The position numbers were made by a program, and so were the translations under genes. This document shows, one piece after another, positions 1-64,000 of a stretch of 64,000 bases of DNA. This stretch comes from Allomuricauda sp. (lineage in GTDB: Bacteria; Bacteroidota; Bacteroidia; Flavobacteriales; Flavobacteriaceae): positions 96,843 through 160,842 of the forward strand of contig JBLWSV010000003.1 of assembly GCA_048270465.1 (NCBI GenBank), in the 5' to 3' direction. Position 1 is the stretch's first letter. Each line of letters starts with the position of its first letter. The notes beneath the pieces were generated by a model. That model had not been told where the DNA came from. It searched no databases and was given only the letters and a program-made list of their open reading frames with translations.

Positions 1-94
1 TGTGTTTCCCCAATAACGACAGTATCAAAAAATAGGCAATCAATACGGCACTGGTCACAATTCCAAAACGGATAGGGAGAGTCATTTTTTTCAT
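1..94 (-). CDS. N-terminus of a membrane protein (DUF4199-like), truncated by window edge
   Basis: Read manually: ATG at 94, MKKMTLPIRFGIVTSAVLIAYFLILSLLGKH..., open to position 1; hydrophobic; divergent from the M16 gene. Confidence 0.65.
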   Translation of the reverse strand, partial: MKKMTLPIRFGIVTSAVLIAYFLILSLLGKH

Positions 95-282
95 CACTTT
101 GCTTTTTTTGGATGGGACGTTTAAATTACTGAATGTTTGCGAATTATACCACATTTAATTTTGAAAGACTTGACTGAGCACTGCCCTTCTTAGTAATTTT
201 ATTTTATATTTAGCGTAACATCGATCGAAAAATCAATACCAACCTCAATAGAAGTTTATCTAACATAAAAATTTAATTCTTT

Positions 283-1605
283 ATGAGAAAAAATTTGCTT
301 TCTGCATTCACCATGCTCTTTGCAGGCACCCTTCTTTTTGCACAAGAAGTGGCTTATGAAGAGTATGACCTGGACAATGGGCTCCACGTGATCCTTCACC
401 AGGACAATTCGGCCCCCGTGGTGACCACTGCGGTAATGTACCACGTGGGATCAAAGGATGAAGATCCCCAAAAAACCGGATTCGCCCATTTCTTCGAACA
501 TTTACTCTTCGAGGGGACCAAGAACATTGAACGTGGTGAATGGGACAAAATAGTATCTTCCAATGGGGGTAGTGGCAATGCCAACACCTTTTTGGACCGC
601 ACCTATTATTATGAGACCTTCCCGTCCAACAGTCTGGAAGTTGGTCTTTGGCTCGAATCCGAAAGGCTGATGCACCCCATTATCGGGCAGGTTGGGGTGG
701 ACACCCAAAAAGAGGTGGTACAGGAAGAAAGAAGGTTGCGTGTGGACAATTCACCCTACGGAGCATTTTTTGAGCAGCTTCTTAAAAACCTGTACACCAA
801 GCATCCTTATCGCTGGGGGGTCATAGGATCGTTGGACCATTTGGCCAGTGCCACATTGGACGATTTCAAAAAATTCAACCAGACGTATTACGTGCCCAAC
901 AATGGTGTGTTGGTGGTCGCTGGGGATTTTGACACAGAAAAGACCAAAAAAATGATCGCCGATTATTTTGGCCCCATCCCAAAGGGAGCGGAAATACCGA
1001 GACCCAATATCAAGGAAGATCCCATCACCAAAACCGTTTTTGCTTCCTACAACGACCCGAACATACAAATTCCAGCCATTTTGTTGGCATACAGAACACC
1101 GGGGCAGGGACAACGGGACGCTTACGTGATCGATATGATCTCCACCTATCTGAGCGATGGAGAAAGCTCCAAACTCTATAAAAAATTGGTGGACGAGAAA
1201 AAAATGGCCCTACAGATCCTTTCCGTGCCCATCAATGCGGAAGATTATGGTTCCTATATAGTGGGGGGCCTTCCGGTGGGCGACAACTCCATCCAGGACA
1301 TCAAAAAGGAAATTGACGAGGAAATCCTTAAACTGCAAATGGAGCTCATCTCCGAAAAGGATTACCAAAAACTCCAGAACAAGTTTGAAAACCAGTTTGT
1401 CAATGCCAACAGTACCATTCAGGGCATTGCCAACTCATTGGCCGAAAACTATATGCTGAAGGACGATACCAACCTCATCAACACCGAGATTGATATTTAT
1501 CGCTCCATTACCCGTGAAGAGATCATGGAAGTGGCCAAAAAATACCTAAAGGTGAACCAACGTGTGGAACTTGAGTATTTACCAGAACAAAAAGCAGCCA
1601 ATTAA
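283..1605 (+). CDS. M16 (pitrilysin/insulinase) family zinc peptidase, catalytic subunit
   Basis: 440 aa; signal peptide; inverted zinc motif HFFEH (HxxEH); NANT..DRTYY and downstream EERR. Confidence 0.92.
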   Translation: MRKNLLSAFTMLFAGTLLFAQEVAYEEYDLDNGLHVILHQDNSAPVVTTAVMYHVGSKDEDPQKTGFAHFFEHLLFEGTKNIERGEWDKIVSSNGGSGNANTFLDRTYYYETFPSNSLEVGLWLESERLMHPIIGQVGVDTQKEVVQEERRLRVDNSPYGAFFEQLLKNLYTKHPYRWGVIGSLDHLASATLDDFKKFNQTYYVPNNGVLVVAGDFDTEKTKKMIADYFGPIPKGAEIPRPNIKEDPITKTVFASYNDPNIQIPAILLAYRTPGQGQRDAYVIDMISTYLSDGESSKLYKKLVDEKKMALQILSVPINAEDYGSYIVGGLPVGDNSIQDIKKEIDEEILKLQMELISEKDYQKLQNKFENQFVNANSTIQGIANSLAENYMLKDDTNLINTEIDIYRSITREEIMEVAKKYLKVNQRVELEYLPEQKAAN

Positions 1606-1606
1606 G

Positions 1607-3679
1607 ATGAAAAAATATATAGTATTGACCGTGCTGTCCCTTTTTATGACGGCATCTTACGCACAGATAGACAGGAGCAAGCAACCCAAGCGGGGACCTG
1701 CCCCTGAAATCAATTTGAAGGAACCCGCCCGCTTCGAACTCAGCAATGGGCTAAAGGTATTGGTGGTGGAAAACCACAAATTGCCCAGGGTACGCATGCA
1801 ATTGACCATTGACAACCCACCTATCCTGCAAGGGGACAAAGCCGGGGTTTCCGACCTTACCTCAAGCATGCTGGGGAAAGGCTCCAAGAACATCCCCAAG
1901 GACGATTTCTACGAAGAAGTGGACTTTTTGGGAGCCAATATCTATGTAGGGGACCAAAGTGCCTTTGCCAGCTGCCTTTCCAAATATTTTCCAAGAATTT
2001 TGGAACTTTTGGCCGATGCCGCACTCAATCCAGATTTTACCCAAGAAGAGTTTGAAAAGGAAAAGGAAAAACTCATCACCGGACTAAAATCCCAAGAAAA
2101 AGATGTCTCTGCCATTGCAGACAGGGTACAATTGGCCTTAGCCTATGGCAAAAACCATCCGTTTGGGGAAATCACATCGGAAGAAACCGTGAGCAACGTG
2201 ACCTTGGCAGATGTAGAGCAGCACTACCGGTCTTACTTTGTTCCCGCAAATGCTTATTTGGTAGTAATAGGCGACGTAACGCTCGATCAGGTAAAGGAAC
2301 TGGTGACCAAACACTTTACGCCATGGTCCAAAGCTGTTCCCCCATCCTTCACCTATACTGACCCCAAGGATGCACAGTACACCCAGATCAACTTTGTGGA
2401 TGTGCCCAATGCCGTACAGTCCGAAGTGGCCGTACAGAACATTACCCACTTAAAAATGAAGGACGAGGATTATTTGGATGCACTCATGGCCAACAGGATC
2501 TTGGGTGGAGGTTCACAGGCCCGATTGTTCAAAAACCTACGTGAGGACAAGGGTTATACCTACGGATCCTATTCCGGCATCAGGGGCAACAAGTATAGCC
2601 CCATGCGGTTCAATGCTTATGCCCAGGTAAGGAATGCCGTTACGGACAGTTCCGTGGTCCAGATTTTGCAAGAAATAGACAAGATCACCTCCGAGCCCGT
2701 CTCCGAAGAAGAACTGGCCAATGCCAAGGCCAAATATGCAGGCAGCTTTGTCATGGCGCTGGAAAGACCAGAAACCGTAGCCGAATATGCGTTGAACATT
2801 GAAACAGAAGACCTCCCCAAGGATTTTTACAAAACCTATCTGGAGCGTATTGATGCCATAACGGTTGAAGATGTCCAAAAAGCGGCCCAAAAACATTTTT
2901 CCACCTCCAATGCACGAATCGTTGTTACGGGAAAAGGAAGCGATGTACTGGAAAATCTGGAAAAAGTCACCTTCAAGGGAAAAACAGTTCCCGTCCTTTA
3001 CTATGACAAATATGCCACCCAAACGGAAAAACCCAACTTTAATGAAGAAGTCCCCGAAGGGGTCACTGCCAATTCCATTTTGGAAAAATACCTAGAGGCC
3101 ATTGGAGGCAAGAGTAAATTGGAAGGTGTGGAGTCTTATTCCATGGTCGCCGAAGCAGAAATGCAGGGCATGAAATTGGAACTTGAGATGAAGAAAACCA
3201 CCAAAGACCAATTTATGCAGGACGTAAAAGTGATGGGAAATTCCATGCAAAAGCAAGTTTTGGACGGTGACAAAGGCTACATGGTCGTTCAGGGTCAGCG
3301 CAAGGACCTGTCACCGGAAGAGGTTGCAAAAATCAAGGAAGAATCTGCCGCTTTCCCAGAGTTGAACTATTTGGCCGCAGGCGACATCATCTTGGAGGGC
3401 ATAGAACCCGTTGGCGACAAAAAGGCCTACAAGCTGAAAATCAGTGATAAGAAAACTGCTTTTTATGATGTTGAGTCCGGCCTGAAAATCCAAGAGGTGA
3501 GTGTGGAAGAAATTCAGGGCCAACAAATGTCCAGCACTATGGGCTATGGTGATTATCAAGGAGTTTCCGGGATCAAGTTCCCGTTTAAGATCACCCAGAG
3601 CATGGGACCACAAAACTTCGAGTTCTTGGTAAAGGAACTCAAGGTGAACGAAGGCGTCGATGCTTCTGATTTCAAATAA
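1607..3679 (+). CDS. M16 family peptidase-like subunit lacking HxxEH, with extra C-terminal beta-rich domain
   Basis: Likely start ATG 1607 (MKKYIVL..., signal peptide), 1 nt after upstream TAA; M16 fold motifs (LSNGLKVLVVENHKLP, RLFKNLREDKGYTYG); no HxxEH. Confidence 0.88.
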   Translation: MKKYIVLTVLSLFMTASYAQIDRSKQPKRGPAPEINLKEPARFELSNGLKVLVVENHKLPRVRMQLTIDNPPILQGDKAGVSDLTSSMLGKGSKNIPKDDFYEEVDFLGANIYVGDQSAFASCLSKYFPRILELLADAALNPDFTQEEFEKEKEKLITGLKSQEKDVSAIADRVQLALAYGKNHPFGEITSEETVSNVTLADVEQHYRSYFVPANAYLVVIGDVTLDQVKELVTKHFTPWSKAVPPSFTYTDPKDAQYTQINFVDVPNAVQSEVAVQNITHLKMKDEDYLDALMANRILGGGSQARLFKNLREDKGYTYGSYSGIRGNKYSPMRFNAYAQVRNAVTDSSVVQILQEIDKITSEPVSEEELANAKAKYAGSFVMALERPETVAEYALNIETEDLPKDFYKTYLERIDAITVEDVQKAAQKHFSTSNARIVVTGKGSDVLENLEKVTFKGKTVPVLYYDKYATQTEKPNFNEEVPEGVTANSILEKYLEAIGGKSKLEGVESYSMVAEAEMQGMKLELEMKKTTKDQFMQDVKVMGNSMQKQVLDGDKGYMVVQGQRKDLSPEEVAKIKEESAAFPELNYLAAGDIILEGIEPVGDKKAYKLKISDKKTAFYDVESGLKIQEVSVEEIQGQQMSSTMGYGDYQGVSGIKFPFKITQSMGPQNFEFLVKELKVNEGVDASDFK

Positions 3680-3696
3680 TGAAGTAACCATTTTAC

Positions 3697-3734
3697 AAAA
3701 AAAAGGGCGTTCCGATCGGAACGCCCTTTTTTTT
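3697..3734. terminator. Bidirectional intrinsic terminator
   Basis: A8-GGGCGTTCCGATCGGAACGCCC-T8, a perfect 38-bp palindrome between convergent genes. Confidence 0.92.
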
Positions 3735-3747
3735 GCTATCAAAGAGC

Positions 3748-5859
3748 TTAGAAACTATATTGTACAAATGCAGATAAGTTCCTGCCCGGGTCATTTATTG
3801 GTACCCTTCCATAATCCGGCTGGTTGACAAAGGAAAAATTCAGGTGGTTGTTGTAGGTCACATCAAAAATATTTGATGCCGCTACGCCCACGGTAACATG
3901 CTCAAACGGTTTGGCACCAAAGCTAAGATCCACAATACCATATCCGTCCGTAACCCTTTCCCCAAAAGAAGGTGCAATATCGGTTTGTTTGGAGGTGATT
4001 GTGTATGTGGCCCCTGCCCACAGCTTTTGTTTTTCAAAACGAAGGTTAAACCTGGATACCAAAGGAGGTGTCAAGGGAAGCGATTCATCCAAATCGCTGT
4101 TCTTTGCATAGACATAGGACACTTCAGTTTTAAAAGTGAAATCATCCAAAAAAACCAATTGGGCAAATGCTTCAAAACCTGTTTTGTAAGCTTTGTCAAG
4201 GTTGGAAAATCTTTTCACTTCAGTCGGCTGCACCATGGGCATATACTTTTTGTCCAACGATGGATCGATAAGGGCAACGATATAGTTGTCATAAAAAGAA
4301 TAATAGACCGAGGCGCCATAATCAAACCCATCGAAAATATAGCCCTCAAAAGTGTTCTTGGCCTTAATGCCCAATTCAAACTGATTGTTCACCTCTGCGT
4401 CCAACAAAGGATTGCCTACATATTCATAGGGGTCTTGGCCCACTGCAAAATGGTTGATAAACCTTTCTATCATATTGGCTGAACGCACTCCTCTGCCATA
4501 GGCCAGTTCAATCAAAAAATCGGGGGTGGCCATATATTTAATGGAAGCCGTTGCACTGATATTGTTCTCGGTACGGGCATCCAGATCGGGATAAAGTGCC
4601 ACAAAATCATCGGCAGGGGCATCACTCTTAGACCTTACCAAATCGTACCGCAAGCCCACATTGGCCAAAAACTTGTTGGAAAAAGGATATTTGGCCTCTA
4701 CAAAAGCACCAAAGTCATTTATTTGGGAGTCTTGCCAAACCTCATCCACAAATTCCATGGGCATGGGCAGTACATCCCCGTTCATGTTCCGTTTCACCAA
4801 ACGGACCCGGCTTCCGGTGCGCCCAATGGAAATCGCATCCACACCGGTATATAGTTTGAGGTCTTCCATAGGCCGCCATTCCAGCTCAGCTCTTCCGCCC
4901 AAAGTGGTCGCATCCACCTCAGAAACTGCCTCTGTACTGGCAAAACTGGGCCTTAGAGAATTAGACATAATGTGATCTACCTTGGAACGGTACAATTTGG
5001 CACTGAAAGCCCTCAACGCCCCTGGCAATTCGTCCAGTTTGTAGTCCAGGGAAAGGACATTGCTGTTGTCTTCGTCCGTATCCATGGGGAGGCCGGCATG
5101 AAGCACATCCCTTCCAAAAGATTGTCTGAAACCAACCTGAACCCGTTGCTTTTCCCCAAGATTATACCCTACTTGAACCCCGTAATCGGTACTCTTGAAC
5201 GAAGAGGGAATTTCATTTCCATCACCATCCTCATAATTGCCAAAATCGCGGAGTCCAAAGTTGATGTCCACATCATATTGCTCCGCCACATATTTTACAT
5301 TGGCATAAGTGGTTATGGCATTTCCGTTGTTCTCGCCACCAAAGTTTGCCTTACCATGGTAGCCCTTTTCCTGTTTTTCAACTTCCTTGGTCACCAAATT
5401 GACGATGCCACCAAAAGTGGGGCCATACCTAAAGGTATAGGGGCCCTTGACTACTTCAATACGTTCTATCTCCTCTGGTAGCACATGGGTGGTAATGGGA
5501 TCCATACGGTTCGGACAGGCGTGCATTACCTTGGTGCCCCCATTGAACTGGATGTTCAATTGTTCATATTGTGACGCCCTAAAAGAAGGGTCGATGGCAT
5601 AGTTGCCCCTTTTGATCAGGGAAAACCCATTGATGTCCCTGAAAAGGTCAGCCACGTTTTTGGATTGTACTATTTTTTTGGAAGGCTCACTCTTGAAGGA
5701 GGAGAAAACCGGATCTGTGATGCTTTTTCCTTCAACAAGGACCTCGTCCAACTGAATTGGAGCTTTTGCAACGGAATCTTGCACGGTAATGACCTGCGCA
5801 TGGGATATTGCGGTCCCAACGAGCAAAACACACAGTTTTGCCATTGAACTGATATTCAT
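3748..5859 (-). CDS. TonB-dependent receptor, OprC/NosA-like copper transporter
   Basis: Likely start ATG 5859 (MNISSMAK); plug motif RIEVVKGPY; C-terminal GRNLSAFVQYSF; plug CPNRM (CxxxM) plus barrel HIM (HxM), the OprC-type copper site. Confidence 0.85.
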   Translation of the reverse strand: MNISSMAKLCVLLVGTAISHAQVITVQDSVAKAPIQLDEVLVEGKSITDPVFSSFKSEPSKKIVQSKNVADLFRDINGFSLIKRGNYAIDPSFRASQYEQLNIQFNGGTKVMHACPNRMDPITTHVLPEEIERIEVVKGPYTFRYGPTFGGIVNLVTKEVEKQEKGYHGKANFGGENNGNAITTYANVKYVAEQYDVDINFGLRDFGNYEDGDGNEIPSSFKSTDYGVQVGYNLGEKQRVQVGFRQSFGRDVLHAGLPMDTDEDNSNVLSLDYKLDELPGALRAFSAKLYRSKVDHIMSNSLRPSFASTEAVSEVDATTLGGRAELEWRPMEDLKLYTGVDAISIGRTGSRVRLVKRNMNGDVLPMPMEFVDEVWQDSQINDFGAFVEAKYPFSNKFLANVGLRYDLVRSKSDAPADDFVALYPDLDARTENNISATASIKYMATPDFLIELAYGRGVRSANMIERFINHFAVGQDPYEYVGNPLLDAEVNNQFELGIKAKNTFEGYIFDGFDYGASVYYSFYDNYIVALIDPSLDKKYMPMVQPTEVKRFSNLDKAYKTGFEAFAQLVFLDDFTFKTEVSYVYAKNSDLDESLPLTPPLVSRFNLRFEKQKLWAGATYTITSKQTDIAPSFGERVTDGYGIVDLSFGAKPFEHVTVGVAASNIFDVTYNNHLNFSFVNQPDYGRVPINDPGRNLSAFVQYSF

Positions 5860-5923
5860 TTTTTTATGTTTAAGATTAAACTTGATTGGCCATTGGTTCA
5901 TGGCCCTTTTTCAAATTATGATC

Positions 5924-6313
5924 TTAAACAATCGGAGGTTTATGTGGCTTAAGTGTAAACTGGTAGGAATAGTTGTTGGAATATTGAAAAGAAGTGGGAT
6001 CGATGCCCAATTCAATTTGCAGATTATAGCTTGGCAACTTCACCAAGAAAACAGTGAGCTGTTCCCATCCTATTATGGGCATGGGCCTTTCGTCCCCATC
6101 GGTCTGTGCCTGGAGCATCTTGGCCAACATACATTTACCATCGCAGTTCAGTTCGGGCCTGTCCTTGTTCTCACAAAGTTGTTCTATAAACCCTTCCCTG
6201 TTCAGGCTGTAGTACACATACATGGAAGAAAAGCGAAGATTGCCCACCATCACCAAAGCGATGAAGAGCAGGGAAAAAACATATCGACGATAAGAAGGCT
6301 TTGTCAATCCCAT
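5924..6313 (-). CDS. Small Cys-rich membrane protein upstream of the copper receptor (candidate regulatory leader protein)
   Basis: 129 aa from ATG 6313; N-terminal hydrophobic segment; CENKDRPELNCDGKC; C-terminal KPHKPPIV. Confidence 0.75.
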   Translation of the reverse strand: MGLTKPSYRRYVFSLLFIALVMVGNLRFSSMYVYYSLNREGFIEQLCENKDRPELNCDGKCMLAKMLQAQTDGDERPMPIIGWEQLTVFLVKLPSYNLQIELGIDPTSFQYSNNYSYQFTLKPHKPPIV

Positions 6314-6368
6314 CAATCTTGCTTTAAGAAATCCAATGGATTACAAAATTAAACATGGCGTCCGGTTC

Positions 6369-6392
6369 AAAAGGTGACTTTTGTCACTTTTT
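6369..6392. promoter_or_regulatory. CRP/FNR-like inverted repeat between divergent genes
   Basis: AAAAGGTGAC-TTTT-GTCACTTTTT; core GGTGA-N6-TCACT resembles TGTGA-N6-TCACA. Confidence 0.45.
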
Positions 6393-6468
6393 ATTTTTCT
6401 GATGGTATTTTGCGAACATCGATGGACAGCCCCGCACAAATGGTTAAATTTGGGTCAAAATCAGCACC

Positions 6469-6903
6469 ATGAAAAAAACGCATTTACTACTTGCCTTCGT
6501 TTTTTTACTCTTCAATCTTGCCTGCAAAGAAGAAAAAAAAACACCTGAAGGCCCCACCCAAATGGAACAGGTCATGGCCATCCACGATGAGGTGATGCCC
6601 AAAATGGGAAAATTGGGGAAATTGGTCGGGCAGCTCAAAAGCAAAGTGGACACTACCGAAGTGGGCCAGCAATACGAAGCTGCCATGAAAGACCTTCAGG
6701 AAGCCAACACTGCCATGATGGATTGGATGCGGGATTTTGGCGCCAGATTTGATTCCGATGAAATCCTCAATGGCAAAGAACTTACCGAAGAGAAACAGCA
6801 ATGGTTGGACGAGGAGGAAGAAAAGGTGAAAATTCTCAAGGAAAAAATAAACGGGAGCATTGAAAGGGCCGAGGCACTGTTGGCACAGGCCAAGGAAAAT
6901 TGA
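6469..6903 (+). CDS. Helical Met-rich lipoprotein of unknown function
   Basis: 144 aa; lipobox NLAC followed by KEE; HDEVMPKM and MMDWM motifs. Confidence 0.8.
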   Translation: MKKTHLLLAFVFLLFNLACKEEKKTPEGPTQMEQVMAIHDEVMPKMGKLGKLVGQLKSKVDTTEVGQQYEAAMKDLQEANTAMMDWMRDFGARFDSDEILNGKELTEEKQQWLDEEEEKVKILKEKINGSIERAEALLAQAKEN

Positions 6904-7467
6904 TCAATTTTTCCACCTCAAGCTTTCCATGATCTTCCGAATGTCGTTCTGCAAATACATGGCCGCCGGAAGAATGGAATCGTAATTGGGCTTGGCGTAA
7001 AAATAGAGCGACCCTGTCACAAAATGGTCGGTACTATCGGTCACATAGAACTGGGACTGTGATGCGGCATTCCCGCTCACTTCATAGAACATGCCGTACA
7101 CTCTGGTATCTTCGTTCACAAAGGGTTGTTCCACAATATTGTCCGCCTTCACCACGTGCTCATAGGATAGTTTTTGTGCATCTATGAGCAAGGTGTCCAA
7201 ATTTCCGGTCACGGGTTTATAGGTAAGATAAATGGCGCCGTTCATGCCCGGGTAATCCAAGACCAGCGAACAATCCTTGTTCTCTTTGATGTTAGACAAA
7301 GTATTACGGTCAAAAGTGTAGGCGCAGTCCAAATCGGCTTCCATGTACTGGCCCATGGGGTAGTCCAACCGCAACATGGCCTTGGGTTTGGGCAACACAT
7401 CTTCTTTACAACCAACAAAAAAAAGTATCAGGGCCGGAAGCAAGAGAATCCATCGGTTATTTTTCAT
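6904..7467 (-). CDS. gldD: Gliding motility lipoprotein GldD
   Basis: Lipobox FVGC; PKPKAMLRLDYP, YGMFYEVSGNAASQSQFYVTDS, GSLYFYAKPNYDSI; overlaps gldE stop. Confidence 0.93.
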   Translation of the reverse strand: MKNNRWILLLPALILFFVGCKEDVLPKPKAMLRLDYPMGQYMEADLDCAYTFDRNTLSNIKENKDCSLVLDYPGMNGAIYLTYKPVTGNLDTLLIDAQKLSYEHVVKADNIVEQPFVNEDTRVYGMFYEVSGNAASQSQFYVTDSTDHFVTGSLYFYAKPNYDSILPAAMYLQNDIRKIMESLRWKN

Positions 7468-8767
7468 GTGGCAATATTACTTTTATGCGTTTCAACCTCT
7501 TCTTGTCCATACTTTCCACGATGAACTGATATTTTTTGAAGACGACTTTTTCACCCTGTTTTGGGAAGCTCCCTGAAATTTCAAGCACAAAACCGGCTAT
7601 GGTCTCCGATTCCCCCTTTTTGGATTCAAATTCCTCTTCGTTCTCAATTGCAGCCACCTTGTAGAAATCCTTCAGGGCCGTTTTGCCATCAAAAACATAG
7701 GTGTGATCGTCCAATTTGGAAAATACCAGGTCTTCATCATCAAACTCGTCGCTGATGTCCCCAACGATTTCCTCAATGATGTCCTCCAAGGTAACAATGC
7801 CCGAAGTGCCTCCGTATTCGTCCACCACAACGGCCAGGTGTATCTTTTTATCCTGAAATTCCAACAACAGATCGTCCAGCTTTTTGTTCTCGGGCACAAA
7901 ATAGGGCTCCCGGATCAAGGACATCCAATTGAAAGTCTTACGGTCAATGTAAGGCAAAAGGTCTTTCACATAGAGCACCCCGAGCACGTTGTCCATGTTT
8001 TCAGAAAAAACGGGGATCCTGGAATAGCCGTTTTTTTTGATTTCCTGTAGCACATCGGGGAACTTCATTTTTTCATTGATGGCAAAAATATCGATTCGGG
8101 GCTGCATCACCTGTCTGGTATCGGTATTGCCGAAGTTCACTATCCCTTCCAAGATTTTCTGTTCCTCCTTGGTGGTATCGCCCTCAGAGGCCAGTTCCAG
8201 TGCTTGGGAGAGATGGTCCACACTCAAACTGGATTTTTCCTCTCCCAGATTGTCCTCCAAAAAGAGGGTCACCTTTCGCATTGGAGTACTCAACGGTGTA
8301 AACAGCAGGTTCAATCCCTTGAGCGGTACTGCCATAAAATGCGAAAACCTCACCCGGTTTCTATTCGCATATATTTTGGGCAATATTTCCCCGAACATCA
8401 AGATCAGGACAATGGCCACCACCGCTTTCAACAGAAAACGAAAACTCCCGTCAATGTCGGAGAAAATAGTTTCCCCAATGGAACTGAATAGCAACACTAT
8501 ACCAATGTTGATAATGTTGTTGGTGATCAAAAGGGTGGCAAATAATTTTCTGGGTCTTTCCAACATCTGCGCCACAATCTTCCCGCGGGAGGAATAGTTT
8601 TCCTTCAAATCTTCCAAATCGTTCTGGGAAAGCCCGAAAAGAGCCACTTCCGCACCGGAAATCAGGGCCGATCCGGCCAAAAGAAGCAAAAGCACAATTA
8701 CCTTTATGGTAAAAATGCTACTATAAGTTGTAAAGAAAAACGCCAAACAATGGGGCTCTGGATCCAA
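7457..8767 (-). CDS. gldE: Gliding motility-associated protein GldE (CNNM/HlyC-CorC family)
   Basis: TTG start, MDPEP; ISGAEVALF, FGEILPK, CBS pair (YSRIPV, VVDEYGGTSGIVTLEDIIEEIVG), CorC domain; adjacent to gldD. Confidence 0.9.
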   Translation of the reverse strand: MDPEPHCLAFFFTTYSSIFTIKVIVLLLLLAGSALISGAEVALFGLSQNDLEDLKENYSSRGKIVAQMLERPRKLFATLLITNNIINIGIVLLFSSIGETIFSDIDGSFRFLLKAVVAIVLILMFGEILPKIYANRNRVRFSHFMAVPLKGLNLLFTPLSTPMRKVTLFLEDNLGEEKSSLSVDHLSQALELASEGDTTKEEQKILEGIVNFGNTDTRQVMQPRIDIFAINEKMKFPDVLQEIKKNGYSRIPVFSENMDNVLGVLYVKDLLPYIDRKTFNWMSLIREPYFVPENKKLDDLLLEFQDKKIHLAVVVDEYGGTSGIVTLEDIIEEIVGDISDEFDDEDLVFSKLDDHTYVFDGKTALKDFYKVAAIENEEEFESKKGESETIAGFVLEISGSFPKQGEKVVFKKYQFIVESMDKKRLKRIKVILPHEK

Positions 8768-8791
8768 ATTGTATCGCTTTAAACTTTAATT

Positions 8792-9268
8792 CTAGAATGG
8801 TAGATCGTCTTCCTCTTCGTTGTCATCCATTGGGGTTGTTGGGGGCTGTGGCTTAGAAGCCTCGCTCCTTTCCTGACTTGACGAGGCTTGTGCGTTGGCC
8901 ATGCCTGCCTGTTCGGCGGACATGCTTTCCTTTTTGGTGGTCAAAAAGGTGAAATCATTCACGTGTACCTCTGTGGTGTACCTCATGTTGCCGTCCTCTC
9001 CTTGCCACTGCCTGTTCTTCAACCGTCCCTCAACATAAACCTTGTCTCCCTTGCTAAGGTATTTTTCACAGATTTCAGCAGCTTTGTTCCGCACCACGAT
9101 ATTGTGCCAATCCGTGTTGGTCACTTTTTCCCCGGTCTGTCTGTTGGTGTAGGTCTCATTGGTTGCCAATGGGAATCTGGCTATGCAATTCCCACCTTCA
9201 AAATAGTGGATTTTCACTTCGTCTCCCAAATGCCCGATCAGCATTACTTTGTTCAATGTTCCGCTCAT
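8792..9268 (-). CDS. ssb: Single-stranded DNA-binding protein
   Basis: LNKVMLIGHLG, TDWHNIV, VYVEGRL, acidic tail DDLPF; TACTTTTG promoter element at 9291-9284. Confidence 0.96.
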   Translation of the reverse strand: MSGTLNKVMLIGHLGDEVKIHYFEGGNCIARFPLATNETYTNRQTGEKVTNTDWHNIVVRNKAAEICEKYLSKGDKVYVEGRLKNRQWQGEDGNMRYTTEVHVNDFTFLTTKKESMSAEQAGMANAQASSSQERSEASKPQPPTTPMDDNEEEDDLPF

Positions 9269-9291
9269 AACTCTTTAATTAATCAAAAGTA

Positions 9292-10329
9292 CTAAATTTT
9301 AAATGTCTTGATGAAATCGGCGATCAAAACCGGAACGGGAAAGGTGAATGTGTCGCTCCAATGGATTCCATTTTCCAAGGTCTCGGCAGTTTTGGCAATC
9401 CAAAATTTGGTGTGTAAATGCTGATGGGACAATTTATGGACTATGGGTTCATTATTATATAATGAAAGATCTTTCACTATGGGAAGGCCGTTTTTGTCCT
9501 CGATTTTTTGCATTAGGTCCTGTTCACGGAATTCCTGTTGGGATTCCACCAAGGGAAACTGATAGAGGTTCTGCCATATTCCCTTCCCTTGCCGTTGTTC
9601 CATCAAAGTATTGTTCTCCCTGTCCAAAAAAACCAAATAGTTGAAGTGCCTGTTCCTCACTTTGGTCTTGTTCTGCTTTATGGGCAGGGCATCCACCCTG
9701 TTTTCTTTTAGGGCCATACAGCTTTCGTTTAGCGGGCAAAGTAAACAATAGGGCTTTTTGGGCGCACATTGTATCGCCCCGAACTCCATGATGCCCTGGT
9801 TGTAGTCCCGTATGTTTTCGGCATCCATGACTTCCCTGGCCAATTCCTTGAAATATTTGCTGCCTTCCGTACTGTTTATGGGGAGGTCCACCCCAAAATA
9901 TCGTGCCAGCACCCGGTACACATTGCCATCAACCACAGGTTCGGGGAGATCAAAACAGAAGGAAGCAATGGCACTGGCGGTATAATCGCCCACCCCTTTC
10001 AAAGCTTTCAGTCCCTCATAAGTTTGCGGAAACAAGCCATCAAATTCGGTGTCCACCATTTTTGCAGTGGCATGTAGGTTGCGTGCCCGGGAATAGTACC
10101 CAAGGCCCTGCCAGAGTTTCAATACCTGTTCCTCTGGAGCTGATGCCAGGTCGTGGACGGTGGGGAAGGCTTCGACGAACCTCTGGTAATAAGGCATGCC
10201 CTGTGCCACACGAGTCTGTTGCAGCATGATTTCGGATAGCCAGATTTTATAAGGGTCACGGGTTTTGCGCCACGGAAGGTCCCGTTTGTGTTCACCGTAC
10301 CATTTCAAAATTTTATGGGAAAAAGACAT
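9292..10329 (-). CDS. mutY: A/G-specific adenine glycosylase
   Basis: WLSEIMLQQT, GLGYYSRARN, LKGVGDYTA (HhH), VDGNVYRV, 4Fe-4S Cys cluster CAPKKPYCLLCPLNESC. Confidence 0.96.
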   Translation of the reverse strand: MSFSHKILKWYGEHKRDLPWRKTRDPYKIWLSEIMLQQTRVAQGMPYYQRFVEAFPTVHDLASAPEEQVLKLWQGLGYYSRARNLHATAKMVDTEFDGLFPQTYEGLKALKGVGDYTASAIASFCFDLPEPVVDGNVYRVLARYFGVDLPINSTEGSKYFKELAREVMDAENIRDYNQGIMEFGAIQCAPKKPYCLLCPLNESCMALKENRVDALPIKQNKTKVRNRHFNYLVFLDRENNTLMEQRQGKGIWQNLYQFPLVESQQEFREQDLMQKIEDKNGLPIVKDLSLYNNEPIVHKLSHQHLHTKFWIAKTAETLENGIHWSDTFTFPVPVLIADFIKTFKI

Positions 10330-10410
10330 GCAAAAAAATACTATGTCCCAAATGTATCAGTTTATATACTTAAAATTAAAGGGTTTAAACGAAAGATTAA
10401 TTTTAATTTT

Positions 10411-10418
10411 TATATTTG
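10411..10418 (+). promoter_or_regulatory. Bacteroidota primary-sigma -7 element for HU/bS22
   Basis: TATATTTG matches TAnnTTTG, 34 nt before the HU ATG. Confidence 0.65.
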
Positions 10419-10452
10419 CAAGCCTAAAAAAAATAGAAAACAATTAGACGAA

Positions 10453-10743
10453 ATGACGAAAGCAGATATTGTAACTAGGATCTCAGAAAAACTAGGTATT
10501 GAAAAAGGAGACGTGCAAGCAACAGTGGAATCTTTTATGGAGGAGGTGAAATCGTCCTTGGAAAATGGAGACAATGTATATTTAAGAGGTTTTGGTAGCT
10601 TTATCATCAAGACCCGGGCCGAAAAGACAGGTAGGAACATTTCAAAGAACACTACCATCAAAATCCCCGCACACAATATCCCTGCCTTCAAACCCGCAAA
10701 AGTTTTTGTGGAAGGCGTAAAGAGCAATGTACAAGTAAAATAA
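10453..10743 (+). CDS. hup: HU/IHF family DNA-binding protein
   Basis: True start ATG 10453 (MTKADIV); VYLRGFGSF, GRNISKNTTIKIPAHNIPAFKPA. Confidence 0.92.
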   Translation: MTKADIVTRISEKLGIEKGDVQATVESFMEEVKSSLENGDNVYLRGFGSFIIKTRAEKTGRNISKNTTIKIPAHNIPAFKPAKVFVEGVKSNVQVK

Positions 10744-10769
10744 TATAAACACACTAAAGGAAGAGCCAT

Positions 10770-10859
10770 ATGCCGAGTGGAAAGAAAAGAAAAAGACATA
10801 AGGTAGCCACACACAAGCGTAAAAAACGCAGAAGAGCTAACCGACACAAGAAAAAGTAG
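10770..10859 (+). CDS. 29-aa basic protein, 30S ribosomal protein bS22 (AURKAIP1/COX24-like)
   Basis: Read manually, below ORF-track cutoff: MPSGKKRKRHKVATHKRKKRRRANRHKKK*; resembles the bS22 I recall from Flavobacterium. Confidence 0.8.
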   Translation: MPSGKKRKRHKVATHKRKKRRRANRHKKK

Positions 10860-10878
10860 TTGTCTGCAACTACTTTTT
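10851..10878 (+). terminator. Intrinsic terminator after bS22
   Basis: AAAAAGTAGTTG-TCTG-CAACTACTTTTT, overlapping the stop codon. Confidence 0.75.
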
Positions 10879-11015
10879 CATTTTACATCCATACGTTCTT
10901 TGACATAGAGATTCAAGAAACGAATTTCAGTCGGTCCGAAAAATGACCGATTACACATATTGTTTAATCAATTATCCCAAACCTATTCCATTGGGATAAT
11001 CTAAAATCGATTCAG

Positions 11016-12569
11016 GTGAATAGAGAATTAATTGTTAGATCTAGTCCTGAAGCAGTCGATTTTGCCTTACTTAAGGATGGAAAACTTATAGAATTACACA
11101 AAGAAGAGGACAACAACAACTTTTCCGTAGGGGATATCTTCCTAGCCAAGATCAGAAAACCCGTTACCGGCCTAAATGCGGCATTTGTCAATGTAGGTTA
11201 TGAAAAAGATGCGTTCCTGCACTACCATGACCTTGGTCCGCAACTGTCCTCCATGCTAAACTTCATCAAAAAAGCCCGAACAGGCAAATTGAAGGATTAC
11301 ACACTCAAAGATTTTCCATTTGAAAAAGACATTGACAAGAATGGCAGCATCAACGATGTGATCAAGGCCAATCAGTCATTATTGGTACAAATAGTAAAAG
11401 AACCCATTTCCACCAAGGGCCCCAGGATCAGCTCCGAGCTGTCCATCGCAGGCCGCTACTTGGTCATGGTCCCATTTTCAGACAGGGTCTCGGTATCGCA
11501 AAAGATAGCGAGCAAGGAAGAAAAGGACAGGCTCATCAGACTCGTCAAGAGCATCAAGCCAAAAGGATTTGGAGTCATTATCCGTACCGTTGCAGAAGGC
11601 AAAAAAGTTGCAGAACTGGACAAAGATCTTCAGAACTTGCAATCCAAATGGATAGCAATGTGCAAGAAATTGCAGAGAGCCCCCCACCCATCCAAAGTAT
11701 TGGTGGAACTCAACCGGGCCTCATCCATCCTAAGGGATGTATTCAACGATTCCTTTACCGGAATTTATGTTGATGAAGAAACACTTTACAATCAAATAAA
11801 GGATTATGTGCATGAAATTGCACCGGAAAAAGAATCCATTGTAAAGTTATATACCGGTTCTTCTCCCATTTTTGAAAAATTTGGGATAGAGCGCCAGATC
11901 AAGACCTCCTTTGGAAAAACAGCTTCCATGAGCCGGGGTGCATACTTGGTCATCGAGCACACTGAAGCACTGCACGTAATAGACGTGAACAGCGGAAACC
12001 GCTCCAACAAGGCCAAGAACCAAGAAGACACCGCTTTGGAAGTCAATATGTTGGCCGCGACCGAAATTGCTAGACAATTACGCCTGCGCGACATGGGCGG
12101 AATCATTGTGGTGGATTTTATAGATATGACCCGTGGCGATCACAGGAGAAAACTCTTCGATCACCTAAGGAACGAAATGAAGGACGATCGGGCAAAACAC
12201 AAAATACTGCCCCCCAGCAAGTTTGGACTTGTACAGATTACAAGGCAGCGGGTACGTCCGGAAATGAACATCAAGACCAGTGAGGAAAACCCCAACGGTA
12301 CCGGTACCGAAGTGGAAGCCCCCATTGTATTGATCCAAAAAATCCAATCAGATCTGGAACGAATCCTGAAAAGTGACCAAAAGAACAATGGTATTGTACT
12401 GAACATACATCCATTTATTGCGGCCTACCTCACCAAAGGATTCCCTTCCATCCGTTCCAAATGGTTCAAAACCTATAAAAAATGGATAAAGGTCCAACCT
12501 AGGGATGCCTACACCTACCTTGAGTATCATTTTAAGGATAAGGATGGCAAAAAAATAAACCCTCAATAA
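11016..12569 (+). CDS. rng: Rne/Rng family ribonuclease (RNase G/E)
   Basis: GTG start; S1 domain AAFVNVG, VQIVKEPISTKGPR, IDVNSG, RQLRLRDMGGIIVVDFIDM. Confidence 0.92.
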   Translation: MNRELIVRSSPEAVDFALLKDGKLIELHKEEDNNNFSVGDIFLAKIRKPVTGLNAAFVNVGYEKDAFLHYHDLGPQLSSMLNFIKKARTGKLKDYTLKDFPFEKDIDKNGSINDVIKANQSLLVQIVKEPISTKGPRISSELSIAGRYLVMVPFSDRVSVSQKIASKEEKDRLIRLVKSIKPKGFGVIIRTVAEGKKVAELDKDLQNLQSKWIAMCKKLQRAPHPSKVLVELNRASSILRDVFNDSFTGIYVDEETLYNQIKDYVHEIAPEKESIVKLYTGSSPIFEKFGIERQIKTSFGKTASMSRGAYLVIEHTEALHVIDVNSGNRSNKAKNQEDTALEVNMLAATEIARQLRLRDMGGIIVVDFIDMTRGDHRRKLFDHLRNEMKDDRAKHKILPPSKFGLVQITRQRVRPEMNIKTSEENPNGTGTEVEAPIVLIQKIQSDLERILKSDQKNNGIVLNIHPFIAAYLTKGFPSIRSKWFKTYKKWIKVQPRDAYTYLEYHFKDKDGKKINPQ

Positions 12570-12604
12570 CAAAAAGCGACTCCAGAAACGGGGTCGCTTT
12601 TTTG
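12570..12604 (+). terminator. Intrinsic terminator
   Basis: AAAAAGCGACTCC-AGAAAC-GGGGTCGCTTTTTT directly after the rng stop. Confidence 0.85.
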
Positions 12605-12664
12605 TTTTTAAGGTATTCCATACAAAATACTACTTTTGAAAAATCACCAACTTTTTGAACAGCC

Positions 12665-15034
12665 ATGAAACCCATATACATTTTTCTTTTTGTCCTGCTC
12701 ATTACCGCTTGCTCCACAAAATCACCAAAGCCCATTTCTGGCTTATTGGAAGACGTACCGTCCATTAACGGAACATCGGCCTATCTGGGTTCTCCCTATG
12801 TTACGGCTGGCGATAGGGTTTACATGGTAGGGCACCAAGATGGCAGCTTCCCACCACTGGGCTGGCACATTAAAGGAGAAATGGGCGGTATTTGGAACCA
12901 CCCCATCAAACTTATGGATGGTTTTGATACGGAACTCACTTTGGAAAACAGCTCACTTTCACTGGACAAAGCAAACAGCTTTGTCAATTTTCCCTTTGCC
13001 AACAAGCATTATTTTGAATTTCCAGAAAATGAAATCATCGTGGAACGCCTACAGTTTGTTCCTGATGGGGCACAGGGTGTTTTCGTTCAATTTGTTATAA
13101 AAAACACTGGCCAGCGAACCCAAAAAGGAAAATTCCGTTTCACGGGACACACCGATCTGAGACCTACTTGGCTGGGGGAACGCACACAGATGGTGGACGG
13201 ACAGGACCAAGGCACTTACCAAGATGGGAAATGGATTGTCAAGGACGCAGAAAACCCATGGTTCAACATCTTTGGAGCTGACCAAATGCCGGAAACTTTC
13301 CTATCCAATGAAACTGGGATCGGAAAAAACGGACAAACCAATACGTTGATCTATCCCATAGAAATCTACGGAGGTTCGACACAGATATTGAATTTTGCAA
13401 TGGCCGGTTCTTATACTTCACTTGAAGATGCCCAAAGAAACTACGCTGATATCCACAAAAATTATTTCGGCATGGCCGAGAAGAAGAAACTGCGCTATGA
13501 ACAACTGGCCCAACAATCCAAACTGACCCTTCCCGACAAGCAACTCCAACAGACTTTTGAGTGGCTCAAATACAATTGCGACTGGCTGGTGCGCACCGTT
13601 CCCGAAATAGGCACGGGCATTGGGGCAGGCATTCCCGACTATCCATGGTGGTTCGGGGTGGACAGCGAGTATGCCCTCAAAGGATATATGGCCATAGGAC
13701 AAGAGGATGTTGTTGAAAAAACGATAAAACTTTTGGACAGTGTTTCCATGGCCATCAATGGCAATGGCAGGATCTTGCATGAAATGTCCACCAATGGAGC
13801 TGTTTTCAATGAAGGCAATATCAACGAAACCCCGCAATTTGCTTCTTTGGTCTGGGAAATATATACATGGAACGGGGACAAAGAGTTCCTCAAAAAATAC
13901 TTCCCCACCGTTCAAAAAGGCCTGAAATGGTTGCTGGATGAAAACGACAGTGACCAAAACCTGTTCCCCGATGGTTTTGGCATGATGGAAATCCATGGTC
14001 TGGACAGTGAAATGATCGATGTGGCTTCCTATACCCAACAGGCTTTCGAAGACGCTTCAAGGATGGCCACAGAGCTGGGAAAAACAGCATTGGAAGAACA
14101 ATATGCGGAACTTGCAGAAAAGTTGGCCAAAAAAATCAATGATGAATTCTGGTCGGAGGAATTTGGATCCTACGCAGATTTTATCGGAACCGATGAGCAG
14201 GCCATCCATCTCATCGACGATGCCATCATCCGTGCAGATACGCTCAACAAGCCATGGGCAGTGGAAGAACTGAAAGCCACAAAACAACAAATTTTGGACA
14301 ATCCTTCTAAAAAACCGAGACCTTTTGTGCTTCACCATAATTGGGTGGTGAACACACCCATGGAAATGGGACTGGCCGACTCGGTGAAAGCAATAACCGC
14401 TCTGGACAACGCCAAAAAGTTCACCAACCCCTTTGGCGTGTTCGTAACGGGGATCGATAGGGACGAATCTGCCGGACAGGATTTTGGTTCCTTCAAAGGG
14501 AGCAAGGTGTTCTCCTACACAGGTGCCGTCATGACCTTGCCCACCGGAGTCCAGGCCATTTCAGAGAACAATTATGGCCGCCCCGACGAAGCCCTTGACT
14601 ATCTCAAAAGAATGACCAGAACCTTCAGCTATGCACTCCCGGGCAGCATGTACGAGGTATCCCCCGATTATGGAATGATGGCCCAGGCATGGAACATCTA
14701 CGCTTTTGCCATTCCCATTGTGAAACAGTTTTTTGGCATAACCCCAATGGCCCATGAAAAAACAGTGATCATTGAACCACAGATGCCCAAGGAGTGGGAC
14801 AAGGCCTCATTGGAGAATGTAACAGTGGGTGACAATGAAATCTCCATTTGGTATGAAAACAAGAATGGAAAACTTCAAATCAAAGCACAACAATCCAATC
14901 CGGGTTGGCAGATAAAGTTGATTTTACCCAAAGATGACTATTCAACTACCGAAGGGAATCCAGAAGTACTATCAGGAGGTAGTTTTCAAACTTTTGTCAC
15001 TTCGGAAGAAACATTGACCGTGACCAAAACTTGA
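12665..15034 (+). CDS. Lipoprotein glycoside hydrolase, six-hairpin (amylo-alpha-1,6-glucosidase/GDE-like)
   Basis: 789 aa; lipobox ITAC; AGIPDYPWWFGVD resembles GDE C-domain AG-PWF-GRD; GSMYEVSPD..QAW near C-terminus. Confidence 0.7.
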   Translation: MKPIYIFLFVLLITACSTKSPKPISGLLEDVPSINGTSAYLGSPYVTAGDRVYMVGHQDGSFPPLGWHIKGEMGGIWNHPIKLMDGFDTELTLENSSLSLDKANSFVNFPFANKHYFEFPENEIIVERLQFVPDGAQGVFVQFVIKNTGQRTQKGKFRFTGHTDLRPTWLGERTQMVDGQDQGTYQDGKWIVKDAENPWFNIFGADQMPETFLSNETGIGKNGQTNTLIYPIEIYGGSTQILNFAMAGSYTSLEDAQRNYADIHKNYFGMAEKKKLRYEQLAQQSKLTLPDKQLQQTFEWLKYNCDWLVRTVPEIGTGIGAGIPDYPWWFGVDSEYALKGYMAIGQEDVVEKTIKLLDSVSMAINGNGRILHEMSTNGAVFNEGNINETPQFASLVWEIYTWNGDKEFLKKYFPTVQKGLKWLLDENDSDQNLFPDGFGMMEIHGLDSEMIDVASYTQQAFEDASRMATELGKTALEEQYAELAEKLAKKINDEFWSEEFGSYADFIGTDEQAIHLIDDAIIRADTLNKPWAVEELKATKQQILDNPSKKPRPFVLHHNWVVNTPMEMGLADSVKAITALDNAKKFTNPFGVFVTGIDRDESAGQDFGSFKGSKVFSYTGAVMTLPTGVQAISENNYGRPDEALDYLKRMTRTFSYALPGSMYEVSPDYGMMAQAWNIYAFAIPIVKQFFGITPMAHEKTVIIEPQMPKEWDKASLENVTVGDNEISIWYENKNGKLQIKAQQSNPGWQIKLILPKDDYSTTEGNPEVLSGGSFQTFVTSEETLTVTKT

Positions 15035-15037
15035 AAA

Positions 15038-15535
15038 ATGACAGACCCATTTCCCAAAAGAGAATATTTTTCTGTAGCCGATGCCACCAAAAAATTGGAG
15101 CATTATTGTGCCTACCAAGAGCGATGTCATTATGAAGTGGCAGAAAAACTTAAGGGGATGAACATGATCCCCGAAGCGATAGACCAAATTGTGGGACACC
15201 TCATCCAAGAAAACTACTTGAACGAGGAACGGTTCGCCAAAAGTTTTGCAAGGGGAAAGTTCAATATTAAAAAATGGGGGAAAAATAGAATTGTCAGGGA
15301 ATTGAAGCTACGCCAGATATCGGTGTTCAACATCAAGAGCGCGCTCAAGGAAATTGACAATGCCCAATATGTACAGACCCTCGATGATCTTGCCAAAAAG
15401 AGACTCGCGCAGATCAGGGAGACCAATGTCCAAAAGAAAAAGAAAAAATTGGCAGATTACCTGCTGTACCGCGGTTGGGAAAGCCACTTGGTCTATGAAA
15501 AAATTACTGAACTTATTGCGGACAAAACCGTTTAG
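15038..15535 (+). CDS. recX: RecA regulator RecX
   Basis: YCAYQERC, YLNEERFAKSF, WGKNRIVREL, YLLYRGW. Confidence 0.9.
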   Translation: MTDPFPKREYFSVADATKKLEHYCAYQERCHYEVAEKLKGMNMIPEAIDQIVGHLIQENYLNEERFAKSFARGKFNIKKWGKNRIVRELKLRQISVFNIKSALKEIDNAQYVQTLDDLAKKRLAQIRETNVQKKKKKLADYLLYRGWESHLVYEKITELIADKTV

Positions 15536-16407
15536 GTCCACTTTTGCGTCATCACTTTTTCGGTGCGCAGAATGGCTTGCTCATTTTTCCAGTCAATCCA
15601 CTGTTGGCCTTTCAACTTCCGCATCAGGTTGTCAAAATGGCGCATAAAAAATATGTTGTAAACGGCCTGCCCAAAATTTTTGGGCTTTCTGGCTATGGCT
15701 CGCAAACTCATAGAAAAACCAGGTGTAATGTACTTCATGTAGTGCCAATACCCTTCGGGTATATAGAGTATGTTTCCGTGTTCCAATTGGGCAATGTGTC
15801 CCTTGGCATGTCGTAAGGCCGGCCATTTTTCAAGGTCGGGGTCATCAAAATCGATATCTTCCCTTGTAATCAAGGAATGTGGGATTTTATACAGGAATTT
15901 GGTCTCGGACTGCGCATACAGAATGCACTGTTTTTTTCCTTCAAAATGAAAATGGAAGATGTTGGCCAAATCGATATCGTAATGCATGAAAGTGTACGAA
16001 TCCTCTCCCCCAAAAAACAACATGGGCAGGCCTTTCATCAATCGTAAACCGAAATCGGGATATTGGAAGTCCTTTTGGAGTTCGGGCACTTCCTTTAAAA
16101 TGTTCCAAAGAAAAATACGGTACCTTGTTGGGCCACTCTTCAACAGATCCACATAATCCGTCATCCTCATTTTGGCATGGGGCTGGTTGAATCCTTCATC
16201 ATGCTTGACCGGACGATCATCATACAAAGGTACTTCCTTGTCGCCCGCAATTTTCTTCATGTAGTCGAGACTCCATTTGGAATAAGCTGGCCAATCCTCA
16301 ATAAACCGCTCGATCACTACAGGCTTTTGGGGCTTGAAATATTTTTGGATAAACTCCTTTCTGGTAAGAGTTGTCTCCCGAGGTATCTGTTCAAGATTCA
16401 GCTTCAA
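15532..16407 (-). CDS. JmjC/cupin-like Fe(II)/2-oxoglutarate-dependent oxygenase
   Basis: TTG start; KPVVIERFIEDWPA, HYD (HxD), GKK, LYIPEGYWH (distal His). Confidence 0.85.
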   Translation of the reverse strand: MKLNLEQIPRETTLTRKEFIQKYFKPQKPVVIERFIEDWPAYSKWSLDYMKKIAGDKEVPLYDDRPVKHDEGFNQPHAKMRMTDYVDLLKSGPTRYRIFLWNILKEVPELQKDFQYPDFGLRLMKGLPMLFFGGEDSYTFMHYDIDLANIFHFHFEGKKQCILYAQSETKFLYKIPHSLITREDIDFDDPDLEKWPALRHAKGHIAQLEHGNILYIPEGYWHYMKYITPGFSMSLRAIARKPKNFGQAVYNIFFMRHFDNLMRKLKGQQWIDWKNEQAILRTEKVMTQKWT

Positions 16408-16465
16408 GATTTCAAGGAATTAGAAACCGCTAAATTACTAAAACGTTTTGAAATGGTTATGGGAG

Positions 16466-17566
16466 CTATCCCTTGGAGACCAATTTGCCTTTCTCCTTGG
16501 CCGCTTCATTTCTGTCGATCACATGTCCTGGTCTTGACCATTTTGGCTTTTCACCCATGGGCACATATTCGGAATCGTTTGCTTCAACAGTTTGGGGCTG
16601 CGGAGCCTTCACAAATGCTTTTTGTGGATTAAGTCCCAGTTGTTTGAACATTTCCATGTCCTCGTTTACATCGGGATTTGGCGTGGTAAGCAACTTATCC
16701 CCGGCAAAAATGGAGTTGGCTCCGGCAAAAAAGCACAATGCCTGCCCTTCCCTGCTCATGCCCGTCCTTCCAGCAGATAACCTCACCTGTGTCTGCGGCA
16801 TAACGATCCGGGTCGTGGCCACCATACGGATCATTTCCCAGATTTCCACCGGCTTCTGATCTTCCATCGGTGTGCCTTCCACTGCGACCAATGCATTGAT
16901 GGGGACAGATTCCGGCTGTGGGTTCAATGTGGACAGTGCCACCAACATTCCTGCACGGTCTTCCACCGATTCCCCCATCCCGATGATTCCCCCACTGCAA
17001 ACGGTAACATTCGTTTTTCGAACATTCTCTATGGTCTGGAGACGATCTTCGTACCCTCTTGTGGAGATTACTTCCTTATAATATTCCTCAGAAGTGTCCA
17101 AGTTGTGGTTATAGGCATACAATCCTGCTTCGGCCAGTCTTTTGGCTTGGTTTTCGGTGACCATACCCAGGGTGCAGCACACTTCCATGTCCAATTTATT
17201 GATGGTACGTACCATTTCCAATACCTGATCAAACTCGGGGCCGTCCTTAACGTTTCGCCATGCAGCACCCATACAGACCCTTGAGCTACCCGAGGCCTTG
17301 GCGCGGAGCGCTTGGGCTTTTACCTGCTGAACGGACATCAAGTCGTTCCCTTCAACATTGGTGTGGTACCGTGCTGCCTGTGGGCAATAGCCACAATCTT
17401 CGGGACAGCCCCCTGTTTTTATGGAAAGCAAGGTAGATACCTGCACGGTATTGGGGTCGTGATATGCCCTGTGCACAGTGGCCGCTTCATACAGCAGTTC
17501 CATTAAGGGCTTGTTATATATATCCAGAATTTCTTCCTTGGTCCAGTTATGTCTTGTACTGTTCAT
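16466..17566 (-). CDS. bioB: Biotin synthase
   Basis: Radical-SAM [54 protein letters not shown]. Confidence 0.97.
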
Positions 17567-17585
17567 ATTTCTTGGGTCTCTGTTT

Positions 17586-17593
17586 CAAAAGTA
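17586..17593 (-). promoter_or_regulatory. -7 element, internal promoter for bioB
   Basis: TACTTTTG on minus strand, 19 nt before the bioB ATG. Confidence 0.55.
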
Positions 17594-17630
17594 AGGCATT
17601 CCATCCATAAAATGGAATAGAGGTCTTTTT

Positions 17631-18818
17631 TTAAGAATCTGGTCTTCTGTTCAGCAATATACTAACGGCATTCCCCCCAAAACCCACAGCATTGACCAAC
17701 ACTTTGTTTATTTGGTTTGACGGGGCTTGGTTCCCAAAAAAGGGAGAGGCAATGTAGTGTTGTTTTTGGAGCATCATCACGGCCATTTCCAAGCTCAACA
17801 GTCCCGAAGCACCAAAGGTGTGTCCCACTTTCCATTTGTTGGTGGTCAAAAATGGATGGTCATTGCCAAATACTTTTTTTATGGCATTGTATTCCGATAC
17901 ATCTCCTTTTACGGTCCCAGGAGCGTGCATTACCACGGCATCGACTTCTGATGGGTCCAAACGGCCCAAGGCCATTCTCATGGCATCTTGAAAACATTGG
18001 GCATCGGTGCTTATGGAAACGCTGTGTTGCAAGGGTTCGGTGGCATAACCCACCCCTCCCACAAATGCGAAGGCATTTGTTTTGGATCCTTTTTCCAAAC
18101 AGGCCAATCCTGCGGCCTCTCCCAACACCATGGTATTCTGTGTTTTATGAAGGTCCATGGCTCTGCAGGGGTACTCATCTCTCGACTGCGCTGGAAATGA
18201 CACCTTGGAATAAACTTTTAAGGCCTGCATTTGGGCAATAGTGAACGGAGTCAAGGGGGCTTCGCTGCCTCCAACCAAAAATTTGTCCGCCATGCCGCTC
18301 TGTATCCAGGCTACGGCATTCAAAACCGCATGAAGTGCCGTGGAGCAGGTAATGGAATGTGAGATTTCAGGTCCTTTGGATTTTAAATCGTGGGCCACCC
18401 ACGATGAAATGTTGCCCAAAGTGGTCGAAGGTGATGATAAGGTAGAAGATTTTCTCGCTGTCAAAAACTCTTGGTGGTATTTTTCAAAAAGAGAGGTTGC
18501 ACCCCGTGACGAACCGATATTGATGCCAAAATGGGAACCTTCGTCCCAACTGGCCCTTTCTACCGCACTTCTTGCAGCATAGATGGCAAACAATACCGAG
18601 TCATCCAAAAACCTGTACTTGGCATCGGATTGTCGCAGATCCTCAATTTCCTTTTTTATTGCTTTGGGCAATTGGGACGCCCAAACCGATTGTTCCCCAA
18701 TCCTGACATCTTCCAAAAAATGTTCATCGCTCTGGTAGGATTGCCAGATTTCATCAAAGGTTTGTCCCATTGACGAGATGGAGGTAATGGCCGTTATGGA
18801 AATGGGTTCTTTCAACAT
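17631..18818 (-). CDS. Beta-ketoacyl-ACP synthase, FabF/FabB type
   Basis: Cys-His-His triad: SITCST, MHAPGT, KVGHTFGASG; C-terminal NAVGFGG; 9 nt after the bioA stop. Confidence 0.88.
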   Translation of the reverse strand: MLKEPISITAITSISSMGQTFDEIWQSYQSDEHFLEDVRIGEQSVWASQLPKAIKKEIEDLRQSDAKYRFLDDSVLFAIYAARSAVERASWDEGSHFGINIGSSRGATSLFEKYHQEFLTARKSSTLSSPSTTLGNISSWVAHDLKSKGPEISHSITCSTALHAVLNAVAWIQSGMADKFLVGGSEAPLTPFTIAQMQALKVYSKVSFPAQSRDEYPCRAMDLHKTQNTMVLGEAAGLACLEKGSKTNAFAFVGGVGYATEPLQHSVSISTDAQCFQDAMRMALGRLDPSEVDAVVMHAPGTVKGDVSEYNAIKKVFGNDHPFLTTNKWKVGHTFGASGLLSLEMAVMMLQKQHYIASPFFGNQAPSNQINKVLVNAVGFGGNAVSILLNRRPDS

Positions 18819-18827
18819 ATTCTAACC

Positions 18828-20096
18828 TTAGACCAATTCAAATGAAGAACGTATGGCACCATAAATCTGTTGCATTTGGTCTTTTGTGGTCACATAAGGG
18901 GCCAAAATATAAATGGTGTTCCCCAATGGCCTTAAAAATACACCTTGGTCCATGAAATGGTTGAAGAGCTTGTTGCGTAAATTGCCGTAACGTTCCATTT
19001 TCACATCCAAATCCAAGGCATAAATAATGCCCAATTGCCGTGTTTTGGCCACCTTAGGGTGGTTTTTGATCTGCTTGTCAAACTCTTGGTGCCAACCTGT
19101 TATGTCCTCTATTTTCTGCTGTATTTCTTGGGTCTGGAGCAGTTCCAGGGCGGCCAAGGCCGCGGTACAGGCCAATGGGTTGGCCGTGTAGGTATGCCCG
19201 TGAAAGAGTCCTTTTGCCACATCATCGCTATAAAAAGCCAAGTACACTTCATCCGTGCAAGTGGTGAGGCCCATGGGCACCAGGCCCGCGGTCAATGCTT
19301 TGGACAGGCACATGATATCAGGCTTCGTCTGTAAATAATCGGATGCGAAGTACTTTCCTGTTTTGCCAAAGCCCGTCATCACCTCATCGGCAATGGTGAG
19401 CACCTTGTGTTTTTGCAGTAATGCCAAAATTTTATCAAGACCATCAGCATCATGCATCTTCATGGCGGCCGCACCTTGAACCAAAGGCTCATAAATAAAG
19501 CCAGCAATATTGTTCTGCTTCAAACGCTTTGCCAGTTGATTTAGGATATCACCGATATTATCTTTTGTGGGCACTGGAATCCGTTCCACTTCAATAAAGA
19601 AATCCTCAAACGGGCCATTGTACACCGAAAGACCAGAAACGGACATGGCACCAAAGGTGTCCCCATGGAAACCTTCTTCAAAGGCCAACAAAACATTGCG
19701 CTTTTCCCCCTTGTTGAAATGGTACTGCAAAGCCATTTTGATCCCAATCTCAGTAGCTGTGGATCCATTGTCCGAAAAAAACAGTTTTTCTTGGTTGTCG
19801 GGCAATATTTTAATGAGCTCTTCGGAAAGCCTCACCGCAGGTTCGTGGGTAAACCCGCTAAAAACCACTTGGTCCAGACGTTGCATCTGATCGGCCACCT
19901 TTTCCAAAATATAGGGGTTGCAATGTCCGTACATACAGGTGTACCATGACGAGATTCCGTCCACATAAGTCTTTCCTTCCTCATCGATGAGCAATGCCCC
20001 CTTGGCGCTGGCAATGGCCAGCATTTCGGGACTGGTCTTGTGCTGGGTCAATGGGTGCCAAAGGTGTTTTTTGTCCCTTTCCGATAATTTTTCCAC
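18828..20096 (-). CDS. bioA: Adenosylmethionine-8-amino-7-oxononanoate transaminase
   Basis: WHPLTQH, DGISSWY, FHGDTFG, IADEVMTGFGKTG, SKALTAG, HGHTYTAN; start set at GTG 20096 because a TAAATTTG element (20128-20121) overlaps the ORF-track TTG. Confidence 0.95.
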   Translation of the reverse strand: MEKLSERDKKHLWHPLTQHKTSPEMLAIASAKGALLIDEEGKTYVDGISSWYTCMYGHCNPYILEKVADQMQRLDQVVFSGFTHEPAVRLSEELIKILPDNQEKLFFSDNGSTATEIGIKMALQYHFNKGEKRNVLLAFEEGFHGDTFGAMSVSGLSVYNGPFEDFFIEVERIPVPTKDNIGDILNQLAKRLKQNNIAGFIYEPLVQGAAAMKMHDADGLDKILALLQKHKVLTIADEVMTGFGKTGKYFASDYLQTKPDIMCLSKALTAGLVPMGLTTCTDEVYLAFYSDDVAKGLFHGHTYTANPLACTAALAALELLQTQEIQQKIEDITGWHQEFDKQIKNHPKVAKTRQLGIIYALDLDVKMERYGNLRNKLFNHFMDQGVFLRPLGNTIYILAPYVTTKDQMQQIYGAIRSSFELV

Positions 20097-20152
20097 TACT
20101 AAGGAGTCTCTCAAAACATTCAAATTTATCTATATTGCAAAGATGATAATTA

Positions 20153-21652
20153 ATGCCCAAAAAGGGCAATAGGACCGTGCTTAAAAAAATCTGCCATCCC
20201 GATTACAAGAACCTTGACTGGAAGACCGTCTTTTTGGTTTTGTTCATAGTCGCCTTCTTCATCCGTTTTCCATTCTTTTTTCGGGACTATATCGATCGGG
20301 ATGAAAGCACCTTTATCCTTTTGGGTCAATCTTGGGTGGATGGCCATCTGCCCTATACCCAGCTTTGGGACCTTAAACCACCTATCACCTTTCTCTATTT
20401 TGCCCTTATCATCAAATTTTTTGGCAAGAGTTTTTTTGCCATTCGGCTGTTCGGCACTCTGATGGTCGCCCTCACTGCACTATTTACATACGGTATGGCC
20501 ACAAAGCTCACGAGCAAAAAAGTGGCATTTTGGACCGCTATGTTCTGTATCTTTTTCCAGAGTCTGTTCGGCAGCCTGCAAGGGGTTATGTCCGAGCACA
20601 TCTGTACCTTCTTTTTTGCTGTGGGATTATATCTTTTGTTCTGCAAAGAAAGATGGTACTACTTTTTGGTCTCCGGGTTTCTTTTGGGGCTTTCCATTAT
20701 GTCCAAGTTAAACATGGCCTATCCTGCTTTCACTCTGGGCATTTATTTTTTGTGGGAAGGGTTCAGGACCAAACAGCCTGGGAGAACCCTTAAAAATTTG
20801 ATTTTTCTCGGTACCGGGATTATTTTCACTGTGTTGCTTACTGCTTTGCCCTACTATCTGGAGGGAAATATGCCGATTTGGTGGCAATCCATCTTTGAGG
20901 CCCCACTTGCCTATTCCGAGGGCAAGTTCCATTCCCCGTTAAGGACTTTGCCCTATGTAGGGATTGTTTCAGGGCTTCTGATTATAGGATTTACCACAAA
21001 ATTGATAGATCGAAGCTCAAGGTATATCCAAATTTTAACGGTTGTGCTTATTGGGGTTTTATTGTCCTTTGTGCAGGCCGGAAAGGTGAACGGGCATTAT
21101 CTGATCCAACTCTATCCTTTTATTTTGATTCTTTCGGGGATGGCCGTGGCCAAACTTCCAATTATCAAGAAGAAATATAACCTCTTGGTCATGACACTAC
21201 TGATCCTGATTCCCATGGAATCCTATTTGGAATATGCCAATATTGTGACCAATAAATTGGAAAAAGGATCTTTTTATAATGGCGAAGGCATTGATGTCCC
21301 CAGATACATTACCGATAATAAGCTATCCACGGAAAACATCTTCTTCACCGAATACCACATTGGATATTGGGTTTTGGGGGTAAACCCGCCTACCAAAGCG
21401 GCCACACACCCCAGCAACATTACCCGTGAAGAGTTGTTCCTTTATATGGACAACCCAAGAAAAACCGGTATTGAGGAATTAAAGTACATCATGGAAGTTA
21501 TCCAACCAAAAACTTTGGTGGCCAGAAGCGGCAAAAAAATATTTGATAAAAAATTGGTGGAATACAACACCTATATTGATGCTTATTTGGCCAAACACTA
21601 TCAACTGAAGACTACGGTGGGAAGAGGCCTTATTTACCAACGATTGGAATAA
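20153..21652 (+). CDS. GT-C fold membrane glycosyltransferase (ArnT/PMT-like)
   Basis: 499 aa, many TM segments; DRDESTF and WDLKPP loop motifs; start may be GTG 20177. Confidence 0.78.
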   Translation: MPKKGNRTVLKKICHPDYKNLDWKTVFLVLFIVAFFIRFPFFFRDYIDRDESTFILLGQSWVDGHLPYTQLWDLKPPITFLYFALIIKFFGKSFFAIRLFGTLMVALTALFTYGMATKLTSKKVAFWTAMFCIFFQSLFGSLQGVMSEHICTFFFAVGLYLLFCKERWYYFLVSGFLLGLSIMSKLNMAYPAFTLGIYFLWEGFRTKQPGRTLKNLIFLGTGIIFTVLLTALPYYLEGNMPIWWQSIFEAPLAYSEGKFHSPLRTLPYVGIVSGLLIIGFTTKLIDRSSRYIQILTVVLIGVLLSFVQAGKVNGHYLIQLYPFILILSGMAVAKLPIIKKKYNLLVMTLLILIPMESYLEYANIVTNKLEKGSFYNGEGIDVPRYITDNKLSTENIFFTEYHIGYWVLGVNPPTKAATHPSNITREELFLYMDNPRKTGIEELKYIMEVIQPKTLVARSGKKIFDKKLVEYNTYIDAYLAKHYQLKTTVGRGLIYQRLE

Positions 21653-21831
21653 CTCCCCAGTGCTGGATCAGCTCTTCTTGAAAACCGTTAAATAATATAT
21701 CTGAATTTTTCCCGTTAAAGCTCTGGGTTACCTTGGTTGCCCGCAGCATATTTATCGCCCCATTACTTTTTGCCAAACAGGTTTCCTCTCCAGTTTTTGG
21801 GGTTGTCCAATACCAAATCTTATATGCTGCG

Positions 21832-23496
21832 ATGGTCAAAAACCTGCTCACTCTTGTTTGTAAGGGTAAATCTTTTCCTGTGTTATCCCTTCTTTTTTTA
21901 TTTCTGTATTCCATTTCTCTATTTCTTAACTTGGGAGTTGCCCCTTTTTACAATGAAGAGCCCAGAAGGTCCATAATCGCTATGGAAATGTTGTTCAACA
22001 AAAACTTTGTGGTAACCACGCTTTTTAATGACGTGTTTTATGACCATCCTCCTTTGTGGAACATTGTTTTGGCTGGAAGTTACTGGTTATTCGGCACCGA
22101 CACCGAATTTGCCTTCAGGTTTCCCTCTGCCCTATCACTGCTATTGACCGGGGCCGTGGTCTATTTCATGGGGAAAAAATATGTGGGACATATCTTCGGA
22201 ATCATTTCGGCTTTTTTGTACCTGATTTCGGCAGACCTCTATTTTTTCTTTTCCAATACCGCTGAGATCGACATCTTTTTCTCTCTTCTGGTCTTATTGA
22301 GTGTTTTGTGCATCTTTCATTTCCATGAACAGAAAAGGTTCACGCCGCTCTTTCTGGGCGCCTATTTTTTCTGTTTTTTGGGATTCCTTACCAAAGGGGT
22401 GGTGGCCCTTGTTTTTTTGGGCATATCGTTTCTGGTTTTCTTCTTTTTTAAAAAGGAGCTTAAAAAATTGTTCCTGCCCGTTCACTTTGTTTGCGCTTTA
22501 CTATGCGTGGGAGGTATTGCAATGTTTTTCTACATCTATGCACAGTATGATGATGCCTATGCCTACGTGGAAGGAATGTGGCGCATAACAAGGAACAAAT
22601 CCTTCTTGGACGAACAAAACAATGCCTTTTTCTCCCACTTTTTATGGTTTCCCCTTAATATGCTCGGGAATCTGTTCCCGGCCACTTTGTTGGTCTTTTT
22701 TCTCTTCAAAAAATCTGTGATTGCCAAGATCAAAGAGAATGGGTACCTGATGTTCTTGTTCCTGGTTTTCGTTTCAAACTTTGTTGTTTACTGGATTTCC
22801 CCAGGGGCCAAAGCACGTTACACCTATATGTTCTATCCTATGCTCATCAGTATTTTGACCTTTGCCTTTTTGGTTTATGGGAACAAAGAAGGATGGAAAA
22901 CGAAGCTTTTGTTCAGTGTCTTTTCCCTGATTACATTATTACTGGGGATAGGTTGTCTCATTCTTCCTTTTGTTGACTATTTTGAAGTAATAAAAGGTCT
23001 GGATTATATTGCCCTGTTCTTTGGAATCTCTGCACTGTGCCTATTCCTTCTGCAACAAAGCACAAGTGACTTTTGGAGCAGATTGATAATGGGTTTAATG
23101 GGCATTGTTATGGTCAAATTGGTGTTTTCACTCACCATTTACCCATTAAAGCAACAGAAAAGCTCCTCGTCCACCTTCAAAGATCACGCTAAAAACATTT
23201 TGGACATCACCAAAGATTCGCCCATTTATCTATATTCAAAGACAGGTTCCTTTGGCCACCATAACATTGGAAAGTTTTACACCACTGGGGCCTATTTGGA
23301 ACTTTTGGGAAATCAATCCCTCAAAAAAACTTCTTCCCATGAAGAGAGCGGTTACTATATTCTCCACAAGGAAGAATTAAAAAATCAAAAGGTCTTATAT
23401 ACCATTGATAACCGCACGAGTTGTCTTGTGCTTATTAAAAATGAAGAAGATCATTACGGAACTTGGTCGCATAATCCTGAACCATCTGTTTATTAA
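21832..23496 (+). CDS. ArnT-family (GT83-like) membrane glycosyltransferase
   Basis: Likely start ATG 21832; EEPRRSIIAMEM, YDHPPLW, AFRFPSAL, LTKG motifs; polytopic. Confidence 0.8.
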   Translation: MVKNLLTLVCKGKSFPVLSLLFLFLYSISLFLNLGVAPFYNEEPRRSIIAMEMLFNKNFVVTTLFNDVFYDHPPLWNIVLAGSYWLFGTDTEFAFRFPSALSLLLTGAVVYFMGKKYVGHIFGIISAFLYLISADLYFFFSNTAEIDIFFSLLVLLSVLCIFHFHEQKRFTPLFLGAYFFCFLGFLTKGVVALVFLGISFLVFFFFKKELKKLFLPVHFVCALLCVGGIAMFFYIYAQYDDAYAYVEGMWRITRNKSFLDEQNNAFFSHFLWFPLNMLGNLFPATLLVFFLFKKSVIAKIKENGYLMFLFLVFVSNFVVYWISPGAKARYTYMFYPMLISILTFAFLVYGNKEGWKTKLLFSVFSLITLLLGIGCLILPFVDYFEVIKGLDYIALFFGISALCLFLLQQSTSDFWSRLIMGLMGIVMVKLVFSLTIYPLKQQKSSSSTFKDHAKNILDITKDSPIYLYSKTGSFGHHNIGKFYTTGAYLELLGNQSLKKTSSHEESGYYILHKEELKNQKVLYTIDNRTSCLVLIKNEEDHYGTWSHNPEPSVY

Positions 23497-24049
23497 AACA
23501 AGGTTCCTCATCAATCCGACCCAAATATTTTGTCTTGGATTTCCTCAAGATGATTTCCTCTGTGGTCGGATGTTCGTCCCCACTGAAAATGATGCCGATT
23601 TCCACGTTCTTTTGTTGCAATTTTTCAATGGTCAACAAGGTGTGGTTGATGCTTCCCAGATAATGCCGGGACACCACGATTACTTTGTAATCCGGTTGGA
23701 TCAGGTCAAAAATGGTATCGGTATCGTTCAAGGGAACCAACAGGCCTCCGGCCCCCTCGACCACCAAATGATTATCGGTTTTTGGGGGCACAATTTTCTC
23801 CAGATCAATGACAATTCCGTCAATGGCCGCTGCTGCATGGGGGCTCATGGGGGTTTTCAGGGCATAACTGTTCGGATGGATGACCGTTTTGCTGTTGGAA
23901 ATAAGGGATTCGACCTTATGGCTGTCAGAGTTTTCGAGATCTCCTGCCTGGACTGGTTTCCAATAATCGGCTTGGAGCGATTCCACAACAATGGCCGAAG
24001 CCACTGTTTTTCCAACCTCTGTTGATATTCCTGTGACGAATAGTTTCAT
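23435..24049 (-). CDS. bioD: Dethiobiotin synthetase
   Basis: Start ATG 24049 (ATGA overlap); LFVTGISTEVGKT P-loop, YWKPVQAG, VEGAGGLLVPLN, LGSINHTLL. Confidence 0.96.
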   Translation of the reverse strand: MKLFVTGISTEVGKTVASAIVVESLQADYWKPVQAGDLENSDSHKVESLISNSKTVIHPNSYALKTPMSPHAAAAIDGIVIDLEKIVPPKTDNHLVVEGAGGLLVPLNDTDTIFDLIQPDYKVIVVSRHYLGSINHTLLTIEKLQQKNVEIGIIFSGDEHPTTEEIILRKSKTKYLGRIDEEPCFNKQMVQDYATKFRNDLLHF

Positions 24050-24432
24050 CGGGACGGTTTTGTGATGAAATTGCACTGCATGCACTGATATTTTTTTGGC
24101 TCAAAAAAGGGAAATAGTTTGTAGAAAATATTTTTTCTGGAATAATAGATTTCCGATTTCGCCTCCTTACAGTTAGGGCAGACCACCGGATGGCCAAAAT
24201 CGTCCGTGGCATAGTTCCTGACCTCATCATAAATTTCTTTGGCCAGCTCCTTGTCCGTTGAGTACACTTGAAGTTTTACCCCGCCAATGGCAGTACTGAT
24301 CAAAGGATCGGAGTTTATGGTGGCTTCATCCCTTAGAAAAACAGTGATTCCCTCTGCTTCCAATTTTCCCTTGATGATGAGGGCATCGGCAGGAAACTCA
24401 AATGTGCCCAAAGTGTGAAATTCCTGTTCCAT
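24046..24432 (-). CDS. DUF2007-like protein with C-terminal zinc ribbon
   Basis: 128 aa; IIKGKLEAEGI..GGVKLQV N-domain; CPNC...CMQC; TAATG overlap with bioF, ATGA overlap with bioD. Confidence 0.78.
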   Translation of the reverse strand: MEQEFHTLGTFEFPADALIIKGKLEAEGITVFLRDEATINSDPLISTAIGGVKLQVYSTDKELAKEIYDEVRNYATDDFGHPVVCPNCKEAKSEIYYSRKNIFYKLFPFFEPKKYQCMQCNFITKPSR

Positions 24433-25580
24433 TACGCTATCTCGTTTTTCAATAAGGACAAAATTCGTGATATTTCCTCACTTGTGTTATAGGCATGCAA
24501 ACAAAAACGCAACCGTTCCTGTCCTTCTTTTACGGTTGGGGACAAAATGGGCTTTACGTCAAACCCTTCCTTTTGCAATTCTTTGGCCACGGCCTTCACT
24601 TTGGCATTCCCGGGGACCAACATGCATTGTATGGCGGAATGGCTTTGGATGAACCTGTCCGAAAGCTGCAATCGTTCCATTTCATGCTTAAAATGGGCAA
24701 TGTTACCGTGAAGTTGTTCGGCAATGTGCGCTCCGTTCCCCTTTAAAAAATCGTAGGCAGCCAAAATTGAGGCCACTGCATGGGGTGGAAGTGCCGTGGT
24801 ATAGATAAAGCTCCTCGCAAAATTGATCAAATAGTCCGTGAGCGGCCTGCTGCCCAAAATAGCGGCACCATGGCATCCCATGGCTTTGCCAAAGGTAATG
24901 ATCCGGGCAAAAACTTCCGTTTCCAGACCCAGCTCGGATATCAAATCGGTTCCCTTTCCAAAAACGCCCGTTGCATGGGCTTCATCCACCACCAAAAAGC
25001 AGTTGTTCTCCTTGCATAGCTTGGCCATTCCCCAGAGGTCGGGGGAATCGCCGTCCATGGAGAAAACGGATTCGGTCACAATATAGATTTCTGTTGAGCC
25101 GTCCATATTTCGACTGCGCTCAATATGACGGCTTAAATCCTCAATATCATTATGGGCAAACTTGTAGCTTTTGGCATGTCCCATTTGCATGCCATCCCGA
25201 ATGCTGGCATGGACCAGTTCATCAAAAAGCACTATGTCGCCCCGTTGTGGGACCGAGGAGAAAAACCCGATGTTGGCATCATATCCGGAATTGAACACCA
25301 GAGCTGTATCGGCATGGTGGTGTGCTGCCAAAAATTCCTCCAGTTTTGGGTAAAGTGCATGGTTCCCGGAAAGCAATCTTGATCCCGAGGCGCCATTTTT
25401 AAGTTCCATTCCCTCCAAAAACTTGTGGGCCGCTCGGACCAGTTCCCCATTTCGGGCCAAACCCAAATAGTCATTGGATGAAAAATCGACAAGATTGCCC
25501 ACGGACTGCAAGCTCCTTATGGCATTTTTCTGCAAGCGTTCGGCCAGTTTGGCCTGTAACTTTCCGGGCGTCCTCTCCAT
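24432..25580 (-). CDS. bioF: 8-amino-7-oxononanoate synthase
   Basis: FSSNDYLGL, GSRLLSG, FNSGYDAN, DELVHAS, ESVFSMDGD, VDEAHATG, TFGKAMG, RLRFCLH. Confidence 0.95.
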   Translation of the reverse strand: MERTPGKLQAKLAERLQKNAIRSLQSVGNLVDFSSNDYLGLARNGELVRAAHKFLEGMELKNGASGSRLLSGNHALYPKLEEFLAAHHHADTALVFNSGYDANIGFFSSVPQRGDIVLFDELVHASIRDGMQMGHAKSYKFAHNDIEDLSRHIERSRNMDGSTEIYIVTESVFSMDGDSPDLWGMAKLCKENNCFLVVDEAHATGVFGKGTDLISELGLETEVFARIITFGKAMGCHGAAILGSRPLTDYLINFARSFIYTTALPPHAVASILAAYDFLKGNGAHIAEQLHGNIAHFKHEMERLQLSDRFIQSHSAIQCMLVPGNAKVKAVAKELQKEGFDVKPILSPTVKEGQERLRFCLHAYNTSEEISRILSLLKNEIA

Positions 25581-25584
25581 ACCA

Positions 25585-25592
25585 CAAATGTA
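25585..25592 (-). promoter_or_regulatory. -7 element for bioF-DUF2007-bioD
   Basis: TACATTTG on minus strand, only 4 nt before the bioF ATG. Confidence 0.55.
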
Positions 25593-25645
25593 GCACTTCC
25601 AGTTTTTAAGCCCTATCTTAGTGTTTTACAAATTGTCATTAAAAA

Positions 25646-27442
25646 ATGAAAATAGCCTTTTCCATCCTCTCTTTTTGTTGTTCTTTTTTGCTCGCTGCCC
25701 AAACCAACACCTATACCATTTCGTTTGGGAATGCCGTACACCATGAAGCTGTTGTCCAAGCAACGTTTCCTGATTTAAAAATGGACACGGTCTCTTTTCG
25801 TATGAGCAGAACATCACCGGGGAGATATGCCCTTCATGAGTTTGCCAAGAACGTTTATGGGTTCAAGGCCAAGGACAGCAAGGGAAATTTATTGAAAGTA
25901 CACCGGCCCGATCCGTATCAGTGGCAGGTCATAGGACACGATGGTACCATCACCATTGAATACACCTTGTTCGCCAACCGGGGCGATGGCACCTATGCTC
26001 AGGTCGATGAGACCCATGCCCACCTGAACATTCCTGCTACCTTTATGTTCTCTGCCGAGCTTGCCGAACGCAAAATCGAGGTGACTTTTGATGTCAGGGA
26101 AGACCTCAACTGGAAAGTGGCCACGCAACTTCCTTTGGTTTCGGGAACTACCTACATGGCGCCGAATTTATATTATTTTATGGACAGCCCTACGGAAATA
26201 AGCAACTATATGCTCCGATCTTTTGAAGTTGATGGAAAGACTATAAACCTTGCCCTTCACCACAACGGTACCGAAGAGGAAGCCGACACCTATTTTGAGA
26301 AAGTGAAAAAAATTGTGCTGGAACAAAAGGAAGTCTATGGCGAACTGCCCGATTTTGATTATGGCTCCTATACCTTTTTGGCCTGTTATATCCCCAATGC
26401 CTCCGGTGATGGGATGGAACACCGGAACTCGACCATTTTGACCAGCACAAGAAGTTTGGCAAACGGCGGTATGCAAGGTAACATTGGCACGGTTTCCCAT
26501 GAGTTTTTCCATGCGTGGAACGTGGAGCGGATACGGCCAAAATCCTTGGAGCCCTTCGATTTTGAGGCGGCCGACATGAGCGGGGAACTGTGGTTTGCAG
26601 AAGGGTTTACCAGTTACTATACCAATTTGATCCTGTGCAGGGCCGGTCTGATCACGCCAAAGGAGTATGTGGAAGGTCTGACGGGTACCTTCAACTACGT
26701 TTGGAACTCACCCGCCCGACAATTTTTCAATCCCATTGAAATGAGTTATCAGGCCCCTTTTGTGGATGCCGCTACTTCAGTGGATCCCGTAAACCGTGAA
26801 AACACCTTCATTTCCTATTATTCTTATGGCAGTGTTTTAGGCTTGGCCCTAGATCTTTCCCTTCGGGAAAAGGGATTGGACCTGGATGGCTTCATGAAAT
26901 TGGTCTGGGAAAAATATGGTAAACCCGAAACCCCCTATACCATTGAAAACCTGCATGATACTTTGAGCCAATATGCCGGTAAAGCTTTTGGGGACAAATT
27001 TTTCAACGACCATATATACAATAGCGAAATGCCCAATTATGCTTCCTTGTTGAAATCCATGGGGGTACTTTTGGAGCAGCCCAAGGACGCACCCTATTTT
27101 GGCACCTATGTCTCCATGAATGCCGATGGTCTTGGGGCAAGCCTTTTGAGGAACACCCAGATTGGGAGTCCTGCGTACAAAGCGAATTTGGTCAATGGCG
27201 ACGTTATCCTGAACATCAATGATGTGCCTTTTTCCGAGGGGCAAAAGTTTGAGGAGTACCTAAAACAGTTCATGATGGGAGAACCCTTAAAAGTAGATTA
27301 CACAAGGTTTGGGGAGCGCAGGACCACGACCATGATATTGACCTCCAGTCCAGATTATTCGTTCAGGTTGATGGAAGACAAAGGGCAGTCACCATCATCC
27401 AAAATGCTGGAAATGCGAAAAAAATGGCTCAAGGTTGAATAG
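25646..27442 (+). CDS. M61 family metallopeptidase with PDZ domain
   Basis: Signal peptide; GMEHRNST, HEFFHAWN, LWFAEGFTSYY, ISYYSYG; C-terminal PDZ (GSPAYKANLVNGDVILNIN). Confidence 0.92.
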   Translation: MKIAFSILSFCCSFLLAAQTNTYTISFGNAVHHEAVVQATFPDLKMDTVSFRMSRTSPGRYALHEFAKNVYGFKAKDSKGNLLKVHRPDPYQWQVIGHDGTITIEYTLFANRGDGTYAQVDETHAHLNIPATFMFSAELAERKIEVTFDVREDLNWKVATQLPLVSGTTYMAPNLYYFMDSPTEISNYMLRSFEVDGKTINLALHHNGTEEEADTYFEKVKKIVLEQKEVYGELPDFDYGSYTFLACYIPNASGDGMEHRNSTILTSTRSLANGGMQGNIGTVSHEFFHAWNVERIRPKSLEPFDFEAADMSGELWFAEGFTSYYTNLILCRAGLITPKEYVEGLTGTFNYVWNSPARQFFNPIEMSYQAPFVDAATSVDPVNRENTFISYYSYGSVLGLALDLSLREKGLDLDGFMKLVWEKYGKPETPYTIENLHDTLSQYAGKAFGDKFFNDHIYNSEMPNYASLLKSMGVLLEQPKDAPYFGTYVSMNADGLGASLLRNTQIGSPAYKANLVNGDVILNINDVPFSEGQKFEEYLKQFMMGEPLKVDYTRFGERRTTTMILTSSPDYSFRLMEDKGQSPSSKMLEMRKKWLKVE

Positions 27443-27973
27443 ATGATTTCCTATAAACAGGCTTCCATCATGGATGAGTTGAAGCAGATTCTTACGCTTC
27501 AACAGGAAAATTTAAGGAAAAACATTTCCCCAGAAGAAATGGAAAAGGAAGGTTTTGTTTCAGTGGAGCATACCTTGGAACAGCTAAAGTCCATGAACGA
27601 TGCATGTGGACATATCATTGCCGTGGAAAATGACAGGGTGATCGGTTATGCTTTGTGCATGCACCCAAAATTTGCCGATGCCATCGAGATGCTCCGCCCC
27701 ATGTTCGTCGAAATCGAAAAAATTAGGGGGAACCAGATGGATTACATGGTCATGGGGCAAATCTGTGTGGCCAAAACCCACAGGGGCCAGGGAATCTTCA
27801 AAAACCTGTACCTCACCATGAAAGAGAAACTGCCCACGGGATTTGATACCATTGTGACAGAAGTTGACGCCAAGAACATCCGCTCCTTGAACGCCCACAG
27901 GGCCGTTGGTTTTGAATTGCTAAAAGTATATCGATCAGGTGACAAAGAATGGCACTTGATTGGTTTGAAATAA
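27443..27973 (+). CDS. GNAT family N-acetyltransferase
   Basis: GQICVAKTHRGQG motif A; NIRSLNAHRAVGF motif B; abuts the M61 stop. Confidence 0.85.
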   Translation: MISYKQASIMDELKQILTLQQENLRKNISPEEMEKEGFVSVEHTLEQLKSMNDACGHIIAVENDRVIGYALCMHPKFADAIEMLRPMFVEIEKIRGNQMDYMVMGQICVAKTHRGQGIFKNLYLTMKEKLPTGFDTIVTEVDAKNIRSLNAHRAVGFELLKVYRSGDKEWHLIGLK

Positions 27974-28001
27974 AAAAGCCGCTCCATTGGAGCGGCTTTT
28001 T
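27972..28001. terminator. Bidirectional intrinsic terminator
   Basis: AAAAAAGCCGCTCC-ATT-GGAGCGGCTTTTT between convergent GNAT and atpC. Confidence 0.9.
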
Positions 28002-28020
28002 GTGAACGAATTCATTTATT

Positions 28021-28299
28021 TTAATCAGCCAGAACAATGACTCTGTTGTCCTTCATCTCCACTGTTCCACTGCTGATGGTCAAAACAGTTTCACCATTGC
28101 TTCCCTTGGAAAATTTATTCTGAAAAGCTTCGTCAATGGTGATGTTTCCTTTCACTTTGACCTTGCCCTCTTGCAACAAGGAGACAATGGGCGCGTGGTT
28201 TTCCAACATTTGGAACTCGCCATTTACTCCCGGCACCGTGACCGAGGTCACTTCTCCAGCGAACAATGTGGCTTCGGGTGATACGATTTCTAAGTACAT
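28021..28299 (-). CDS. atpC: ATP synthase F1 epsilon subunit (short Bacteroidota type)
   Basis: LEIVSPE, PGVNGEFQMLENHAPIVSLL; downstream of atpD. Confidence 0.92.
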   Translation of the reverse strand: MYLEIVSPEATLFAGEVTSVTVPGVNGEFQMLENHAPIVSLLQEGKVKVKGNITIDEAFQNKFSKGSNGETVLTISSGTVEMKDNRVIVLAD

Positions 28300-28307
28300 C
28301 CTTATGT

Positions 28308-28377
28308 AGTTATGAATTTAGAGTTTAGAGTTATGAGTAAAGCGTTTTCCTGAACCCATAACTCTAAACTCATAACT
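28308..28377. repeat. Inverted repeat built of tandem heptamers (AGTTATG/AGTTTAG)
   Basis: Left arm AGTTATG-AATTTAG-AGTTTAG-AGTTATG; right arm CATAACT-CTAAACT-CATAACT; perfect 15-bp stem 28321-28335/28357-28371. Confidence 0.85.
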
Positions 28378-28380
28378 TGT

Positions 28381-30033
<1,653 letters not shown>

Positions 30034-30051
30034 CATTTTTATTGCTGTGAA

Positions 30052-32814
30052 TTATGGGTTTATGGCCCATGAAACGTAATAAATGGAACCTACGTTACCG
30101 GTACCAATGGCAGAGAAATACTCATCTCCCAAAATATTGGACCCACCCACCTTGAATACGGACTTGATGCTGGGCACCGAATAATTAATCTGGGCGTCCA
30201 ATACGGTAAAGGCAGGAATGTCGCCATCTGCAAAGGAAGCCTCCCAATAGTAGCTGTCACTCCACCTGTAGTTTACATTGAAACCGAAGTTTTTGAACAA
30301 TGCCGTGTTTCCAAAAGAGGCTTTTACTTTATGTTTTGGGGTGTTGAAGTTGGTCCTCAGGTCTGGGTATTTCCCTTCATCTATGTCCAACTCAGCAAAG
30401 GTATAGTTGACCCCTAGGTCAAAGTTGCCCAATTTGGTGTCCACACCAACAGTTCCCCCATAGGAATTGATATCCGCATCAGAGTTTGTATAGGTTTGAT
30501 AGACTTGAAAATCCCCATTTTGAAGTGCCAAAAGGGAAAGTCCTCCATCACCAGCTTCTCCATAAAAGGGAACAGCGGTTGTGGTGTTGGCCAAAAAGTC
30601 AGCGTAACTATTGTAATACCCACTCAAATCTATGGTAAACCTACCCACCTGCGCCCTGTAGCCAGCCTCAAAGGCAGTAATTTCCTCTGGTTTTACCAAT
30701 GGCGTGTTCACAGCTTGCGGAGCTCCAGCCTGCAATGAGCTTGTTGAGTATGCATTTTCATAAGCTGCGCGGCCCACAATTTCTACTGTGGCAGGCTGAC
30801 CTAAATTATCTTGTGCTGCTTGGCTAACATTGAACGTTCTCACGTCCCTATCCAAGTTGGCGGGTGCCGATCCCACCAAAATGGCACGACCTGCATTCAA
30901 CCCAATGAAGAGATCCTGGGTGGTCGGATTCCTGAAACCTTGTTGGACGGAAACCCTCAAGTTGTGGTTCCGTTTTTCCCCAGCGGTGTAGGCCAAAGAG
31001 ACCCTTGGCGAAACAAATCCATCAAAGAACTCGTTCTTGTCATATCGGGCAGAACCGGTAAACTTCAACCTATCATCCAAGAATTTCTTTTGAAGCTGCA
31101 CATAGGCTCCATATTCATTATAGGAAATGGGTCCATCGGTATCCGTGAAAATGGTACCATTGGAGTTCAATACGTATTCCCTGAAAGAGCCGCCCACTTG
31201 CAGGTCGGCCCAGTTATCGATCAAATGGGCAAAGTTGTAGTTTCCATTAATGTGACGGAATTTGGTCTTGTCGATAAATTTGGCACCTGTGGTCAAATCC
31301 CCATTATTGGTCACTTGGTTGAACGCACTTTCAAATTCAGGTGTACCAGGAATCAATCTTCCCGTATCTGCGGATTGTCTTCCCGCAATATGCGCTTGTT
31401 CTGATGCTTGCTCCGGGGTCAGTCCTCCTTGTTGGATTCCTCCCAGATAAGTTGGGATATAGGCAGAAGCGTAATCTGTAAACCATTGTACATCGGACTT
31501 CCAAGCCCTATTTATGTTGATGGCCGCAAAACGGGTGTCGTATGCATCCCCTGAATTTTCAGAAACAATATATCCGCGTAGGAAGAAATTTTTGTTCTTG
31601 ATTTCCAACTTGTGCTGTTGCATGGTAAACCCGCTTACCGCATAGCGGTTGGCCCCTTGATAAATAGTGGTTCCGCGACCAATCCTACTGTTTAGGATGA
31701 TTTCAAAATCATCGGCAAAGGGACGGTAGTGGAGGGCAAAATCCGATTTTACGCTTTCTGCCCCATAATCGGCCAAATCGGCCTCATCATATCCAGTTCT
31801 GGAAATCACTGCTGACCCCACAGTTCCACTGGGCAAACCCGCAGCAGCATCAAAATTTAAAGTTGTGGATACTTCATCCCCATACACATTCAACCCATCA
31901 TAAGCTGGGTTGGAACGGTCTGCTCCTGGGTTGTCCAGGTCCATTCTGCTATTGGCATGCCAATCCTCACCTGTCAACACCGATAGGTTTGCCTTAACGG
32001 CCACCTTGTCGCTAAAGGCATGGGCTGCACGAATACCGAAATCTTTGTAAAAGTTGTTTCCTGCCGCATCCTGTACCGTTACCCCGCCTTTGGCATAGGC
32101 ACTGATTCCTTGAAAATCGAATGGGTTTTTGCTGGTCATGAACAGGATACCGTTGAAGGCTCCTGCACCATAAAGGGCCGAAGAAGCTCCTGGCAGGATT
32201 TCCACACTCTGCACATCCAGTTCGGACATCCCCACCAAGTTACCCAATACGAAATTGAGTCCTGGGGCGGTATTGTCCATCCCATCCACCAGCTGCAAGA
32301 ACCTGTTGTTGGCAAAGGTGGCAAAACCCCTTGTGTTAATCGACTGGAAAGTCAAACTGTTGGTGTTGATATCAACTCCTTTCAGGTTTTGCAAGCCTCC
32401 ATAAAAGGATTCTGCGGTGGTGTTCTTTATTTCTTTCAGGCCGAATCTTTCCACGGAAACTGGGGATTCAAAAATTCTTTCAGGCGTCCTTGAAGCCGAT
32501 ATTACAATCTCGTCCAACAGGGTGGAGGCTTCTTTCAGCGTAATGGAAAGAGTCTGGTTATTGGAAGTGACATTGGCCACAAAATCCGAAAAACCGATAC
32601 TTGTTATCCGAAGTTGGAACGGAGGGGTCTGCGAGGTATTAAAGGTGAAGTTTCCATCAAAGTCGGTCACGGTTCCTTCAGCTTTGCCCACCAAGACCAC
32701 ATTGGCCCCTGGGATGGGCTGGCTGTTTTCATCAACTACTTTTCCCTGTACGGTTGTCTGTGCATTTGAGACAACACCAAACAGCATAAGGAAAATGAAC
32801 ATTAGTCTTCTCAT
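30052..32814 (-). CDS. TonB-dependent receptor with N-terminal carboxypeptidase-regulatory-like domain
   Basis: 920 aa; signal peptide; PIPGANV..TVTDFDGNF; plug SVEILPGASSALYG; C-terminal YYVSW. Confidence 0.92.
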   Translation of the reverse strand: MRRLMFIFLMLFGVVSNAQTTVQGKVVDENSQPIPGANVVLVGKAEGTVTDFDGNFTFNTSQTPPFQLRITSIGFSDFVANVTSNNQTLSITLKEASTLLDEIVISASRTPERIFESPVSVERFGLKEIKNTTAESFYGGLQNLKGVDINTNSLTFQSINTRGFATFANNRFLQLVDGMDNTAPGLNFVLGNLVGMSELDVQSVEILPGASSALYGAGAFNGILFMTSKNPFDFQGISAYAKGGVTVQDAAGNNFYKDFGIRAAHAFSDKVAVKANLSVLTGEDWHANSRMDLDNPGADRSNPAYDGLNVYGDEVSTTLNFDAAAGLPSGTVGSAVISRTGYDEADLADYGAESVKSDFALHYRPFADDFEIILNSRIGRGTTIYQGANRYAVSGFTMQQHKLEIKNKNFFLRGYIVSENSGDAYDTRFAAININRAWKSDVQWFTDYASAYIPTYLGGIQQGGLTPEQASEQAHIAGRQSADTGRLIPGTPEFESAFNQVTNNGDLTTGAKFIDKTKFRHINGNYNFAHLIDNWADLQVGGSFREYVLNSNGTIFTDTDGPISYNEYGAYVQLQKKFLDDRLKFTGSARYDKNEFFDGFVSPRVSLAYTAGEKRNHNLRVSVQQGFRNPTTQDLFIGLNAGRAILVGSAPANLDRDVRTFNVSQAAQDNLGQPATVEIVGRAAYENAYSTSSLQAGAPQAVNTPLVKPEEITAFEAGYRAQVGRFTIDLSGYYNSYADFLANTTTAVPFYGEAGDGGLSLLALQNGDFQVYQTYTNSDADINSYGGTVGVDTKLGNFDLGVNYTFAELDIDEGKYPDLRTNFNTPKHKVKASFGNTALFKNFGFNVNYRWSDSYYWEASFADGDIPAFTVLDAQINYSVPSIKSVFKVGGSNILGDEYFSAIGTGNVGSIYYVSWAINP

Positions 32815-32912
32815 TGGCTATGATTTTGAGTTAAATTTGGTTTATGTATTTGTTAAGCAATGTATATGGAAGATACATTTTTTTTTATTTCGTTTCTACA
32901 AATATGGAAAAA

Positions 32913-32928
32913 ATTATGCATGCATAAT
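32913..32928. promoter_or_regulatory. Perfect 16-bp palindrome, candidate operator
   Basis: ATTATGCATGCATAAT, about 100 nt upstream of the TonB receptor start. Confidence 0.6.
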
Positions 32929-32971
32929 ACTTTTTTGGTAAAAATCAATATTGAAAACTACAATATCAATA

Positions 32972-33001
32972 AAAAAAGGCACTGTTCCCAGTGCCTTTTT
33001 T
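32972..33001 (-). terminator. Intrinsic terminator after glmS
   Basis: AAAAAAGGCACTG-TTCC-CAGTGCCTTTTTT. Confidence 0.9.
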
Positions 33002-33022
33002 CTTTATCCCTGTTTTTAGAAG

Positions 33023-34870
33023 TTATTCCACGGTAACCGATTTCGCCAAGTTTCTAGGCTGGTCCACATTGCATCCCCGCATAACGGCTATGTGGTAAGA
33101 TAACAACTGCAGTGGTATCGTGGTCAGAAGCGGTGAAAGGCTTTCGGAGGTCTCTGGCACTTCGATCACGTGATCGGCCAACTCCCTTACAGACACATCG
33201 CCCTCGGTGACTATGGCTATGATCCTTCCTTTTCTGGATTTTATCTCCTGAATGTTGCTCACCACTTTTTCATAGTGTCCTTTTCTAGTGGCAATGACCA
33301 CTACGGGCATCTGCTCATCGATCAACGCAATGGGGCCATGCTTCATTTCTGCTGCCGGGTATCCCTCTGCATGGATATAACTGATCTCTTTCAGTTTCAA
33401 TGCACCCTCCAGAGCTACTGGAAAATTGTAGCCCCTGCCCAAATAAAGGCAATTGGATGAGTCTTTATAAATATCAGAAATTTCCTCCACAATGGGATTG
33501 GACAAGAGTGCCTTCTCCACTTTTGTGGGAACGCTTTCGAGTTCTGCCAAATATTCATGGTACTTGGATTGTGACAAGGTGCCTTTTTCATGGGCCAATT
33601 TGAGCGCAATGAGTGTGAGGACCGTTATTTGGGTAGTAAATGCTTTTGTAGAGGCCACACCGATTTCAGGTCCTGCATGGGTATAGGCCCCTGCATGGGT
33701 CTCCCTGGCTATGGATGAACCTACTACATTGCACACTCCAAAAACAAAGGCTCCTTTTTCCTTGGCCAGCTTTATGGCCGCCAAGGTGTCCGCAGTTTCT
33801 CCGGACTGTGAAATGGCAATCAGAACATCCTTTTCGGTGATGACGGGATTTCTGTACCTGAACTCCGAAGCGTACTCAACCTCTACGGGAATACGGGCCA
33901 GGTCTTCAAAAATATACTCGGCAACCAACCCAGCATGCCAAGAGGTACCGCAGGCCACTATAATGATTCTGTTGGCATTGAGGAATTTTTCCAGATTTTG
34001 ATCTATCCCGGCCATTTTGATGATGCCCTTGTCTGCCAACAAGCGACCCCGATAAGTATCCAAAATAGCTCTTGGCTGCTCATATATTTCTTTGAGCATG
34101 AAATGGTCATATCCGCCTTTTTCTATTTCCTCAAGATTCAGTTGGAGCTCTAAAATGTTAGGGTAGGCAATGGCATCGTCCTTGATCTTGCGTAGTTTGA
34201 TTTCCTTTCCGATTCGCACAATGGCCATTTCCTCATCTTCCAAATACACGGCATTGTTGGTATATTCGATAAATGGGGATGCATCAGAGGCAATAAAATA
34301 TTCTTCTTCGCCAATTCCGATGGCCAACGGGCTTCCAAGCTTGGCCACCACGATCTCATCGGGTTTGTTCCTGTCAAAAACGGCAATGGCATAGGCCCCT
34401 ACCACTTGGTTGAGCGCAATCTGAACGGCCTTGCCCAATTTCACCCCTTCTTTGTTCTTTACTTCTTCGATCAGGTTGACGAGCACTTCGGTATCGGTGT
34501 CCGACTCAAAAGTATATCCCCGTTTGGTAAGCGCTTGTTTGATGGATTCGTAGTTCTCGATGATCCCGTTGTGGATAATGACCAAATCCCCGGAATTGGA
34601 AAAATGGGGATGTGAATTGACATCGTTGGGAACTCCGTGCGTGGCCCATCTTGTGTGCCCGAGGCCCAGTTTTCCGGATGTTGAAATGGAGGTCTCTGTT
34701 TTTTGTTTCAGGTCTTCCACTTTTCCCTTGGTTTTGGAAAGGTGGGTATTTTCCCCATCATACAGTGCTATTCCAGCACTGTCATATCCACGATATTCGA
34801 GTCTTTGCAGACCTTTCATTATAATGGGATAGGCATCCCGATGGCCAATATAGCCTACTATTCCGCACAT
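33023..34870 (-). CDS. glmS: Glutamine-fructose-6-phosphate transaminase
   Basis: MCGIVG, LEYRGYDSAG, GHTRWATHG, SQSGETADT, EMKHGP, PRNLAKSVTVE. Confidence 0.98.
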   Translation of the reverse strand: MCGIVGYIGHRDAYPIIMKGLQRLEYRGYDSAGIALYDGENTHLSKTKGKVEDLKQKTETSISTSGKLGLGHTRWATHGVPNDVNSHPHFSNSGDLVIIHNGIIENYESIKQALTKRGYTFESDTDTEVLVNLIEEVKNKEGVKLGKAVQIALNQVVGAYAIAVFDRNKPDEIVVAKLGSPLAIGIGEEEYFIASDASPFIEYTNNAVYLEDEEMAIVRIGKEIKLRKIKDDAIAYPNILELQLNLEEIEKGGYDHFMLKEIYEQPRAILDTYRGRLLADKGIIKMAGIDQNLEKFLNANRIIIVACGTSWHAGLVAEYIFEDLARIPVEVEYASEFRYRNPVITEKDVLIAISQSGETADTLAAIKLAKEKGAFVFGVCNVVGSSIARETHAGAYTHAGPEIGVASTKAFTTQITVLTLIALKLAHEKGTLSQSKYHEYLAELESVPTKVEKALLSNPIVEEISDIYKDSSNCLYLGRGYNFPVALEGALKLKEISYIHAEGYPAAEMKHGPIALIDEQMPVVVIATRKGHYEKVVSNIQEIKSRKGRIIAIVTEGDVSVRELADHVIEVPETSESLSPLLTTIPLQLLSYHIAVMRGCNVDQPRNLAKSVTVE

Positions 34871-35002
34871 AAGGTATTTTTTTAGTTAATGTCCACCATT
34901 GGGGGTAAAGTGGTCATCAAATTTAAGATCTATTGGGCAAAATCAATACTTCTGCCCTCCTAAAACGATGAACGTCCAAAAATCCTCTTCAAGAGGTAAT
35001 TG

Positions 35003-36823
35003 TCAATTCGCCTCCGTATAAAAAATTTCAAGTTTTAACTTCTTTTCCTCTTCCCCTAGTGTCAAATTGCTACCATATAGCACTGTGCCCAAAGGGCTAG
35101 CGGCAGACATTACTGGGTAGTTTACCTCCTGCGCCCCATTGTCCATTGCCTTTTGTACGTTTGGAAATCCAATATTGGATGTCAATGTAAGCGCCAATCT
35201 CGCATTGGTCGAATCCCTAACGATGATATTGTTGATATGCTCTGTGATTCTTATGGTGTATTTGACTCCTTTTCCACTTACCTTTTCAATCACACCATCG
35301 TGGTTGGTGTAGTAGTTCAATGGGTTTGCAGTATTGTTCGGGGTGTTGGTCTCATTGGCCGAGCTGTAGAGTGGAAAACTGGTCTCCGCATTGTACAGGT
35401 ACAATCTTGGCGGTTCTTCAACTGCCCCCGAACTGTCCAATGTTTCCCTGTCCACATAAAAAACGAGGTTGGCCTCGTTGATGATCCAATTATTGGCCCT
35501 AATCTGATCTATGATCTGCGATCCGCCATTTTCAAGCTCATCAAACAATCTAATTTCTGCAAGTGTCCCTCCGCCCTTTACATATATTCTGGATGCGTTC
35601 TCCCCATTGTCCAATGAGCTGGCAATATCCGTTGGAAAGGCCTCATTTTCAAAAACGTTCACGGCATTTCCGGAAACTCCGCTTTGGGTTCTTGCCAAAA
35701 GGTTCAGTACAAAATCCTTTTCTGCAGTCACTACGGTTTCCTCCTCGGCATCATAATCTTGGTACTCATAGGTAATGGTAATGTTGGCCTCGGTCAAATC
35801 CAACAGAAACATGAGTTCTTCCATCCCCGTGCCCGACAAATGGATTCCCCTGAAGAAATTCCTGAAATTGGATAGGTTCAACAGCTCTGGCTTTCCTTCC
35901 ATGTCCAAAATATTCGTCTGGAAAAAATCGTTGTCCAAAGGAATACGGATTCCGGGGGGCAATCTGGTTTCCACTTGGGTAGATTCGTCCACATCTTCGG
36001 TATCCGGGTCATCTTCCTTGAAAAACAATGTATCCTCATTGTTGATGGTGACCTCCTCATTGGCAATCAATTCCCCGATGAAGCTCGAAAAATCATGATT
36101 GGAATAATATTCTTGGGCTTCCTGAAAACCGGAATTGGGATCTAAATCCCTGAGAAAATAATTGGATCGGGAAACACTCAGGTTAAAGGTTTTGCTCCTG
36201 TCCCCATAAATACTGTCCAAGTCATACCGTTTGGGAAAAGTATTGGCCACAAAGTCATCCCCCGTTCCATCTTCATTGGGATCGAATGGGTTGGAGCCGA
36301 TCACCCTTTCCTGGTTATCAGTGACACCATCCCCGTCCCAATCGGAATTGGGATCGTTCACATCGTCACCTTCCTCAAACTCATCGTCCACCCCATCACC
36401 GTCACTATCGCCCGAAGGGGGCAATTGGAAAGGGATGTACAGATAGACTTCCTTTACAGTTTCATTTTCTTTCACGGTTGATGCACTGTCATCGGTATCG
36501 GCATTGTCCTCAGTGGCCTGCGACAGATCGCCAAAAGTTGGGTTCCCTGCGGGCAGCGTAACCTGCGAAATGATGCTGGCCGTCCTTTTTCCATAAATGG
36601 GGTCGGTATATGTCCCCAATTGGTAGATTGGCAACCTGTTCGTCTGAACGGCGGTTATTCCCTTGTTATAGGCAAACACATCATATTCGACCTTATCCGT
36701 GGTAAAGGGTTCTCCCCCAATGACACCCTCTCCTATGGTGTCCAGTTCGTCTTCACAAGAAGCTATAAGTAGGAACAAAGTTCCAACAGCGGTCGAAACT
36801 TTAGCGATTCTGGAAAATCTCAT
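35003..36823 (-). CDS. DUF4270-family lipoprotein
   Basis: Lipobox IASC followed by EDE; [42 protein letters not shown]; acidic DxDGDG insert. Confidence 0.8.
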
Positions 36824-36828
36824 GCAAA

Positions 36829-37638
36829 TTATTTTAAAACCTCCGTTTTATAGAAATTCGTGTATGCCTCCTCTGCTTCCTGAAGCGAAACATAGGGCAG
36901 TACAGGCTTGGAAAGATTGGCAATATGGTTCTTCAGGTCATCTGACATCTCTTCCGAGGCTAAAATAACCGCATCGGAATAATCTACTGCAACCTTTAAC
37001 AAATTATTATAGTCGGGATGGGCCAGGGAAGAAATTTCCTTTTTATCGATGCCGTCAAAAGCAATCTTGTTGATCATTTCACTGTCCAGTTCCCCTTCAT
37101 AACCCTTGCCATATACCGAGGTGACTATTTTGCTGTCGGCGAACAATGGCTCGTCGGCATAGTATTTTCTTAAGTAAAGTGGCAACAATGAGGCCATCCA
37201 TCCGTGCACATGGATGATATCGGGTGACCAGTTCAGTTTTTTGACGGTCTCCACCACCCCTTTTGCAAAGAAAATGGCGCGTTCGTCATTATCCGGAAAA
37301 AGATTTCCGCTGGAATCTTTGAAGGTAGCCTTTCTCTTGAAATATTCATCGTTGTCTATGAAGTACACCTGGATACGCTCCCGTGGAATCGATGCCACTT
37401 TGATGATCAGGGGCATGTCCATGTCGTTTATGACCAGGTTCATCCCTGATAAACGTATCACTTCGTGCAATTGATGCCTTCTTTCGTTGATATTTCCATA
37501 TCTTGGCATGAAGATGCGTATCTGCCCCCCATTGCTGTTCACCATTCTAGGTGCTTCGTACGACATTAAGGAAACTGGATTCTCTGGGAGGTATGGGACT
37601 AATTCAGAAGATACAAACAATATCTTTTTACCATTCAT
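36829..37638 (-). CDS. Glycogen/starch synthase-like protein, N-terminal (GT5) domain only
   Basis: Start ATG 37638 (TACTTTTG element at 37682-37675); [35 protein letters not shown]; 269 aa. Confidence 0.8.
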
Positions 37639-37740
37639 AAACACTTTCTTTTGTTTATCTGAAAAACGTAGCTGCAAAAGTACAAAAATTATGCTGATTA
37701 CCAGTATTTATAGTATTTTTGCACGCTTTCAAACCTTGAC

Positions 37741-38589
37741 ATGCACGTATTTGACCATAAAAAGGAGCTTGTTTCCTTCTTGGATAAAGAGCGAGAAAAA
37801 AACCGTACCATCGGGCTTGTGCCCACTATGGGCGCCCTACACACAGGGCATATCTCCTTGGTAAAAAAAGCGCTTTTGGAAAATGACCTGGTCGTGGTGA
37901 GCATCTTCGTGAACCCCACCCAATTTGACAAAAAGGACGATCTGGATAAATATCCCAGAAGTTTTGAAAGCGATATCGACCTCTTAAAATCCGTTTCCGA
38001 CAAAATTGTGGTCTTTGCGCCCACGGTGGATGAAATCTACGGCCAAAATGTACAATCCCAATCGTACAAGTTTGACGGGTTGGACAAAGTGATGGAAGGG
38101 GAATTCAGGGCCGGGCATTTTGACGGGGTCGGCACCATTGTGGAACTTTTGCTCAGGACCGTAGCCCCCGACAGAGCCTATTTTGGCGAGAAGGATTTTC
38201 AACAGTTGCAGATCATTCGGAAAATGGCCCAGCTCAAAAAACTGCCCTACACCATCATAGGCTGCCCTATAGAACGGGAGCCCAACGGATTGGCCATGAG
38301 CTCGCGTAATGAAAGGCTTTCCAAAACGACTAGAAAGGAAGCGGGCTTTATCCACGAAACCCTTCAGGCTGCCAAATCCAAATTTGGCACGGAAAGTGCT
38401 AACAGCATCAAGGATTGGGTAAAATCTGAATTTGGGAAAAATCCTATGTTCAACCTGGAGTATTTTGAAATAACCGATGAGGACACCCTAACCCCCATAT
38501 TGAAAAAACAGGATGGCCAAAAATATAGGGCGTTTGTTGCCGTTTATGCCGATAATGTCCGCCTAATTGATAATCTAAGATTGAATTGA
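37741..38589 (+). CDS. panC: Pantoate-beta-alanine ligase
   Basis: VPTMGALHTGH, SIFVNPTQF, RAGHFDGV, FGEKDFQQ, GLAMSSRN, RLIDN; TATTTTTG element at 37714-37721. Confidence 0.97.
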   Translation: MHVFDHKKELVSFLDKEREKNRTIGLVPTMGALHTGHISLVKKALLENDLVVVSIFVNPTQFDKKDDLDKYPRSFESDIDLLKSVSDKIVVFAPTVDEIYGQNVQSQSYKFDGLDKVMEGEFRAGHFDGVGTIVELLLRTVAPDRAYFGEKDFQQLQIIRKMAQLKKLPYTIIGCPIEREPNGLAMSSRNERLSKTTRKEAGFIHETLQAAKSKFGTESANSIKDWVKSEFGKNPMFNLEYFEITDEDTLTPILKKQDGQKYRAFVAVYADNVRLIDNLRLN

Positions 38590-38601
38590 TAATTTTGCAC
38601 C

Positions 38602-38952
38602 ATGCAAATAGAAGTTGTAAAATCCAAGATCCACAGGGTCAAAGTGACCGGGGCAGACCTTAATTATATAGGTAGCATCACCATTGACGAAGACCTCATG
38701 GACGCGGCCAACATCATCAGGGGCGAGAAAGTGCAGATCGTCAACAACAACAACGGTGAACGTTTGGAAACCTATGCCATTCCAGGACCAAGGGGCTCTG
38801 GTGAACTGACACTCAACGGTGCCGCTGCCCGCAAAGTGGCCGTGGGCGACGTGCTCATCCTGATCACTTATGCGTGGATGGACATTGAAGAAGCCAAGAC
38901 CTTTAATCCGTCATTGGTCTTTCCGAACGAAGCCACCAACCTACTCAACTAG
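38602..38952 (+). CDS. panD: Aspartate 1-decarboxylase
   Basis: [16 protein letters not shown] (G-S cleavage site), [15 protein letters not shown]. Confidence 0.97.
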
Positions 38953-38954
38953 TT

Positions 38955-39920
38955 TTGGGCAATTCCCTTAAAAAATTCCTCAAAATATTTGTCCCCATAG
39001 CTTTTGGGCTCTTTCTGGTCTGGTATTCCTATAGCTCAACCACACCTGAAGAACGCAAACAGATCATCCATTATATTTCCAATGCCAGCCCGTTTTGGGT
39101 CGCCCTATCCGTGGTTTTGGGCATACTGAGCCATGTGTCAAGGGCAATCAGATGGAACTATCTTTTGGCACCCATGGGCTATAGGCCAAAACTCATCAAC
39201 AATATCTTGATCGTCCTCATCTCCTACTTTGCCAATTTGGGCATACCCCGTTCCGGAGAAATACTACGGGCCACTGCATTGGCCACTTATGAAAAGGTTC
39301 CCTTTGAAAAAGGTTTCGGCACCATTGTTACCGAAAGGGTCATCGACCTGTTGATGCTCTTGTTCATCATCACGATTACCCTAGTGTTGCAGACCGACAT
39401 TATTTTGGCATTTTTGGAAGAAAAGGGCATCAACATAGTCGGCGCCATTGGTATTTTATTGGTTGGCATAGTTGGGCTTTTTCTGGCAACCTACATCATC
39501 CGAAGGTCCAGATCTCCCTTTTTCCTTAAGGTCAAGACATTTTTGAATGGCCTTAAAGACGGTGTGCTGAGCGTCTTCAAAATGAAGAACAAATGGGCGT
39601 TCATTTTCCATACCCTCTTTATTTGGGCCGCCTATGTGGGCATGTTCTGGGTGATAAAGCATACCGTGGCCGAGACCACATCACTCACCCTGGGCCAACT
39701 TCTGGTCCCATTTGTGGCAGGCAGCTTTGCCATATCCACCACCAACGGCGGAATTGGCCTGTACCCCATAGCCGTGAGTGCGGCCCTCGGCATTTATGGC
39801 ATCAGCTCCGTTTCCGGGGATGCATTTGGGTGGATCATGTGGATAGCACAGACCCTCATGGTGGTCGTCTTTGGTACAATATCCTTCATTGTATTGCCGT
39901 TATTGAATAGAAATCGGTAA
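38955..39920 (+). CDS. UPF0104/lysylphosphatidylglycerol synthase TM-region (flippase-like) protein
   Basis: TTG start; RAIRWNYLL, PRSGEILR, GTIVTERVIDL, GGIGLYP. Confidence 0.85.
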   Translation: MGNSLKKFLKIFVPIAFGLFLVWYSYSSTTPEERKQIIHYISNASPFWVALSVVLGILSHVSRAIRWNYLLAPMGYRPKLINNILIVLISYFANLGIPRSGEILRATALATYEKVPFEKGFGTIVTERVIDLLMLLFIITITLVLQTDIILAFLEEKGINIVGAIGILLVGIVGLFLATYIIRRSRSPFFLKVKTFLNGLKDGVLSVFKMKNKWAFIFHTLFIWAAYVGMFWVIKHTVAETTSLTLGQLLVPFVAGSFAISTTNGGIGLYPIAVSAALGIYGISSVSGDAFGWIMWIAQTLMVVVFGTISFIVLPLLNRNR

Positions 39921-39945
39921 GCCCCAGCCGTCCAAAACTTAACCA

Positions 39946-41091
39946 ATGAACAAAAAACTACAATTCCTATTGTTGGGCTTGGTATGCTTCAACCTTGGCG
40001 CCCAGGTCAAAAAAGAAATCTTTGAATCCTTCAAGCTACAGGAAAGAAGGAACGTCTCCTATTATTTTCCCGAAGACTATTCCGAAGAAAAAAAGTACCC
40101 TTTGTTGGTCGTTCTGGATGCGGAATATCTGTTCGACCTTGTCGTGGCAAACGTTAAGTTCCAAAGTCGTTTGGATCGTATGCCTGAAGCCATTGTCGTG
40201 GGTGTGGGACAAAGCGAGAACGACATCAGGCTGGAAGATTGTGCGTTTGAGGAAGTGTCGGGACTGCCCAGCGACAAAGGAAAGCTTTTTTATGAGTTTT
40301 TGGGCATGGAGCTTATCCCCTATTTGGAGACCAGCTACAACATTGCCCCTTTCAAAATGTTCGTGGGGTATGATATCACTGCCAATTTTGGAAATTATTA
40401 CCTGTTCAAAGATCGTTCGCTTTTCAATTCCTATGTGAGCATATCGCCCACTTTGGCCACAGAAATGGAGAACCGGGTGCCCGAACGGCTATCGGCAATG
40501 GAACAGGTAATCTTCTATAACCTGATTGTGGAAAAAGAACCTTCGGACGATAGGCAACGTATCCTTCAGATGAACCACAGCATCAATTCCATCACCAAGG
40601 AAAACCTGCACTACTTTTTTGACGAATACGAAAATGCCGACCATGTTTCCATTGTGGCTTATGGTTTGGGCAAAGCATTTGACAATGTCTTCAAAATGTT
40701 CAGGCCCATCAGCCCCACCGAATACAAATCGGAAATATTGACATCGGAAGAACCCGTTTTCAACTATCTGGAAAATCGTTACAGCACCATGGAAAAACTA
40801 TTCGGTTTCCGAAAATCTGTGGAACTCAACGATATTATGGCCATTTATGCCGCTTGCCTTAAAAAAGAGGATTACGAATCCCTAAAGCCCCTATCTGATC
40901 TCTGTAAAAAGGAATTTCCAGATACCATGATGGGTTTTTATTTTGAAGGTGAGTACTATGAGTTTATCGGAGAGCCCAAAAAAGCGTTCAAAACCTTTGA
41001 AAAAGCGTTCCAAATGCAGGAAATCGACTTTTTGACCAAGGACATGGCCCTTGAAAAAATAGATGCCCTCAAGGCCGACTTTGGGTACTGA
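39946..41091 (+). CDS. Esterase-like alpha/beta hydrolase with C-terminal TPR-like region
   Basis: Signal peptide; KKYPLLVVLDA, PEAIVVGV, ELIPYLE, F..YVSISP; nucleophile position reads GYDIT. Confidence 0.72.
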   Translation: MNKKLQFLLLGLVCFNLGAQVKKEIFESFKLQERRNVSYYFPEDYSEEKKYPLLVVLDAEYLFDLVVANVKFQSRLDRMPEAIVVGVGQSENDIRLEDCAFEEVSGLPSDKGKLFYEFLGMELIPYLETSYNIAPFKMFVGYDITANFGNYYLFKDRSLFNSYVSISPTLATEMENRVPERLSAMEQVIFYNLIVEKEPSDDRQRILQMNHSINSITKENLHYFFDEYENADHVSIVAYGLGKAFDNVFKMFRPISPTEYKSEILTSEEPVFNYLENRYSTMEKLFGFRKSVELNDIMAIYAACLKKEDYESLKPLSDLCKKEFPDTMMGFYFEGEYYEFIGEPKKAFKTFEKAFQMQEIDFLTKDMALEKIDALKADFGY

Positions 41092-41146
41092 TCATTCATT
41101 TCTTTTTGTGGACTTTCCTATCTTAGCCAAATCCAGAAAATAGGTA

Positions 41147-42508
41147 ATGGCCAAGACCAAAACAGCTTTTTTTTGCCAAAACTGCGGCACCCAATTTCCC
41201 AAATGGGTAGGCCAATGTTCCTCCTGCAAGGAATGGAACACCGTTGTGGAAGAGGTGGTCCAGAAAGAAGAAAAAAGAAGTTGGAAAACTGACACGACCT
41301 CGGTCAAACAGGCCAGCAAACCTCTTCGCGTTTCTGAAATCACCCATGAGAAAGAGCTTCGACTGGATACGTTGGATCAAGAGTTCAACCGCGTTCTGGG
41401 TGGGGGGTTGGTCCCTGGCTCCCTGACTTTGTTGGGAGGCGAACCGGGCATTGGAAAAAGTACCCTCTTGCTTCAGATTGCACTAAAACTGCCCTATAAA
41501 ACATTATATGTTTCGGGAGAAGAGAGCCAACGGCAGATCAAGATGCGAGCGGATCGGATTCTGCCCAACAGTGACAATTGCTATATCCTCACCGAGACCA
41601 AGACCCAGAACATCTTTCAGCAGATAGCTGCTTTGGAACCCGATCTCGTGGTCATCGATTCCATCCAGACCCTTCACACCGATTATATCGAATCCGCTGC
41701 CGGAAGCATTTCACAGATCCGTGAATGTGCCGCAGAGCTCATCAAATTTGCCAAGGAAAGTCATACTCCCGTGATTTTGGTGGGACACATCACCAAAGAT
41801 GGGACCATAGCCGGCCCCAAAATTTTGGAGCACATGGTGGATACGGTACTTCAGTTTGAAGGTGACCGTAATTATGTGTACCGAATTCTTCGTTCCTTAA
41901 AAAATCGATTTGGGTCCACGGCCGAATTGGGCATTTACGAAATGCAGGGCAGTGGGCTCCGCGAAGTGAACAATCCATCCGAAGTATTGATCTCCAAAAA
42001 TGAGGATGATCTCAGCGGCACTGCCATAGCCGCCACGGTGGAAGGCATGCGACCACTGTTGATCGAGATCCAGGCGCTGGTGAGTACGGCTGTTTATGGG
42101 ACACCACAGCGTTCCGCAACCGGGTTCAATGCCAAACGATTGAACATGCTCTTGGCCGTTCTTGAAAAACGGGCAGGATTTAAATTGGCTGCCAAGGATG
42201 TCTTTTTGAACATCACCGGGGGCATTTCGGTGGACGATCCCGCCATCGACCTTGCCGTTATGGCCGCCATTTTGTCCAGCAACGCCGACATATCCATTGA
42301 AAAAGGCATCTGTTTTGCTGCGGAAGTGGGCCTTGCCGGAGAAATCCGTCCTGTACAGCGGGTGGACCAACGCATTCTGGAAGCCGAAAAATTGGGCTTT
42401 TCCACCATTTTTGTCTCCAAAAACAATAAAATCGGCCTGAAAAATACAGGCATTCAAATCCGCAAGGTTTCCAAAATCGAGGATGTGTTGGGTGTCTTGT
42501 TCGGTTGA
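41147..42508 (+). CDS. radA: DNA repair protein RadA/Sms
   Basis: C4 zinc finger CQNC..CSSC, GEPGIGKST, KNRFG, Lon-like C-terminal domain. Confidence 0.97.
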   Translation: MAKTKTAFFCQNCGTQFPKWVGQCSSCKEWNTVVEEVVQKEEKRSWKTDTTSVKQASKPLRVSEITHEKELRLDTLDQEFNRVLGGGLVPGSLTLLGGEPGIGKSTLLLQIALKLPYKTLYVSGEESQRQIKMRADRILPNSDNCYILTETKTQNIFQQIAALEPDLVVIDSIQTLHTDYIESAAGSISQIRECAAELIKFAKESHTPVILVGHITKDGTIAGPKILEHMVDTVLQFEGDRNYVYRILRSLKNRFGSTAELGIYEMQGSGLREVNNPSEVLISKNEDDLSGTAIAATVEGMRPLLIEIQALVSTAVYGTPQRSATGFNAKRLNMLLAVLEKRAGFKLAAKDVFLNITGGISVDDPAIDLAVMAAILSSNADISIEKGICFAAEVGLAGEIRPVQRVDQRILEAEKLGFSTIFVSKNNKIGLKNTGIQIRKVSKIEDVLGVLFG

Positions 42509-42648
42509 GTGATATAGACACAAATTTCACGAATGGTCACGAATACTTTTGCTCTTGAACTTGAAACTTGTTCACTGTTCATAGAAAAACCTCATTCATT
42601 CTGAAGAACACAAAATGATTGAATAAACTAGTTGTTTCACCATACATT

Positions 42649-43692
42649 TTATGGCGCTGGGTTGGGAATAGCATTATGGATGGCCTCGATTCCTTCCAAC
42701 ACCTCATCCGAAAGGTCCACATCGATACTCTCAATGTTTTCCTTGAGCTGCTCCATGCTGGTCGCCCCAATAATGTTGCTCGTTAGAAAGGGTCGCGTAT
42801 TTACAAAGGCCAACGACATCTGCGCCAAGCTCAACCCATATTCTTGGGCCAGTAGGGCATATTTCTCTGTGGCTTGGGTGGCTGTTTCCCCACTGTACCT
42901 GTTGTAATTGGGGAAAAGGGAAACCCTGGCCTTTCTTGGGGGGATTTCGGTCAAATATTTTCCGCTGAGCACTCCAAATGCCATGGGCGAATAGGCCAAC
43001 AGCCCTATTTTTTCACGGGTCGATATTTCGGAAAGCCCTACCTCGAACAAACGGTTCAAAAGGTTATAGGGATTTTGGATGGTCAACATGCGCGGAAGGG
43101 TCCGGTGCACTTTGCTCTCCTCCAAAAACCGCATGGTTCCCCAAGGGGTTTCGTTGGAAAGCCCCACGTGTCTGATCTTCCCTTCGGCAATCAGGTCGCG
43201 AAGGGTCTCCAACACTTGGTGGATATTATCTTCCCAACCATCAATGGCGTGGGCATTGAACCCCCGTTGTCCAAAATAATTGGTGTTCCGTTCGGGCCAG
43301 TGCAGTTGGTACAGGTCGATATAATCCGTCTGGAGCCGTTGCAAACTTCCCTCCACTGCACTCATGATGGATTCCTTACTGAACCCGGTATTCCTGATGT
43401 GCGTAGCGGCATGTCCTTTTCCCGCGATTTTGGACCCCAATACCACCTTGTCCCTGTTCCCGGTCTTTTTGAACCAGTTTCCGATAAATTCCTCGGTCAC
43501 CGCATAAAGTTCCTTCTTTGCGGGAATGGGATACAGTTCCGCAGTATCAAAAAAATTCACGCCTTGGTCCAAGGCATAATCCATCTGTTCATGGGCCTCT
43601 TCCTCGCTGTTCTGCCTGCCCCAGGTCATGGTGCCGAGGCATATTTTGCTTATTCGGATGTCGGTATGTGGGATTCTGGTATATTTCATCAT
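42649..43692 (-). CDS. NADP(H)-dependent aldo/keto reductase (Tas-like)
   Basis: ICLGTMTWG, FFDTAELY, YIDLYQLHWP, GLSNETPWG, IQNPYNLLNR. Confidence 0.92.
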   Translation of the reverse strand: MMKYTRIPHTDIRISKICLGTMTWGRQNSEEEAHEQMDYALDQGVNFFDTAELYPIPAKKELYAVTEEFIGNWFKKTGNRDKVVLGSKIAGKGHAATHIRNTGFSKESIMSAVEGSLQRLQTDYIDLYQLHWPERNTNYFGQRGFNAHAIDGWEDNIHQVLETLRDLIAEGKIRHVGLSNETPWGTMRFLEESKVHRTLPRMLTIQNPYNLLNRLFEVGLSEISTREKIGLLAYSPMAFGVLSGKYLTEIPPRKARVSLFPNYNRYSGETATQATEKYALLAQEYGLSLAQMSLAFVNTRPFLTSNIIGATSMEQLKENIESIDVDLSDEVLEGIEAIHNAIPNPAP

Positions 43693-43748
43693 ATCAAATT
43701 AGGACGGTCAAAGGTAACTAAACCAAAATATTGACCTTTAAGCCAAGG

Positions 43749-44513
43749 TTATCTTTCCACTTCCAACAGAATGGGACAATGGTCGCTGTGCACGGCCTCG
43801 GACAAGATCACCGAACGTTTCAACCTATTTTCCAAGGGCTCTGCCACCATGCCATAGTCCAAACGCCAACCCTTGTTGTTGGCCCTAGCATTGGCCCTGT
43901 AGCTCCACCAAGTATAATTGTCGGGCTCTTTGTTGAAATGCCGGAAACTGTCAATGAACCCACTGTTGATAAAACTGCCGATCCATTCCCGCTCCACGGG
44001 CAAAAAGCCGGAAACATTCTTGTTCCGAACGGGATCGTGGATGTCGATGGCCTCGTGACAGATGTTGTAGTCTCCGCACACAATCAGGTTGGGACGCTCT
44101 TTCCGAAGTTCATCGGCATATTTTTGAAAATCGGCCATGTACATCAGTTTATGGTCCAACCGAGCCAGATTGGTCCCCGATGGCAAGTACATGCTCATGA
44201 TGGACAAATCTCCAAAGTCGACACGCAGGTTGCGCCCCTCAAAGTCCATATAATCGATTCCCGTACCATATTCCACATGGTCCGGGCGTTCCTTACAAAG
44301 TAAGGCCACTCCGCTATACCCCTTCTTTTGGGCACTGAACCAATAGTGGTGTGGGTATCCCGCTTCTTCAAAGACAGCAGTGTCCACTTGGTCCACCATG
44401 GCCTTGGTTTCCTGTAGGCAGACCACATCCGGATCTACCGCCTGCAGCCATTCCACAAAACCTTTGTTGAGTGCGGCCCTGATGCCGTTCACATTGTAGG
44501 AGACAATCTTCAT
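43749..44513 (-). CDS. xth: Exodeoxyribonuclease III / AP endonuclease
   Basis: SYNVNGIRA, CLQETK, CGDYNICH, WWSYR, GWRLDY, SDHCP. Confidence 0.95.
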   Translation of the reverse strand: MKIVSYNVNGIRAALNKGFVEWLQAVDPDVVCLQETKAMVDQVDTAVFEEAGYPHHYWFSAQKKGYSGVALLCKERPDHVEYGTGIDYMDFEGRNLRVDFGDLSIMSMYLPSGTNLARLDHKLMYMADFQKYADELRKERPNLIVCGDYNICHEAIDIHDPVRNKNVSGFLPVEREWIGSFINSGFIDSFRHFNKEPDNYTWWSYRANARANNKGWRLDYGMVAEPLENRLKRSVILSEAVHSDHCPILLEVER

Positions 44514-44637
44514 CTTTCAAATTTTTCCTAAAAATAGCTATTGTAGGCTTCTTCTTAAAATTGAATTTAACAATGGTCCTGTTTCAAAATCAGATTGCTG
44601 TTCCTTTTGTCGTAATTTTAAGTCCAAAGACTACCCA

Positions 44638-45186
44638 ATGACGGCACTTGTTCTCATCGATATCCAACTTGGCCTGCAGGAAATGGCCTTTTATGGCACA
44701 GAGCGCAACAATCCCATGGCCGAGGAGAATTGCCGGGAAATCTTGTTGGCCTTTCGAGAAAAACAATGGCCGGTGTTCCATGTGAAGCACGATTCCACCA
44801 ATCCGGATTCTCCTCTGCATCCTTCCAAAAAGGGGAATGCGATACATCCGTTGGTGCAACCCATTGAGGGGGAGCCCATTTTTGCCAAAAATGTGAACAG
44901 TGCCTTTATAGGCACCGACCTTGAGGCCCAACTCAGGGCCATGGGCATTTCCGAACTTGTCATCGTTGGGCTTACCGTGGAACATTGTGTCTCCACTTCC
45001 GTGCGTATGGCGGCCAATATGGGTTTTGCCGTTGTTTTGGTATCGGATGCCACCGCGGCCTTTGACAAAGTGGGCGTGAACGGACAAGTGTATGGGGCCG
45101 ACCTCATCCATCACACCGAACTGGCCAACCTGAAGGATGAATTTGCCCAGATCATGGATACGGAGACGTTCTTGAAGAGTCTGTAA
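44638..45186 (+). CDS. Cysteine hydrolase (isochorismatase family)
   Basis: ALVLIDIQ, KNVNSAF, GLTVEHCVSTSVR, SDATA. Confidence 0.9.
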   Translation: MTALVLIDIQLGLQEMAFYGTERNNPMAEENCREILLAFREKQWPVFHVKHDSTNPDSPLHPSKKGNAIHPLVQPIEGEPIFAKNVNSAFIGTDLEAQLRAMGISELVIVGLTVEHCVSTSVRMAANMGFAVVLVSDATAAFDKVGVNGQVYGADLIHHTELANLKDEFAQIMDTETFLKSL

Positions 45187-45232
45187 AATTGATTACCTTC
45201 TGCTTTTTATCCATTTTAGAAAAACACATCAA

Positions 45233-45757
45233 ATGAAAACTTGGATTGCGCTGTTAAGAGGCATCAATGTTGGTGGGAAACATAGTGTCCCTATGAAGGA
45301 ACTGAAACAATTGATGGAATCCAACGGGTTTTCCAATGTCAGGACCTACATCCAAAGTGGGAATGTGGTTTTTGAAAGCGCACAAAGGCCCACACAGGAA
45401 ATTGGGGAACTCATAGCACAGCAGTTTGGGTTTGTGCCCTACATTTTTGTGCTGGATAGGGACGAACTCATGGGAGCCGTGACCAACTGTCCCTATGAAA
45501 GCGACCAAGGGAAGACCATCCATTATTTTTTTCTGGACAAGGAACCCGAGATTTTTGATGAAGCGCTGTTGGATTCCTTAAAAGCTGACAGCGAGCGGTA
45601 TATCCTAATCGAAAAGGTATTTTACCTCTACGCGCCAGAAGGCATCGGCCGTTCCAAATTGGTGGAAAAAATGGGTAAGGCTTTGCCAGGCGTGACCATG
45701 ACGGCCAGAAACCTGAACACGATCAACAAGTTGGTGGAGATGGTGGGGGAAGGTTGA
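45233..45757 (+). CDS. DUF1697 family protein
   Basis: IALLRGINVGG, VRTYIQSGNVVF, TARNLNT. Confidence 0.88.
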   Translation: MKTWIALLRGINVGGKHSVPMKELKQLMESNGFSNVRTYIQSGNVVFESAQRPTQEIGELIAQQFGFVPYIFVLDRDELMGAVTNCPYESDQGKTIHYFFLDKEPEIFDEALLDSLKADSERYILIEKVFYLYAPEGIGRSKLVEKMGKALPGVTMTARNLNTINKLVEMVGEG

Positions 45758-45818
45758 TTTTAAAATTCTTTCGGTCAACCATTTAAAAAAATTTAAGTTG
45801 TTTTGAAATCTCATTTAA

Positions 45819-45840
45819 TATTTAGATATTTATCTAAATA
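45819..45840. promoter_or_regulatory. Operator for the ArsR/SdpR-type repressor
   Basis: TATTTAGATA-TT-TATCTAAATA, perfect 10-2-10 inverted repeat ending 9 nt before the repressor ATG. Confidence 0.75.
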
Positions 45841-45849
45841 ACTAATGGA

Positions 45850-46104
45850 ATGAATTCCCTCTTCAAGGCCCTGAACGATGAAACGCGACGACAGATCGTG
45901 GAACTGCTCAAGGAAAGGGACATGAACGCAGGGGAAATTGCAGAAAGGTTCAATATTTCCAAGCCCAGCATTTCGCACCACTTGGACATTTTGCGCCAGG
46001 CCAACTTGGTGACCAGCGAAAAAAAGGGACAGTTTGTGGAATACTCCCTCAACACCACCATCTTGGAAGATTTGCTCAATTGGATACTAACTTTAAAGAA
46101 ATGA
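45850..46104 (+). CDS. ArsR/SmtB family repressor, SdpR-like
   Basis: FKALNDETRRQIVELL, SKPSISHHLDILRQANLV, GQFVEYSLN; ATGA-coupled to the SdpI-like gene. Confidence 0.9.
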   Translation: MNSLFKALNDETRRQIVELLKERDMNAGEIAERFNISKPSISHHLDILRQANLVTSEKKGQFVEYSLNTTILEDLLNWILTLKK

Positions 46105-46745
46105 CCTTGAAACTAACCAAAGAACTGCCCTTGATCGGCATTGTGTTGCTCCCCTTTCTGTACCTGGCCTATATATGGAACCAACTGCCCGAACAGGTGC
46201 CCTTGCACTACAACATCAAGGGAGAAGTGGACCGCTACGGGGACAAATCGGAACTCATCATGATCCCCATCATGCTGCCCTTGCTCATCTACGTGATCTT
46301 CTTAGTGGTACCCTACATCGACCCAAAAAAGCAATTGCACAAAATGGGCAACAAATACTACACCTTAAAACTGTTGTTGACCGTTTTCATGTCCATACTG
46401 GCACTCATCGTCCTCTACACGGCCAAGAACCAATCGTGGTCCAATCCCAACTACATCCTGCTGATGATGGGTGTGCTTTTCATCATTTTGGGAAATTATT
46501 TTAAGACCATAAAGGCCAATTATTTTATCGGTATCCGAACTCCGTGGACATTGGAGAACGAGTCCGTTTGGAAGGAAACCCATAAAATGGCAGGCAAACT
46601 GTGGTTCGTTGGAGGTATTTTGGTGGTACTTTTCAGTTTGATCTTAGATCAAAAAACCAACTTTATCGTGTTCATATCCATTACCGGAATTCTGGCACTG
46701 GTTCCTATTCTACATTCTTATATCCTATATAGAAAAGAAAAATAG
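46101..46745 (+). CDS. SdpI/YhfL-family immunity membrane protein
   Basis: Start ATG 46101; LPEQVPLHYNIKGEVDRYG, NYFIGIRTPWTLENESVWKETHK. Confidence 0.88.
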   Translation: MTLKLTKELPLIGIVLLPFLYLAYIWNQLPEQVPLHYNIKGEVDRYGDKSELIMIPIMLPLLIYVIFLVVPYIDPKKQLHKMGNKYYTLKLLLTVFMSILALIVLYTAKNQSWSNPNYILLMMGVLFIILGNYFKTIKANYFIGIRTPWTLENESVWKETHKMAGKLWFVGGILVVLFSLILDQKTNFIVFISITGILALVPILHSYILYRKEK

Positions 46746-46828
46746 GCCATCAAGAAAAACATCCGTGGGCTTGCATTAAAGGGAATAATCACCTTGGATT
46801 CATTTCATCCCTCCTGTTGTTAAACCAA

Positions 46829-46967
46829 AAAAGAGGCTGTCTAAAAAGCTGTTTGTCTGTCAGTTCGATCGCAGTCGAGAACTTAAAATGTATTGATAAT
46901 CAATGGGTTTCGACTGCGCTCAACCTGACAAAGCCTAAATTTTTCCGCTTTTTAGACAGTCTCTTTT
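46829..46967. repeat. Nested palindromic REP/REPIN- or MITE-like element
   Basis: Outer IR 46829-46849/46947-46967 (20 of 21 nt); inner imperfect IR 46858-46882/46907-46930; central ATTGAT-A-ATCAAT. Confidence 0.8.
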
Positions 46968-46992
46968 ACATTTTCAACTGAAACAGGTTAGT

Positions 46993-47307
46993 TTAGATGC
47001 TATCGATGGCCTTTTTGGCGGCCTCTTTGGCATCTTCACCCATTTCCTTTGCCTTGTCCAGGGTTTCTTCGCCGGCCTTTTCAAGACTGTCCAAGGCTTT
47101 CTCGCCCATTTCCTTGACATCTTCTCCTGCTTCTTTTGCAGCATCAACAGCATCGTCAGCGGCCTCTTTCAGGTCTTCACCGGCCTCTTCCATAGCATCT
47201 CCGGCTTCTTCAGTAGCTTCTTTTGCCTTGTCGCCCGCCTCCTTGCAAGAGGTCATTACGGACATGGAAAGGGACAGGGCAATCAGTGCGATAAATACTT
47301 TTTTCAT
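46993..47307 (-). CDS. Ala/Glu/Asp/Lys-rich helical lipoprotein (LEA-like)
   Basis: Lipobox MTSC; low-complexity, roughly 11-residue periodic helix. Confidence 0.75.
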   Translation of the reverse strand: MKKVFIALIALSLSMSVMTSCKEAGDKAKEATEEAGDAMEEAGEDLKEAADDAVDAAKEAGEDVKEMGEKALDSLEKAGEETLDKAKEMGEDAKEAAKKAIDSI

Positions 47308-47449
47308 TTCAAAAATGGATTAGTGTTAATAGAAAATCAATATAACAAAATTTATCCGAAATAACCATTTTCACCATATCATATTTACATTAAGGAGATT
47401 AAGTAAATTCTAACACATCCGAGGTAGGTCATAATTCCATCTAAATTTA

Positions 47450-47457
47450 TAATTTTG
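47450..47457 (+). promoter_or_regulatory. -7 element for ileS
   Basis: TAATTTTG, 31 nt before the ATG. Confidence 0.6.
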
Positions 47458-47488
47458 CAAACTTGAATTCTAGAAGAAGTAGCAGTAT

Positions 47489-50400
47489 ATGAAGTTTGCG
47501 GAATATAAGGGATTGGACCTGCCCAAGGTATCGGAAGAAGTTCTGGACTTTTGGAAGGAAAAACAGATTTTTGAAAAGAGTGTTTCCACCAGGGAGGGCA
47601 AGGAGAGCTATGTTTTCTATGAAGGACCACCCTCTGCAAACGGAATGCCCGGGATCCACCACGTGATGGCTCGTACCATCAAGGATATCTTTCCGCGATA
47701 CAAGACCATGAAGGGCTTTCAGGTGAAGCGCAAAGCCGGATGGGACACCCATGGACTGCCCATAGAGATAGGTGTGGAGAAAGAGCTCGGAATCACCAAA
47801 GAGGACATCGGCAAAAAAATATCGGTAGAGGAATACAATGCCGCTTGCAAGAAAGCGGTGATGCGCTACACAGACGTTTGGAACGAAATGACCGAAAAGA
47901 TTGGGTATTGGGTGGATATGGACGACCCCTACATCACTTACAAGCCCAAGTACATGGAATCCGTCTGGTGGTTGCTAAAGCAAATTTATGACAAAGGACT
48001 GCTCTATAAAGGGTACACCATACAGCCCTATTCGCCAAAGGCGGGCACAGGATTGAGCTCACACGAGCTGAACCAACCCGGCACCTATCAGGATGTGACG
48101 GACACCACGGTTACGGCGCAGTTCAAGGCAAAAAAGGAATCGCTTCCTGATTATCTCAAAGATGTGGAAGGTGACATCTATTTCTTGGCGTGGACGACCA
48201 CCCCTTGGACGCTTCCATCGAACACGGCATTGACTGTTGGGCCCAAGATTGAATATGTGTTGGTGAAAACTTTCAACCAATACACTTTTGAACCAATTAA
48301 TGTGGTTGTGGCCAAAAACTTGGTCAGCTATAATTTTTCGGGAAAGTTTGTCAAGGTCGATACCGCCAAAGAATTGTCCAATTTTAAGGAAGGGGACAAA
48401 AAAATCCCATATTGGGTGGGCCAGAGCTGTTTTGGAAAAGACTTGGTCGGGATCCGTTACGAGCAGTTGATAGACTATGTGCAGCCCTACCAAAACCCAG
48501 AAAATGCCTTCCGTGTGATTGCAGGCGACTTTGTGACCACCGAAGACGGCACTGGAATCGTGCACACAGCCCCAACCTTTGGTGCTGATGATGCCCTGGT
48601 GGCCAAACAGGCCGATCCAGAGGTTCCTCCCATGCTGGTTTTGGATGAAAACAACAACCCGGTTCCGCTGGTGGACCTTCAAGGTAAATTCAGGCCGGAA
48701 CTAAGGGAGTTTGGCGGTAAATATGTGAAGAACGAATATTACGAAGAAGGTAAAGCACCTGAAAAATCGGTCGATGTTGAGATTGCCATCAAACTAAAAG
48801 AAGAGAACAAGGCCTTCAAGGTCGAAAAATATGTCCACAGCTATCCCAATTGCTGGCGCACGGACAAACCCATTCTGTACTACCCGTTAAACTCATGGTT
48901 CATCAAGGTAACCGATGTGAAGGACCGTATGTTCGAACTGAACCAGACCATCAATTGGAAACCCAAGGCCACCGGAGAGGGACGCTTTGGCAACTGGCTC
49001 GCCAATGCCAACGACTGGAACCTTTCCCGATCACGATATTGGGGCATTCCACTGCCCATTTGGCGCACCGAGGACGGCAAAGAGGAGCTGATCATAGGTT
49101 CCGTGGAAGAACTAAAGGCTGAAATGGCCAAGGCAGTTGAAGCTGGGGTGCTGGAAAAAGATGTGTTTGCCGATTTTGTGGTGGGCGATATGAGCGAGGA
49201 AAATTACGATAAGATTGACTTGCACAAAAACATCGTGGACGGCATTACCCTGGTTTCGCCCTCTGGACAACCCATGAAAAGGGAAGCAGACCTTATCGAT
49301 GTGTGGTTCGATAGCGGCTCCATGCCCTATGCCCAATGGCACTATCCGTTCGAGAACAAGGGATTGATAGATGACGGCATTGCATTCCCCGCGAACTTTA
49401 TTGCCGAAGGAGTGGATCAGACCCGAGGGTGGTTCTATACCCTCCATGCCATAGCCACCATGGTTTTTGACAGTATTGCCTATAGAAATGTGGTCTCCAA
49501 CGGATTGGTTTTGGACAAGGAAGGCAAAAAAATGTCCAAAAGATTGGGCAATGCGGTCGATCCCTTTCAGGTTTTGCCGGAACATGGCCCGGATGCCACA
49601 CGTTGGTACATGATCTCCAATGCCAACCCATGGGACAACCTTAAATTTGATATTGACGGAATCGTGGAGGTAAAGCGCAAGTTCTTTGGAACGCTCTACA
49701 ACACCTATTCGTTCATGGCACTCTATGCCAATATTGATGAATTTGATTATTCCGAAGCCGATATTCCACTGAAGGATAGACCGGAGATAGATCAGTGGAT
49801 CTTGTCCGAGCTGCACACCTTGATCAAAAGTGTGGACGAAGCTTATGCTGATTACGAAGCCACCAAGGCAGCAAGAATGATTTCCGAGTATGTTCAGGAG
49901 AACCTGAGCAATTGGTATGTGCGTTTGAGCAGAAGGCGTTTCTGGAAGGGGGATTATCAGCAGGACAAAATCTCTGCGTACCAGACCCTTTACACCTGTT
50001 TGGCCACTGTGGCCAAGTTGTCCGCCCCCATCGCACCCTTCTTCATGGACAGGCTCTACAAAGATTTGGACGCCACCACCCAAAAAGAAGGCTTTGAAAG
50101 TGTTCATTTGGCCGAGTTTCCCGTCTTTGATGCCAACATGGTGAACGAAAAATTGGAGCGTAAGATGCAATTGGCACAAAAAATATCCTCTTTGGTACTT
50201 TCCATTCGCCAAAAGGAAAAGATAAAAGTGAGGCAACCGCTCCAAAAGATCATAATCCCTGTTCTTGATGAGCAGCAAAAAGCAGATATCAAAGCCGTGT
50301 CCGACTTGATACGGTCCGAGGTCAATGTCAAGGAAATAGAACTGCTGGATGATGCTTCGGGCATCTTGGTAAAACAGATAAAGCCCAATTTTAAGGTTTT

Positions 50401-50890
50401 GGGACCCCGATTTGGCAAGGACATGAAGGCGATTGCCGCAGCAGTGGGCCGATTGGGGCAAGAAGACATCCAAAAAATAGAACGGGAGGGAGAATTAATG
50501 CTCCAATTGGAAAATAAAACCGTTACTTTACAGTTAACCGATGTAGAGGTCAGCTCACAGGATATCGAGGGATGGCTGGTAGCATCTTCCGGTGCGCTCA
50601 CTGTGGCTTTGGACGTCACCATAGACGAGAGCCTGAGAAAAGAGGGCATCGCAAGGGAGTTGGTGAACAGGATCCAGAACATCCGAAAGGAATCTGGTTT
50701 TGAAGTTACGGACAAGATCGATATCAAAATACTGAAGGACGGCTTTGTGGAAAATGCCATTTCCAGCAATGAGGAATACATCAAAACGGAAACCTTGACC
50801 GCAGAGCTCAATTTGGAGGAGAAATTAGAGGAAGGCATTGCAGTGGCCTTCGATGAAGTGAATACAAAATTGTTTATCCAAAAGCATTAG
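47489..50890 (+). CDS. ileS: Isoleucine-tRNA ligase, type 2 (eukaryote-like)
   Basis: EGPPSANG, GWDTHGLP, AWTTTPWTL, DWNLSRSRYWG, GVDQTRGWFY, KMSKR; C-terminal EGIARELVNRIQ domain, no zinc finger. Confidence 0.97.
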   Translation: MKFAEYKGLDLPKVSEEVLDFWKEKQIFEKSVSTREGKESYVFYEGPPSANGMPGIHHVMARTIKDIFPRYKTMKGFQVKRKAGWDTHGLPIEIGVEKELGITKEDIGKKISVEEYNAACKKAVMRYTDVWNEMTEKIGYWVDMDDPYITYKPKYMESVWWLLKQIYDKGLLYKGYTIQPYSPKAGTGLSSHELNQPGTYQDVTDTTVTAQFKAKKESLPDYLKDVEGDIYFLAWTTTPWTLPSNTALTVGPKIEYVLVKTFNQYTFEPINVVVAKNLVSYNFSGKFVKVDTAKELSNFKEGDKKIPYWVGQSCFGKDLVGIRYEQLIDYVQPYQNPENAFRVIAGDFVTTEDGTGIVHTAPTFGADDALVAKQADPEVPPMLVLDENNNPVPLVDLQGKFRPELREFGGKYVKNEYYEEGKAPEKSVDVEIAIKLKEENKAFKVEKYVHSYPNCWRTDKPILYYPLNSWFIKVTDVKDRMFELNQTINWKPKATGEGRFGNWLANANDWNLSRSRYWGIPLPIWRTEDGKEELIIGSVEELKAEMAKAVEAGVLEKDVFADFVVGDMSEENYDKIDLHKNIVDGITLVSPSGQPMKREADLIDVWFDSGSMPYAQWHYPFENKGLIDDGIAFPANFIAEGVDQTRGWFYTLHAIATMVFDSIAYRNVVSNGLVLDKEGKKMSKRLGNAVDPFQVLPEHGPDATRWYMISNANPWDNLKFDIDGIVEVKRKFFGTLYNTYSFMALYANIDEFDYSEADIPLKDRPEIDQWILSELHTLIKSVDEAYADYEATKAARMISEYVQENLSNWYVRLSRRRFWKGDYQQDKISAYQTLYTCLATVAKLSAPIAPFFMDRLYKDLDATTQKEGFESVHLAEFPVFDANMVNEKLERKMQLAQKISSLVLSIRQKEKIKVRQPLQKIIIPVLDEQQKADIKAVSDLIRSEVNVKEIELLDDASGILVKQIKPNFKVLGPRFGKDMKAIAAAVGRLGQEDIQKIEREGELMLQLENKTVTLQLTDVEVSSQDIEGWLVASSGALTVALDVTIDESLRKEGIARELVNRIQNIRKESGFEVTDKIDIKILKDGFVENAISSNEEYIKTETLTAELNLEEKLEEGIAVAFDEVNTKLFIQKH

Positions 50891-50893
50891 ACC

Positions 50894-51277
50894 ATGGCAG
50901 AAGAATTAAAAGTAAGATACTCCGACAAGGATCTGGAGGAGTTCAGGGCCTTGATCGAGGAAAAAATGGAAAAGGCCAAAAGTCATTTGGAACTTTTGAA
51001 GAGTTCCTATATGAACGATGGCAACAACGGTACGGACGATACCTCACCCACTTTCAAGGCATTTGAGGAAGGCTCGGAGACCATGAGCAAGGAAGCCAAC
51101 ACCCAGTTGGCCATCCGCCAGGAAAAATTTATCCGGGACCTGAAGAGTGCCCTTTTGAGGATCGAGAACAAGACGTATGGCATTTGCCGCGTTACCGGGA
51201 AACTCATCAACAAGGAGCGTTTGAAACTCGTTCCCCATGCCACTTTGAGCATAGAGGCCAAGAACATGCAGAAATGA
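50894..51277 (+). CDS. dksA: TraR/DksA family transcription factor
   Basis: Coiled coil followed by YGICRVTGKLINKERL..VPHATLSIEAK. Confidence 0.8.
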   Translation: MAEELKVRYSDKDLEEFRALIEEKMEKAKSHLELLKSSYMNDGNNGTDDTSPTFKAFEEGSETMSKEANTQLAIRQEKFIRDLKSALLRIENKTYGICRVTGKLINKERLKLVPHATLSIEAKNMQK

Positions 51278-51302
51278 TAAGAACGCCCAACGGCGTTTGG
51301 CT

Positions 51303-51923
51303 ATGAGGTTTTTGTTCCTTCTGTTCGGCTGTTTTGCCCTTGCCCAGTTGCACGGTCAAAAATTGGTGAGAAAAGCCTTTGTCGGACCAAGGACGGAGAC
51401 TATTCAAATTGACTCCCGGTTCTGCTACAGAATCGATTTGGAGACGGCCAAGTCCGATGAGGTTCGTGTATCGGCCAGCATGGAAGGGGAATATGCCAAG
51501 GATTTGTTGGTAACCATCACCGAAAACGGAACGACAACCCAGATAGGGGCTGATTTTCAACCCATTTTTACCGACCCCAACGACAAGTTGAGCGCCCACA
51601 AAGTGGTATCCATTGCATTGCAGGTCACTGTGCCGCAATACAAAAGGGTTGTTCTTTTTGGCACGAACAGCAATGTATATGCCACAGGGAACTACGAAGA
51701 CCTGAGCATTACCCTTTCGGATGGGATGTGCAGGCTGGACAATGTTTCGGAAACCGTTGAGGTGACCACACAAAAGGGCGATATTTGGCTCACCACTCCG
51801 AATGGCGACATTAAGGCCGAGAGTGCTTATGGCCATATTATAAAGGAAAGCATCCCTTTTGGCGACAATCAATTTACACTGAAGACGGTGGAAGGGAACA
51901 TCCATCTCATGAAAACAAAATAA
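51303..51923 (+). CDS. Exported beta-strand-repeat protein (DUF4097/adhesin-like)
   Basis: Signal peptide; repeated VxTxxGxI-type strands (VEVTTQKGDI, IKAESAYGHI, LKTVEGNI). Confidence 0.6.
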   Translation: MRFLFLLFGCFALAQLHGQKLVRKAFVGPRTETIQIDSRFCYRIDLETAKSDEVRVSASMEGEYAKDLLVTITENGTTTQIGADFQPIFTDPNDKLSAHKVVSIALQVTVPQYKRVVLFGTNSNVYATGNYEDLSITLSDGMCRLDNVSETVEVTTQKGDIWLTTPNGDIKAESAYGHIIKESIPFGDNQFTLKTVEGNIHLMKTK

Positions 51924-52005
51924 TATCCATATTTTTGCAACCGTTTTGCCCACTGACCAAGGGTCATGAAACCTTGGGCTTGCCCAAAAGTAGTTTATTG
52001 TAAAA

Positions 52006-52656
52006 ATGAGTTTGAAAAAATCCCTTTTGATTATTGTTTTGATCCTGCTTGTTGACCAGATGAGCAAGATCTATATCAAAACCAGCTTTATCTTGGGCGA
52101 ATCCCATGACGTTTTCAATTGGTTCAAGATATTTTTCATTGAGAACGAAGGAGCGGCCTGGGGAACAAAATTGAGCGATATTTTGCCCATTTCAGATGCT
52201 GCCGGAAAATTGGCCCTGACCATCTTTAGGATCTTTGCTGTGTTTGGTATTGGATATTGGCTTTGGGACATCATCAGGAAACAATCCCCCAAAACCTTGA
52301 TTTTGGCGGTATCCTTGATTTTTGCCGGAGCGGTCGGCAATATCATCGATTCGGTATTTTATGGGATCATCTTTGACCACAGCAATGGGCAGGTGGCTAC
52401 ATTGTTCGCTGAGCAACCTTATGGCAGTTTGTTCCACGGCAAAGTGGTGGATATGCTCTATTTTCCATTGATAGACACCACATGGCCCGATTGGGTCCCT
52501 TCCCTGGGAGGCAAACAGTTCCGTTTTTTTGAGCCGGTATTCAACATTGCGGATACCGCGATCAGCACTGGGGTAGGTATTTTGATCGTTTTCAACAAAA
52601 AGGCGTTTCCCAAGCAAGAGGAACAAAAGGAAGAAGTTGTTGATCAGAATGTGTAG
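52006..52656 (+). CDS. lspA: Lipoprotein signal peptidase II
   Basis: VDQMSK, ENEGAAWG, GAVGNIID, GKVVDML, VFNIAD. Confidence 0.94.
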   Translation: MSLKKSLLIIVLILLVDQMSKIYIKTSFILGESHDVFNWFKIFFIENEGAAWGTKLSDILPISDAAGKLALTIFRIFAVFGIGYWLWDIIRKQSPKTLILAVSLIFAGAVGNIIDSVFYGIIFDHSNGQVATLFAEQPYGSLFHGKVVDMLYFPLIDTTWPDWVPSLGGKQFRFFEPVFNIADTAISTGVGILIVFNKKAFPKQEEQKEEVVDQNV

Positions 52657-53207
52657 ATCTGTTCCGGGGTAATGCAGTAATCCAGCTTCATATCGTTTTC
52701 GTGCACATCGGATATGGTCTCTTCCTCGGCCCCAAAAAAGGAAAGCCCTATTTTTAAGGTCTCCTTTTTGCACTTGTCCAAAAAAACATCATAGAATCCT
52801 TTTCCATAACCCACGCGGTTTCCTTTCGTGTCAAAAGCCAGAAGTGGTATGAAGACCACATCTATTTTTTCCTCTGGGATCAAAATGCCATCCACAGGCT
52901 CGGGAATGTCCCATTTGTTTTTTTTGAAGACCGTGCTGTCGGTCAGTAAATAGTTGTCCATGGAATTTTCACCGCTCACCTTGGGAACGACCACATGCTT
53001 GTCCTTTCCCTGCAACAAAGTGATCAAGGGGAGGGTATCCACCTCGTTTTTTTCTTCAATGCTCAAAAAGATATGGTAATAAAAAAAATCCCAGATAGGG
53101 ATTTGGAGTACATGATTGGCTAAAATCAAACTTAAATCCGAGGCTTTCGATTGACTGATCTCTGCTCTCAGATTTTTGTATTTTATTCTTAGTTCATGTT
53201 TCAACAT
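52644..53207 (-). CDS. 5-formyltetrahydrofolate cyclo-ligase
   Basis: Start ATG 53207 (MLKHELR); IPEP, IDVVFIPLLAFD..GNRVGYGKGFYD, HENDMKLD. Confidence 0.93.
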   Translation of the reverse strand: MLKHELRIKYKNLRAEISQSKASDLSLILANHVLQIPIWDFFYYHIFLSIEEKNEVDTLPLITLLQGKDKHVVVPKVSGENSMDNYLLTDSTVFKKNKWDIPEPVDGILIPEEKIDVVFIPLLAFDTKGNRVGYGKGFYDVFLDKCKKETLKIGLSFFGAEEETISDVHENDMKLDYCITPEQIYTF

Positions 53208-53250
53208 CCAGGTGTTGAAGATTTTGGGGTTGATTTTGGGTGCAATGGCT

Positions 53251-53343
53251 TTACTCTCCCTTGCTTGTTGCAACGGCAAAGAAAATCTTGAAGAACAACA
53301 TCAAGATCAAGTACATTCCCAAAACGATCACATAGTTTTCCAT
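53251..53343 (-). CDS. Candidate 30-aa single-pass membrane protein
   Basis: Read manually: MENYVIVLGMYLILMLFFKIFFAVATSKGE*; near-consensus TACATTTA element at 53370-53363. Confidence 0.35.
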   Translation of the reverse strand: MENYVIVLGMYLILMLFFKIFFAVATSKGE

Positions 53344-53635
53344 AGGATTGTATTTATACCGTTAAATGTAGGTAAAACAATTCTAAAATCCACCACGAAA
53401 TGCACATTTTATCGGTGAAATGCATCAATTTTTACAACAGTTTAACATTTTTGGGCTTTGACTTGTGCGTTTGCCATAGTTTTATTAAGGAAAAACCATG
53501 GTTTTGTTCCCGGTCTATCAAAAAGCACGCATGACTGCGTTTTTTTGATTGTTGCTTTTATGGATCCAAATCGGGCGAATATCAACGGAAAACAGCAAAC
53601 GATCAAGTTTAACAGAAAACACTGTAATTAAAATA

Positions 53636-53643
53636 TAACTTTG
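53636..53643 (+). promoter_or_regulatory. -7 element for the uvrC-patatin unit
   Basis: TAACTTTG, 36 nt before the uvrC ATG. Confidence 0.55.
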
Positions 53644-53679
53644 TTATAAAGTCAAAAAGGGTCATTTTCAGAAAACCGT

Positions 53680-55470
53680 ATGTCCAACCCACCTGCCATC
53701 AATGTACAGATAAGTGCGCTGCCCGATAATCCGGGGGTGTACCAATTTTATGATTCGGAAGGAAAGATCCTTTATGTGGGCAAGGCCAAAAACCTCAAAA
53801 AAAGGGTATCCTCCTATTTCAACAAAAAACAGGAGTATGGCAAGACCCGTGTGTTGGTGAAGAAAATCCACTCCATAAAACATATTGTGGTGCCCACTGA
53901 ATCGGATGCTTTGCTTTTGGAGAACAATTTGATCAAAAAATTGTTGCCCCGCTACAATGTATTGCTCAAGGACGATAAGTCCTACCCTTGGATATGCATC
54001 AAGAATGAACGCTTCCCAAGAATCTTTCCCACCCGAAAGCTCATCAAGGACGGTTCCGAATATTATGGACCCTATACCAGTATGAAGACCGTTCGGACGC
54101 TTTTGGATCTTGTGAAGAGCCTGTATCCTCTGCGCACCTGTAATTATGATCTTTCGGAAGAAAAAATATCGGCAGGAAAGTACAAAGTGTGCCTGGAATA
54201 CCATCTGGGCAATTGTTTGGGGCCATGTGAAGGCCTTCAAGGGGAAAAGGAATACCATGACCAGATTGAGGACATTCGGCAGATCATCAAAGGAAACCTG
54301 AAAAGTTCCTTGCAATCCTTCAAGGAACAAATGAAAGATTTTGCGGAAAAAATGGAGTTTGAAAAGGCACAGCGGGTAAAGGACAAGATCGACATTCTGG
54401 AGAACTATCAGGCCAAATCGACGGTGGTCAACCCCAAGATCAACAATGTGGATGTGTTTTCCATCATTTCCGATGAGACCCATGCCTATGTCAATTTTTT
54501 GCAATTGTCCCACGGTTCCATTGTGCGGTCGCATACGTTGGAAATCAAAAAGAAGTTGGATGAAACCGATGAGGACCTTTTACAGCTGGCCATTACAGAG
54601 CTAAGGCAGCGGTTCAACTCGCACTCCAGGGAAATTTATTTGCCCTTTCCGGTGACGGTGGATGAGAACATCAAGGTCACTTTGCCCAAATTGGGGGACA
54701 AACGAAGGATCTTGGAACTCTCTGAACGCAACGCCCGTTTTTATAGGCAGGACAAGTTGAAGCAGATTAAGATCACCGACCCGGACAGGCACACCAAAAG
54801 GATCATGGCCCAAATGAAGGCAGATCTGCGCCTTTCCGAAGAGCCTAGGCACATTGAATGTTTTGACAACTCCAATATCCAAGGGAGCAATCCCGTGGCC
54901 GCATGTGTGGTGTTCAAGGACGGGAGACCATCCAAGAAGGATTACAGACACTTCAACATAAAGACAGTGGAAGGCCCGGATGATTTTGCCAGCATGGAAG
55001 AGGTGGTCTTTAGGAGGTACAAAAGGCTGCTCAATGAAGAAGAGCCCTTGCCTCAACTTATTGTGATCGACGGTGGAAAAGGCCAGTTGTCATCAGCCTT
55101 GAAAAGCTTGGACATTTTGGGCTTGCGGGGGAAAATTGCCATTATTGGGATAGCCAAGCGTTTGGAAGAGATCTACTTTCCGGAAGATCCGGTCCCCCTC
55201 TATCTGGACAAGAGATCCGAAAGCTTGAAGATCATACAGCAATTGCGGAACGAGGCCCATAGGTTCGGGATAACCCATCACAGGAACAAAAGGAGCAAAG
55301 GGGCCATCAACACGGAGCTTGAAAACATAAATGGAATTGGTGAAAAGACAGCGGAGCAGCTATTGAAGCATTTCAAATCCGTCAAACGGATAAAGGAGGC
55401 TTCCATGGAAAGCCTCGCGGAATCCATTGGTATGGCCAAAGCAAAGAAAATTTACAAATCCTTTCATTAG
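53680..55470 (+). CDS. uvrC: Excinuclease ABC subunit C
   Basis: GIY-YIG PGVYQF..ILYVGKAKNLKKRV, IECFDNSN, DDFASM, IVIDGGKGQ, LRNEAHRF, HhH tail. Confidence 0.97.
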   Translation: MSNPPAINVQISALPDNPGVYQFYDSEGKILYVGKAKNLKKRVSSYFNKKQEYGKTRVLVKKIHSIKHIVVPTESDALLLENNLIKKLLPRYNVLLKDDKSYPWICIKNERFPRIFPTRKLIKDGSEYYGPYTSMKTVRTLLDLVKSLYPLRTCNYDLSEEKISAGKYKVCLEYHLGNCLGPCEGLQGEKEYHDQIEDIRQIIKGNLKSSLQSFKEQMKDFAEKMEFEKAQRVKDKIDILENYQAKSTVVNPKINNVDVFSIISDETHAYVNFLQLSHGSIVRSHTLEIKKKLDETDEDLLQLAITELRQRFNSHSREIYLPFPVTVDENIKVTLPKLGDKRRILELSERNARFYRQDKLKQIKITDPDRHTKRIMAQMKADLRLSEEPRHIECFDNSNIQGSNPVAACVVFKDGRPSKKDYRHFNIKTVEGPDDFASMEEVVFRRYKRLLNEEEPLPQLIVIDGGKGQLSSALKSLDILGLRGKIAIIGIAKRLEEIYFPEDPVPLYLDKRSESLKIIQQLRNEAHRFGITHHRNKRSKGAINTELENINGIGEKTAEQLLKHFKSVKRIKEASMESLAESIGMAKAKKIYKSFH

Positions 55471-55476
55471 CAAAAC

Positions 55477-57738
55477 ATGTACAGCAAACATAAGATCATC
55501 ACACTATTGTCCATCCTTTTGAGTGCTTTTGGAATGGCTCAGGAAACCAACAGTGGCCCACCCCCAAAAGTGGGATTGGTGCTCAGTGGTGGCGGAGCAA
55601 AGGGATTGGCCCACATTGGTGCACTCAAGGTCATCGAAGAAGCGGGCGTAAAGGTCGATTATATTGGAGGTACCAGCATGGGGGCCATAGTCGGGGCTCT
55701 TTACGCATCGGGCTATTCGGCCCAAGAGCTAGACTCCATATTCAGGGTCACTGACTTCGCAAGCCTTATACAAGACAATGTGCCAAGGGGAGCCAAGACC
55801 TTCTATGAAAAGGAAAATTCCGAACGCTACGCGCTCACCCTTCCCTTTACCAACTTCAAGGTGACCTTTCCGCAGGCCATTTCTGGCGGACAGAACATTT
55901 ACAATGAACTGGTACGCTTGCTGTTCCATGTCAAGGATATTCAAGATTTTAAAAAGTTGCCCATCCCATTTTTGTGCATGGCCACCAATGTGGAGACCGG
56001 GGAACAGGTATTGTTGGACCAAGGGTTTCTTCCAGAGGCCATTGTGGCCAGTGGCACATTTCCCTCTTTGTTCGAACCTTCTGAAATTGATGGTGACATT
56101 TTGATAGATGGGGGGGTCGTGAACAACTATCCCATAGACAGGGTCAAGGCCATGGGTGCGGATATCATCATTGGGGTGGATGTGCAACACGACCTGGCCA
56201 CCCGGGAATCCCTTTCATCGGCCACGGAGATTTTGTTGCAGATCAACAATTACCGAACGGTGAACGACATGAAGAAAAAATCGGAGGAAACGGATATTTA
56301 CATCAGGCCGGCCATTGATGAGTTCTCCGTGATCGATTTTGGGCGCAGCAAGGAAATCGTGGAGAGTGGTGAAGCAGCGGCAAAGGAAAAAATAACAGAA
56401 CTCAGGGCAATTGCTAGTGTCCAAAAGCATACCCCAAAACGTAGAAAAAGAATCCAGTTGATGGACAGCTTGACCATCAATAGGATGATCATACAGGGAA
56501 ACGATCGGTACACCAGAGGATACATCAAAGGAAAACTGAGGTTCAGCCTGGCCGAAAAAATTGCCTTCGACGAATTGAAACAGGGCATCAACAACCTTTC
56601 AGCCACAGGAAACTTCAAGGCAATAAGGTATGAGTTGGCATCCAATGGCCTGGGTACCGATCTGATTTTGAAGTTGAAGGAGAACCCGACCAAAATGTTC
56701 ATCAAAATGTCGGCCCACTATGATGACCTGTACAAGAGTTCGGCCCTCATCAACCTTACCAAAAAGAATTTCCTGATGAAGGACGATGTGGCCTCTTTTG
56801 ATTTTATCCTGGGCGATCACATACGTTACAATATGCAATACTATCTGGACAAAGGATATTATTGGAGCTTTGGTGTCAACTCCAAATTTACCGACTTCAA
56901 TTCTGAGATTGATTATTCGCTGATCCAAGGTAATTTTGATGTGCCATCTGACCCAAATATCCGTAGGGTCAATCTCGATGTCACCGATTTGACCAACCAG
57001 ATCTATCTACAGACCGTATTGCGCGAAGAATTTGCATTCAGGGTGGGTGCCGAGCACAAACTCCTAAAATATAGCACCCGGACACTCAACCAATTGGGTG
57101 AAGGTCTGGAGGTGGCCTCGACCTCTGAAAGGACCTATTTTGAAAACTCCAATTACTTCAGTGCCTTCGGAAAAATCACTTTGGATACCTATGACGACAA
57201 ATATTTTCCCACCAAGGGCCTCCTTTTTGACAGTGATTTTCACCTGTACCTGTTTTCATCGGATTTCAATGACAATTTTAGGGAATTTTCAGTGGGCAAA
57301 GGCCGATTGGGCACCGTTGTCCCTTTGTTCCATAACTTGAGCTTAAATATAGAAGCAGAGGGCGGGGTAAAACTGGGCACCTCCGGGGTAACCTCTTTTG
57401 ACTTCGTGCTGGGCGGTTTCGGCAACGACTTTGTGAACAATTTTGTGCCCTTTTTCGGTTATGATTTTTTAAGTCTTCCAGGGAACAGTTTTGTCAAAGG
57501 CTACGGAAGATTGGACTACAGGGTGGCCCCAAAGAACCATATCCTTTTTTCGGCAAATTTTGCCAATGTGGCCGATGATCTTTTTAGGACTGGCGACTGG
57601 TTTTCAGAGCCCAACTTTTTGGGTTATGGATTGGGATATGGCTTTGAATCGTTCCTTGGCCCCATCCAAATTTACTATTCTTGGTCCCCAGAGATAAAAA
57701 ATGACAGTATTTTCTTTAGTGTTGGCTTTTGGTTCTGA
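55477..57738 (+). CDS. Patatin-like phospholipase with POTRA and beta-barrel (PlpD-like)
   Basis: Signal peptide; LSGGGAKG, GTSMG (GxSxG), DGG; C-terminal barrel ending FSVGFWF. Confidence 0.9.
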   Translation: MYSKHKIITLLSILLSAFGMAQETNSGPPPKVGLVLSGGGAKGLAHIGALKVIEEAGVKVDYIGGTSMGAIVGALYASGYSAQELDSIFRVTDFASLIQDNVPRGAKTFYEKENSERYALTLPFTNFKVTFPQAISGGQNIYNELVRLLFHVKDIQDFKKLPIPFLCMATNVETGEQVLLDQGFLPEAIVASGTFPSLFEPSEIDGDILIDGGVVNNYPIDRVKAMGADIIIGVDVQHDLATRESLSSATEILLQINNYRTVNDMKKKSEETDIYIRPAIDEFSVIDFGRSKEIVESGEAAAKEKITELRAIASVQKHTPKRRKRIQLMDSLTINRMIIQGNDRYTRGYIKGKLRFSLAEKIAFDELKQGINNLSATGNFKAIRYELASNGLGTDLILKLKENPTKMFIKMSAHYDDLYKSSALINLTKKNFLMKDDVASFDFILGDHIRYNMQYYLDKGYYWSFGVNSKFTDFNSEIDYSLIQGNFDVPSDPNIRRVNLDVTDLTNQIYLQTVLREEFAFRVGAEHKLLKYSTRTLNQLGEGLEVASTSERTYFENSNYFSAFGKITLDTYDDKYFPTKGLLFDSDFHLYLFSSDFNDNFREFSVGKGRLGTVVPLFHNLSLNIEAEGGVKLGTSGVTSFDFVLGGFGNDFVNNFVPFFGYDFLSLPGNSFVKGYGRLDYRVAPKNHILFSANFANVADDLFRTGDWFSEPNFLGYGLGYGFESFLGPIQIYYSWSPEIKNDSIFFSVGFWF

Positions 57739-57864
57739 TACCAAGTGTTTGCCAAACACCCCTGTTTTCTTAATAATTTGCCAAAAAAATGGGCTTGGGC
57801 CATCAAAAAAGCAGAAGTATAGTTAAAGTCCGTTAAAAACTCTTTTTCCTACAAAACCTTGATC

Positions 57865-57979
57865 TATATTTGCATCAGATAAGGGGTGGTTCCCTTATGA
57901 CTTTAAGTATTGGTTTTTCATAATTTAAAGTTTGGTTGGTTATTTAGGAAAAGCCCAGTTTCAAGACTGGGCTTTTTTT
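57865..57979 (+). ncRNA. Candidate small RNA (own promoter, 5' hairpin, intrinsic terminator)
   Basis: TATATTTG at 57865-57872; hairpin ATAAGGG/CCCTTAT 57879-57898; terminator 57949-57979; no plus-strand ORF seen. Confidence 0.55.
57949..57979 (+). terminator. Intrinsic terminator
   Basis: AAAAGCCCAGT-TTCAAG-ACTGGGC-T7. Confidence 0.88.
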
Positions 57980-58071
57980 GTACATACTATTTTGGAACAA
58001 GTTTTGTTTAAGTATATGTAAAGCAAACAGCCCCAACACCAATTTTGTTATTTTTATATCAAGTAAAATAT

Positions 58072-58851
58072 ATGAAAAAGATACTTCTTCTACTTTTCCT
58101 AGTGATGGCCATCCCTATGGCGGGACAAAAGTTCCAGCCCGCTTTTAAGTCCGGGGAGTGGCTCAAGTTCAGGATCCACTACGGAATTTTGAATGCTAGC
58201 TACGCCACCATGCACCTTACTTCAAAGACTTTGGACAGTATTCCTGTGTACCATGTGGTGGGCAATGGAAAAACAACGGGATTCGCGAGTATCTTCTTTA
58301 AGGTGGACGACACTTATGAAAGCTATTTTGGAAGAAGGAACGGACGGCCCTACAAGTTCATCAGAAAAATCGACGAGGGCGGCTATACCAAGGACATAGA
58401 GATCAATTTTGACTATGATAAGAAAAAGGCCGTGCTGACGGACCACAAGAATGGGACCGAAATGGACATTCCCGTGCACAACCAGATCCAAGACCTGATT
58501 TCTGCTTCCTATTTTTTGAGAAACAATTATAACCTTGAAGAGTTCGAAGAGGGACAATCCATAAACCTGGACATGCTCTTTGATGATGATGGGGTGTTCC
58601 AGTTCAAATTGAAATATTTGGGAAAAGAAGTACTCAGAACCAAGTTTGGGAAAGTGGAATGTCTTAAATTTAGGCCCTATGTTCAATCGGGGCGGGTTTT
58701 TAAGGAAAAGGAAAGCCTAACCCTTTGGGTATCGAACGATCTGAACAAAATCCCGATCCGCATCAAGGCAGATTTGGCCGTTGGGTCGCTGAAAGCCGAT
58801 CTGGAAGCGTACAATGGATTGAGGAACCAGTTTAAAATCATAATGAATTAG
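58072..58851 (+). CDS. DUF3108 family exported protein
   Basis: Start ATG 58072; GEWLKFRIHYG, FKVDDTYESY, LWVSNDLNKIPIRIKA.LAVGSLKA. Confidence 0.82.
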   Translation: MKKILLLLFLVMAIPMAGQKFQPAFKSGEWLKFRIHYGILNASYATMHLTSKTLDSIPVYHVVGNGKTTGFASIFFKVDDTYESYFGRRNGRPYKFIRKIDEGGYTKDIEINFDYDKKKAVLTDHKNGTEMDIPVHNQIQDLISASYFLRNNYNLEEFEEGQSINLDMLFDDDGVFQFKLKYLGKEVLRTKFGKVECLKFRPYVQSGRVFKEKESLTLWVSNDLNKIPIRIKADLAVGSLKADLEAYNGLRNQFKIIMN

Positions 58852-58865
58852 TTAGTACGGCATTA

Positions 58866-59846
58866 ATGGAAAATGGTGCAAAAATCCAGTCACAGATCAA
58901 CAAACTAGAAGAAAAGTACAAAAACTCGGGGCAAGACCTGAGTTCCTATCTGGACGGGCTCCTCTACCAAAGATATCTCACCTATTGGGACTACATCCAT
59001 TTGGACACCCTTTTGAGCATCCAAGTGCCGCGCACCCATTTTCCGGATGAAGAGATCTTCATCATGTACCACCAGATCACCGAACTCTATTTCAAGCTCA
59101 TCATCCATGAACAAAAACAGATTGTCGAGGACAAGTCCCAAGATGTTCCCTTTTTTATTGAAAAAGTAAACAGGATCAACAACTATTTCAAGGCACTTAT
59201 TTCCTCCTTCAGCATCATGATCAAGGGAATGGAGCGCGAACAGTTCCTTCGCTATCGAATGGCCCTGCTTCCCGCAAGCGGTTTCCAATCGGCCCAATAC
59301 AGGATGATCGAGATCTATGCGACCCCGTTGGAAAATTTGGTGCACCATACCGAAAGACATTCTTTTTCATCACAAGACAGCATTGAGGAGCTCTTTGAGC
59401 ATATCTATTGGAAAAAAGGGGCGACCGATCTGGCAACCGGTGAAAAAACCTTGACCCTGAAACAGTTTGAGGCGAGATATACCCCTAGGCTGTTGAGGAT
59501 AGCCACCCAAGTGAAAAACAGTACCATTTATCACAAATACCTCCAGCTCCCCGATGCATCCAAGGACAATGAAGCGCTGAAAAAAGCGTTAAGGGAATTG
59601 GACCTGAACGCCAATGTGAACTGGCCGTTGATGCACATGGGATCTGCATACAGGTATTTGACCAAGGACAACAAGGACGTACAGGCTACTGGGGGAACAA
59701 ATTGGAAAGAGTTTTTGCCCCCAAGTTTTCAAAAAATAATATTTTTCCCAACTTTGTATTCAGAAGAAGAACTGGACACATGGGGAAAACAATGGGTGGA
59801 TCATATTTTTAACCCGGCAAACAAGGATTACAAGGAATTAGGATAA
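58866..59846 (+). CDS. kynA: Tryptophan 2,3-dioxygenase family protein
   Basis: YWDYIHLD, FIMYHQITEL, PASGFQSAQYR, proximal His LMHMG, TGGT. Confidence 0.85.
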   Translation: MENGAKIQSQINKLEEKYKNSGQDLSSYLDGLLYQRYLTYWDYIHLDTLLSIQVPRTHFPDEEIFIMYHQITELYFKLIIHEQKQIVEDKSQDVPFFIEKVNRINNYFKALISSFSIMIKGMEREQFLRYRMALLPASGFQSAQYRMIEIYATPLENLVHHTERHSFSSQDSIEELFEHIYWKKGATDLATGEKTLTLKQFEARYTPRLLRIATQVKNSTIYHKYLQLPDASKDNEALKKALRELDLNANVNWPLMHMGSAYRYLTKDNKDVQATGGTNWKEFLPPSFQKIIFFPTLYSEEELDTWGKQWVDHIFNPANKDYKELG

Positions 59847-59848
59847 CG

Positions 59849-61126
59849 ATGCAAAAATTTATTGGGGCAATATTGACACTTATGGTATTGGTGTCGTGCA
59901 AACAGACCAAGGAACCGGTCGATGAAGTGGCTATAGTGGAAACAATCGAGAAACCACCTGTTTTGCACTATGGCTTCAATCTGGACGAATTCAATGTGGT
60001 ACGAGATACCATAAAACGGGGCGACAGCTTTGGGGAGCTTATGCTAAAGAACAAAGTGGACTACCCCAAAATTGCAGCCATTTCCGAAAACTATCGGGAC
60101 ACTTTCGATGTGCGGAAGATCAAAGTGGGCAAACCCTATCTCATCCTCAAATCGAAGGATACATCCGAAGTGGCCAAAGTGTTCATCTACCAAGAAGACA
60201 AGATCAACTATACCGTGGTGGACCTCAGGGACAGTGCAGTGGCCTACAAGAGCAAAAGAAAGGTAAAACTTATGGAAAGGGAAGTGGGCGGTGTCATTGA
60301 CAACAGTCTTTCCGAAACCATGGACAATTTGGGTGTGGATTATAGCGTCACTATCGGTCTTTCCGAAATCTATGCCTGGACCATAGACTTTTTCAAACTG
60401 GAAAAGGGCGACAAGTTCAAGGTCATTTTTGATGAACGATATATAAACGACAGTATTTATGCAGGTCGAGGCCGCATCAAGGCCGCCTATTTTGAGCACA
60501 AGGGAAGACCCATCTATGCCTTTCCTTACGTAACGGATTCCGTGAAGAACATTTTGGACTACTTCGATCAAGATGCCAACAATCTGCGGAGTACATTCCT
60601 CAGGGCACCCATCAAGTTTGGTTATCGCCTGTCGTCCAGATACAACCTGAAGCGCAGGATTGCCTATTATGGCTACAAGGTAAGGCCACACAAGGGCACC
60701 GACTATGCCGCACCCATTGGCACACCCATTGTGGCTACCGCAGACGGCACCGTCACCGAATCCACCCGAAGGGGAGGCAATGGAAAATATGTGAAGATCA
60801 AGCACAACGGCACCTATAGCACCCAGTACCTTCACATGAAGGCCCAGAACGTGAAAAAGGGCGATTTTGTGCGCCAAGGAGATGTTATTGGTTGGATTGG
60901 AATGACAGGGAACACAGGCGGACCGCACGTATGTTATCGCTTTTGGAAGCACGGACGGCAAGTGGACCCCTTGAAAGAAGAGCTTCCCGCCGCGGAACCC
61001 ATTGTGGATTCCCTACGGATGCAATATATAGCTCACATTGAGCCTTTAAAGACGCAGTTGGACTGCATCGAGTTCACGGAACCTGCCCCCGAGCTTGAAG
61101 AAACCTTAATAACTTATAACCAGTAA
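59849..61126 (+). CDS. M23 family peptidoglycan DD-endopeptidase (MepM-like)
   Basis: [33 protein letters not shown]; possible lipobox LVSC. Confidence 0.9.
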
Positions 61127-62763
61127 TGGCATTACCCAAAAATGACCCCACTGTCACCAAAGCTTGGAAAAAACTTTTAGCACATTACCAAAAAAATAAG
61201 GACGTACACTTAAAGGACCTATTTGCCACGGATACTGATCGCGGCAAAAAATTCACATTCCAGTGGAACGATTTTTTGGTGGACTATTCAAAGAATAGGA
61301 TCACTGAAGAAACACTTTCCCTCCTTTTTGAACTCGCCGAAGAAGCAGGCTTAAAAGAAGCCATCAATAGCTATTTTGAAGGAGACCTCATCAACCAAAC
61401 TGAGGGCAGGGCCGTGCTGCACACTGCTCTTAGGGCAAAAAAGGAAGATAGGGTATTGTTGGATGGGCAGAACATCGTGGACGAGGTTTTTGAGGTCAGG
61501 GAAAAGATCAAAGCCTTTTCAGAAGAGGTCATATCAGGAAAAAGAAAGGGTTTTAGCGGCAAACCCTTTACGGATGTGGTCAATATTGGCATCGGCGGTT
61601 CCGACTTGGGTCCGGTGATGGTCACCGAAGCCCTAAAATTCTATAAAAACCACCTTAAGGTACATTTTGTGAGCAATGTGGACGGCGACCACGTCCATGA
61701 ATCCTTGAAGGAATTGGACCCAGAGACCACACTCTTTATCATCGTTTCCAAATCGTTTACCACACAGGAAACGTTGAGCAATGCCCTCACCATCAAAAAA
61801 TGGTTTTTGCAAAACGCTTCGGAGAAAGATGTAGCCGACCATTTCGTGGCCGTCTCCACCAACTTGAAAAAAATCAAGGAATTTGGCATAGCCGATGACA
61901 ATGTTTTCCCCATGTGGGACTGGGTCGGTGGTCGATTTTCACTTTGGAGTGCCGTTGGGATTTCCATTGCCTTATCCATAGGATATAAAAACTTTGAAGA
62001 ACTTTTGAGCGGTGCCCACGAAATGGACCTTCATTTCAGGGAAACCCCATTCCAGGAAAACATTCCAATTGTTTTGGCACTGATCAGCGTTTGGTACAAT
62101 AACTTTTTTGGTGCCGAAACGGAGGCCATCATTCCCTATACACAATACCTGCATCGCTTTTCGGCCTATCTGCAACAGGGTATCATGGAAAGCAACGGCA
62201 AGAGCATGGACCGGAACGGGAACAGGGTTTCCCACCAGACCGGGACCATTATTTGGGGAGAGCCGGGAACCAATTCACAACATGCGTTCTTCCAGCTGAT
62301 CCACCAAGGAACAAAGCTCATCCCAGCGGATTTTATCGGTTTCAAGGAATCGTTGCATGGCGATGTGTCCCATCACAACAAACTTATGGCCAACTTTTTT
62401 GCACAGACCGAGGCCCTGATGAACGGAAAAACCCGGAACGAGGTGCAGACCGAACTTGAGGCACAAAACCTGACCGAGACAAAATTGCAAAACTTATTGC
62501 CTTTCAAGGTATTCGAGGGCAACAAGCCCACCAATACCCTCTTGATCCAAAAGCTCACCCCAAAAAGCCTGGGAGCACTCATTGCCCTTTATGAACACAA
62601 AATTTTCGTGCAGGGCATTGTATGGAACATCTTCAGCTATGATCAGTGGGGCGTGGAATTGGGAAAACAACTTGCCGATACCATTCTCACCGAAATTGAA
62701 AATTCAGAAATTGGCAAGCACGACAGCTCCACACTACAACTTCTGCAATTTTTTAAGGAGTAG
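61126..62763 (+). CDS. pgi: Glucose-6-phosphate isomerase
   Basis: [59 protein letters not shown]; TAATG overlap with the M23 gene. Confidence 0.98.
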
Positions 62764-62934
62764 GCTGCGGGGTTCCTATTTGTGGATAAAAACGCCAAAC
62801 AATTGTTTGTCAGCCAACATTGTTTGTTAATTTTGTGTTAACCAAAACGTTCTTTTTTAACTTTGGCTTAATCGCAGTGTGTCAAAAATGGATCACATTT
62901 GCAGGGCTAATTAAACACTTAAACACTGAATTAA

Positions 62935-64000
62935 ATGAAAAGAATCTACTTGGCTTTTGCGGCAGTTTTGATGTCCGCAATGGCGTTTGCACAAGGAACT
63001 CTTACTGGGACGGTCACAGACGGTGAGCTGGGCGGACCGCTTCCAGGAGCTACTGTAATGGTCAAGGGGACCAACACAGGCACATCAACTGATTTTGATG
63101 GAAACTTTACTTTGGAAGTCAACCAAAGTTCCGGCACACTTTTGATTTCCTATATTGGATTTGTCACCAAGAGTGTTCCCTTTAGCACAACAGGAAGTGT
63201 AGGCACCATTGCCCTACAGCCAGATGCCGAGGAATTGGAAGGTGTTGTTTTGGTAGGTACAGGTATTATTGACCTTGCTGCCGACAGAAAGACACCAATA
63301 GCGGTTTCTTCCATCCCTGTTAAAATTATACAAGAGAAAATAGGGACCCAAGATGTTACCATGACCTTGGTAAATACGCCATCTGTTTATGTTTCAGGAC
63401 AATCAGGAGGGTTTGGTGACACGAACATGCGGGTTCGGGGTTTTGAGCAGGACAATACTGCTTTCCTATTGAACGGTCAGCCCATCAATGGTATGGAAGA
63501 TGGTTTGATGTACTGGTCAAACTGGTCCGGTCTTAACGATATTGCAACAGGGGTACAGATCCAAAGGGGCCTTGGTTCTTCCAAATTGGCCATTTCCTCT
63601 GTGGGAGGTACCGTAAACTTTGTGACCAAAGCCACTGAAATGAACGAAGGGGGTTTTGGTTACGCTACTGTTGCCAACAACAACTACATCAAAACAACAG
63701 CTGGATACAATACTGGTATTTCCGATAAAGGTTGGGGTATGAGTGTTATGCTTTCCCACTGGCAGGGAGATGGTTATAACGAAGGGAATTTTGGAGAGGG
63801 GCAGACTTATTTTATTTCTGTGGGATACAGGCCCAATGATAACCACGGATTCAACTTTTTGGTTACAGGAGCTCCACAGTTCCACGATCAAAACTTCACA
63901 AAACCAATTTCCGACTATCTGGAGTACGGCTTACGTTACAACAATAACTGGGGAACTTACAATGGTCAATATATGACCGAAAGAAGGAACTTCTACCACA
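62935..64000 (+). CDS. TonB-dependent receptor, N-terminal part (runs off window)
   Basis: Read manually from ATG 62935: MKRIYLAFAAVLMSAMAFAQ.., PLPGATV..TSTDFDGNF, plug RKTPIAVS..RVRGF..IQRGLGSS; TAnnTTTG elements at 62828 and 62858. Confidence 0.88.
   Translation, partial: MKRIYLAFAAVLMSAMAFAQGTLTGTVTDGELGGPLPGATVMVKGTNTGTSTDFDGNFTLEVNQSSGTLLISYIGFVTKSVPFSTTGSVGTIALQPDAEELEGVVLVGTGIIDLAADRKTPIAVSSIPVKIIQEKIGTQDVTMTLVNTPSVYVSGQSGGFGDTNMRVRGFEQDNTAFLLNGQPINGMEDGLMYWSNWSGLNDIATGVQIQRGLGSSKLAISSVGGTVNFVTKATEMNEGGFGYATVANNNYIKTTAGYNTGISDKGWGMSVMLSHWQGDGYNEGNFGEGQTYFISVGYRPNDNHGFNFLVTGAPQFHDQNFTKPISDYLEYGLRYNNNWGTYNGQYMTERRNFYH

What the first reader, a model, noticed from the sequence alone, without database searches (positions are those of the whole stretch)
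5860..6313. Candidate copper-sensing, ribosome-stalling leader protein controlling the TonB receptor
Seen: a 129-aa ORF 64 nt upstream of and co-oriented with the OprC-like gene; one N-terminal hydrophobic segment, a C-x9-C-x3-C cluster, and a C-terminal KPHKPP just before the stop; a GGCCAT/ATGGCC hairpin (5888-5905) lies in the spacer. Established: Bordetella CruR (DUF2946) is an exported Cys-motif uORF protein with a C-terminal RAPP arrest motif that couples copper sensing to translation of the downstream TonB receptor. Inference: same architecture and context, but a different Cys spacing and a non-RAPP proline motif, so possibly an uncharacterised Bacteroidota version of that switch.
Basis: partly seen in the sequence, partly recalled or inferred. 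Interest (0 to 1): 0.75.

Follow-up and report, generated by a model that had tools for sequence, protein, structure and literature searches.

The report
Copper-sensing stalling leader gene, Bacteroidota type
A small membrane-targeted, cysteine-rich gene in front of a copper-uptake receptor belongs to a large unnamed Bacteroidota family built like the proteobacterial copper-sensing, ribosome-stalling leader peptides CruR and CutF, so it probably switches copper import on and off, though stalling has not been measured.

Summary
On the minus strand, a 129-aa ORF (5924-6313) has an N-terminal membrane segment, an invariant C-x9-C-x3-C cluster and ...KPPIV-stop. It lies 64 nt upstream of a TonB receptor that keeps all four copper ligands of Pseudomonas OprC.

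The ORF belongs to a large family with no Pfam or NCBIfam model: 3371 cluster representatives at E<=1e-10, found in 143 of 401 Bacteroidota genomes searched. In 203 of 206 members the Cys cluster and a terminal PP are both kept, 62-70 residues apart, with PP usually 2-5 residues before the stop.

Members sit first in their operons, ahead of OprC-type receptors, TBDT+PepSY_TM, MbnP/MbnH and YtkA-like lipoproteins. DUF2946 (CruR/CutF) heads the first three of these operon types in Proteobacteria.

The spacer folds into a hairpin (z -4.6). Its base pairs the leader's stop-codon region with positions -17..-8 of the receptor start, a region that a ribosome paused on PP would cover.

DUF6660, which sits before metal efflux pumps, ends in the same hydrophobic-Q/K-PP-xx-stop.

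The family is not a DUF2946 member and its motif is not RAPP. I read it as a new variant of a known kind. Stalling and copper response are untested. This scan noted similar Bacteroidota leaders earlier on other DNA.

The parts
5924..6313 (-). Leader gene: 129-aa small exported or membrane-anchored Cys-rich protein (stop TAA at 5924-5926)
   Evidence: Translation. 62 close homologues. 3371 cluster representatives at E<=1e-10. No Pfam or NCBIfam family.
6233..6280 (-). N-terminal hydrophobic segment (VFSLLFIALVMVGNLR), preceded by K5/R9/R10: a signal-anchor with predicted N-in, C-out orientation
   Evidence: Sequence. AlphaFold helix 8-37 with pLDDT >90. Hydrophobic but otherwise unconserved columns across the family. 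The orientation is inferred from the positive-inside rule.
6119..6178 (-). Sensor core LCENKDRPELNCDGKCMLAK, with invariant C47, N49, C57, C61 (C-x9-C-x3-C); candidate Cu(I) site
   Evidence: 100% conserved Cys and Asn, with P53 95%, G59 99% and L63 96% in 149 sequences. Metal binding is inferred, not tested.
5933..5983 (-). C-terminal 17-residue conserved module Y111-x-N-x-Y-S-Y/F-x-F-x3-I/P-F/H-[H/K/R]-P126-P127, preceded by an unconserved linker (aa 91-110); candidate arrest segment
   Evidence: Column conservation. PP invariant, with H/K/R before PP in 168 of 203. Local profile similarity to the DUF6660 C-terminus.
5933..5938 (-). Pro126-Pro127 codons (CCT CCG), two codons before the stop: proposed pause site
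   Evidence: Synonymous variation of these codons between loci.
5867..5930 (-). Spacer RNA structure in three tiers. The outer clamp pairs 5921-5930 (UGUUUAAGAU, containing the stop UAA) with 5867-5876 (AUCUUAAACA, positions -17..-8 of the receptor AUG). The middle stem is 5911-5917 with 5879-5885. The inner hairpin is 5888-5905.
   Evidence: strand folding: -24.3 kcal/mol, z -4.58, 0 of 200 shuffles. A hairpin is present in 28 of 29 related spacers with different sequences. Stop-to-start pairing is 11.1 bp against 5.0 in shuffles.
3748..5859 (-). OprC-type TonB-dependent copper receptor (start MNISS... with signal peptide)
   Evidence: Plug plus barrel domains. Best NCBIfam hit is TIGR01778 TonB-copper, 240 bits, below the cut-off. 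Best solved relative is P. aeruginosa OprC, E 2.5e-45.
5503..5517 (-). CPNRM in the plug, equivalent to OprC C143/M147 copper ligands
   Evidence: Alignment to 6fok_A. Coordinates checked. The motif is present in the downstream receptor of 27 of 30 genera.
4966..4974 (-). HIM in the barrel, equivalent to OprC H323/M325 copper ligands
   Evidence: Alignment to 6fok_A. Coordinates checked.
6344..6371 (-). Likely promoter of the two-gene unit: Bacteroidota -7 box TAATTTTG (6344-6351) and TTTG (6368-6371) 16 nt upstream of it
   Evidence: Sequence. TAnnTTTG occurs upstream of the small ORF in 25 of 48 loci against 6.8 expected, and in none of 33 short spacers. This is a consensus match only.
6374..6387 (-). 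Palindrome GTGACAAAAGTCAC next to the promoter: candidate operator of a CRP/FNR-type regulator
   Evidence: Sequence. The same or a near-identical palindrome lies upstream of the leader gene in at least 8 of 48 loci from other genera. The regulator class is inferred from the half-site pattern (my own knowledge).

Best explanation
The small ORF is a cis-acting, copper-sensing leader of the two-gene unit (leader plus OprC-type copper receptor).

Shown here:
- It is a conserved protein-coding gene with an N-terminal membrane-targeting segment.
- It has an invariant three-Cys cluster about 20 residues after that segment.
- It has an unconserved linker, then a conserved 17-residue C-terminal segment ending in invariant Pro-Pro two codons before the stop.
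- The spacer RNA pairs the stop-codon region with positions -17..-8 of the receptor start codon.
- Relatives head several different copper-uptake operon types.

Inferred:
- The nascent chain is inserted co-translationally.
- When the ribosome reaches the PP codons, about 65 residues separate the last Cys from the peptidyl-transferase centre. The Cys cluster has then just emerged on the periplasmic side.
- The ribosome pauses on PP, helped by the conserved upstream residues in the exit tunnel.
- A ribosome paused there covers about 15 nt downstream, which is 8 of the 10 nt of the clamp's 5' arm. That keeps the receptor's initiation region open, and possibly also keeps transcription going.
- Copper binding to the Cys cluster changes folding or disulfide formation, and so the pulling force on the chain. 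This changes how long the pause lasts.
- Because the downstream genes are importers, the expected logic is that of CruR: long pause and receptor ON when copper is scarce, quick release and clamp re-closure (OFF) when copper is present.

The direction of the switch and the relative share of translational and transcriptional control are not determined.
For: Family and motifs:
- 3371 cluster representatives at E<=1e-10.
- Found in 172 of 300 other Flavobacteriaceae genera and 143 of 401 Bacteroidota genomes.
- 203 of 206 members have both C-x9-C-x3-C and a terminal PP. Spacing is 62-70 aa, and the tail after PP is 2 aa in 109, 3 in 33, 4 in 24 and 5 in 16.
- Conservation is concentrated in the sensor core and the last 17 residues, with an unconserved linker between them.

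Context:
- The next gene has the OprC CPNRM site in 27 of 30 genera.
- Paralogues head MbnP/MbnH, YtkA-lipoprotein-TBDT-MbnPH and TBDT+PepSY_TM operons.
- DUF2946/CruR genes lead OprC-type TBDT, PepSY_TM and MbnPH operons in Proteobacteria (PMC9426467).
- The gene is first in its unit in about 40 of 46 loci.
- A promoter box lies upstream of the leader but not in the spacer.

RNA:
- The window spacer has z -4.58.
- Hairpins of different sequence occur in 28 of 29 spacers, with mean z -1.8.
- Stop-to-start pairing is 11.1 bp against 5.0 bp in shuffles.
- The 32 nt from the first Pro codon onward pair with the start region, while upstream coding windows do not.

Modularity:
- DUF6660, a different Cys-rich family placed before CzcA-type efflux pumps, ends in the same [F/L]-Q/K-P-P-xx-stop in 14 of 14 parsed members.
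- Only that C-terminal segment aligns with this family.
- DUF6769 members end in RAPP or RGPP.

Precedent: CruR arrest on RAPP has been shown in vitro (PMC12992588). CutF stalls on a plain PPP in a copper-dependent way and melts a stem-loop that shields the next gene's ribosome-binding site.

Weak hint: in RNA run X3 a contig covers 5932-6318, which is the leader ORF alone, at higher depth than the receptor and with no cover of the spacer or of the promoter gap.
Against: - No pausing, copper binding or regulation has been measured for any member.
- The motif is hydrophobic-[H/K/R]-P-P. In RAPP-type arrest peptides the Arg two residues before the first Pro is irreplaceable, and only small residues are tolerated at the position directly before it (PMC12992588). 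The well-understood RAPP mechanism therefore does not apply.
- A bare PP would normally be resolved by EF-P.
- With a deep alignment AlphaFold gives pLDDT 80 over the whole chain, including the C-terminal coil. That could mean a defined, stable protein.
- The clamp statistic is moderate (z>1.5 in 15 of 28 loci), and nearby segments are expected to pair to some extent.
- Modelling a ribosome at PP raised the predicted openness of the start region only from 0.47 to 0.54, the same as a ribosome at the stop codon.
- The spacer is A/U-rich, which is unlike a Rho loading site.
Confidence: 0.58

Rival explanations
1. The small protein is a stable, inner-membrane-anchored periplasmic copper-handling protein. 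It could be a chaperone that takes Cu(I) from OprC or MbnP-type uptake systems, or a thiol-redox helper that keeps the receptor's Cys ligand reduced. On this reading the C-terminal PP segment is structural or a partner-binding tail, and co-location reflects a functional partnership, not regulation.
For: - Three invariant cysteines suit a trigonal Cu(I) site.
- With a deep alignment AlphaFold reaches pLDDT 80, with helices 39-46, 60-72 and 83-90.
- The gene travels with copper-uptake genes in many contexts.
- Alternating aromatic residues (Y-x-N-x-Y-S-F-x-F) could form a beta-strand.
Against: - pTM is only 0.47, and models of family members in AlphaFold DB superpose poorly (rmsd 14-28 A, TM<0.5). 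No solved fold matches.
- The gene is nearly always first and never found after its partners.
- The same C-terminal PP-xx-stop occurs on an unrelated Cys-rich family placed before efflux pumps. That is hard to explain by a shared binding partner.
- The strict shortness of the tail after PP, and the pairing of the stop region with the next start, have no role in this model.
Confidence: 0.22
2. Plain translational coupling without metal-regulated arrest. The leader is translated constitutively, and ribosomes reaching its stop codon open the stop-to-start clamp so that the receptor is translated in proportion. PP merely slows termination a little. Copper control, if any, comes from the promoter-proximal palindrome and a transcription factor.
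For: - The clamp includes the stop codon.
- A ribosome at the stop opens the start region as much as one at PP in the folding model.
- A sequence-conserved GTGAC-N4-GTCAC palindrome sits at the promoter in several genera.
Against: This does not explain why an export signal, an invariant three-Cys cluster, and a fixed 62-70-residue distance from that cluster to PP are kept across the phylum. It also does not explain why the leader accompanies several unrelated copper-uptake operon types.
Confidence: 0.12
3. The leader acts mainly on transcription, as CruR does. The paused ribosome blocks premature termination or RNA decay in the spacer, and the spacer hairpin is an attenuator or processing site rather than a start-site clamp.
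For: - CruR works through Rho-dependent termination.
- RNA-run contigs cover the leader ORF but not the spacer or the 5' part of the receptor.
- The hairpin position is fixed, with its 3' edge 32-37 nt from the receptor ATG in about 19 of 28 loci.
Against: - The hairpins are not followed by U-tracts.
- The spacer is short (57-94 nt) and A/U-rich, not C-rich.
- The RNA evidence comes from low-depth metatranscriptome contigs of related strains.
Confidence: 0.08

Closest known systems
CruR (Bp2923) of Bordetella pertussis, DUF2946 / PF11162 (Roy et al. 2022, PMC9426467; arrest shown in vitro in PMC12992588)
   Same: - Small protein with an N-terminal export signal.
- Conserved Cys motif.
- Pro-Pro a few residues before the stop (3 in CruR, 2 here).
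- Conserved Cys-to-PP spacing.
- First gene of operons for copper-uptake TBDTs (including OprC type), PepSY_TM and MbnPH.
- Precedes an importer, so the same regulatory logic is expected.
   Different: - No sequence or profile match to PF11162.
- C-x9-C-x3-C instead of CXXC.
- Spacing of about 64-65 aa instead of 45.
- Motif hydrophobic-[H/K/R]-P-P instead of R-A-P-P.
- Spacer of 57-94 nt, A/U-rich and folded as a stop-to-start hairpin, instead of a 162-nt G+C-rich spacer with a Rho site.
- Found in Bacteroidota, where DUF2946 was not reported.
CutF of Rhodobacter capsulatus, DUF2946 (PMC9973294; bioRxiv 10.1101/2025.02.05.636593)
   Same: - Sec-targeted leader with a CxxxC pair plus upstream Cys.
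- A non-RAPP polyproline stall site at the C-terminus.
- A stem-loop between the leader and the next gene that hides its ribosome-binding region and would be opened by the stalled ribosome.
   Different: - CutF has PPP and a cleavable signal peptide, and it controls a detoxifying multicopper oxidase (ON with copper). Here the motif is xPP, there is an apparent signal-anchor, and importers lie downstream (expected OFF with copper).
- There is no Shine-Dalgarno to shield in Bacteroidota. The clamp instead covers -17..-8 of the start.
- No detectable homology.
DUF6660 (PF20365), uncharacterised Bacteroidota family
   Same: - Same size and N-terminal signal, and Cys-rich.
- Ends in [F/L]-Q/K-P-P-xx-stop.
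- First gene before a metal transporter, with a strongly structured spacer.
- The C-terminal 28 residues are the only part that aligns with this family.
   Different: - Different sensor motif (PC...CSPFCxCxCC).
- The HMM does not match this family.
- Mostly precedes CzcA-type RND efflux pumps, not importers.
- Nothing on it was found in the searched literature.
DUF6769 (PF20558), uncharacterised Bacteroidota family that an automatic name labels 'DUF2946 domain-containing'
   Same: Small exported His/Cys-rich proteins ending in LRAPP or RGPP 2-6 residues before the stop. One ends RAPPIV-stop, compared with KPPIV-stop here.
   Different: - True RAPP/RGPP motif and an HHHH motif.
- Rare: 3 of 301 Bacteroidota genomes.
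- No profile similarity to this family (hhalign probability 4.7%).
OprC of Pseudomonas aeruginosa (PDB 6fok; Bhamidimarri et al. 2021), for the downstream receptor
   Same: Best solved relative (E 2.5e-45). All four copper ligands are conserved: C143, M147, H323, M325. The same motif was noted in a flavobacterial TBDT by PMC11213822.
   Different: The receptor scores below the TIGR01778 cut-off (240 against 472 bits). P. aeruginosa oprC is reported as transcriptionally controlled, and its gene neighbourhood differs.

Membership tests
DUF2946 (CruR/CutF), PF11162 | Match to the Pfam PF11162 profile | tested here: not met
   No hit at E<=1 for the window protein. None of 149 family members hit at E<=0.01. 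No PF11162 match anywhere in the window's genome.
DUF2946 (CruR/CutF), PF11162 | N-terminal export signal (signal peptide or N-in/C-out membrane segment) | tested here: met
   Basic residues are followed by a segment of about 16 hydrophobic residues. AlphaFold helix 8-37. This is a prediction only.
DUF2946 (CruR/CutF), PF11162 | Conserved Cys pair for copper binding (CXXC in CruR, CxxxC in CutF) | tested here: met
   C57-x3-C61 plus C47 are invariant in 149 sequences. The spacing is that of CutF, not CruR. Copper binding itself was not tested.
DUF2946 (CruR/CutF), PF11162 | C-terminal RAPP (CruR) or PPP (CutF) stall motif a few residues before the stop | tested here: not met
   PP is invariant and 2-5 residues from the stop. 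The preceding residues are hydrophobic-[H/K/R]: H in 89, K in 58, R in 21 of 203. There is no Arg-Ala/Gly and no third Pro, apart from 10 members with PPP.
DUF2946 (CruR/CutF), PF11162 | Conserved spacing of about 45 residues between the Cys motif and the Pro motif | tested here: not met
   The spacing is conserved but different: 62-70 residues, mode 64-65.
DUF2946 (CruR/CutF), PF11162 | First gene of copper-homeostasis operons (TBDT including OprC type, PepSY_TM, MbnPH ...) | tested here: met
   compared with PMC9426467 section 10.
DUF2946 (CruR/CutF), PF11162 | Ribosome arrest at the Pro motif and copper-dependent control of the downstream gene | not testable with these tools
   This needs toeprinting, ribosome profiling or reporter assays.
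DUF6660, PF20365 | Match to the Pfam profile, including the PC...CSPFCxCxCC motif | tested here: not met
   No hit. Profile-profile alignment covers only the C-terminal 28 residues, with probability 26%.
DUF6769, PF20558 | Match to the Pfam profile, including HHHH and RAPP | tested here: not met
   No hit. hhalign probability 4.7% against three members.
OprC-type TonB-dependent copper receptor (downstream gene) | CxxxM-HxM copper site and plug plus 22-strand barrel | tested here: met
   CPNRM and HIM align with OprC C143/M147/H323/M325. Plug and barrel domains are present.
OprC-type TonB-dependent copper receptor (downstream gene) | Score above the TIGR01778 equivalog cut-off | tested here: not met
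   239.6 bits against a cut-off of 472.45. It is the best-scoring family but a distant member.

The most novel reading that the evidence does not exclude
Bacteroidota, which largely lack Shine-Dalgarno-guided initiation, use a modular translational metal switch. A common C-terminal stall module (hydrophobic-[H/K/R/Q]-Pro-Pro, 2-5 codons before the stop) and a stop-to-start RNA clamp are combined with interchangeable exported sensor domains: this C-x9-C-x3-C family for copper importers, and DUF6660 for metal efflux pumps. The stall motif would be a new class, distinct from RAPP, and the switch would be a main route of post-transcriptional metal control across the phylum.
Probability: 0.4. Interest if true: 0.8.

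Novelty: new variant of a known kind. Interest (0 to 1): 0.62.

Why it matters
- If the reading holds, several thousand clusters of 'hypothetical proteins' in Bacteroidota get a function. Copper uptake in marine and soil flavobacteria feeds haem-copper oxidases and N2O reductase, and it would be controlled by a nascent-chain sensor and not only by transcription factors.
- It would add a non-RAPP, PP-based arrest module that works in a phylum with unusual translation initiation. It would also show that the CruR/CutF principle arose, or diverged beyond recognition, outside Proteobacteria.
- The shared C-terminal module on importer leaders and efflux leaders gives a natural experiment on how one stall device can be wired for opposite responses.
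- In practice, the family deserves a profile model so that genome annotation stops missing or truncating these genes. Many database entries start at an internal Met and lack the membrane segment.

Tried and rejected
- **Receptor-leader complex prediction.** I ran the receptor (residues 36-717) with the leader's periplasmic part. It returned 'no answer' and is not used for or against binding.
- **Fold searches.** Searching the AlphaFold model against PDB and AlphaFold DB clusters found only uncharacterised family members with poor superposition. No known fold emerged.
- **Shallow-alignment model.** AlphaFold with 25 sequences gave pLDDT 60. I replaced it with a model from a 149-sequence alignment.
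- **Spacer alignment.** A MAFFT/RNAalifold consensus of 16 spacers gave no structure, because the sequences are too divergent to align. The hairpin evidence therefore rests on per-sequence folds and shuffles, not on counted compensatory pairs.
- **Start-region openness.** Modelling a ribosome at PP against one at the stop codon gave a small, non-discriminating effect.
- **Intrinsic terminator in the spacer.** Rejected: there are no U-tracts after the hairpins.
- **Own promoter for the receptor in the spacer.** No TAnnTTTG in 33 spacers. This is a consensus scan only, so weak promoters are not excluded.
- **Alternative receptor start at 5901 (MNQW...).** Rejected: relatives start at the signal peptide, and the ATG at 5901 lies inside the hairpin.
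- **RiPP precursor.** I considered this because a radical-SAM/SPASM gene lies divergent from a distant homologue in L001. I dropped it because the neighbour is not conserved in other loci.
- **Profile-profile comparison with DUF2946 itself.** Not done, because no DUF2946 sequences could be fetched with the tools at hand.
Full report
**What is there.** The finding lies on the minus strand. A 129-aa ORF runs from ATG 6313 to TAA 5926-5924. It has:
- a short basic N-terminus (K5, R9, R10);
- a hydrophobic segment (about residues 12-27);
- the cluster C47-x9-C57-x3-C61, inside LCENKDRPELNCDGKC;
- the C-terminus ...KPHKPPIV-stop.

Exactly 64 nt downstream starts a 703-aa TonB-dependent receptor (ATG 5859, signal peptide MNISSMAKLCVLLVGTAISHA). 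The only correction is that PP is two residues before the stop, not directly at it.

**The receptor is a copper importer by its ligands.** Its best family is TIGR01778 (TonB-copper), below that model's cut-off. Its best solved relative is P. aeruginosa OprC (E 2.5e-45). In the alignment, CPNRM and DHIM fall on OprC C143/M147 and H323/M325, the CxxxM-HxM copper site.

**The small ORF is a member of a large, unnamed family.**
- Neither Pfam nor NCBIfam recognises it, and none of 149 diverse relatives hits any Pfam family.
- A word-indexed search found 62 relatives in Flagellimonas/Muricauda and allies.
- A profile search of 1.8 billion representatives found 7149 at E<=0.001 and 3371 at E<=1e-10, nearly all 110-135 aa and matched to within a few residues of their C-terminus.
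- In genome samples it was found in 172 of 300 other Flavobacteriaceae genera. It was also found in 143 of 401 Bacteroidota genomes spread over many families.
- The window's genome has one copy.

**Anatomy conserved across the family.**
- In 149 sequences C47, N49, C57, C61, P126 and P127 are invariant. P53, G59 and L63 are at 95% or more.
- Of 206 members, 203 have both the Cys cluster and a PP after it. The three exceptions look truncated.
- The number of residues between the last Cys and PP is 62-70 (mode 64-65).
- The tail after PP is 2 residues in 109, 3 in 33, 4 in 24 and 5 in 16.
- The residue before PP is H, K or R in 168.
- Conservation falls into blocks: a hydrophobic but otherwise free N-terminal segment; a highly conserved sensor core (residues 35-65); an acidic stretch; an unconserved linker (91-110); and a conserved last 17 residues (Y111-x-N-x-Y115-S-F/Y-x-F-x3-I-F-H-P-P).
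- The Pro codons differ at synonymous positions between loci, so the protein is what is conserved.

This is the layout of a nascent-chain sensor: a tunnel-length conserved C-terminus, a spacer, and a sensor domain placed at a fixed distance. With about 30-35 residues in the exit tunnel and about 20-25 in the translocon (my own estimate), a 65-residue distance puts the Cys cluster just outside the membrane when PP is at the catalytic centre.

**Genomic context.**
- In 30 loci from different flavobacterial genera the next gene on the same strand carries CPNRM in 27.
- Over about 66 unique loci from the family- and phylum-level samples, the next gene is:
  - an OprC-like receptor (32);
  - MbnP, followed by the di-haem peroxidase MbnH (11);
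  - a YtkA-like lipoprotein, followed by TBDT, MbnP and MbnH (12);
  - a TBDT followed by a PepSY_TM protein (4);
  - MetA-pathway-like outer-membrane proteins with a Cys-rich N-terminus (3);
  - a SusC/SusD pair (1);
  - or a second copy of the leader.
- The upstream neighbour is divergent in 23 of 46 loci, and same-strand with a gap of 86 nt or more in a further 17.
- Roy et al. reported that DUF2946/CruR genes sit first in operons with TBDTs (including OprC type), PepSY_TM, MbnPH-like genes, ScoC, PCuAC, YcnI and CopC. They found them in Proteobacteria and a few other phyla, and do not list Bacteroidota (PMC9426467). This Bacteroidota family shares the OprC-type TBDT, PepSY_TM and MbnPH part of that niche.

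**The spacer RNA.**
- The 91 nt from the Pro codons to just past the receptor start fold into one three-tier hairpin of -24.3 kcal/mol (z -4.58, 0 of 200 dinucleotide shuffles as stable).
- Its outer stem pairs UGUUUAAGAU (5930-5921, including the stop UAA) with AUCUUAAACA (5876-5867, positions -17..-8 of the receptor AUG).
- In 28 of 29 related short spacers there is a hairpin. The sequences are unrelated (for example GUUCAAUAA/UUAUUGAAC, CCAAAAGAC/GUCUUUUGG) and the mean z is -1.8. The hairpin's 3' edge is 32-37 nt from the ATG in about 19 of 28.
- Pairing between the stop region and the 30 nt before the next start averages 11.1 bp, against 5.0 in shuffles (z>1.5 in 15 of 28).
- The two 16-nt windows starting at the first Pro codon are the ones that pair with the start region. 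Coding windows further upstream do not.
- A ribosome with Pro126 in the P site should cover about 15 nt downstream (general knowledge of ribosome footprints). Here that is 8 of the 10 nt of the clamp's 5' arm.
I took it as a lead and tested it.
- A sequence-based alignment of spacers was too poor for a covariation count.
- A simple model of start-site openness did not separate a ribosome at PP from one at the stop codon.

**Promoter.** A Bacteroidota -7 box (TAATTTTG, 6351-6344) with TTTG 16 nt upstream of it lies in front of the leader. Across loci TAnnTTTG occurs upstream of the leader in 25 of 48 (6.8 expected) and in none of 33 short spacers (1.8 expected). A consensus scan cannot exclude weak promoters.

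**Relation to known families.** CruR and CutF define the known kind:
- a DUF2946 protein with an export signal, a Cys pair, a Pro motif three residues before the stop, and a fixed 45-residue spacing;
- CruR arrests on RAPP and controls Rho-dependent termination;
- CutF stalls on PPP in a copper-dependent, EF-P-sensitive way and melts a stem-loop over the next gene's ribosome-binding site.

The present family shares the architecture, the operon position and the spacer structure. It fails the membership tests:
- no PF11162 match;
- a different Cys pattern;
- a different spacing;
- a motif that is not RAPP. In RAPP peptides the Arg is irreplaceable, and only G, S, D or P are tolerated in place of Ala. 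Here that Ala position holds H, K or R, and the Arg position holds a hydrophobic residue.

In working principle it is nearest to CutF (plain polyproline plus a stem-loop) and in regulatory target to CruR (an importer).

**A shared C-terminal module.**
- A language-model look-up pointed to DUF6769 and DUF6660 as the nearest named clusters.
- DUF6769 is rare. Its members end in LRAPP or RGPP, and there is no profile similarity to this family.
- DUF6660 is common: 57 of 151 Flavobacteriaceae genera, with two copies in this genome.
- Every parsed DUF6660 member ends [F/L]-Q/K-P-P-xx(x)-stop. Thirteen of the fourteen lie 76-124 nt before a CzcA-type RND pump, and the fourteenth lies 80 nt before a TBDT.
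- DUF6660 spacers are strongly structured (z -1.7 to -5.6). In several, a closing stem starts right after the stop codon.
- Profile-profile comparison aligns only the last 28 residues of the two families (probability 26%).

So two sensor families with different Cys motifs and opposite downstream functions carry the same terminal PP device. That is easier to explain by a regulatory module than by a shared structural role.

**Structure and the main rival.**
- With a deep alignment AlphaFold gives pLDDT 80 but pTM 0.47. It predicts a long N-terminal helix, three short helices and a C-terminal coil.
- Family members in AlphaFold DB superpose badly, and no solved fold matches.
- A stable membrane-anchored copper chaperone or thiol helper remains possible (about 0.2). 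The gene order, the short tail, the clamp and the shared module argue against it.
- A complex prediction with the receptor gave no answer and is not used.

**Transcript hint.** In one RNA library of a related strain a contig spans 5932-6318, that is, the leader alone. Its depth is 5.6, there is no cover of the spacer or of the divergent promoter gap, and the receptor body has depth 2.2. A second RNA run has a contig at 5949-6212. This fits a leader transcript that is more abundant than the receptor message. The contigs are low-depth and DNA carry-over cannot be excluded.

**Verdict.** This is a Bacteroidota counterpart of the CruR/CutF copper-sensing leader peptides, in an undescribed family with its own Cys pattern and its own PP motif. 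I class it as a new variant of a known kind. Pausing, copper sensing and the sign of regulation are inferences that need the experiments listed. The scan had already met related leaders on other DNA.

Noticed in passing
window 6374-6387 (minus strand), next to the leader's promoter: The palindrome GTGACAAAAGTCAC (GTGA-N6-TCAC, like CRP/FNR-type sites) sits here. The same or near-identical palindromes (GTGAC-N4-GTCAC, with GTAAC-N4-GTTAC variants) lie 45-90 nt upstream of the leader gene in at least 8 of 48 loci from other genera. This suggests a conserved transcription-factor operator on top of the leader mechanism.
   Followed up: partly
L084 1498-1806 (G000:C14:22612-22911) and L085 1501-1821 (G000:C4:38901-39212), same genome as the window: The genome has two DUF6660 genes. 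One ends ...LFQPPQV-stop, 123 nt before a CzcA-like RND efflux pump. The other ends ...LFKPPRMI-stop, 80 nt before a TonB receptor. In the family sample 14 of 14 parsed members end [F/L]QPPxx(x)-stop, and their spacers are strongly structured. In several, a closing stem (UUCAGUU...AACUGAA) begins right after the stop codon.
   Followed up: partly
L080 1486-1917 (minus), L081 1489-1878 (minus), L083 1489-1908 (plus): These are small exported His-rich proteins (HHHH) ending in RGPP or LRAPP 2-6 residues before the stop (DUF6769 or near it). The one in L080 lies directly upstream of an RND membrane-fusion protein with a His-rich N-terminus. They look like true RAPP-type leaders in Bacteroidota.
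   Followed up: partly
L044 6593-7625, L046 6263-7474, L045 about 6439-7200: Two copies of the leader gene lie in tandem, ahead of a YtkA-lipoprotein - TBDT - MbnP - MbnH operon, in three genera including a species of the window's own genus.
   Followed up: no
L059, L060, L078 (gene after the leader): MetA-pathway-like outer-membrane proteins follow family members here. Their mature N-terminus carries a Cys-rich CD(A/F/V)CGC motif. They may be metal-binding channels.
   Followed up: no
window 283-1605 and 1562-3679 (plus strand), convergent with the receptor: A pair of M16 peptidase-like genes lies here. Their best NCBIfam hits are the EF-P 5-aminopentanol-modification-associated YfmH/YfmF families, well below cut-off (about 100 bits against 250-285). 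The same pair is syntenic next to the leader-receptor unit in L007. Most likely this is generic M16 similarity. I note it only because EF-P bears on polyproline pausing.
   Followed up: no
window 5932-6318 and 6471-6700: In RNA run X3, contigs cover the leader ORF and the divergent neighbouring gene. They do not cover the promoter gap (6319-6470) or the spacer and 5' part of the receptor. That pattern looks like real transcripts and not DNA carry-over.
   Followed up: partly
database entries of the family: Many deposited homologues are annotated from an internal Met (98-108 aa, starting MYVYYS...) and so lack the membrane segment. One is mislabelled as HisH. Gene callers appear to mis-start this family routinely.
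   Followed up: no

Follow-up and report, generated by a model that had tools for sequence, protein, structure and literature searches.

A FabF-like condensing enzyme encoded among the biotin genes of Allomuricauda sp. is a candidate supplier of the pimeloyl thioester

The bio locus and the search for a known pimelate module

BioF consumes a pimeloyl thioester, and the biotin genes of the window (the whole 64,000-nucleotide stretch that was analysed, from the marine flavobacterium Allomuricauda sp.) raise the question of which enzyme supplies it. On the minus strand, the order is bioF, a 128-aa zinc-ribbon gene (ZnR), bioD, bioA, a FabF-like condensing enzyme gene (KAS), bioB and a JmjC gene. 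A sequence-only reading had named these seven genes, and profile matches and residues placed all of them as follows.

15038..15535, plus strand: recX (RecX_HTH2/3), convergent with the JmjC gene, conserved locus boundary
15532..16407, minus strand: JmjC/Cupin_8 2-oxoglutarate oxygenase, JMJD5-like (PF13621, E 2.6e-30)
16466..17566, minus strand: bioB, biotin synthase (TIGR00433, 405 bits, above cut-off; Radical_SAM and BATS)
17631..18818, minus strand: KAS, FabF/FabB-fold condensing enzyme, candidate pimeloyl-arm enzyme (PF00109 and PF02801)
18828..20123, minus strand: bioA, SAM:KAPA aminotransferase (TIGR00508, 535 bits, above cut-off)
20153..21652, plus strand: PMT_2-family glycosyltransferase, bystander (PF13231, E 8.1e-13)
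21733..23496, plus strand: PMT_2-family (ArnT-like) membrane glycosyltransferase, bystander within the cluster (PF13231, E 9.6e-16)
23435..24085, minus strand: bioD, dethiobiotin synthase (PF13500, E 7.6e-55; TIGR00347, 117 bits, above cut-off)
24046..24432, minus strand: ZnR, 128-aa protein with an N-terminal DUF2007/PII-like domain (weak), a hydrophobic stretch and a C-terminal zinc ribbon
24432..25580, minus strand: bioF, 8-amino-7-oxononanoate synthase, consumer of the pimeloyl thioester (PF00155; TIGR00858)

The best NCBIfam match of bioF was TIGR00858, with 343 bits, yet under the model cut-off of 426. The cluster had been described as lying on one strand, which holds for the seven genes, but it is not continuous: the two plus-strand PMT_2 genes interrupt it and part a bioF-ZnR-bioD unit, headed by bioF with a 1-bp overlap to the next gene, from a bioA-KAS-bioB-JmjC run headed by bioA, with the KAS start 9 bp away. 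A homologue of the glycosyltransferase at 20153..21652 was found between bioD and bioA in 19/56 full loci and was missing from the remainder, and that at 21733..23496 has a counterpart at the same position in 4/56. The recX gene adjoins JmjC or the bio cluster in 48/56 full loci, and this boundary is kept in bio-negative genomes too.

The absence of a known pimelate module, claimed for the window, was confirmed there and in the whole genome (3.84 Mb, 100% complete), in which BioC, BioH, BioG, BioW, a P450 of the BioI type, a BioZ-type FabH and BioE were not found. The best genome match to BioC reached 57.5 bits for a cut-off of 185, and that to BioH 45.7 bits for a cut-off of 207; the best BioC-like ORF was rejected as BioC, being MenG/UbiE. 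BioG and BioW gave no match in the whole genome, which also encodes no cytochrome P450, and none of its three FabH-like genes came up to the BioZ-like NF004623 cut-off. BioE was sought with an orthologue from a Weeksellaceae-type bioL|bioE-F-D-B-A locus and gave no genome match at E<=1; as a positive control, the same query recovered bio-linked BioE in 6 other Bacteroidota genomes. BioK, BioJ and BioV are esterases that are required only downstream of BioC. The genome also has a canonical FabF gene, located at another site (C3, about 284-285 kb).

Co-occurrence and linkage of KAS with biotin genes

The distribution of KAS was compared with that of BioB in 151 Flavobacteriaceae genera. KAS was present in 90/94 BioB-positive and 0/57 BioB-negative genera (BioB+KAS+, BioB+KAS-, BioB-KAS+ and BioB-KAS-: 90/4/0/57), counts which overstate independence because the sampled genomes are related. 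Among the four BioB+KAS- genomes, two are bioB-only and also without BioA, and two are about 81% complete. Co-loss was observed in genomes that retain the ZnR...JmjC|recX locus, from which bioF, bioD, bioA, KAS and bioB are missing all together, and in a bioB-only genome that lost KAS along with bioF, bioD and bioA. BioC exceeded the cut-off in one Flavobacteriaceae genome only, and the bio cluster there is of another type, without KAS. In a wider sample of 251 Bacteroidota genomes, the 127 BioA-positive ones comprised 85 with BioC-like, 16 with KAS, 5 with BioE-like and 21 with none of the three modules, and the overlap was zero. The last group shows that a pathway hole is no proof that a neighbouring gene fills it.

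Conserved linkage of KAS to bio genes across Bacteroidota, a further point at issue, was present. In 55/56 full-length named loci the gene directly upstream of KAS is bioA, and the gap between them has a median of 25 bp. At 35-48% identity, KAS-bio linkage was found in Adhaeribacter (Cytophagales), where bioB-F-D-A-KAS is a contiguous cluster, in two other Bacteroidota lineages and in a Marinimicrobia MAG, whose cluster carries a FA_hydroxylase-family gene between bioA and KAS; this distant linkage includes another Bacteroidota class. One Arg-bearing member of the clade, in a Sphingobacteriia MAG, adjoins an amine oxidase and has zero bio genes within 6 kb.

The proposal of a dedicated Cys-His-His condensing enzyme as candidate C7 supplier is thus supported by co-occurrence, bioA adjacency, co-loss, linkage in distant lineages and exclusivity with BioC and BioE, and KAS (17631-18818) very probably supplies the pimeloyl thioester in place of BioC/BioH.

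The KAS pocket and the proposed condensation

The catalytic set Cys158-His298-Lys328-His333 is intact in KAS, and the Cys, His, His and Lys are invariant in its clade. Nevertheless, the protein falls under every NCBIfam KAS cut-off (141 bits against the 494-bit FabF cut-off). Its predicted structure (pLDDT 90) superposes on FabF crystal structures with TM 0.83-0.88 at 20-25% identity. On sequence comparison the clade is separate from FabF: scores are at least 236 bits inside it and about 90 bits to FabF, it comprises 388 50%-identity clusters (E<=1e-30), and it has a long branch in the tree. KAS shares with canonical FabF the fold, the Cys-His-His-Lys set and the gatekeeper Phe of the GFGG motif, and the two are similarly long, but the KAS gene belongs to a bio cluster, the protein lacks about 14 residues following helix 335-352, and three positions differ, namely back-gate Ile108 to Arg, Val134' to Ser and Gly201 to Gln. 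In the resulting pocket signature Arg105/Ser129/Gln196, Arg105, which aligns with E. coli FabF Ile108, is invariant (140/140 cluster representatives), and Ser129 and Gln196 are each kept in 139; residues 121-140, Ser129 included, have low pLDDT in the monomer model. [quoted passage not shown]

By analogy with BioZ, KAS could condense a glutaryl thioester with malonyl-ACP on a KAS I/II scaffold, in our view the most likely mechanism, to which we give an even chance. The glutaryl thioester (CoA or ACP) would acylate the active-site Cys158, and its free omega-carboxylate would be gripped by the invariant Arg105, aided by Ser129, Thr133 and Gln196, these four residues standing in for FabF's hydrophobic 'back gate' region (Ile108-Phe202). 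With malonyl-ACP, a single decarboxylative condensation (His298, His333, Lys328, Phe380) would give 3-oxopimeloyl-ACP, which housekeeping FabG, FabZ and FabI would convert to pimeloyl-ACP for use by BioF. What KAS takes as substrate, what Arg105 does and that general fatty-acid-synthesis reductases take part are our inferences. In the BioZ system, polar pocket residues bind the glutaryl omega-carboxyl, and fatty-acid-synthesis reductases tolerate free-carboxyl C7 intermediates (PMC12625853; PMC7645780). The genome encodes a glutaryl-CoA dehydrogenase (GcdH) orthologue (443 bits to human GCDH), so that glutaryl-CoA is presumably a cellular metabolite. An orthologue occurs in 85/90 KAS-positive genera, three of the five without it being 99% complete, but GcdH is nearly universal in Flavobacteriaceae with or without KAS and therefore does not discriminate. 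KAS I/II enzymes normally take acyl-ACP primers. A route to glutaryl-ACP is not evident, which counts against the glutaryl mechanism.

The route had been thought undescribed. A literature search found no paper on the KAS enzyme, but the concept has precedents in BioZ (PMC7645780) and in the FabF-like bio gene of Desulfovibrio vulgaris (PMC10102598). BioZ, the alpha-proteobacterial KAS III-type 3-ketoacyl-ACP synthase (PMC7645780, PMC8024396, PMC12625853), is like KAS a condensing enzyme encoded in bio clusters of genomes without BioC/BioH; BioZ bypasses methyl-ester chemistry, as KAS presumably does, and in both the base of the primer pocket has polar residues to receive a free omega-carboxyl (candidates in KAS), the product being completed by general fatty-acid-synthesis reductases (as would be the case for KAS). 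However, BioZ is FabH-like (Cys-His-Asn, PF08545/PF08541) whereas KAS has the FabF/FabB fold (Cys-His-His-Lys, PF00109/PF02801), the two being unrelated at family level inside the thiolase superfamily, and the carboxylate is bound by Ser84/Ser287 in BioZ and putatively by the invariant Arg105 in KAS. The extended D. vulgaris cluster DVU2558-DVU2565 (Rodionov 2004, cited in PMC10102598; transposon fitness data, PMC10102598) has a FabF-like KAS, DVU2563, in a genome without bioC/bioH, and pimeloyl-ACP is proposed to arise there without methyl esters via less hydrophobic active sites. It differs in that it carries its own ACP together with a FabG-like reductase and FabZ-like dehydratases and needs a nitroreductase-like gene, whereas KAS is the sole extra enzyme here; that cluster type is reported from anaerobes of a few phyla only, the KAS cluster being found in aerobic Bacteroidota. 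The BioC-BioH(G/K/J/V) pathway carries out the same step, in that it borrows fatty acid synthesis to provide BioF with pimeloyl-ACP, but the KAS route has neither methyltransferase nor esterase, and BioC and KAS are mutually exclusive in the 251-genome sample. BioE-BioL, which relies on a ferritin-like diiron oxygenase and occurs in Weeksellaceae and other Bacteroidota (PMC12704756, PMC12915131), is another alternative pimeloyl route in Bacteroidota without BioC, with its gene beside bioF; unlike KAS, BioE cleaves long acyl chains oxidatively, and it has no homologue in this genome.

Other explanations of the locus were weighed. Possible, but in our estimate rather unlikely, is a methyl-ester-free elongation in which the same KAS acts iteratively: a malonyl primer with its carboxylate intact would be condensed with malonyl-ACP to 3-oxoglutaryl-ACP, reduced to glutaryl-ACP and condensed a second time to 3-oxopimeloyl-ACP, Arg105 replacing the methyl 'disguise' of BioC, a chemistry as proposed for DVU2558-2565. 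This would account for the lack of BioC and BioH alike with no need of outside glutarate, fits the five KAS-positive genera without GcdH and the polar pocket with its arginine, and has a genetic precedent in a FabF-like bio-cluster gene required for biotin synthesis 'without methyl esters' (PMC10102598). However, the ACP, FabG-like and FabZ-like genes of the D. vulgaris cluster are missing here and in Adhaeribacter-type contiguous clusters; 3-oxoglutaryl-ACP, a beta-keto acid at its free end, should from established chemistry decarboxylate readily; and with a back-gate Arg at about C7-C8, a C5 acyl-enzyme is a better fit than one carrying C3 (PMC9006962).

We consider it very improbable that an unrecognised methyltransferase and esterase act from elsewhere in the genome, KAS being merely a specialised elongator of methyl esters. 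SAM methyltransferases and alpha/beta hydrolases are many and divergent, weak BioC- and BioH-like matches are present, and one esterase often replaces another (BioG, K, J, V; PMC3494674). Against this stand the MenG/UbiE identity of the best BioC-like ORF and the lack of a BioC-like match at E<=1e-25 in 150/151 Flavobacteriaceae genera, while in two other Bacteroidota families the same model finds BioC of the Bacteroides type in 90 genomes. A methyl-ester substrate would need no invariant pocket arginine, and since in E. coli the methyl esters are already extended by FabF and FabB, a dedicated KAS would be unnecessary. There is just as slight a chance that KAS is unrelated to biotin and serves, say, lipid or pigment synthesis as a condensing enzyme, kept beside bioA by inherited gene order. 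The clade member next to an amine oxidase would fit, but the BioB/KAS table and the co-loss with bioF, bioD and bioA argue against it, as do the strict complementarity with BioC and BioE and a bioA adjacency that persists, at 35-48% identity, in other families and classes and in a second phylum.

The JmjC and zinc-ribbon neighbours

The JmjC protein carries the residues His142-x-Asp144...His222, and its best PDB matches are JMJD5 (1e-24), TYW5 and FIH. ZnR has the cysteines C85xxC88...C117xxC120; the gene had been called a DUF2007 zinc ribbon, of which the CxxC...CxxC ribbon is present and the DUF2007 part is weak (PF09413, E 0.016; score 15.8 bits, cut-off 25.7). JmjC had been suggested as a possible partner in C7 supply, with ZnR as another unexplained gene of a candidate pathway, and a joint module of KAS, JmjC and ZnR, in which an oxidation helps to make the C7 dicarboxylate, could be imagined. 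In 52 loci the JmjC gene comes after bioB, a median of 64 bp away, ZnR, which lies between bioF and bioD, is coupled to them in translation and is enriched in BioB-positive genera (59 vs 10), oxidative pimelate routes are known with BioI and BioE (PMC12704756), and the Marinimicrobia cluster contains its FA_hydroxylase-family gene. The adjacency evidence for JmjC and ZnR, however, comes all from one family, in which the gene order is inherited, and the phyletic patterns of both mismatch that of BioB. Among the 151 Flavobacteriaceae genera, the JmjC orthologue, always with recX next door, occurs in 34 BioB-negative genera and is missing from 15 BioB-positive ones; ZnR is present in 59/94 BioB-positive and 10/57 BioB-negative genera and so is missing from 35 BioB-positive ones. 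Both stay at the locus where bioF, bioD, bioA, KAS and bioB are all gone. Conversely, neither was found in the out-of-family KAS-bio clusters (Adhaeribacter and the other distant lineages), and Flavobacterium-type KAS-bio clusters are also without them. Since JmjC and ZnR outlive the loss of bio genes, and many complete clusters are without them, they very probably stand outside the pathway, and a joint module is highly unlikely. A part of either in C7 supply is thus not supported, and both are better regarded as conserved neighbours with other functions. ZnR is probably a cluster neighbour and no pathway enzyme, while JmjC, whose closest relatives hydroxylate proteins or tRNA, is from its sequence probably a protein hydroxylase.

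Organisation of the bio locus and search for known pimelate routes

The genome carrying the window (3.84 Mb, 28 contigs, 100% complete) was searched in full, and close homologues of the window's proteins carry the names Flagellimonas, Muricauda and Allomuricauda, all Flavobacteriaceae. Every gene named by the sequence-only reading was confirmed on the minus strand at its stated place, and the locus is composed as follows.

Genes of the bio locus (positions within the window)
24432-25580, minus strand: bioF
24046-24432, minus strand: 128-aa ORF (ZnR), with a plain CxxC...CxxC ribbon
23435-24085, minus strand: bioD
21733-23496, plus strand: PMT_2-family glycosyltransferase gene, splitting the bio cluster
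20153-21652, plus strand: PMT_2-family glycosyltransferase gene, splitting the bio cluster
18828-20123, minus strand: bioA
17631-18818, minus strand: ketoacyl synthase (KAS), PF00109 and PF02801
16466-17566, minus strand: bioB
15532-16407, minus strand: Cupin_8/JmjC gene (JmjC), PF13621
15038-15535, plus strand: recX, closing the cluster

Unrelated genes flank the cluster: a gene resembling glycoside hydrolases at one end, M61 peptidase and GNAT genes at the other. bioF and ZnR overlap by 1 bp and ZnR and bioD by 40 bp, while gaps of 9, 64 and 58 bp separate bioA from KAS, KAS from bioB and bioB from JmjC, respectively. By their spacing, the genes appear to form two operons, bioF-ZnR-bioD and bioA-KAS-bioB-JmjC. 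A sigma-70 promoter and terminator scan of the locus, which does not cover Bacteroidota promoters, remained at background level. The bio genes do lie on a single strand, but the cluster is not uninterrupted: two paralogous PMT_2/ArnT-like membrane glycosyltransferase genes (20153-23496, plus strand) stand between bioD and bioA, and the 3' ends of bioD and of the 21733-23496 gene overlap by about 60 bp. At the same site, relatives have one type of glycosyltransferase (19/56 loci), the other type (4/56) or none, and the pair therefore represents an insertion specific to this lineage, the ancestral operon being bioF-ZnR-bioD-bioA-KAS-bioB. The zinc ribbon of ZnR is real, whereas its assignment to DUF2007 is weak (E 0.016, under the Pfam cut-off).

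Bacteria differ in how they make the pimelate arm of biotin, and this part of the pathway is still incompletely described; four routes have been characterised: BioC-BioH, BioW/BioI, BioZ and BioE. The lack of a known pimelate module, first noticed for the window, was found to extend to the whole genome. The top BioC match (TIGR02072) reached 57.5 bits against a cut-off of 184.95, and the corresponding ORF was rejected as BioC since it is a MenG/UbiE adjoining porT. The esterase search covered BioH and BioG; the top BioH match was 45.7 bits against a cut-off of 206.95, and BioG had no match genome-wide with the Bacteroides control detected. Neither BioW (PF03744; B. subtilis control detected) nor any cytochrome P450 (PF00067, the BioI family) was matched anywhere in the genome. 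Three FabH-like genes, two ordinary and one divergent, are encoded away from the bio genes; with NF004623, the model for BioZ-type FabH, they reach 120-244 bits, under its cut-off of 437 bits. The divergent one (C17:6642-7694) was considered as BioZ and rejected, having 120 bits and no bio gene nearby. To search for BioE, a 207-aa ORF containing two ExxH motifs was taken as query from a bioL/bioE-bioF-bioD-bioB-bioA locus in a genome of the same order. In this seed locus a divergent MocR-type regulator is followed by the 207-aa ORF and then by bioF-bioD-bioB-bioA, which matches the published architecture (PMC12704756, PMC12915131). No BioE match was obtained in the present genome at E<=1 (best tblastn E 2.4), and this negative is meaningful because the same query retrieves bio-linked copies in 6 other Bacteroidota genomes.

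Distribution and linkage of the ketosynthase

The three additional genes were followed in one genome per genus across 151 Flavobacteriaceae genera.

Co-occurrence with BioB in 151 Flavobacteriaceae genera (both / BioB only / second only / neither)
KAS: 90 / 4 / 0 / 57
JmjC orthologue: 79 / 15 / 34 / 23
ZnR: 59 / 35 / 10 / 47

Two of the four genomes with BioB and no KAS are about 81% complete; the other two also lack BioA and are thus, as read from their gene content, bioB-only dethiobiotin users. Loss patterns were recorded as well. Three genomes keep ZnR ... JmjC/recX with bioF, bioD, bioA, KAS and bioB all gone together, and one retains only bioB-JmjC, KAS having been lost along with bioF, bioD and bioA. 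Another has its bio genes at two loci, bioF-ZnR-bioD-bioA-KAS and bioB-JmjC/recX. In a named synteny set of 80 species loci (all Flavobacteriaceae, collected with an 8-sequence alignment query; 56 full-length), bioA lies directly upstream of KAS in 55/56 full-length loci, the median distance between the two being 25 bp, and ZnR and JmjC are both absent from the Flavobacterium-type cluster, bioF-bioD-bioA-KAS/recX and bioB. Beyond the family, KAS is still found with bio genes at 35-48% identity.

KAS-bio clusters outside Flavobacteriaceae
Other family of the same class: bioA-KAS, overlapping
Another class: bioB..bioF-bioD-bioA-x-x-KAS
Metagenome contig: bioD-KAS-bioB
Adhaeribacter aquaticus: bioB-bioF-bioD-bioA-KAS
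Marinimicrobia MAG: bioB-bioF-bioD-bioA-FA_hydroxylase-KAS

JmjC and ZnR are absent from every cluster in this list. The phyletic, co-loss and out-of-family synteny patterns together indicate that, on genomic evidence, KAS truly belongs to the bio cluster, whereas JmjC and ZnR are its neighbours at the locus in Flavobacteriaceae only and not pathway members. The proposed linkage of KAS with bio genes across Bacteroidota thus held, while the suggested part of the oxygenase in the pathway did not: JmjC is present in 34 BioB-negative genera, missing from 15 BioB-positive ones, and survives loss of the bio genes. ZnR fared no better, with 35 BioB-positive genera devoid of it, 10 BioB-negative genera having it and the same survival after bio loss. 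These two genes are not worth pursuing as pathway members. JmjC (PF13621, 106.6 bits) is a Cupin_8 protein with an HxD...H iron triad (His142, Asp144, His222), and its nearest solved structures, JMJD5 (best PDB match, E 1e-24), TYW5 and FIH, are protein or tRNA hydroxylases; for ZnR, no informative relative was found.

Some minor features of JmjC were also recorded. A paralogue about 50% identical occurs in many Flavobacteriaceae; about 30 genomes have it as a second copy at another site, and in three of the sampled genomes it forms a tandem duplicate right after bioB (G065:C1:66355-68081, G045:C8:70310-72042 and G137:C1:3716325-3718054). In a further genome, G018, the JmjC orthologue is broken into two fragments.

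The distribution of KAS was then set against that of BioC and BioE. BioC gave no match at E<=1e-25 in 150/151 Flavobacteriaceae genera; it exceeded the cut-off in one of the 151 genomes, which has no KAS. The bio cluster of that genome (L022, G005:C1:1908000-1926000) reads bioB-bioA-bioF-(bioC)-bioD, its proteins are 30-38% identical to those of the window, and it looks like an independent acquisition. In a 251-genome Bacteroidota sample, BioA is present in 127 genomes, of which 85 have BioC-like proteins (confined to two families but for one genome), 16 have KAS, 5 have BioE-like proteins and 21 have none of the three; two of these modules were never found in the same BioA-positive genome (0 of 127). 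Among the 21 genomes with no module, the five checked have no KAS near bioA and no more than FabF-like paralogues (E 1e-13 to 1e-25) at distant sites; these are cleanly separated from the bio-linked KAS (E<=1e-52). The no-module genomes (G151, G157, G193, G309, G344, G167, G229, G301, G261, G285, G348, G364, G153, G158, G222, G226, G155, G160, G165, G170 and G242) belong to families in which at least one further pimelate route, or very divergent known ones, may exist. Among the sampled genomes, KAS without any of the four characterised routes occurs in 90/94 biotin-making Flavobacteriaceae genera and also in Hymenobacteraceae, other Bacteroidota and a Marinimicrobia MAG. Phyletic pattern, co-loss, synteny and exclusivity with BioC and BioE all support the earlier proposal of a dedicated condensing enzyme as candidate for the C7 arm.

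The contiguous bioB-F-D-A-KAS clusters elsewhere hold no other genes. In one non-Flavobacteriia lineage, three conserved ORFs without significant Pfam family stand inside the KAS-bio cluster, and two independent assemblies both have them (L026:3367-4926 / L126:2136-3620 and L026:8035-9246 / L126:6729-7940). An ORF of about 500 aa separates bioB from bioF, and a pair of about 218 and 171 aa separates bioA from KAS.

The ketosynthase protein

KAS contains both ketosynthase domains (PF00109, E 4.6e-21; PF02801, E 2.3e-16) and is under the cut-off for all 19 curated KAS models, with 141 bits against 493.75 for FabF (TIGR03150) and 90 bits against 630 for FabB (NF005935). Searched against 1.84 billion cluster representatives, it matched 388 clusters at E<=1e-30, the best 150 all scoring at least 236 bits; FabF structures were matched at only about 90 bits. 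In a tree, a long branch separates the KAS clade from E. coli FabF, E. coli FabB and the FabF of this genome. As judged from these comparisons, KAS is a member of the KAS I/II superfamily and is neither FabF nor FabB. The AlphaFold model (pLDDT 90.4, pTM 0.92) superposes on FabF crystal structures with TM 0.83-0.88 at 20-25% identity, the 121-140 loop, which holds Ser129, being of low confidence in the monomer model.

The Cys-His-His triad expected by the sequence-only reading was found intact (Cys158-His298-His333). Cys158, His298, Lys328, His333 and Phe380 align with C163, H303, K335, H340 and F400 of E. coli FabF; triad, Lys and gatekeeper Phe are invariant in 40-140 clade members, the first four residues in all 140 full-length representatives. 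Arg105, aligned with Ile108 of E. coli FabF (UniProt I109), is present in 140/140, and Ser129 (139), Gln196 (139), Pro300 (137), Thr133 (136) and Phe192 (136) are nearly as constant. At the gate, Arg105 thus stands at Ile108 and Gln196-Met197 at Gly201/Phe202, and positions that are Val, Ile, Met or Gly in FabF are Ser129, Thr133, Asn136 and Thr193 in KAS. Neither a FabF-type hydrophobic pocket with the Ile108-Phe202 back gate (interpreted after PMC9006962) nor the Gly of FabB was found in KAS. From the alignment to FabF Ile108 only, we infer that Arg105 lies in the acyl pocket.

Two unusual clade members were noted. In one genus, at G106:C1:2657906-2659252, the KAS match falls in two pieces (residues 2-207 and 214-392) within a single 453-aa frame, which implies an insertion of about 55 residues near position 210. 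The most divergent Arg-bearing member, in a Sphingobacteriia MAG (L117:4241-7132), has no bio gene within 6 kb and shares 4 bp with the flavin amine-oxidase-like gene upstream of it; either the clade may have a second function or the bio regulon may be scattered in that genome.

Proposed role in pimeloyl synthesis

Taken in general terms, it is highly probable that KAS makes the pimeloyl arm. The closest precedent is BioZ, in which glutaryl-CoA is loaded on Cys, the C5 carboxyl is bound via Ser84 and Ser287 and the acyl group is condensed with malonyl-ACP, the product being finished to pimeloyl-ACP by general reductases (PMC7645780, PMC12625853). Similarly, KAS is encoded among bio genes in a genome without BioC/BioH. 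BioZ, however, is a FabH-like KAS III with a Cys-His-Asn triad, whereas the enzyme described here is of the KAS I/II type with another triad, and by analogy KAS would work like BioZ yet outside the BioZ family. The other precedent is the Desulfovibrio vulgaris cluster DVU2558-2565, whose FabF-like, ACP, FabG-like and FabZ-like genes are all needed for growth without biotin and which has been proposed to elongate malonyl-ACP 'without methyl esters' via less hydrophobic active sites (PMC10102598). From its published description, this cluster also has a FabF-like KAS and no bioC/bioH (PMC10102598), but it possesses its own ACP, FabG-like reductase and FabZ-like dehydratase, whereas here KAS is the sole addition: no dedicated ACP, FabG-like or FabZ-like gene was found among all ORFs of at least 80 aa from recX to the M61 peptidase gene.

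Two courses of the reaction were compared. In the favoured one, BioZ-like and given about an even chance, KAS would condense a glutaryl thioester with malonyl-ACP once, on the way to pimeloyl-ACP, and Arg105 at the C7-C8 gate would suit a C5 acyl-enzyme through its omega-carboxylate. An iterative, malonyl-primed route on KAS, of the kind proposed for D. vulgaris, appears rather unlikely: its 3-oxoglutaryl intermediate would, from chemistry, be an unstable beta-keto acid, and the Arg at the C7-C8 gate fits a C5 acyl-enzyme. The single condensation is preferred on these two points and because KAS is the only addition and a glutaryl-CoA dehydrogenase (GcdH) is encoded in this genome (443 bits to human GCDH). 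As a marker of glutaryl-CoA supply, GcdH has no discriminating power, being near-universal (135/151 Flavobacteriaceae genera), and five KAS-positive genera are without it. KAS I/II enzymes usually take acyl-ACP primers; FabY of P. aeruginosa is a KAS I/II-type enzyme using an acyl-CoA primer. It is also conceivable, though doubtful, that the arginine-capped FabF-fold enzyme alone replaces the BioC/BioH disguise, accepting free-carboxyl primers (malonyl, then glutaryl) with ordinary ACP and reductases. Such an enzyme would define a fifth route to pimeloyl-ACP, methyl-ester-free and oxygen-independent, and the main pimeloyl route in marine Flavobacteriaceae, reaching into Cytophagales and Marinimicrobia.

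The route had been put forward as one not known to be described. No paper describing the KAS enzyme, nor fitness data for Bacteroidota, was found in a literature search, but the BioZ and Desulfovibrio ideas precede the concept, and KAS would be a variant on a known theme, a dedicated condensing enzyme bypassing BioC/BioH. From its sequence and distribution it is a strong and widespread candidate that bears on a long-standing gap in biotin synthesis, tempered by these precedents. If KAS, with its pocket Arg, makes 3-oxopimeloyl-ACP, a pathway hole that misleads genome-based predictions of biotin auxotrophy in a large group would be closed. It would also be a second, independent case in which a condensing enzyme has been adapted to omega-carboxy substrates, and would offer a small single-gene module for the engineered production of biotin or C7 dicarboxylates; the Desulfovibrio hypothesis of less hydrophobic active sites would become directly testable. 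Flavobacteria are counted among the main marine biotin producers (PMC9561691).

Finally, the locus of the Marinimicrobia MAG (L125) shows two additional features. Between bioA and KAS stands a gene of the FA_hydroxylase family, a membrane diiron type (6738-7994, plus strand), and directly downstream, on the other strand (9334-14716, minus), is a complete kynurenine-pathway block comprising formamidase, kynurenine monooxygenase, kynureninase, ACMSD-like, 3-HAO and RidA genes. The kynurenine pathway leads through 2-oxoadipate to glutaryl-CoA, the proposed primer.

Follow-up and report, generated by a model that had tools for sequence, protein, structure and literature searches.

The window, by which we mean the whole stretch of 64,000 nucleotides analysed here, carries on its minus strand a gene (17631..18818) for a 395-residue protein that is recognised by open reading frame, Pfam, NCBIfam and AlphaFold2 (AF2) model comparisons as a divergent condensing enzyme of the FabF fold. 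We call this ketosynthase KS. Directly upstream is bioA, encoding adenosylmethionine-8-amino-7-oxononanoate transaminase (18828..20123, minus strand), and the KS ATG start codon is preceded by the bioA TAA stop codon and a 9-nt spacer, in agreement with the position between bioA and bioB given in a preliminary description of this DNA. A spacer of 64 nt separates the KS stop codon (TAA) from the ATG of bioB, the biotin synthase gene (16466..17566, minus strand); a scan of the coding strand of this spacer gave no terminator-like site. Both flanking genes are genuine, as the BioA protein scored 535 bits against TIGR00508 (cut-off 405) and BioB scored 405 bits against TIGR00433 (cut-off 225). A Cupin_8/JmjC-like gene assigned by Pfam (15532..16407, minus strand) follows bioB both here and in many relatives, and travels with bioB rather than with KS. 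Three further genes lie 4 kb distant on the same strand as KS: bioF, which encodes 8-amino-7-oxononanoate synthase, the enzyme that uses the pimeloyl thioester (24432..25580, minus strand; best family TIGR00858, 343 bits), an open reading frame for a 128-residue zinc-ribbon protein (24046..24432, minus strand) and bioD, encoding dethiobiotin synthase (23435..24085, minus strand). Two plus-strand GT-C glycosyltransferase genes separate this group from the KS cluster.

Short Logan contigs from soil metatranscriptomes, derived from related strains (95-99% alike) and open to possible DNA carry-over, span both the bioA/KS and the KS/bioB junctions; as RNA evidence they are weak. Inspection by eye of the regions upstream of bioA and bioF revealed no shared operator, and a scan for sigma-70 promoters gave fewer matches than the shuffle expectation; the sigma-70 model is in any case ill-suited to Bacteroidota promoters.

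Both ketoacyl-synt domains (N and C) were found in the KS protein by Pfam, and the NCBI label of the family members is the generic [quoted passage not shown]. KS passed no curated NCBIfam cut-off: it scored 141.4 bits against the fabF model TIGR03150, far below the cut-off of 493.75. In contrast, the true FabF of the same genome (100% complete, 28 contigs) scored 597.6 bits and its gene adjoins that of the single acyl carrier protein (ACP) of the genome. The sole ACP gene and the true fabF lie on the same contig as KS at a distance of about 170 kb, which bears out the earlier remark that KS has no ACP or fab gene nearby. The possibility raised in the preliminary description that KS might be the only FabF of its genome can be dismissed, because a separate true FabF (598 bits) is encoded beside the sole ACP gene elsewhere in the genome. 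KS is therefore a divergent paralogue, not the housekeeping FabF. It is about 25% identical to the FabF proteins of the Protein Data Bank. The AF2 model of KS (pLDDT 88.4, pTM 0.90) superposes on FabF, KasA and FabB structures with TM scores of 0.82-0.86 at 20-25% identity, FabF being the best match (0.86); it is a monomer model, and its weakest segment (pLDDT 60-77) comprises residues 101-140, the pocket and dimer loops.

Conservation was scored over 53 genome copies and 141 cluster representatives. Cys158 (codon at 18345..18347, minus strand), His298 (17925-17927, minus strand), Lys328 (17835-17837, minus strand), His333 (17820-17822, minus strand) and the GFGG loop with the gate residue Phe380 (17679-17681, minus strand) are invariant in the 141 representatives. 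The motifs quoted in the preliminary description were confirmed, namely HSITCST with Cys158, MHAPGT with His298, GHTFG with His333 and NAVGFGG, and to these can be added the catalytic Lys328. A second set of invariant or near-invariant residues is specific to the family and not found in FabF. It includes the signature Ser103-Ser104-Arg105-Gly-Ala107-Thr108 (codons at 18495..18512, minus strand, identified from the conservation alignment), where FabF has A/S-G-I-G-G-L, together with Glu112, Ser129-Pro-x-Thr132-Thr133, Ser155, Thr157, Phe192-Thr193, Gln196-Met197 and His-Ala-Pro300-Gly-Thr302. Glu112 and Ser155, like Arg105, occur in all 141 representatives, and Ser129 and Gln196 in 140 of 141. 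KS of the window has the full family signature (S-S-R-G-A-T, Glu112, S-P-x-T-T, Ser155, Gln196 and H-A-P-G-T). The divergence of the N-terminal acyl-pocket region that had been suspected earlier is thus real: residues 103-108, 129-134, 153-157 and 192-197 all set the family apart from FabF, and each of these segments is conserved among its members.

Alignment to E. coli FabF (EcFabF) places Arg105 at the position of Ile108, Met197 at that of Phe202 and Pro300 at that of Thr305, whereas Thr307 is kept as Thr302. In EcFabF, Ile108 and Phe202 form a "back gate" at about C7-C8 of the bound acyl chain, a glutaryl methyl ester equals a C7 acid in length, and Thr305 and Thr307 are the conserved phosphopantetheine contacts of ketosynthases (PMC9006962). 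KS resembles FabF (KAS II, TIGR03150) in its fold (TM 0.86), its Cys-His-His-Lys set and its GFGG front gate with the Phe residue. It differs in its low identity (20-25%), in the replacement of the hydrophobic Ile108/Phe202 back gate by Arg105/Met197, in the loss of the Thr305/Thr307 pair through the change of Thr305 to Pro300 and in the polar character of the pocket. Arg105 (codon at 18504-18506, minus strand) is conserved in 141/141 representatives and 53/53 genome copies. A basic residue in the pocket had been predicted in the preliminary description, and Arg105 seems to be that residue. As judged from the alignment, an Arg at the back-gate position would come into contact with a C5 diacid's carboxylate, and a guanidinium group in a polar pocket is what would be expected of an enzyme that binds a C5 diacid with its carboxylate free. 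Since the residue replaced by Pro300 is a phosphopantetheine contact, substrate delivery may also differ from that of FabF.

The genome was searched for the known means of making the pimelate moiety. The whole-genome search for BioC gave no protein above the cut-off, the two best matches being MenG/UbiE and PrmC, and the same search gave no BioG, BioH or BioW. The genome encodes no cytochrome P450 and hence no BioI. It also has no homologue of BioE, for which the query was a BioE orthologue from a relative, validated by the presence of E26, E53 and H56, published as its iron ligands, and of R31 and K32 (PMC12704756). Three FabH-like genes are present, none of them in a bio context. The third of these (C17:6642-7694) was considered as a hidden BioZ and seems a less likely one, since its neighbours are an FkbM methyltransferase gene and gcvP, it is remote from the bio genes and its divergent product scores slightly below a generic KAS III model. 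KS is the only candidate at the bio locus for the seven-carbon pimelate arm of biotin.

The distribution of KS was determined in a sample of 200 genera of the Flavobacteriaceae, one genome per genus. KS was found in 117 of the 200 genomes (50-66% identity) and bioB in 123, with both present in 116. Carriers of the gene include Zobellia and Flagellimonas species, and the window is nearest to Flagellimonas/Muricauda. A manual tally of the 116 KS-bioB pairs showed 68 to be adjacent and 36 more to lie within 5.5 kb (104 in total); a further six were within 20 kb and six were far apart or on other contigs. In 26 of the 29 loci that were fetched, bioA and/or bioB was located at most 1.5 kb from KS. 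The sole genome having KS without bioB is a 610-contig assembly, in which bioA adjoins KS. KS is missing from the 76 genera that lack bio genes. Some members of the KS family lie away from bio genes, including those of six of the 116 genomes.

Seven genomes had bioB and no KS. In three of these bioB is at a contig end of a fragmented assembly. Another (G005) has the cluster bioB-bioA-bioF-BioG-methyltransferase-bioD, in which the methyltransferase is BioC-like, and another (G195) has bioE-bioF-bioD-bioB-bioA, with the BioE orthologue encoded upstream of bioF. Family-wide searches of the 200 genomes gave a single genome with BioG (G005) and a single one with BioE (G195). The remaining two (G126 and G182) have just a TonB receptor gene, bioB and a Cupin_8 gene, with bioA nowhere in the genome. 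Within the 200-genus sample a complete late pathway is always accompanied by one, and only one, of KS, BioC/BioG or BioE. As related genomes are not independent samples, we treat this complementarity as a pattern rather than as a statistic.

Beyond the family KS becomes rare. In a sample of 400 genomes of the phylum KS was found in 20 of the 28 Flavobacteriaceae genomes and in only four others (35-48% identity), one of which belongs to another class; in all four the gene is beside bioA or bioF. A search of 1.84 billion representative sequences gave 388 clusters at E ≤ 1e-30, and the best 150 of the 388 (37-63% identity) are all members of the KS family. Four contexts of metagenomic KS proteins of 37-39% identity were obtained: one is a bare bioB-bioF-bioD-bioA-KS operon, one is a bioF-bioD-bioA-KS operon and the other two are short contigs without bio genes. 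Distant members, where labelled, come from metagenome-assembled genomes of Flavobacteriales or Sphingobacteriia, and the Atlas clusters are from Bacteroidota. As far as we have seen, therefore, the KS family is restricted to the Bacteroidota.

We consider it likely, from the gene context, the phyletic distribution and the predicted pocket, that KS is a stand-alone ketosynthase that condenses a primer bearing a free ω-carboxyl group with malonyl-ACP and thereby feeds pimeloyl-ACP synthesis without the use of methyl esters. In the scheme we propose, Cys158 would be loaded with a short acyl primer carrying a free ω-carboxylate, most likely glutaryl (C5), with malonyl (C3) possibly also serving as primer in an earlier round. 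Arg105 and a ring of Ser, Thr and Gln residues would hold the distal carboxylate in place of the hydrophobic Ile108-Phe202 gate of FabF. Decarboxylative Claisen condensation with malonyl-ACP would then give 3-oxopimeloyl-ACP, which the housekeeping FabG, FabZ and FabI enzymes, acting on the single ACP, would convert to pimeloyl-ACP, and BioF, BioA, BioD and BioB would carry this to biotin. Neither the methyl-ester disguise of the BioC/BioH pathway nor a dedicated ACP would be needed.

The preliminary description had pictured KS as a BioZ-like enzyme of the FabF/FabB clade that accepts a dicarboxylic primer. The clade assignment stands and the remainder fits the context, phyletic and pocket evidence, although we infer the condensation on dicarboxylic primers, the identity of the primer and of its carrier (ACP or CoA) and the use of the housekeeping enzymes of the type II system (FAS II) of fatty acid synthesis. 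We are surer that KS takes part in the pimelate arm than of which primer it uses. With somewhat less assurance, we favour the more general view that a single FabF-derived ketosynthase with an Arg at its back gate suffices to divert FAS II into pimeloyl-ACP. This would be a biochemically undescribed route that predominates in the Flavobacteriaceae, arose independently of BioZ and of the Desulfovibrio enzyme discussed below and dispenses with methyl esters, a dedicated ACP and oxidative cleavage.

Other readings of KS were weighed against this free-carboxylate scheme. KS could be specialised in the elongation of malonyl- or glutaryl-ACP methyl ester within an unrecognised pathway of the BioC/BioH type, the methyltransferase and esterase of which would be encoded elsewhere and belong to families that the models miss. 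BioH replacements are notoriously diverse (PMC9909488) and the genome encodes many class I methyltransferases and α/β hydrolases that weakly match the BioC and BioH models. However, the two best BioC-like matches are clearly MenG/UbiE and PrmC, the five-gene operon bioB-bioF-bioD-bioA-KS holds no other gene, E. coli needs no special ketosynthase for the ester route, and an invariant Arg in a polar pocket is better suited to a free carboxylate than to a methyl ester. An ester pathway thus seems unlikely. It is somewhat less probable still that KS is a paralogue of lipid or fatty acid synthesis (serving, for instance, some particular acyl chain that is short or polar) that is simply co-regulated with the bio genes since acetyl-CoA carboxylase requires biotin. 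The FabF fold, the intact triad and the members located away from bio genes would agree with such a role, but KS is found only where the late bio pathway is complete: the 76 genera without bio genes lack it, as do the bioB-only genomes and those that have BioC/BioG or BioE. It also retains its linkage to bio genes down to 35% identity and across classes. Moreover, if KS is discounted the KS genomes are left with no source of pimelate.

That the active site performs a reaction other than condensation, either decarboxylation of malonyl-ACP or transfer of a pimeloyl or glutaryl moiety between CoA and ACP, strikes us as very improbable. Ketosynthase-like decarboxylases and acyltransferases do exist (the model of the cispentacin acyltransferase AmcF is a weak match to KS), and the phosphopantetheine-binding Thr305 of EcFabF is Pro300 in KS. 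Nevertheless, the known decarboxylating ketosynthase variants lose the Cys residue, whereas in this family the Cys, both His residues, the Lys and the Phe of the GFGG gate are invariant, and neither of the two reactions would make the C7 diacid that the genome is otherwise unable to obtain. We give equally little credence to a scheme in which KS and the JmjC/Cupin_8 oxygenase together form an oxidative or cleavage route resembling those of BioI or BioE, with KS being something other than a primer-selecting condensing enzyme. BioI and BioE indeed supply pimelate by oxidative cleavage (PMC12704756) and the Cupin_8 gene follows bioB in this genome as in many relatives, but that gene accompanies bioB even where KS and bioA are both missing (two genomes) and does not occur in the bioBFDA-KS and bioFDA-KS operons, and in KS the whole triad for condensation is invariant, as are the Lys and the Phe gate. 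The JmjC gene was rejected as a partner of KS, being found in KS-less bioB genomes and missing from the minimal operon.

The part of bacterial biotin biosynthesis that varies, and of which the picture is still incomplete, is the making of the pimelate moiety. The routes given in recent papers (the BioE papers of December 2025) are BioC-BioH, BioI-BioW, BioZ and BioE (PMC12704756, PMC12915131), and our literature search found no paper on the flavobacterial biotin ketosynthase family. If our proposal is true, KS closes this gap in most of the Flavobacteriaceae that are prototrophic for biotin (the family being a major marine and soil group), and predictions of vitamin auxotrophy for these bacteria would be corrected accordingly. 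Ketosynthases would then have been recruited into biotin synthesis three times independently, and KS would exemplify a natural re-engineering of the back gate of FabF to take a charged substrate. It would also serve as a one-gene tool for the production of odd-chain dicarboxylic thioesters or the overproduction of biotin.

Two systems provide precedents for pimelate synthesis without methyl esters, those of BioZ (PMC7645780) and Desulfovibrio (PMC10102598). BioZ is a KAS III (FabH-like) 3-ketoacyl-ACP synthase of α-proteobacterial bio operons (PMC7645780, PMC8024396, PMC12625853) and, although a KAS III, is the closest characterised enzyme in function. Like KS, it is encoded in a bio cluster of genomes that lack BioC and BioH, and by analogy the task is probably the same: joining a free dicarboxylic primer (glutaryl) to malonyl-ACP and leaving FAS II to finish the chain, with no methyl esters. 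The enzymes differ in that BioZ is an initiating KAS III with a Cys-His-Asn active site and a CoA primer, whereas KS belongs to the elongating FabF/FabB clade and has a Cys-His-His active site. In keeping with this, KS has the ketoacyl-synt N and C domains rather than ACP_syn_III, and its best structural matches are FabF proteins. The means by which KS would bind the carboxylate, Arg105 at the back gate, also appears to be distinct from that of BioZ.

The statement in the preliminary description that BioZ is the only ketosynthase known in biotin synthesis was incomplete, since the FabF-like ketosynthase DVU2563 of Desulfovibrio was found by RB-TnSeq to be needed for growth without biotin, and genes for a dedicated ACP, a reductase and FabZ-like proteins are likewise required for biotin-free growth (PMC10102598). 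That paper cites Rodionov 2004 and Lin & Cronan 2011 for the DVU2563-type bio cluster. The Desulfovibrio enzyme and KS are both FabF-fold Cys-His-His ketosynthases encoded inside bio clusters of organisms that lack BioC and BioH. However, the Desulfovibrio ketosynthase has an ACP, a reductase and dehydratases of its own as companions; the flavobacterial enzyme, by contrast, stands alone in a genome with one ACP, and the bio cluster of the window contains no gene for a dedicated ACP, a 3-oxoacyl reductase or a FabZ-like protein. For direct comparison, Desulfovibrionaceae genomes were reached via a 16S probe sequence and the orthologue was taken from Nitratidesulfovibrio sp. HK-II (P0290), the gene for which has ACP-like, SDR and bioF genes as neighbours. 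P0290 is 23% identical to KS (pairwise E 1e-6), and it lacks the SSRGAT signature while keeping HGTGT. In an IQ-TREE phylogeny, 24 Bacteroidota KS proteins formed one clade on a long branch from the FabFs, and P0290 grouped with FabFs and other Desulfovibrio ketosynthase paralogues; both splits had 100% SH-aLRT support in a tree that is unrooted, has long branches (that of P0290 included) and contains one Desulfovibrio bio ketosynthase sequence. Because of the low identity, the missing signature and the position of P0290 outside the Bacteroidota clade, the flavobacterial and Desulfovibrio FabF-type biotin ketosynthases look like independent recruitments.

Directly 3' of bioB in the window lies a Cupin_8/JmjC gene (15532-16407, minus strand). 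The same gene directly follows bioB in two relatives that are bioB-only, G126 (locus L040, 11076-11927) and G182 (L041, 10919-11770), where the bio-related set consists of a TonB-dependent receptor gene, bioB and the Cupin_8/JmjC gene and nothing more. Neither the ketosynthase (KS) gene nor bioA was found anywhere in the G126 and G182 genomes. As the Cupin_8/JmjC gene is retained after bioB in these genomes lacking KS and bioA, its connection seems to be with BioB or with the salvage of dethiobiotin, rather than with pimelate synthesis.

The bio genes of the window form two units, bioF-x-bioD and bioA-KS-bioB, which are parted by two PMT_2/GT-C glycosyltransferase genes (20153-23496) that lie on the plus strand, opposite in orientation to the bio genes. 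The KS to bioB spacing is likewise variable in many relatives, ranging from 1 to 20 kb. The x of the first unit, located between bioF and bioD, is a 128-aa zinc-ribbon ORF (24046-24432, minus strand). A homologue (41% identity) is present in G126 at L040 5031-5444, where it adjoins an alpha/beta hydrolase gene and the bio genes are not its neighbors.

Three of the KS copies in relatives look unusual. In G106 the gene is broken into two pieces adjoining bioB (C1:2657906-2659252), G175 has an additional partial copy containing a stop codon (C21:31347-31868), and in a high-GC Bacteroidota genome the KS lies within a 525-aa frame that is longer at the N terminus by about 120 residues (L063 844-2421). 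The genome of the window also encodes a third, divergent FabH-like protein (C17:6642-7694; 6636-7694, minus strand, in the fetched locus L073), which scores 205 bits on PRK09352, below the cut-off of 249. The gene is flanked by an FkbM-family methyltransferase gene and gcvP and has no bio context.

Short contigs 95-99% identical to window positions 15400-20300 were found in libraries labeled compost and soil transcriptomes. The locus matched is of marine flavobacterial type. Allomuricauda sp., or a bacterium closely related to it, may occur more widely than the names of its relatives imply, or the library labels may be loose.

The Desulfovibrio-type biotin KS, as found in the Nitratidesulfovibrio sp. 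HK-II biotin cluster (L193 1495-2865, minus strand), has 170 N-terminal residues that could not be aligned. It has an Arg residue within D-S-R-L-S at the place where FabF has E-A-x-x-T, and a further Arg is found in L-R-W-L-P. These Arg residues may be a different, convergent solution by which the pocket acquires a basic residue.

What the first reader, a model, noticed from the sequence alone, without database searches (positions are those of the whole stretch)
57865..57979. Self-contained ~100-nt transcript whose core is the reverse complement of a translation start site
Seen: consensus -7 element, 7-bp 5' hairpin, ~50-nt U-rich single-stranded core and strong terminator, all within the patatin-DUF3108 spacer. 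The core's reverse complement reads AAATAACCAACCAAACTTTAAATT-ATG-AAA-AAC-CAA-TAC-TTA-AAG-TCA-TAA (MKNQYLKS*, 57921-57895). Established: Bacteroidota initiate translation on A-rich, SD-less regions of this kind. Inference: (a) a trans-acting sRNA that masks start regions of mRNAs beginning ...AACCAAAC..ATTATGAAAA, (b) the antisense partner of a minus-strand micro-ORF, or (c) an attenuator for DUF3108-kynA-M23-pgi. Model (a) would be a way to do sRNA repression without Shine-Dalgarno sequences.
Basis: partly seen in the sequence, partly recalled or inferred. Interest (0 to 1): 0.75.

Follow-up and report, generated by a model that had tools for sequence, protein, structure and literature searches.

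The report
Orthologue of flavobacterial small RNA Rfp18
The ~103-nt element is a real, independently transcribed small RNA, but it is the counterpart in a marine Flagellimonas/Muricauda-type genome of Rfp18, a small RNA already described in Flavobacterium psychrophilum. The new points are its family-wide near-invariance and relatives that share its pairing motif.

Summary
Window 57865-57979 (+) carries a TAnnTTTG promoter box, an 8-bp 5' hairpin, a second A/U-rich hairpin, a single-stranded G/U-rich linker and a strong terminator (fold z = -5.7).

No Rfam 15 family matches. The RNA is nevertheless the orthologue of Rfp18 (Guerin et al. 2021, PMC9723704). It shares the same three sequence blocks in the same order, and the same position upstream of a DUF3108 gene and tryptophan 2,3-dioxygenase.

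- **Conservation:** positions 57878-57958 are identical in 30 species of the genus, while the flanking genes are about 80% identical. UUUUCAU and UUUGGUUGGUUA are invariant in 98 aligned homologues from many Flavobacteriaceae genera.
- **Structure:** both hairpins and the terminator show compensatory changes.
pairing over A-rich, SD-less start regions is what the paper predicted for Rfp18 (CCAACC...AAAUUAUGAAAA). However, deleting rfp18 lowered two target mRNAs, so repression is not shown.
- **Targets here:** unresolved. This genome lacks the M43 and M36 proteases predicted as targets in F. psychrophilum.
- **Rejected:** the micro-ORF and attenuator models.

Seen in passing: the same seed-plus-terminator module also sits in a conserved mRNA 3'UTR of this genome. 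In 76 of 300 genera it also occurs in RNAs with sigma-54-type promoters, and I found no description of these.

The parts
57822..57840 (+). Conserved upstream box GTTAAAGTCCGTTAAAAAC: GTTAA direct repeats about 10 bp apart, just upstream of the -33 position. Candidate activator-binding site.
   Evidence: Invariant in 30 species of the genus. At family level the pattern is GTTAA-N(7-8)-GTTAAAGTN-NGTTAAAAC, with the central GTTAAAG kept in at least 95% of 50 genera. Function is inferred.
57865..57872 (+). Bacteroidota sigmaA-type -7 promoter box TATATTTG (TAnnTTTG).
   Evidence: Read. A TAnnTTT[G/A] box lies 5-10 nt before the first hairpin in nearly all of the 52 family homologues. Rfp18 of F. 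psychrophilum has a mapped TSS with a sigmaA (SM1) promoter.
57877..57980 (+). The small RNA itself, about 103 nt; orthologue of Rfp18. The 5' end is predicted from the promoter box, not mapped.
   Evidence: The covariance model R1 scores it at 123.6 bits.
57879..57898 (+). Stem-loop 1: AUAAGGGG / UCCCUUAU with loop UGGU.
   Evidence: All 8 pairs show compensatory changes across 71 distinct homologues, and 94% of cells are paired. The tip GGGGUGGUUCCC is shared with Rfp18.
57900..57931 (+). Stem-loop 2: ACUUUAAGU / AUUUAAAGU. Its 14-nt loop shows UUUUUCAUA, with the anti-start codon CAU at 57919-57921.
   Evidence: RNAfold. Five of 9 pairs show changes on both sides. In the Flavobacterium clade the 5' arm is replaced by AUAAAUU, which again pairs with AAUUUAU. 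UUUUCAU is invariant in 98 of 98 aligned homologues.
57931..57948 (+). Single-stranded seed UUUGGUUGGUUAUUUAGG. The dodecamer UUUGGUUGGUUA (57931-57942) is the most conserved part.
   Evidence: Invariant in 98 of 98 aligned homologues. Unpaired probability is about 0.99 over the first 13 nt. GGUUGG is the seed named for Rfp18. The same 17-mer recurs before another terminator in this genome.
57949..57979 (+). Rho-independent terminator: stem AAAAGCCCAGU / ACUGGGCUUUU followed by a U-tract.
   Evidence: All 9 modelled pairs show compensatory changes and 99% of cells are paired. On the MAFFT alignment 10 of 11 pairs covary.
57984..58014 (+). Conserved box with palindrome core AACAAg-TTTTGTT, located between the sRNA terminator and the DUF3108 gene. 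Candidate operator of the DUF3108-kynA promoter; not part of the sRNA.
   Evidence: Conserved in the genus and at family level. It stays next to the DUF3108 gene when the spacer is longer. Function is inferred.
58049..58056 (+). -7-like box TATTTTTA (TAnnTTTA in relatives), 15 nt before the DUF3108 start codon. Likely the DUF3108 gene's own promoter.
   Evidence: by sequence only.
58072..58851 (+). DUF3108 gene (259 aa, signal peptide), followed by tryptophan 2,3-dioxygenase at 58866-59846. This is the conserved downstream neighbour of the sRNA.
   Evidence: Pfam PF11306 at 1e-57 and PF03301 at 1.4e-22. DUF3108 lies downstream on the same strand in 46 of 50 genera and in 67 of 79 further copies. 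The arrangement is the same in F. psychrophilum.

Best explanation
Window 57877-57980 (+) encodes the orthologue of Rfp18, a small RNA of the Flavobacteriaceae, in a genome whose closest relatives among named records are Flagellimonas/Allomuricauda/Muricauda.

It is its own transcription unit. It has a sigmaA-type TAnnTTTG promoter with a conserved upstream GTTAA-repeat box, which is a likely activator site, and it ends at a strong intrinsic terminator.

The RNA folds into two hairpins and a terminator. This leaves two invariant stretches exposed: UUUUCAU in the loop of hairpin 2, and UUUGGUUGGUUA in the linker before the terminator.

The most likely mechanism is trans base-pairing of these two stretches, collinearly, with the A/C-rich, G-poor, Shine-Dalgarno-less translation-initiation regions of a set of mRNAs (...AACCAACC...AUGAAAA...). 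Many such start regions belong to exported proteins. Pairing would change translation and/or mRNA stability.

- **Shown here:** existence, conservation, structure with covariation, and orthology to Rfp18.
- **Shown by others in F. psychrophilum:** a discrete 97-nt transcript with a mapped TSS; growth-phase and colony induction; reduced levels of two predicted target mRNAs in the deletion mutant.
- **Inferred:** direct pairing, the sign of regulation, and the targets in this organism.
For: **Orthology**
- Rfp18 and this RNA share GGGGUGGUUCCC, UUUUCAUAAUUUA and UUUGGUUGGUUA, in the same order, before a terminator.
- Both lie directly upstream, on the same strand, of a ~256-259-aa exported protein gene (Pfam DUF3108 here) and tryptophan 2,3-dioxygenase.
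- A chain of intermediates links them. Model R1 finds 72 homologues at 28-128 bits, including Flavobacterium, Myroides, Capnocytophaga, Kordia, Maribacter and Arenibacter.

**Own transcription unit**
- A TAnnTTT[G/A] box lies 5-10 nt before the first hairpin in nearly all of the 52 homologues aligned.
- The terminator stem covaries.
- Rfp18 is classed as an independent transcript with a sigmaA promoter.

**Structure**
- 95.5% of 1814 cells are paired, and 22 of 26 pairs show changes on both sides.
- 0 of 500 shuffles reach the observed values, and slid controls give 25-60% paired.

**Seed**
- UUUUCAU and UUUGGUUGGUUA are invariant in 98 of 98 homologues and are predicted unpaired.
- The published duplexes use exactly these stretches over mRNA -25 to +7.
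- Independent RNAs elsewhere carry the same CAU...GGUUGGUUA module.

**Regulation**
- Rfp18 ranges from log2 9.4 to 15.5 across conditions. It is low in exponential phase and high in stationary phase and colonies.
- In the rfp18 deletion mutant, fpp1 and THC0290_0300 mRNA levels fall.
Against: - No direct expression evidence for this organism. Only assembled contigs of metagenomic RNA libraries could be laid, and they run from about 57890-57905 through the terminator into the DUF3108 gene. They show no discrete 100-nt species.
- Target prediction in this genome is no better than chance. Smith-Waterman complementarity scores of start regions do not exceed shuffled cores. Seed duplex energies do not exceed 31 shuffled seeds. 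CCAACC is not over-represented upstream of starts.
- The protease families predicted as Rfp18 targets in F. psychrophilum (M43, M36) were not found here.
- In F. psychrophilum the deletion had no growth or bulk-protease phenotype, and the target mRNAs decreased. Direct pairing and start-site masking are therefore unproven.
- Identity over 80 nt in 30 species is more constraint than a pairing seed alone needs.
Confidence: 0.75

Rival explanations
1. The RNA acts mainly by binding a protein, not mRNAs. It could be a ligand, sponge or scaffold for an RNA-binding protein of Bacteroidota, which lack Hfq and ProQ. The protein would recognise the UGGU hairpin tip and/or the GGUUGGUUA-plus-terminator module. 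Alternatively, the module is a chaperone-binding platform that serves pairing.
For: - An 80-nt stretch is identical in 30 species, including hairpin loops not involved in the published duplexes.
- The UGGU-tipped hairpin and the GGUUGGUUA-plus-terminator module recur together in sigma-54-type relatives whose other sequence differs.
- Start regions of this genome show no excess of complementarity to the seed.
Against: - No partner protein is known, and none was tested here.
- The seed is complementary to real start regions in F. psychrophilum, with CopraRNA p down to 2e-7, and two predicted targets respond to the deletion.
- The CAU...GGUUGG arrangement looks like the antisense of a start region in both Rfp18 and its relatives.
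Confidence: 0.12
2. The element is a cis-acting leader or attenuator of the DUF3108-kynA-M23-pgi genes. The terminator stops or passes transcription that started at the sRNA promoter, and the short RNA is a by-product.
For: - Near-universal same-strand linkage to DUF3108 and tryptophan 2,3-dioxygenase: 46 of 50 genera and 67 of 79 further copies.
- Contigs from three RNA libraries start at 57890-57905 and continue past the terminator into the DUF3108 gene. In run X2 the depth is 19.6, against 2-4 upstream.
Against: - No segment is able to pair with the terminator's 5' arm to form an anti-terminator.
- A conserved palindromic box and a -7-like box lie between the terminator and the DUF3108 gene, and they travel with that gene when the spacer lengthens.
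- In F. psychrophilum the RNA varies about 60-fold while the downstream gene stays within log2 10.4-12.1 (r = 0.04). This is the opposite of attenuator behaviour.
- The authors class Rfp18 as an independent transcript.
- The same seed module exists at unrelated loci.
- The contigs carry no strand or end information and come from metagenomes.
Confidence: 0.1
3. The functional product is the minus-strand 8-codon ORF (MKNQYLKS, 57921-57895), and the plus-strand RNA is its antisense regulator.
For: An ATG-initiated frame with a stop exists on the minus strand in this genus. It is preceded by an A-rich stretch.
Against: - Peptide length and sequence differ between clades, by my own reading of the aligned homologues and of Rfp18: 8 aa here, 6 aa in F. 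psychrophilum, longer in others.
- Conservation is at nucleotide level and extends equally outside the frame.
- I saw no TAnnTTTG box on the minus strand within the 30 nt available.
- The terminator hairpin also blocks entry from the right.
Confidence: 0.01

Closest known systems
Rfp18 of Flavobacterium psychrophilum (Guerin et al. 2021, ISME Commun 1:33, PMC9723704; SI Appendix D11)
   Same: - About 100 nt long, with a sigmaA-type promoter.
- A hairpin tipped GGGGUGGUUCCC, then a hairpin showing UUUUCAU, then UUUGGUUGGUUA before an intrinsic terminator.
- The same downstream neighbours: an exported protein of unknown function, then tryptophan 2,3-dioxygenase.
- Predicted pairing across SD-less start regions, with GGUUGG as the seed.
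   Different: - A different genus (Flagellimonas/Muricauda-type, marine). The upstream gene is patatin-Omp85 here and hppD there.
- The 5' arm of hairpin 2 differs, but the change is compensated.
- The linker is shorter. The published fold has a weak third stem over the seed, which is single-stranded here.
- The M43 and M36 protease targets predicted there were not found in this genome.
- The paper reports conservation within the genus Flavobacterium. Here it is found across many genera of the family and not outside it among those searched.
Base-pairing sRNAs of Bacteroides (GibS, MasB, RteR, BTnc231 and others in Rfam 15)
   Same: They are Hfq-independent Bacteroidota sRNAs with an intrinsic terminator. 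They are proposed to pair at or near SD-less start regions.
   Different: There is no sequence or structure relationship. The best scores are BTnc231 at 23.3 bits (threshold 80.4), GibS at 22.3 (115) and rteR at 19.2 (72).
Vibrio Qrr1-5 (sigma-54-dependent sibling sRNAs with one shared seed)
   Same: This is an analogy for the relatives seen in other genera, not for this locus. Those relatives are several copies per genome, some in tandem, with -24/-12 promoters and one identical pairing region.
   Different: - Unrelated sequence and phylum, and no Hfq.
- The copy in this window has a sigmaA-type promoter.
- Sigma-54 dependence of the relatives is inferred from sequence only.

Membership tests
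Rfp18 sRNA family (Guerin et al. 2021) | Shared sequence blocks in the same order: GGGGUGGUUCCC, UUUUCAUAAUUUA, UUUGGUUGGUUA, then a terminator. | tested here: met
   The published Rfp18 sequence was compared with window 57877-57980. Intermediates are linked by alignment and by covariance model.
Rfp18 sRNA family (Guerin et al. 2021) | Independent transcription unit with a sigmaA (TAnnTTTG) promoter and an intrinsic terminator, about 100 nt long. | tested here: met
   By sequence and conservation only. The TSS was not mapped in this organism.
Rfp18 sRNA family (Guerin et al. 2021) | Stem-loop architecture supported by covariation. | tested here: met
   SL1 8 of 8 pairs, SL2 5 of 9 pairs and terminator 9 of 9 pairs show changes on both sides; 95.5% of cells are paired. 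Caveat: the alignment was fitted to the model. The published fold has four stems; here there are three, and the seed is unpaired.
Rfp18 sRNA family (Guerin et al. 2021) | Genomic context upstream of the exported-protein gene and tryptophan 2,3-dioxygenase. | tested here: met
Rfp18 sRNA family (Guerin et al. 2021) | Detected as a discrete transcript. | tested here: inconclusive
   Only Logan contigs of metagenomic RNA libraries were available. The contigs begin at 57890-57905 and read through into the DUF3108 gene, with no strand or end information.
Rfp18 sRNA family (Guerin et al. 2021) | Controls metalloprotease mRNAs (M43, M36, Fpp1). | tested here: not met
   PF05572 (M43) and PF02128 (M36) were not found in this genome; the M36 search rang in no control genome, so it does not show absence. 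This concerns the regulon, not the identity of the RNA, so targets here must differ.
Any Rfam 15 family (including Flavo-1, Bacteroides sRNAs, PyrR, leaders) | Score at or above the family's gathering threshold. | tested here: not met
   No hits at gathering score in the whole window. The best sub-threshold hit is PyrR at 27.3 bits against a threshold of 54. Flavo-1 is not listed even at E <= 10.
Transcription attenuator / leader of the downstream operon | An alternative anti-terminator structure; no promoter between the terminator and the gene; downstream expression set by read-through. | tested here: not met
   No complementary partner exists for the terminator arm. A conserved promoter-like region lies in between. 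Correlation with the downstream gene in F. psychrophilum arrays is r = 0.04.

The most novel reading that the evidence does not exclude
Rfp18 may be only the sigmaA-driven member of a larger, undescribed family of 'anti-start-region' RNAs in Flavobacteriaceae. All members would carry the same exposed module: CAU, a U-rich spacer, GGUUGGUUA, then a terminator. Most also carry a UGGU-tipped hairpin.

The family would include:
- Units with sigma-54-type promoters, found in about a quarter of genera and sometimes in tandem arrays, in the manner of Qrr sRNAs.
- Copies embedded in mRNA 3'UTRs. One is in this genome at G000:C3:228773-228789 and is invariant across the genus.

Together they would form a multi-input post-transcriptional system acting on SD-less start regions, or they would mark the binding site of a still unknown RNA chaperone of Bacteroidota.
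Probability: 0.4. Interest if true: 0.7.

Novelty: new member of a known kind. Interest (0 to 1): 0.4.

Why it matters
Bacteroidota start translation without Shine-Dalgarno pairing and lack Hfq and ProQ, so how their small RNAs find and control mRNAs is an open question.

This locus shows that Rfp18, so far a single-genus observation from a fish pathogen, is one of the most conserved non-coding RNAs of the whole family Flavobacteriaceae:
- Its two exposed stretches are invariant.
- Its fold is supported by covariation.
- Its genomic address is fixed.

That makes it a good candidate for an Rfam family and a tractable model for SD-independent sRNA control in marine flavobacteria.

The finding itself is not new biology, because the element and its proposed mode of action are published. 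The seed-sharing relatives (3'UTR-embedded and sigma-54-type) noticed along the way are the part a specialist would not expect.

Tried and rejected
- **Rfam:** no family at gathering score. The sub-threshold hits (PyrR, MicC, BTnc231 and others) only reflect a hairpin-plus-terminator shape.
- **Terminator scan:** the simple promoter/terminator scan missed this terminator, probably because its rule counts T after the maximal stem (cause not checked).
- **Plus-strand ORF:** ATG at 57898 gives MTLSIGFS, but it exists only in this species; most relatives have ATA. Rejected.
- **Target prediction in this genome:**
  - RNA.duplexfold on 55-nt start regions gave inflated duplexes with long loops and was unusable.
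  - Smith-Waterman complementarity gave a top score of 46, against a shuffled mean top of 47.4.
  - Seed-only duplex energies gave 15 start regions at or below -16 kcal/mol, against 13.5 +/- 8.1 for shuffled seeds. The first attempt timed out.
  - CCAACC is not enriched upstream of starts beyond composition.
  - Perfect 8-12-nt seed complements lie before a sodium:solute symporter, a DUF3857/transglutaminase-like protein, an Exo_endo_phos protein, an S10 carboxypeptidase and an M20-like protein. In the symporter's orthologues an ACCAAC-type motif near the start recurs in 5 of 7 species. These are leads only.
- **Protease targets:** M43 and M36 peptidase families were not found in the genome.
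- **RNA-seq:** only contigs of metagenomic libraries could be laid. The result is inconclusive for transcript ends.
- **Outside the family:** the covariance-model search of 137 genomes from 17 other families of the order gave only 31-36-bit hits. The one inspected (L218) lacks both invariant motifs, so it is a chance hit.
- **RNAalifold:** on the plain MAFFT alignment it recovered only the terminator, because the hairpins are misaligned between clades.
- **Earlier notes of this scan:** nothing found.
- **Literature:** no other paper on Rfp18 or on sigma-54-dependent flavobacterial sRNAs in the held library.

Full report
**1. What is in the sequence**

The finding lies in the 333-nt spacer between two genes. 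Upstream is a patatin-Omp85 gene (55477-57738, PF01734 + PF19143). Downstream is a DUF3108 gene (58072-58851, PF11306), followed by tryptophan 2,3-dioxygenase, an M23 peptidase and pgi. All are on the plus strand.

- TATATTTG at 57865-57872, matching the Bacteroidota -7 consensus TAnnTTTG.
- A hairpin AUAAGGGG / UCCCUUAU at 57879-57898, with loop UGGU.
- A terminator at 57949-57979.

RNAfold of 57876-57982 gives -38.5 kcal/mol, against -20.2 +/- 3.2 for shuffles (z = -5.7). Positions 57900-57908 pair with 57923-57931 to form a second hairpin, SL2. The truly exposed parts are therefore the SL2 loop (AUUGGUUUUUCAUA) and the linker UUGGUUGGUUAUUUAGG.

**2. Conservation**

- A blastn search of the spacer found a match in 36 of 36 other genomes of the genus, and none in 24 genomes of other families of the order.
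- In an alignment of 30 species, 57878-57958 is identical in every species. The ends of the two flanking genes differ at roughly one position in five, and the rest of the spacer is variable.
- With the RNA alone as query, roughly 70 of 300 genera of the family gave strong matches (E below 1e-8, 76-97% identity).
These include Arenibacter, Maribacter, Flagellimonas/Allomuricauda, Cellulophaga, Robiginitalea, Kordia, Capnocytophaga, Myroides, Paenimyroides and Flavobacterium.
- The window's own flanks are closest to Allomuricauda/Flagellimonas/Muricauda records.
- In 98 aligned homologues, UUUUCAU and UUUGGUUGGUUA are invariant.
- A TAnnTTT[G/A] box lies 5-10 nt before the first hairpin in nearly all of the 52 family homologues.

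**3. Structure**

I built a covariance model from 38 sequences with the three-helix structure and used it to realign 72 homologues. Results on 71 distinct rows:
- 95.5% of cells form standard pairs, against 79.3% when partners are shuffled and 25-60% when partners are slid.
- 22 of 26 pairs show changes on both sides: SL1 8 of 8, SL2 5 of 9, terminator 9 of 9.

The alignment is fitted to the model, which favours the structure. However, the terminator covariation is also seen on the plain MAFFT alignment. The SL1 and SL2 swaps are also visible by eye. Examples are AUAAG/CUUAU, GUAAG/CUUAC and CAAAAG/CUUUUG. In the Flavobacterium clade a different 5' arm, AUAAAUU, pairs with the conserved AAUUUAU.

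**4. Identity**

Rfam 15 has no match. A full-text and supplement search for the invariant dodecamer found it in Table S8/S9 of Guerin et al. 2021 (PMC9723704) as Rfp18 of F. psychrophilum.

What the paper reports for Rfp18:
- 97 nt, mapped TSS, sigmaA promoter, terminator.
- It shares GGGGUGGUUCCC, UUUUCAUAAUUUA and UUUGGUUGGUUA with the window's RNA, in the same order.
- It lies between hppD and a 771-nt 'protein of unknown function precursor' gene, followed by tryptophan 2,3-dioxygenase. That is the same downstream context as here.

The linkage is nearly universal. DUF3108 lies downstream on the same strand in 46 of 50 genera and in 67 of 79 further copies, including Flavobacterium and Myroides. 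The patatin gene is upstream in only 11 of 50.

I therefore file the element as the Rfp18 orthologue. Outside the family, a model search of 137 genomes in 17 other families gave only 31-36-bit hits. The one inspected lacks both motifs.

**5. Mechanism**

Guerin et al. predicted, with CopraRNA on Flavobacterium homologues, that Rfp18 pairs across mRNA positions about -25 to +7. Its GGUUGG seed would pair with ...AACCAACC..., and UUUUCAUAAUUU with AAAUUAUGAAAA. The predicted targets encode M43 and M36 metalloproteases, Fpp1, an elastase and an adhesin.

The experimental support is modest:
- The deletion mutant grows normally and has normal bulk protease activity.
- fpp1 and THC0290_0300 mRNAs are lower in stationary phase in the mutant.
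- A homologue is transcribed in F. columnare.

The sign and directness of regulation are therefore open.

In the published arrays Rfp18 rises from log2 about 9.5 in exponential phase to 14-15.5 in late growth and in colonies. Its level is uncorrelated with the downstream gene (r = 0.04).

In this genome I could not identify targets:
- Complementarity of start regions to the core or the seed does not exceed shuffled controls.
- CCAACC is not enriched.
- The M43 and M36 families were not found.
- Some leads exist, for example a 12-nt perfect complement at -14 to -3 of a sodium:solute symporter, partly kept in orthologues.

**6. Rival readings**

- *Attenuator model.* It has the synteny in its favour, along with contigs from three metagenomic RNA libraries that begin at 57890-57905 and continue into the DUF3108 gene. 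Against it: there is no anti-terminator. A conserved palindromic box (57984-58014) and a -7-like box (58049-58056) sit between the terminator and the DUF3108 gene and move with that gene. The F. psychrophilum expression data also argue against it.
- *Minus-strand micro-ORF.* The peptide is not conserved between clades, and I saw no TAnnTTTG box upstream of it.
- *Protein-binding role.* It cannot be excluded and would explain the extreme invariance.

**7. Seen in passing**

- The 17-mer UUUGGUUGGUUAUUUAG occurs once more in this genome, at G000:C3:228773-228789 on the minus strand. It again lies a few nt before a terminator, but about 40 nt after the stop codon of a conserved lipoprotein gene.
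  - In 20 species of the genus the 25-mer around it is invariant and the terminator stem covaries.
- Across the family the pattern occurs in 206 of 301 genomes, often in 2-3 copies. The reversed pattern gave only a handful of hits over all genomes.
- A subset of 76 of 300 genera has copies 60-90 nt downstream of a TGGCAY-N5-TTG element, which is a sigma-54-type -24/-12 promoter. The control gave 0 hits. Some copies are in tandem arrays. They have a UGGU-tipped hairpin and UUCAUAUUUUUGGUUGGUUAGUUAG exposed.
  - None matches Rfam. I found no paper describing them.
- The sRNA promoter has a conserved upstream box of GTTAA repeats.

**8. Verdict**

Novelty is 'new member of a known kind'. The added value here is:
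- the family-wide distribution;
- a covariation-supported structure that could seed an Rfam family;
- the conserved synteny and promoter-proximal boxes;
- the seed-sharing relatives.

Noticed in passing
G000:C3:228773-228789, minus strand (locus L221:1474-1490); about 68 kb beyond the right end of the window: A second copy of the seed UUUGGUUGGUUAUUUAG lies a few nt before a terminator, about 40 nt after the stop codon of a 306-318-aa lipoprotein gene with no Pfam hit. This is a 3'UTR position, and a DinB-family gene converges on it. The 25-mer is invariant in 20 species of the genus and the terminator stem covaries. It may be a 3'UTR-derived sibling sRNA.
   Followed up: partly
Other genera of the family, e.g. 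L289-L299, L250, L255; G316:C16:74377-74942: RNA units of about 110-120 nt carry a sigma-54-type promoter (TGGCAY-N5-TTG), a hairpin tipped GAGUGGUUAC, an exposed UUCAUAUUUUUGGUUGGUUAGUUAG and a terminator. They occur in 76 of 300 genera, against 0 hits for the reversed control, and some form tandem arrays of 2-3. None was found in this genome or in the other genome of its genus that was searched. There is no Rfam match.
   Followed up: partly
window 57822-57840: A conserved GTTAA direct-repeat box (GTTAAAGTCCGTTAAAAAC) lies just upstream of the sRNA promoter. It is invariant in the genus, and its core is kept in at least 95% of 50 genera. It is a likely binding site of the regulator behind the growth-phase induction.
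   Followed up: partly
window 57984-58014 and 58049-58056: A conserved box with an AACAAn-TTTTGTT palindrome and a TAnnTTTA box lie upstream of the DUF3108 gene. They stay with that gene when the spacer is longer in other genera. They are a probable operator and promoter of DUF3108-kynA.
   Followed up: partly
L077 (G106), L071 (G293), L110 and L133 (Kordia), L156 (Sediminicola): These genomes carry tandem duplicates of the Rfp18-type gene, 280-380 nt apart.
   Followed up: no
window 57898-57924: A G at 57899, found only in a few species, creates a plus-strand ATG and an 8-codon frame (MTLSIGFS). Most relatives read ATA, so it is not a conserved ORF.
   Followed up: yes
G000:C19:20753-20770 (locus L081): The 12-mer AACCAACCAAAC, a perfect complement of the seed, sits at -14 to -3 of a sodium:solute symporter gene (PF00474). 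An ACCAAC-type motif near the start recurs in 5 of 7 orthologues, although the UTRs have diverged. It is a candidate target only.
   Followed up: partly
window 55477-57738: The 'patatin' gene encodes a two-domain protein: an N-terminal patatin phospholipase domain and a C-terminal Omp85-superfamily barrel (PF19143, 7e-152).
   Followed up: no
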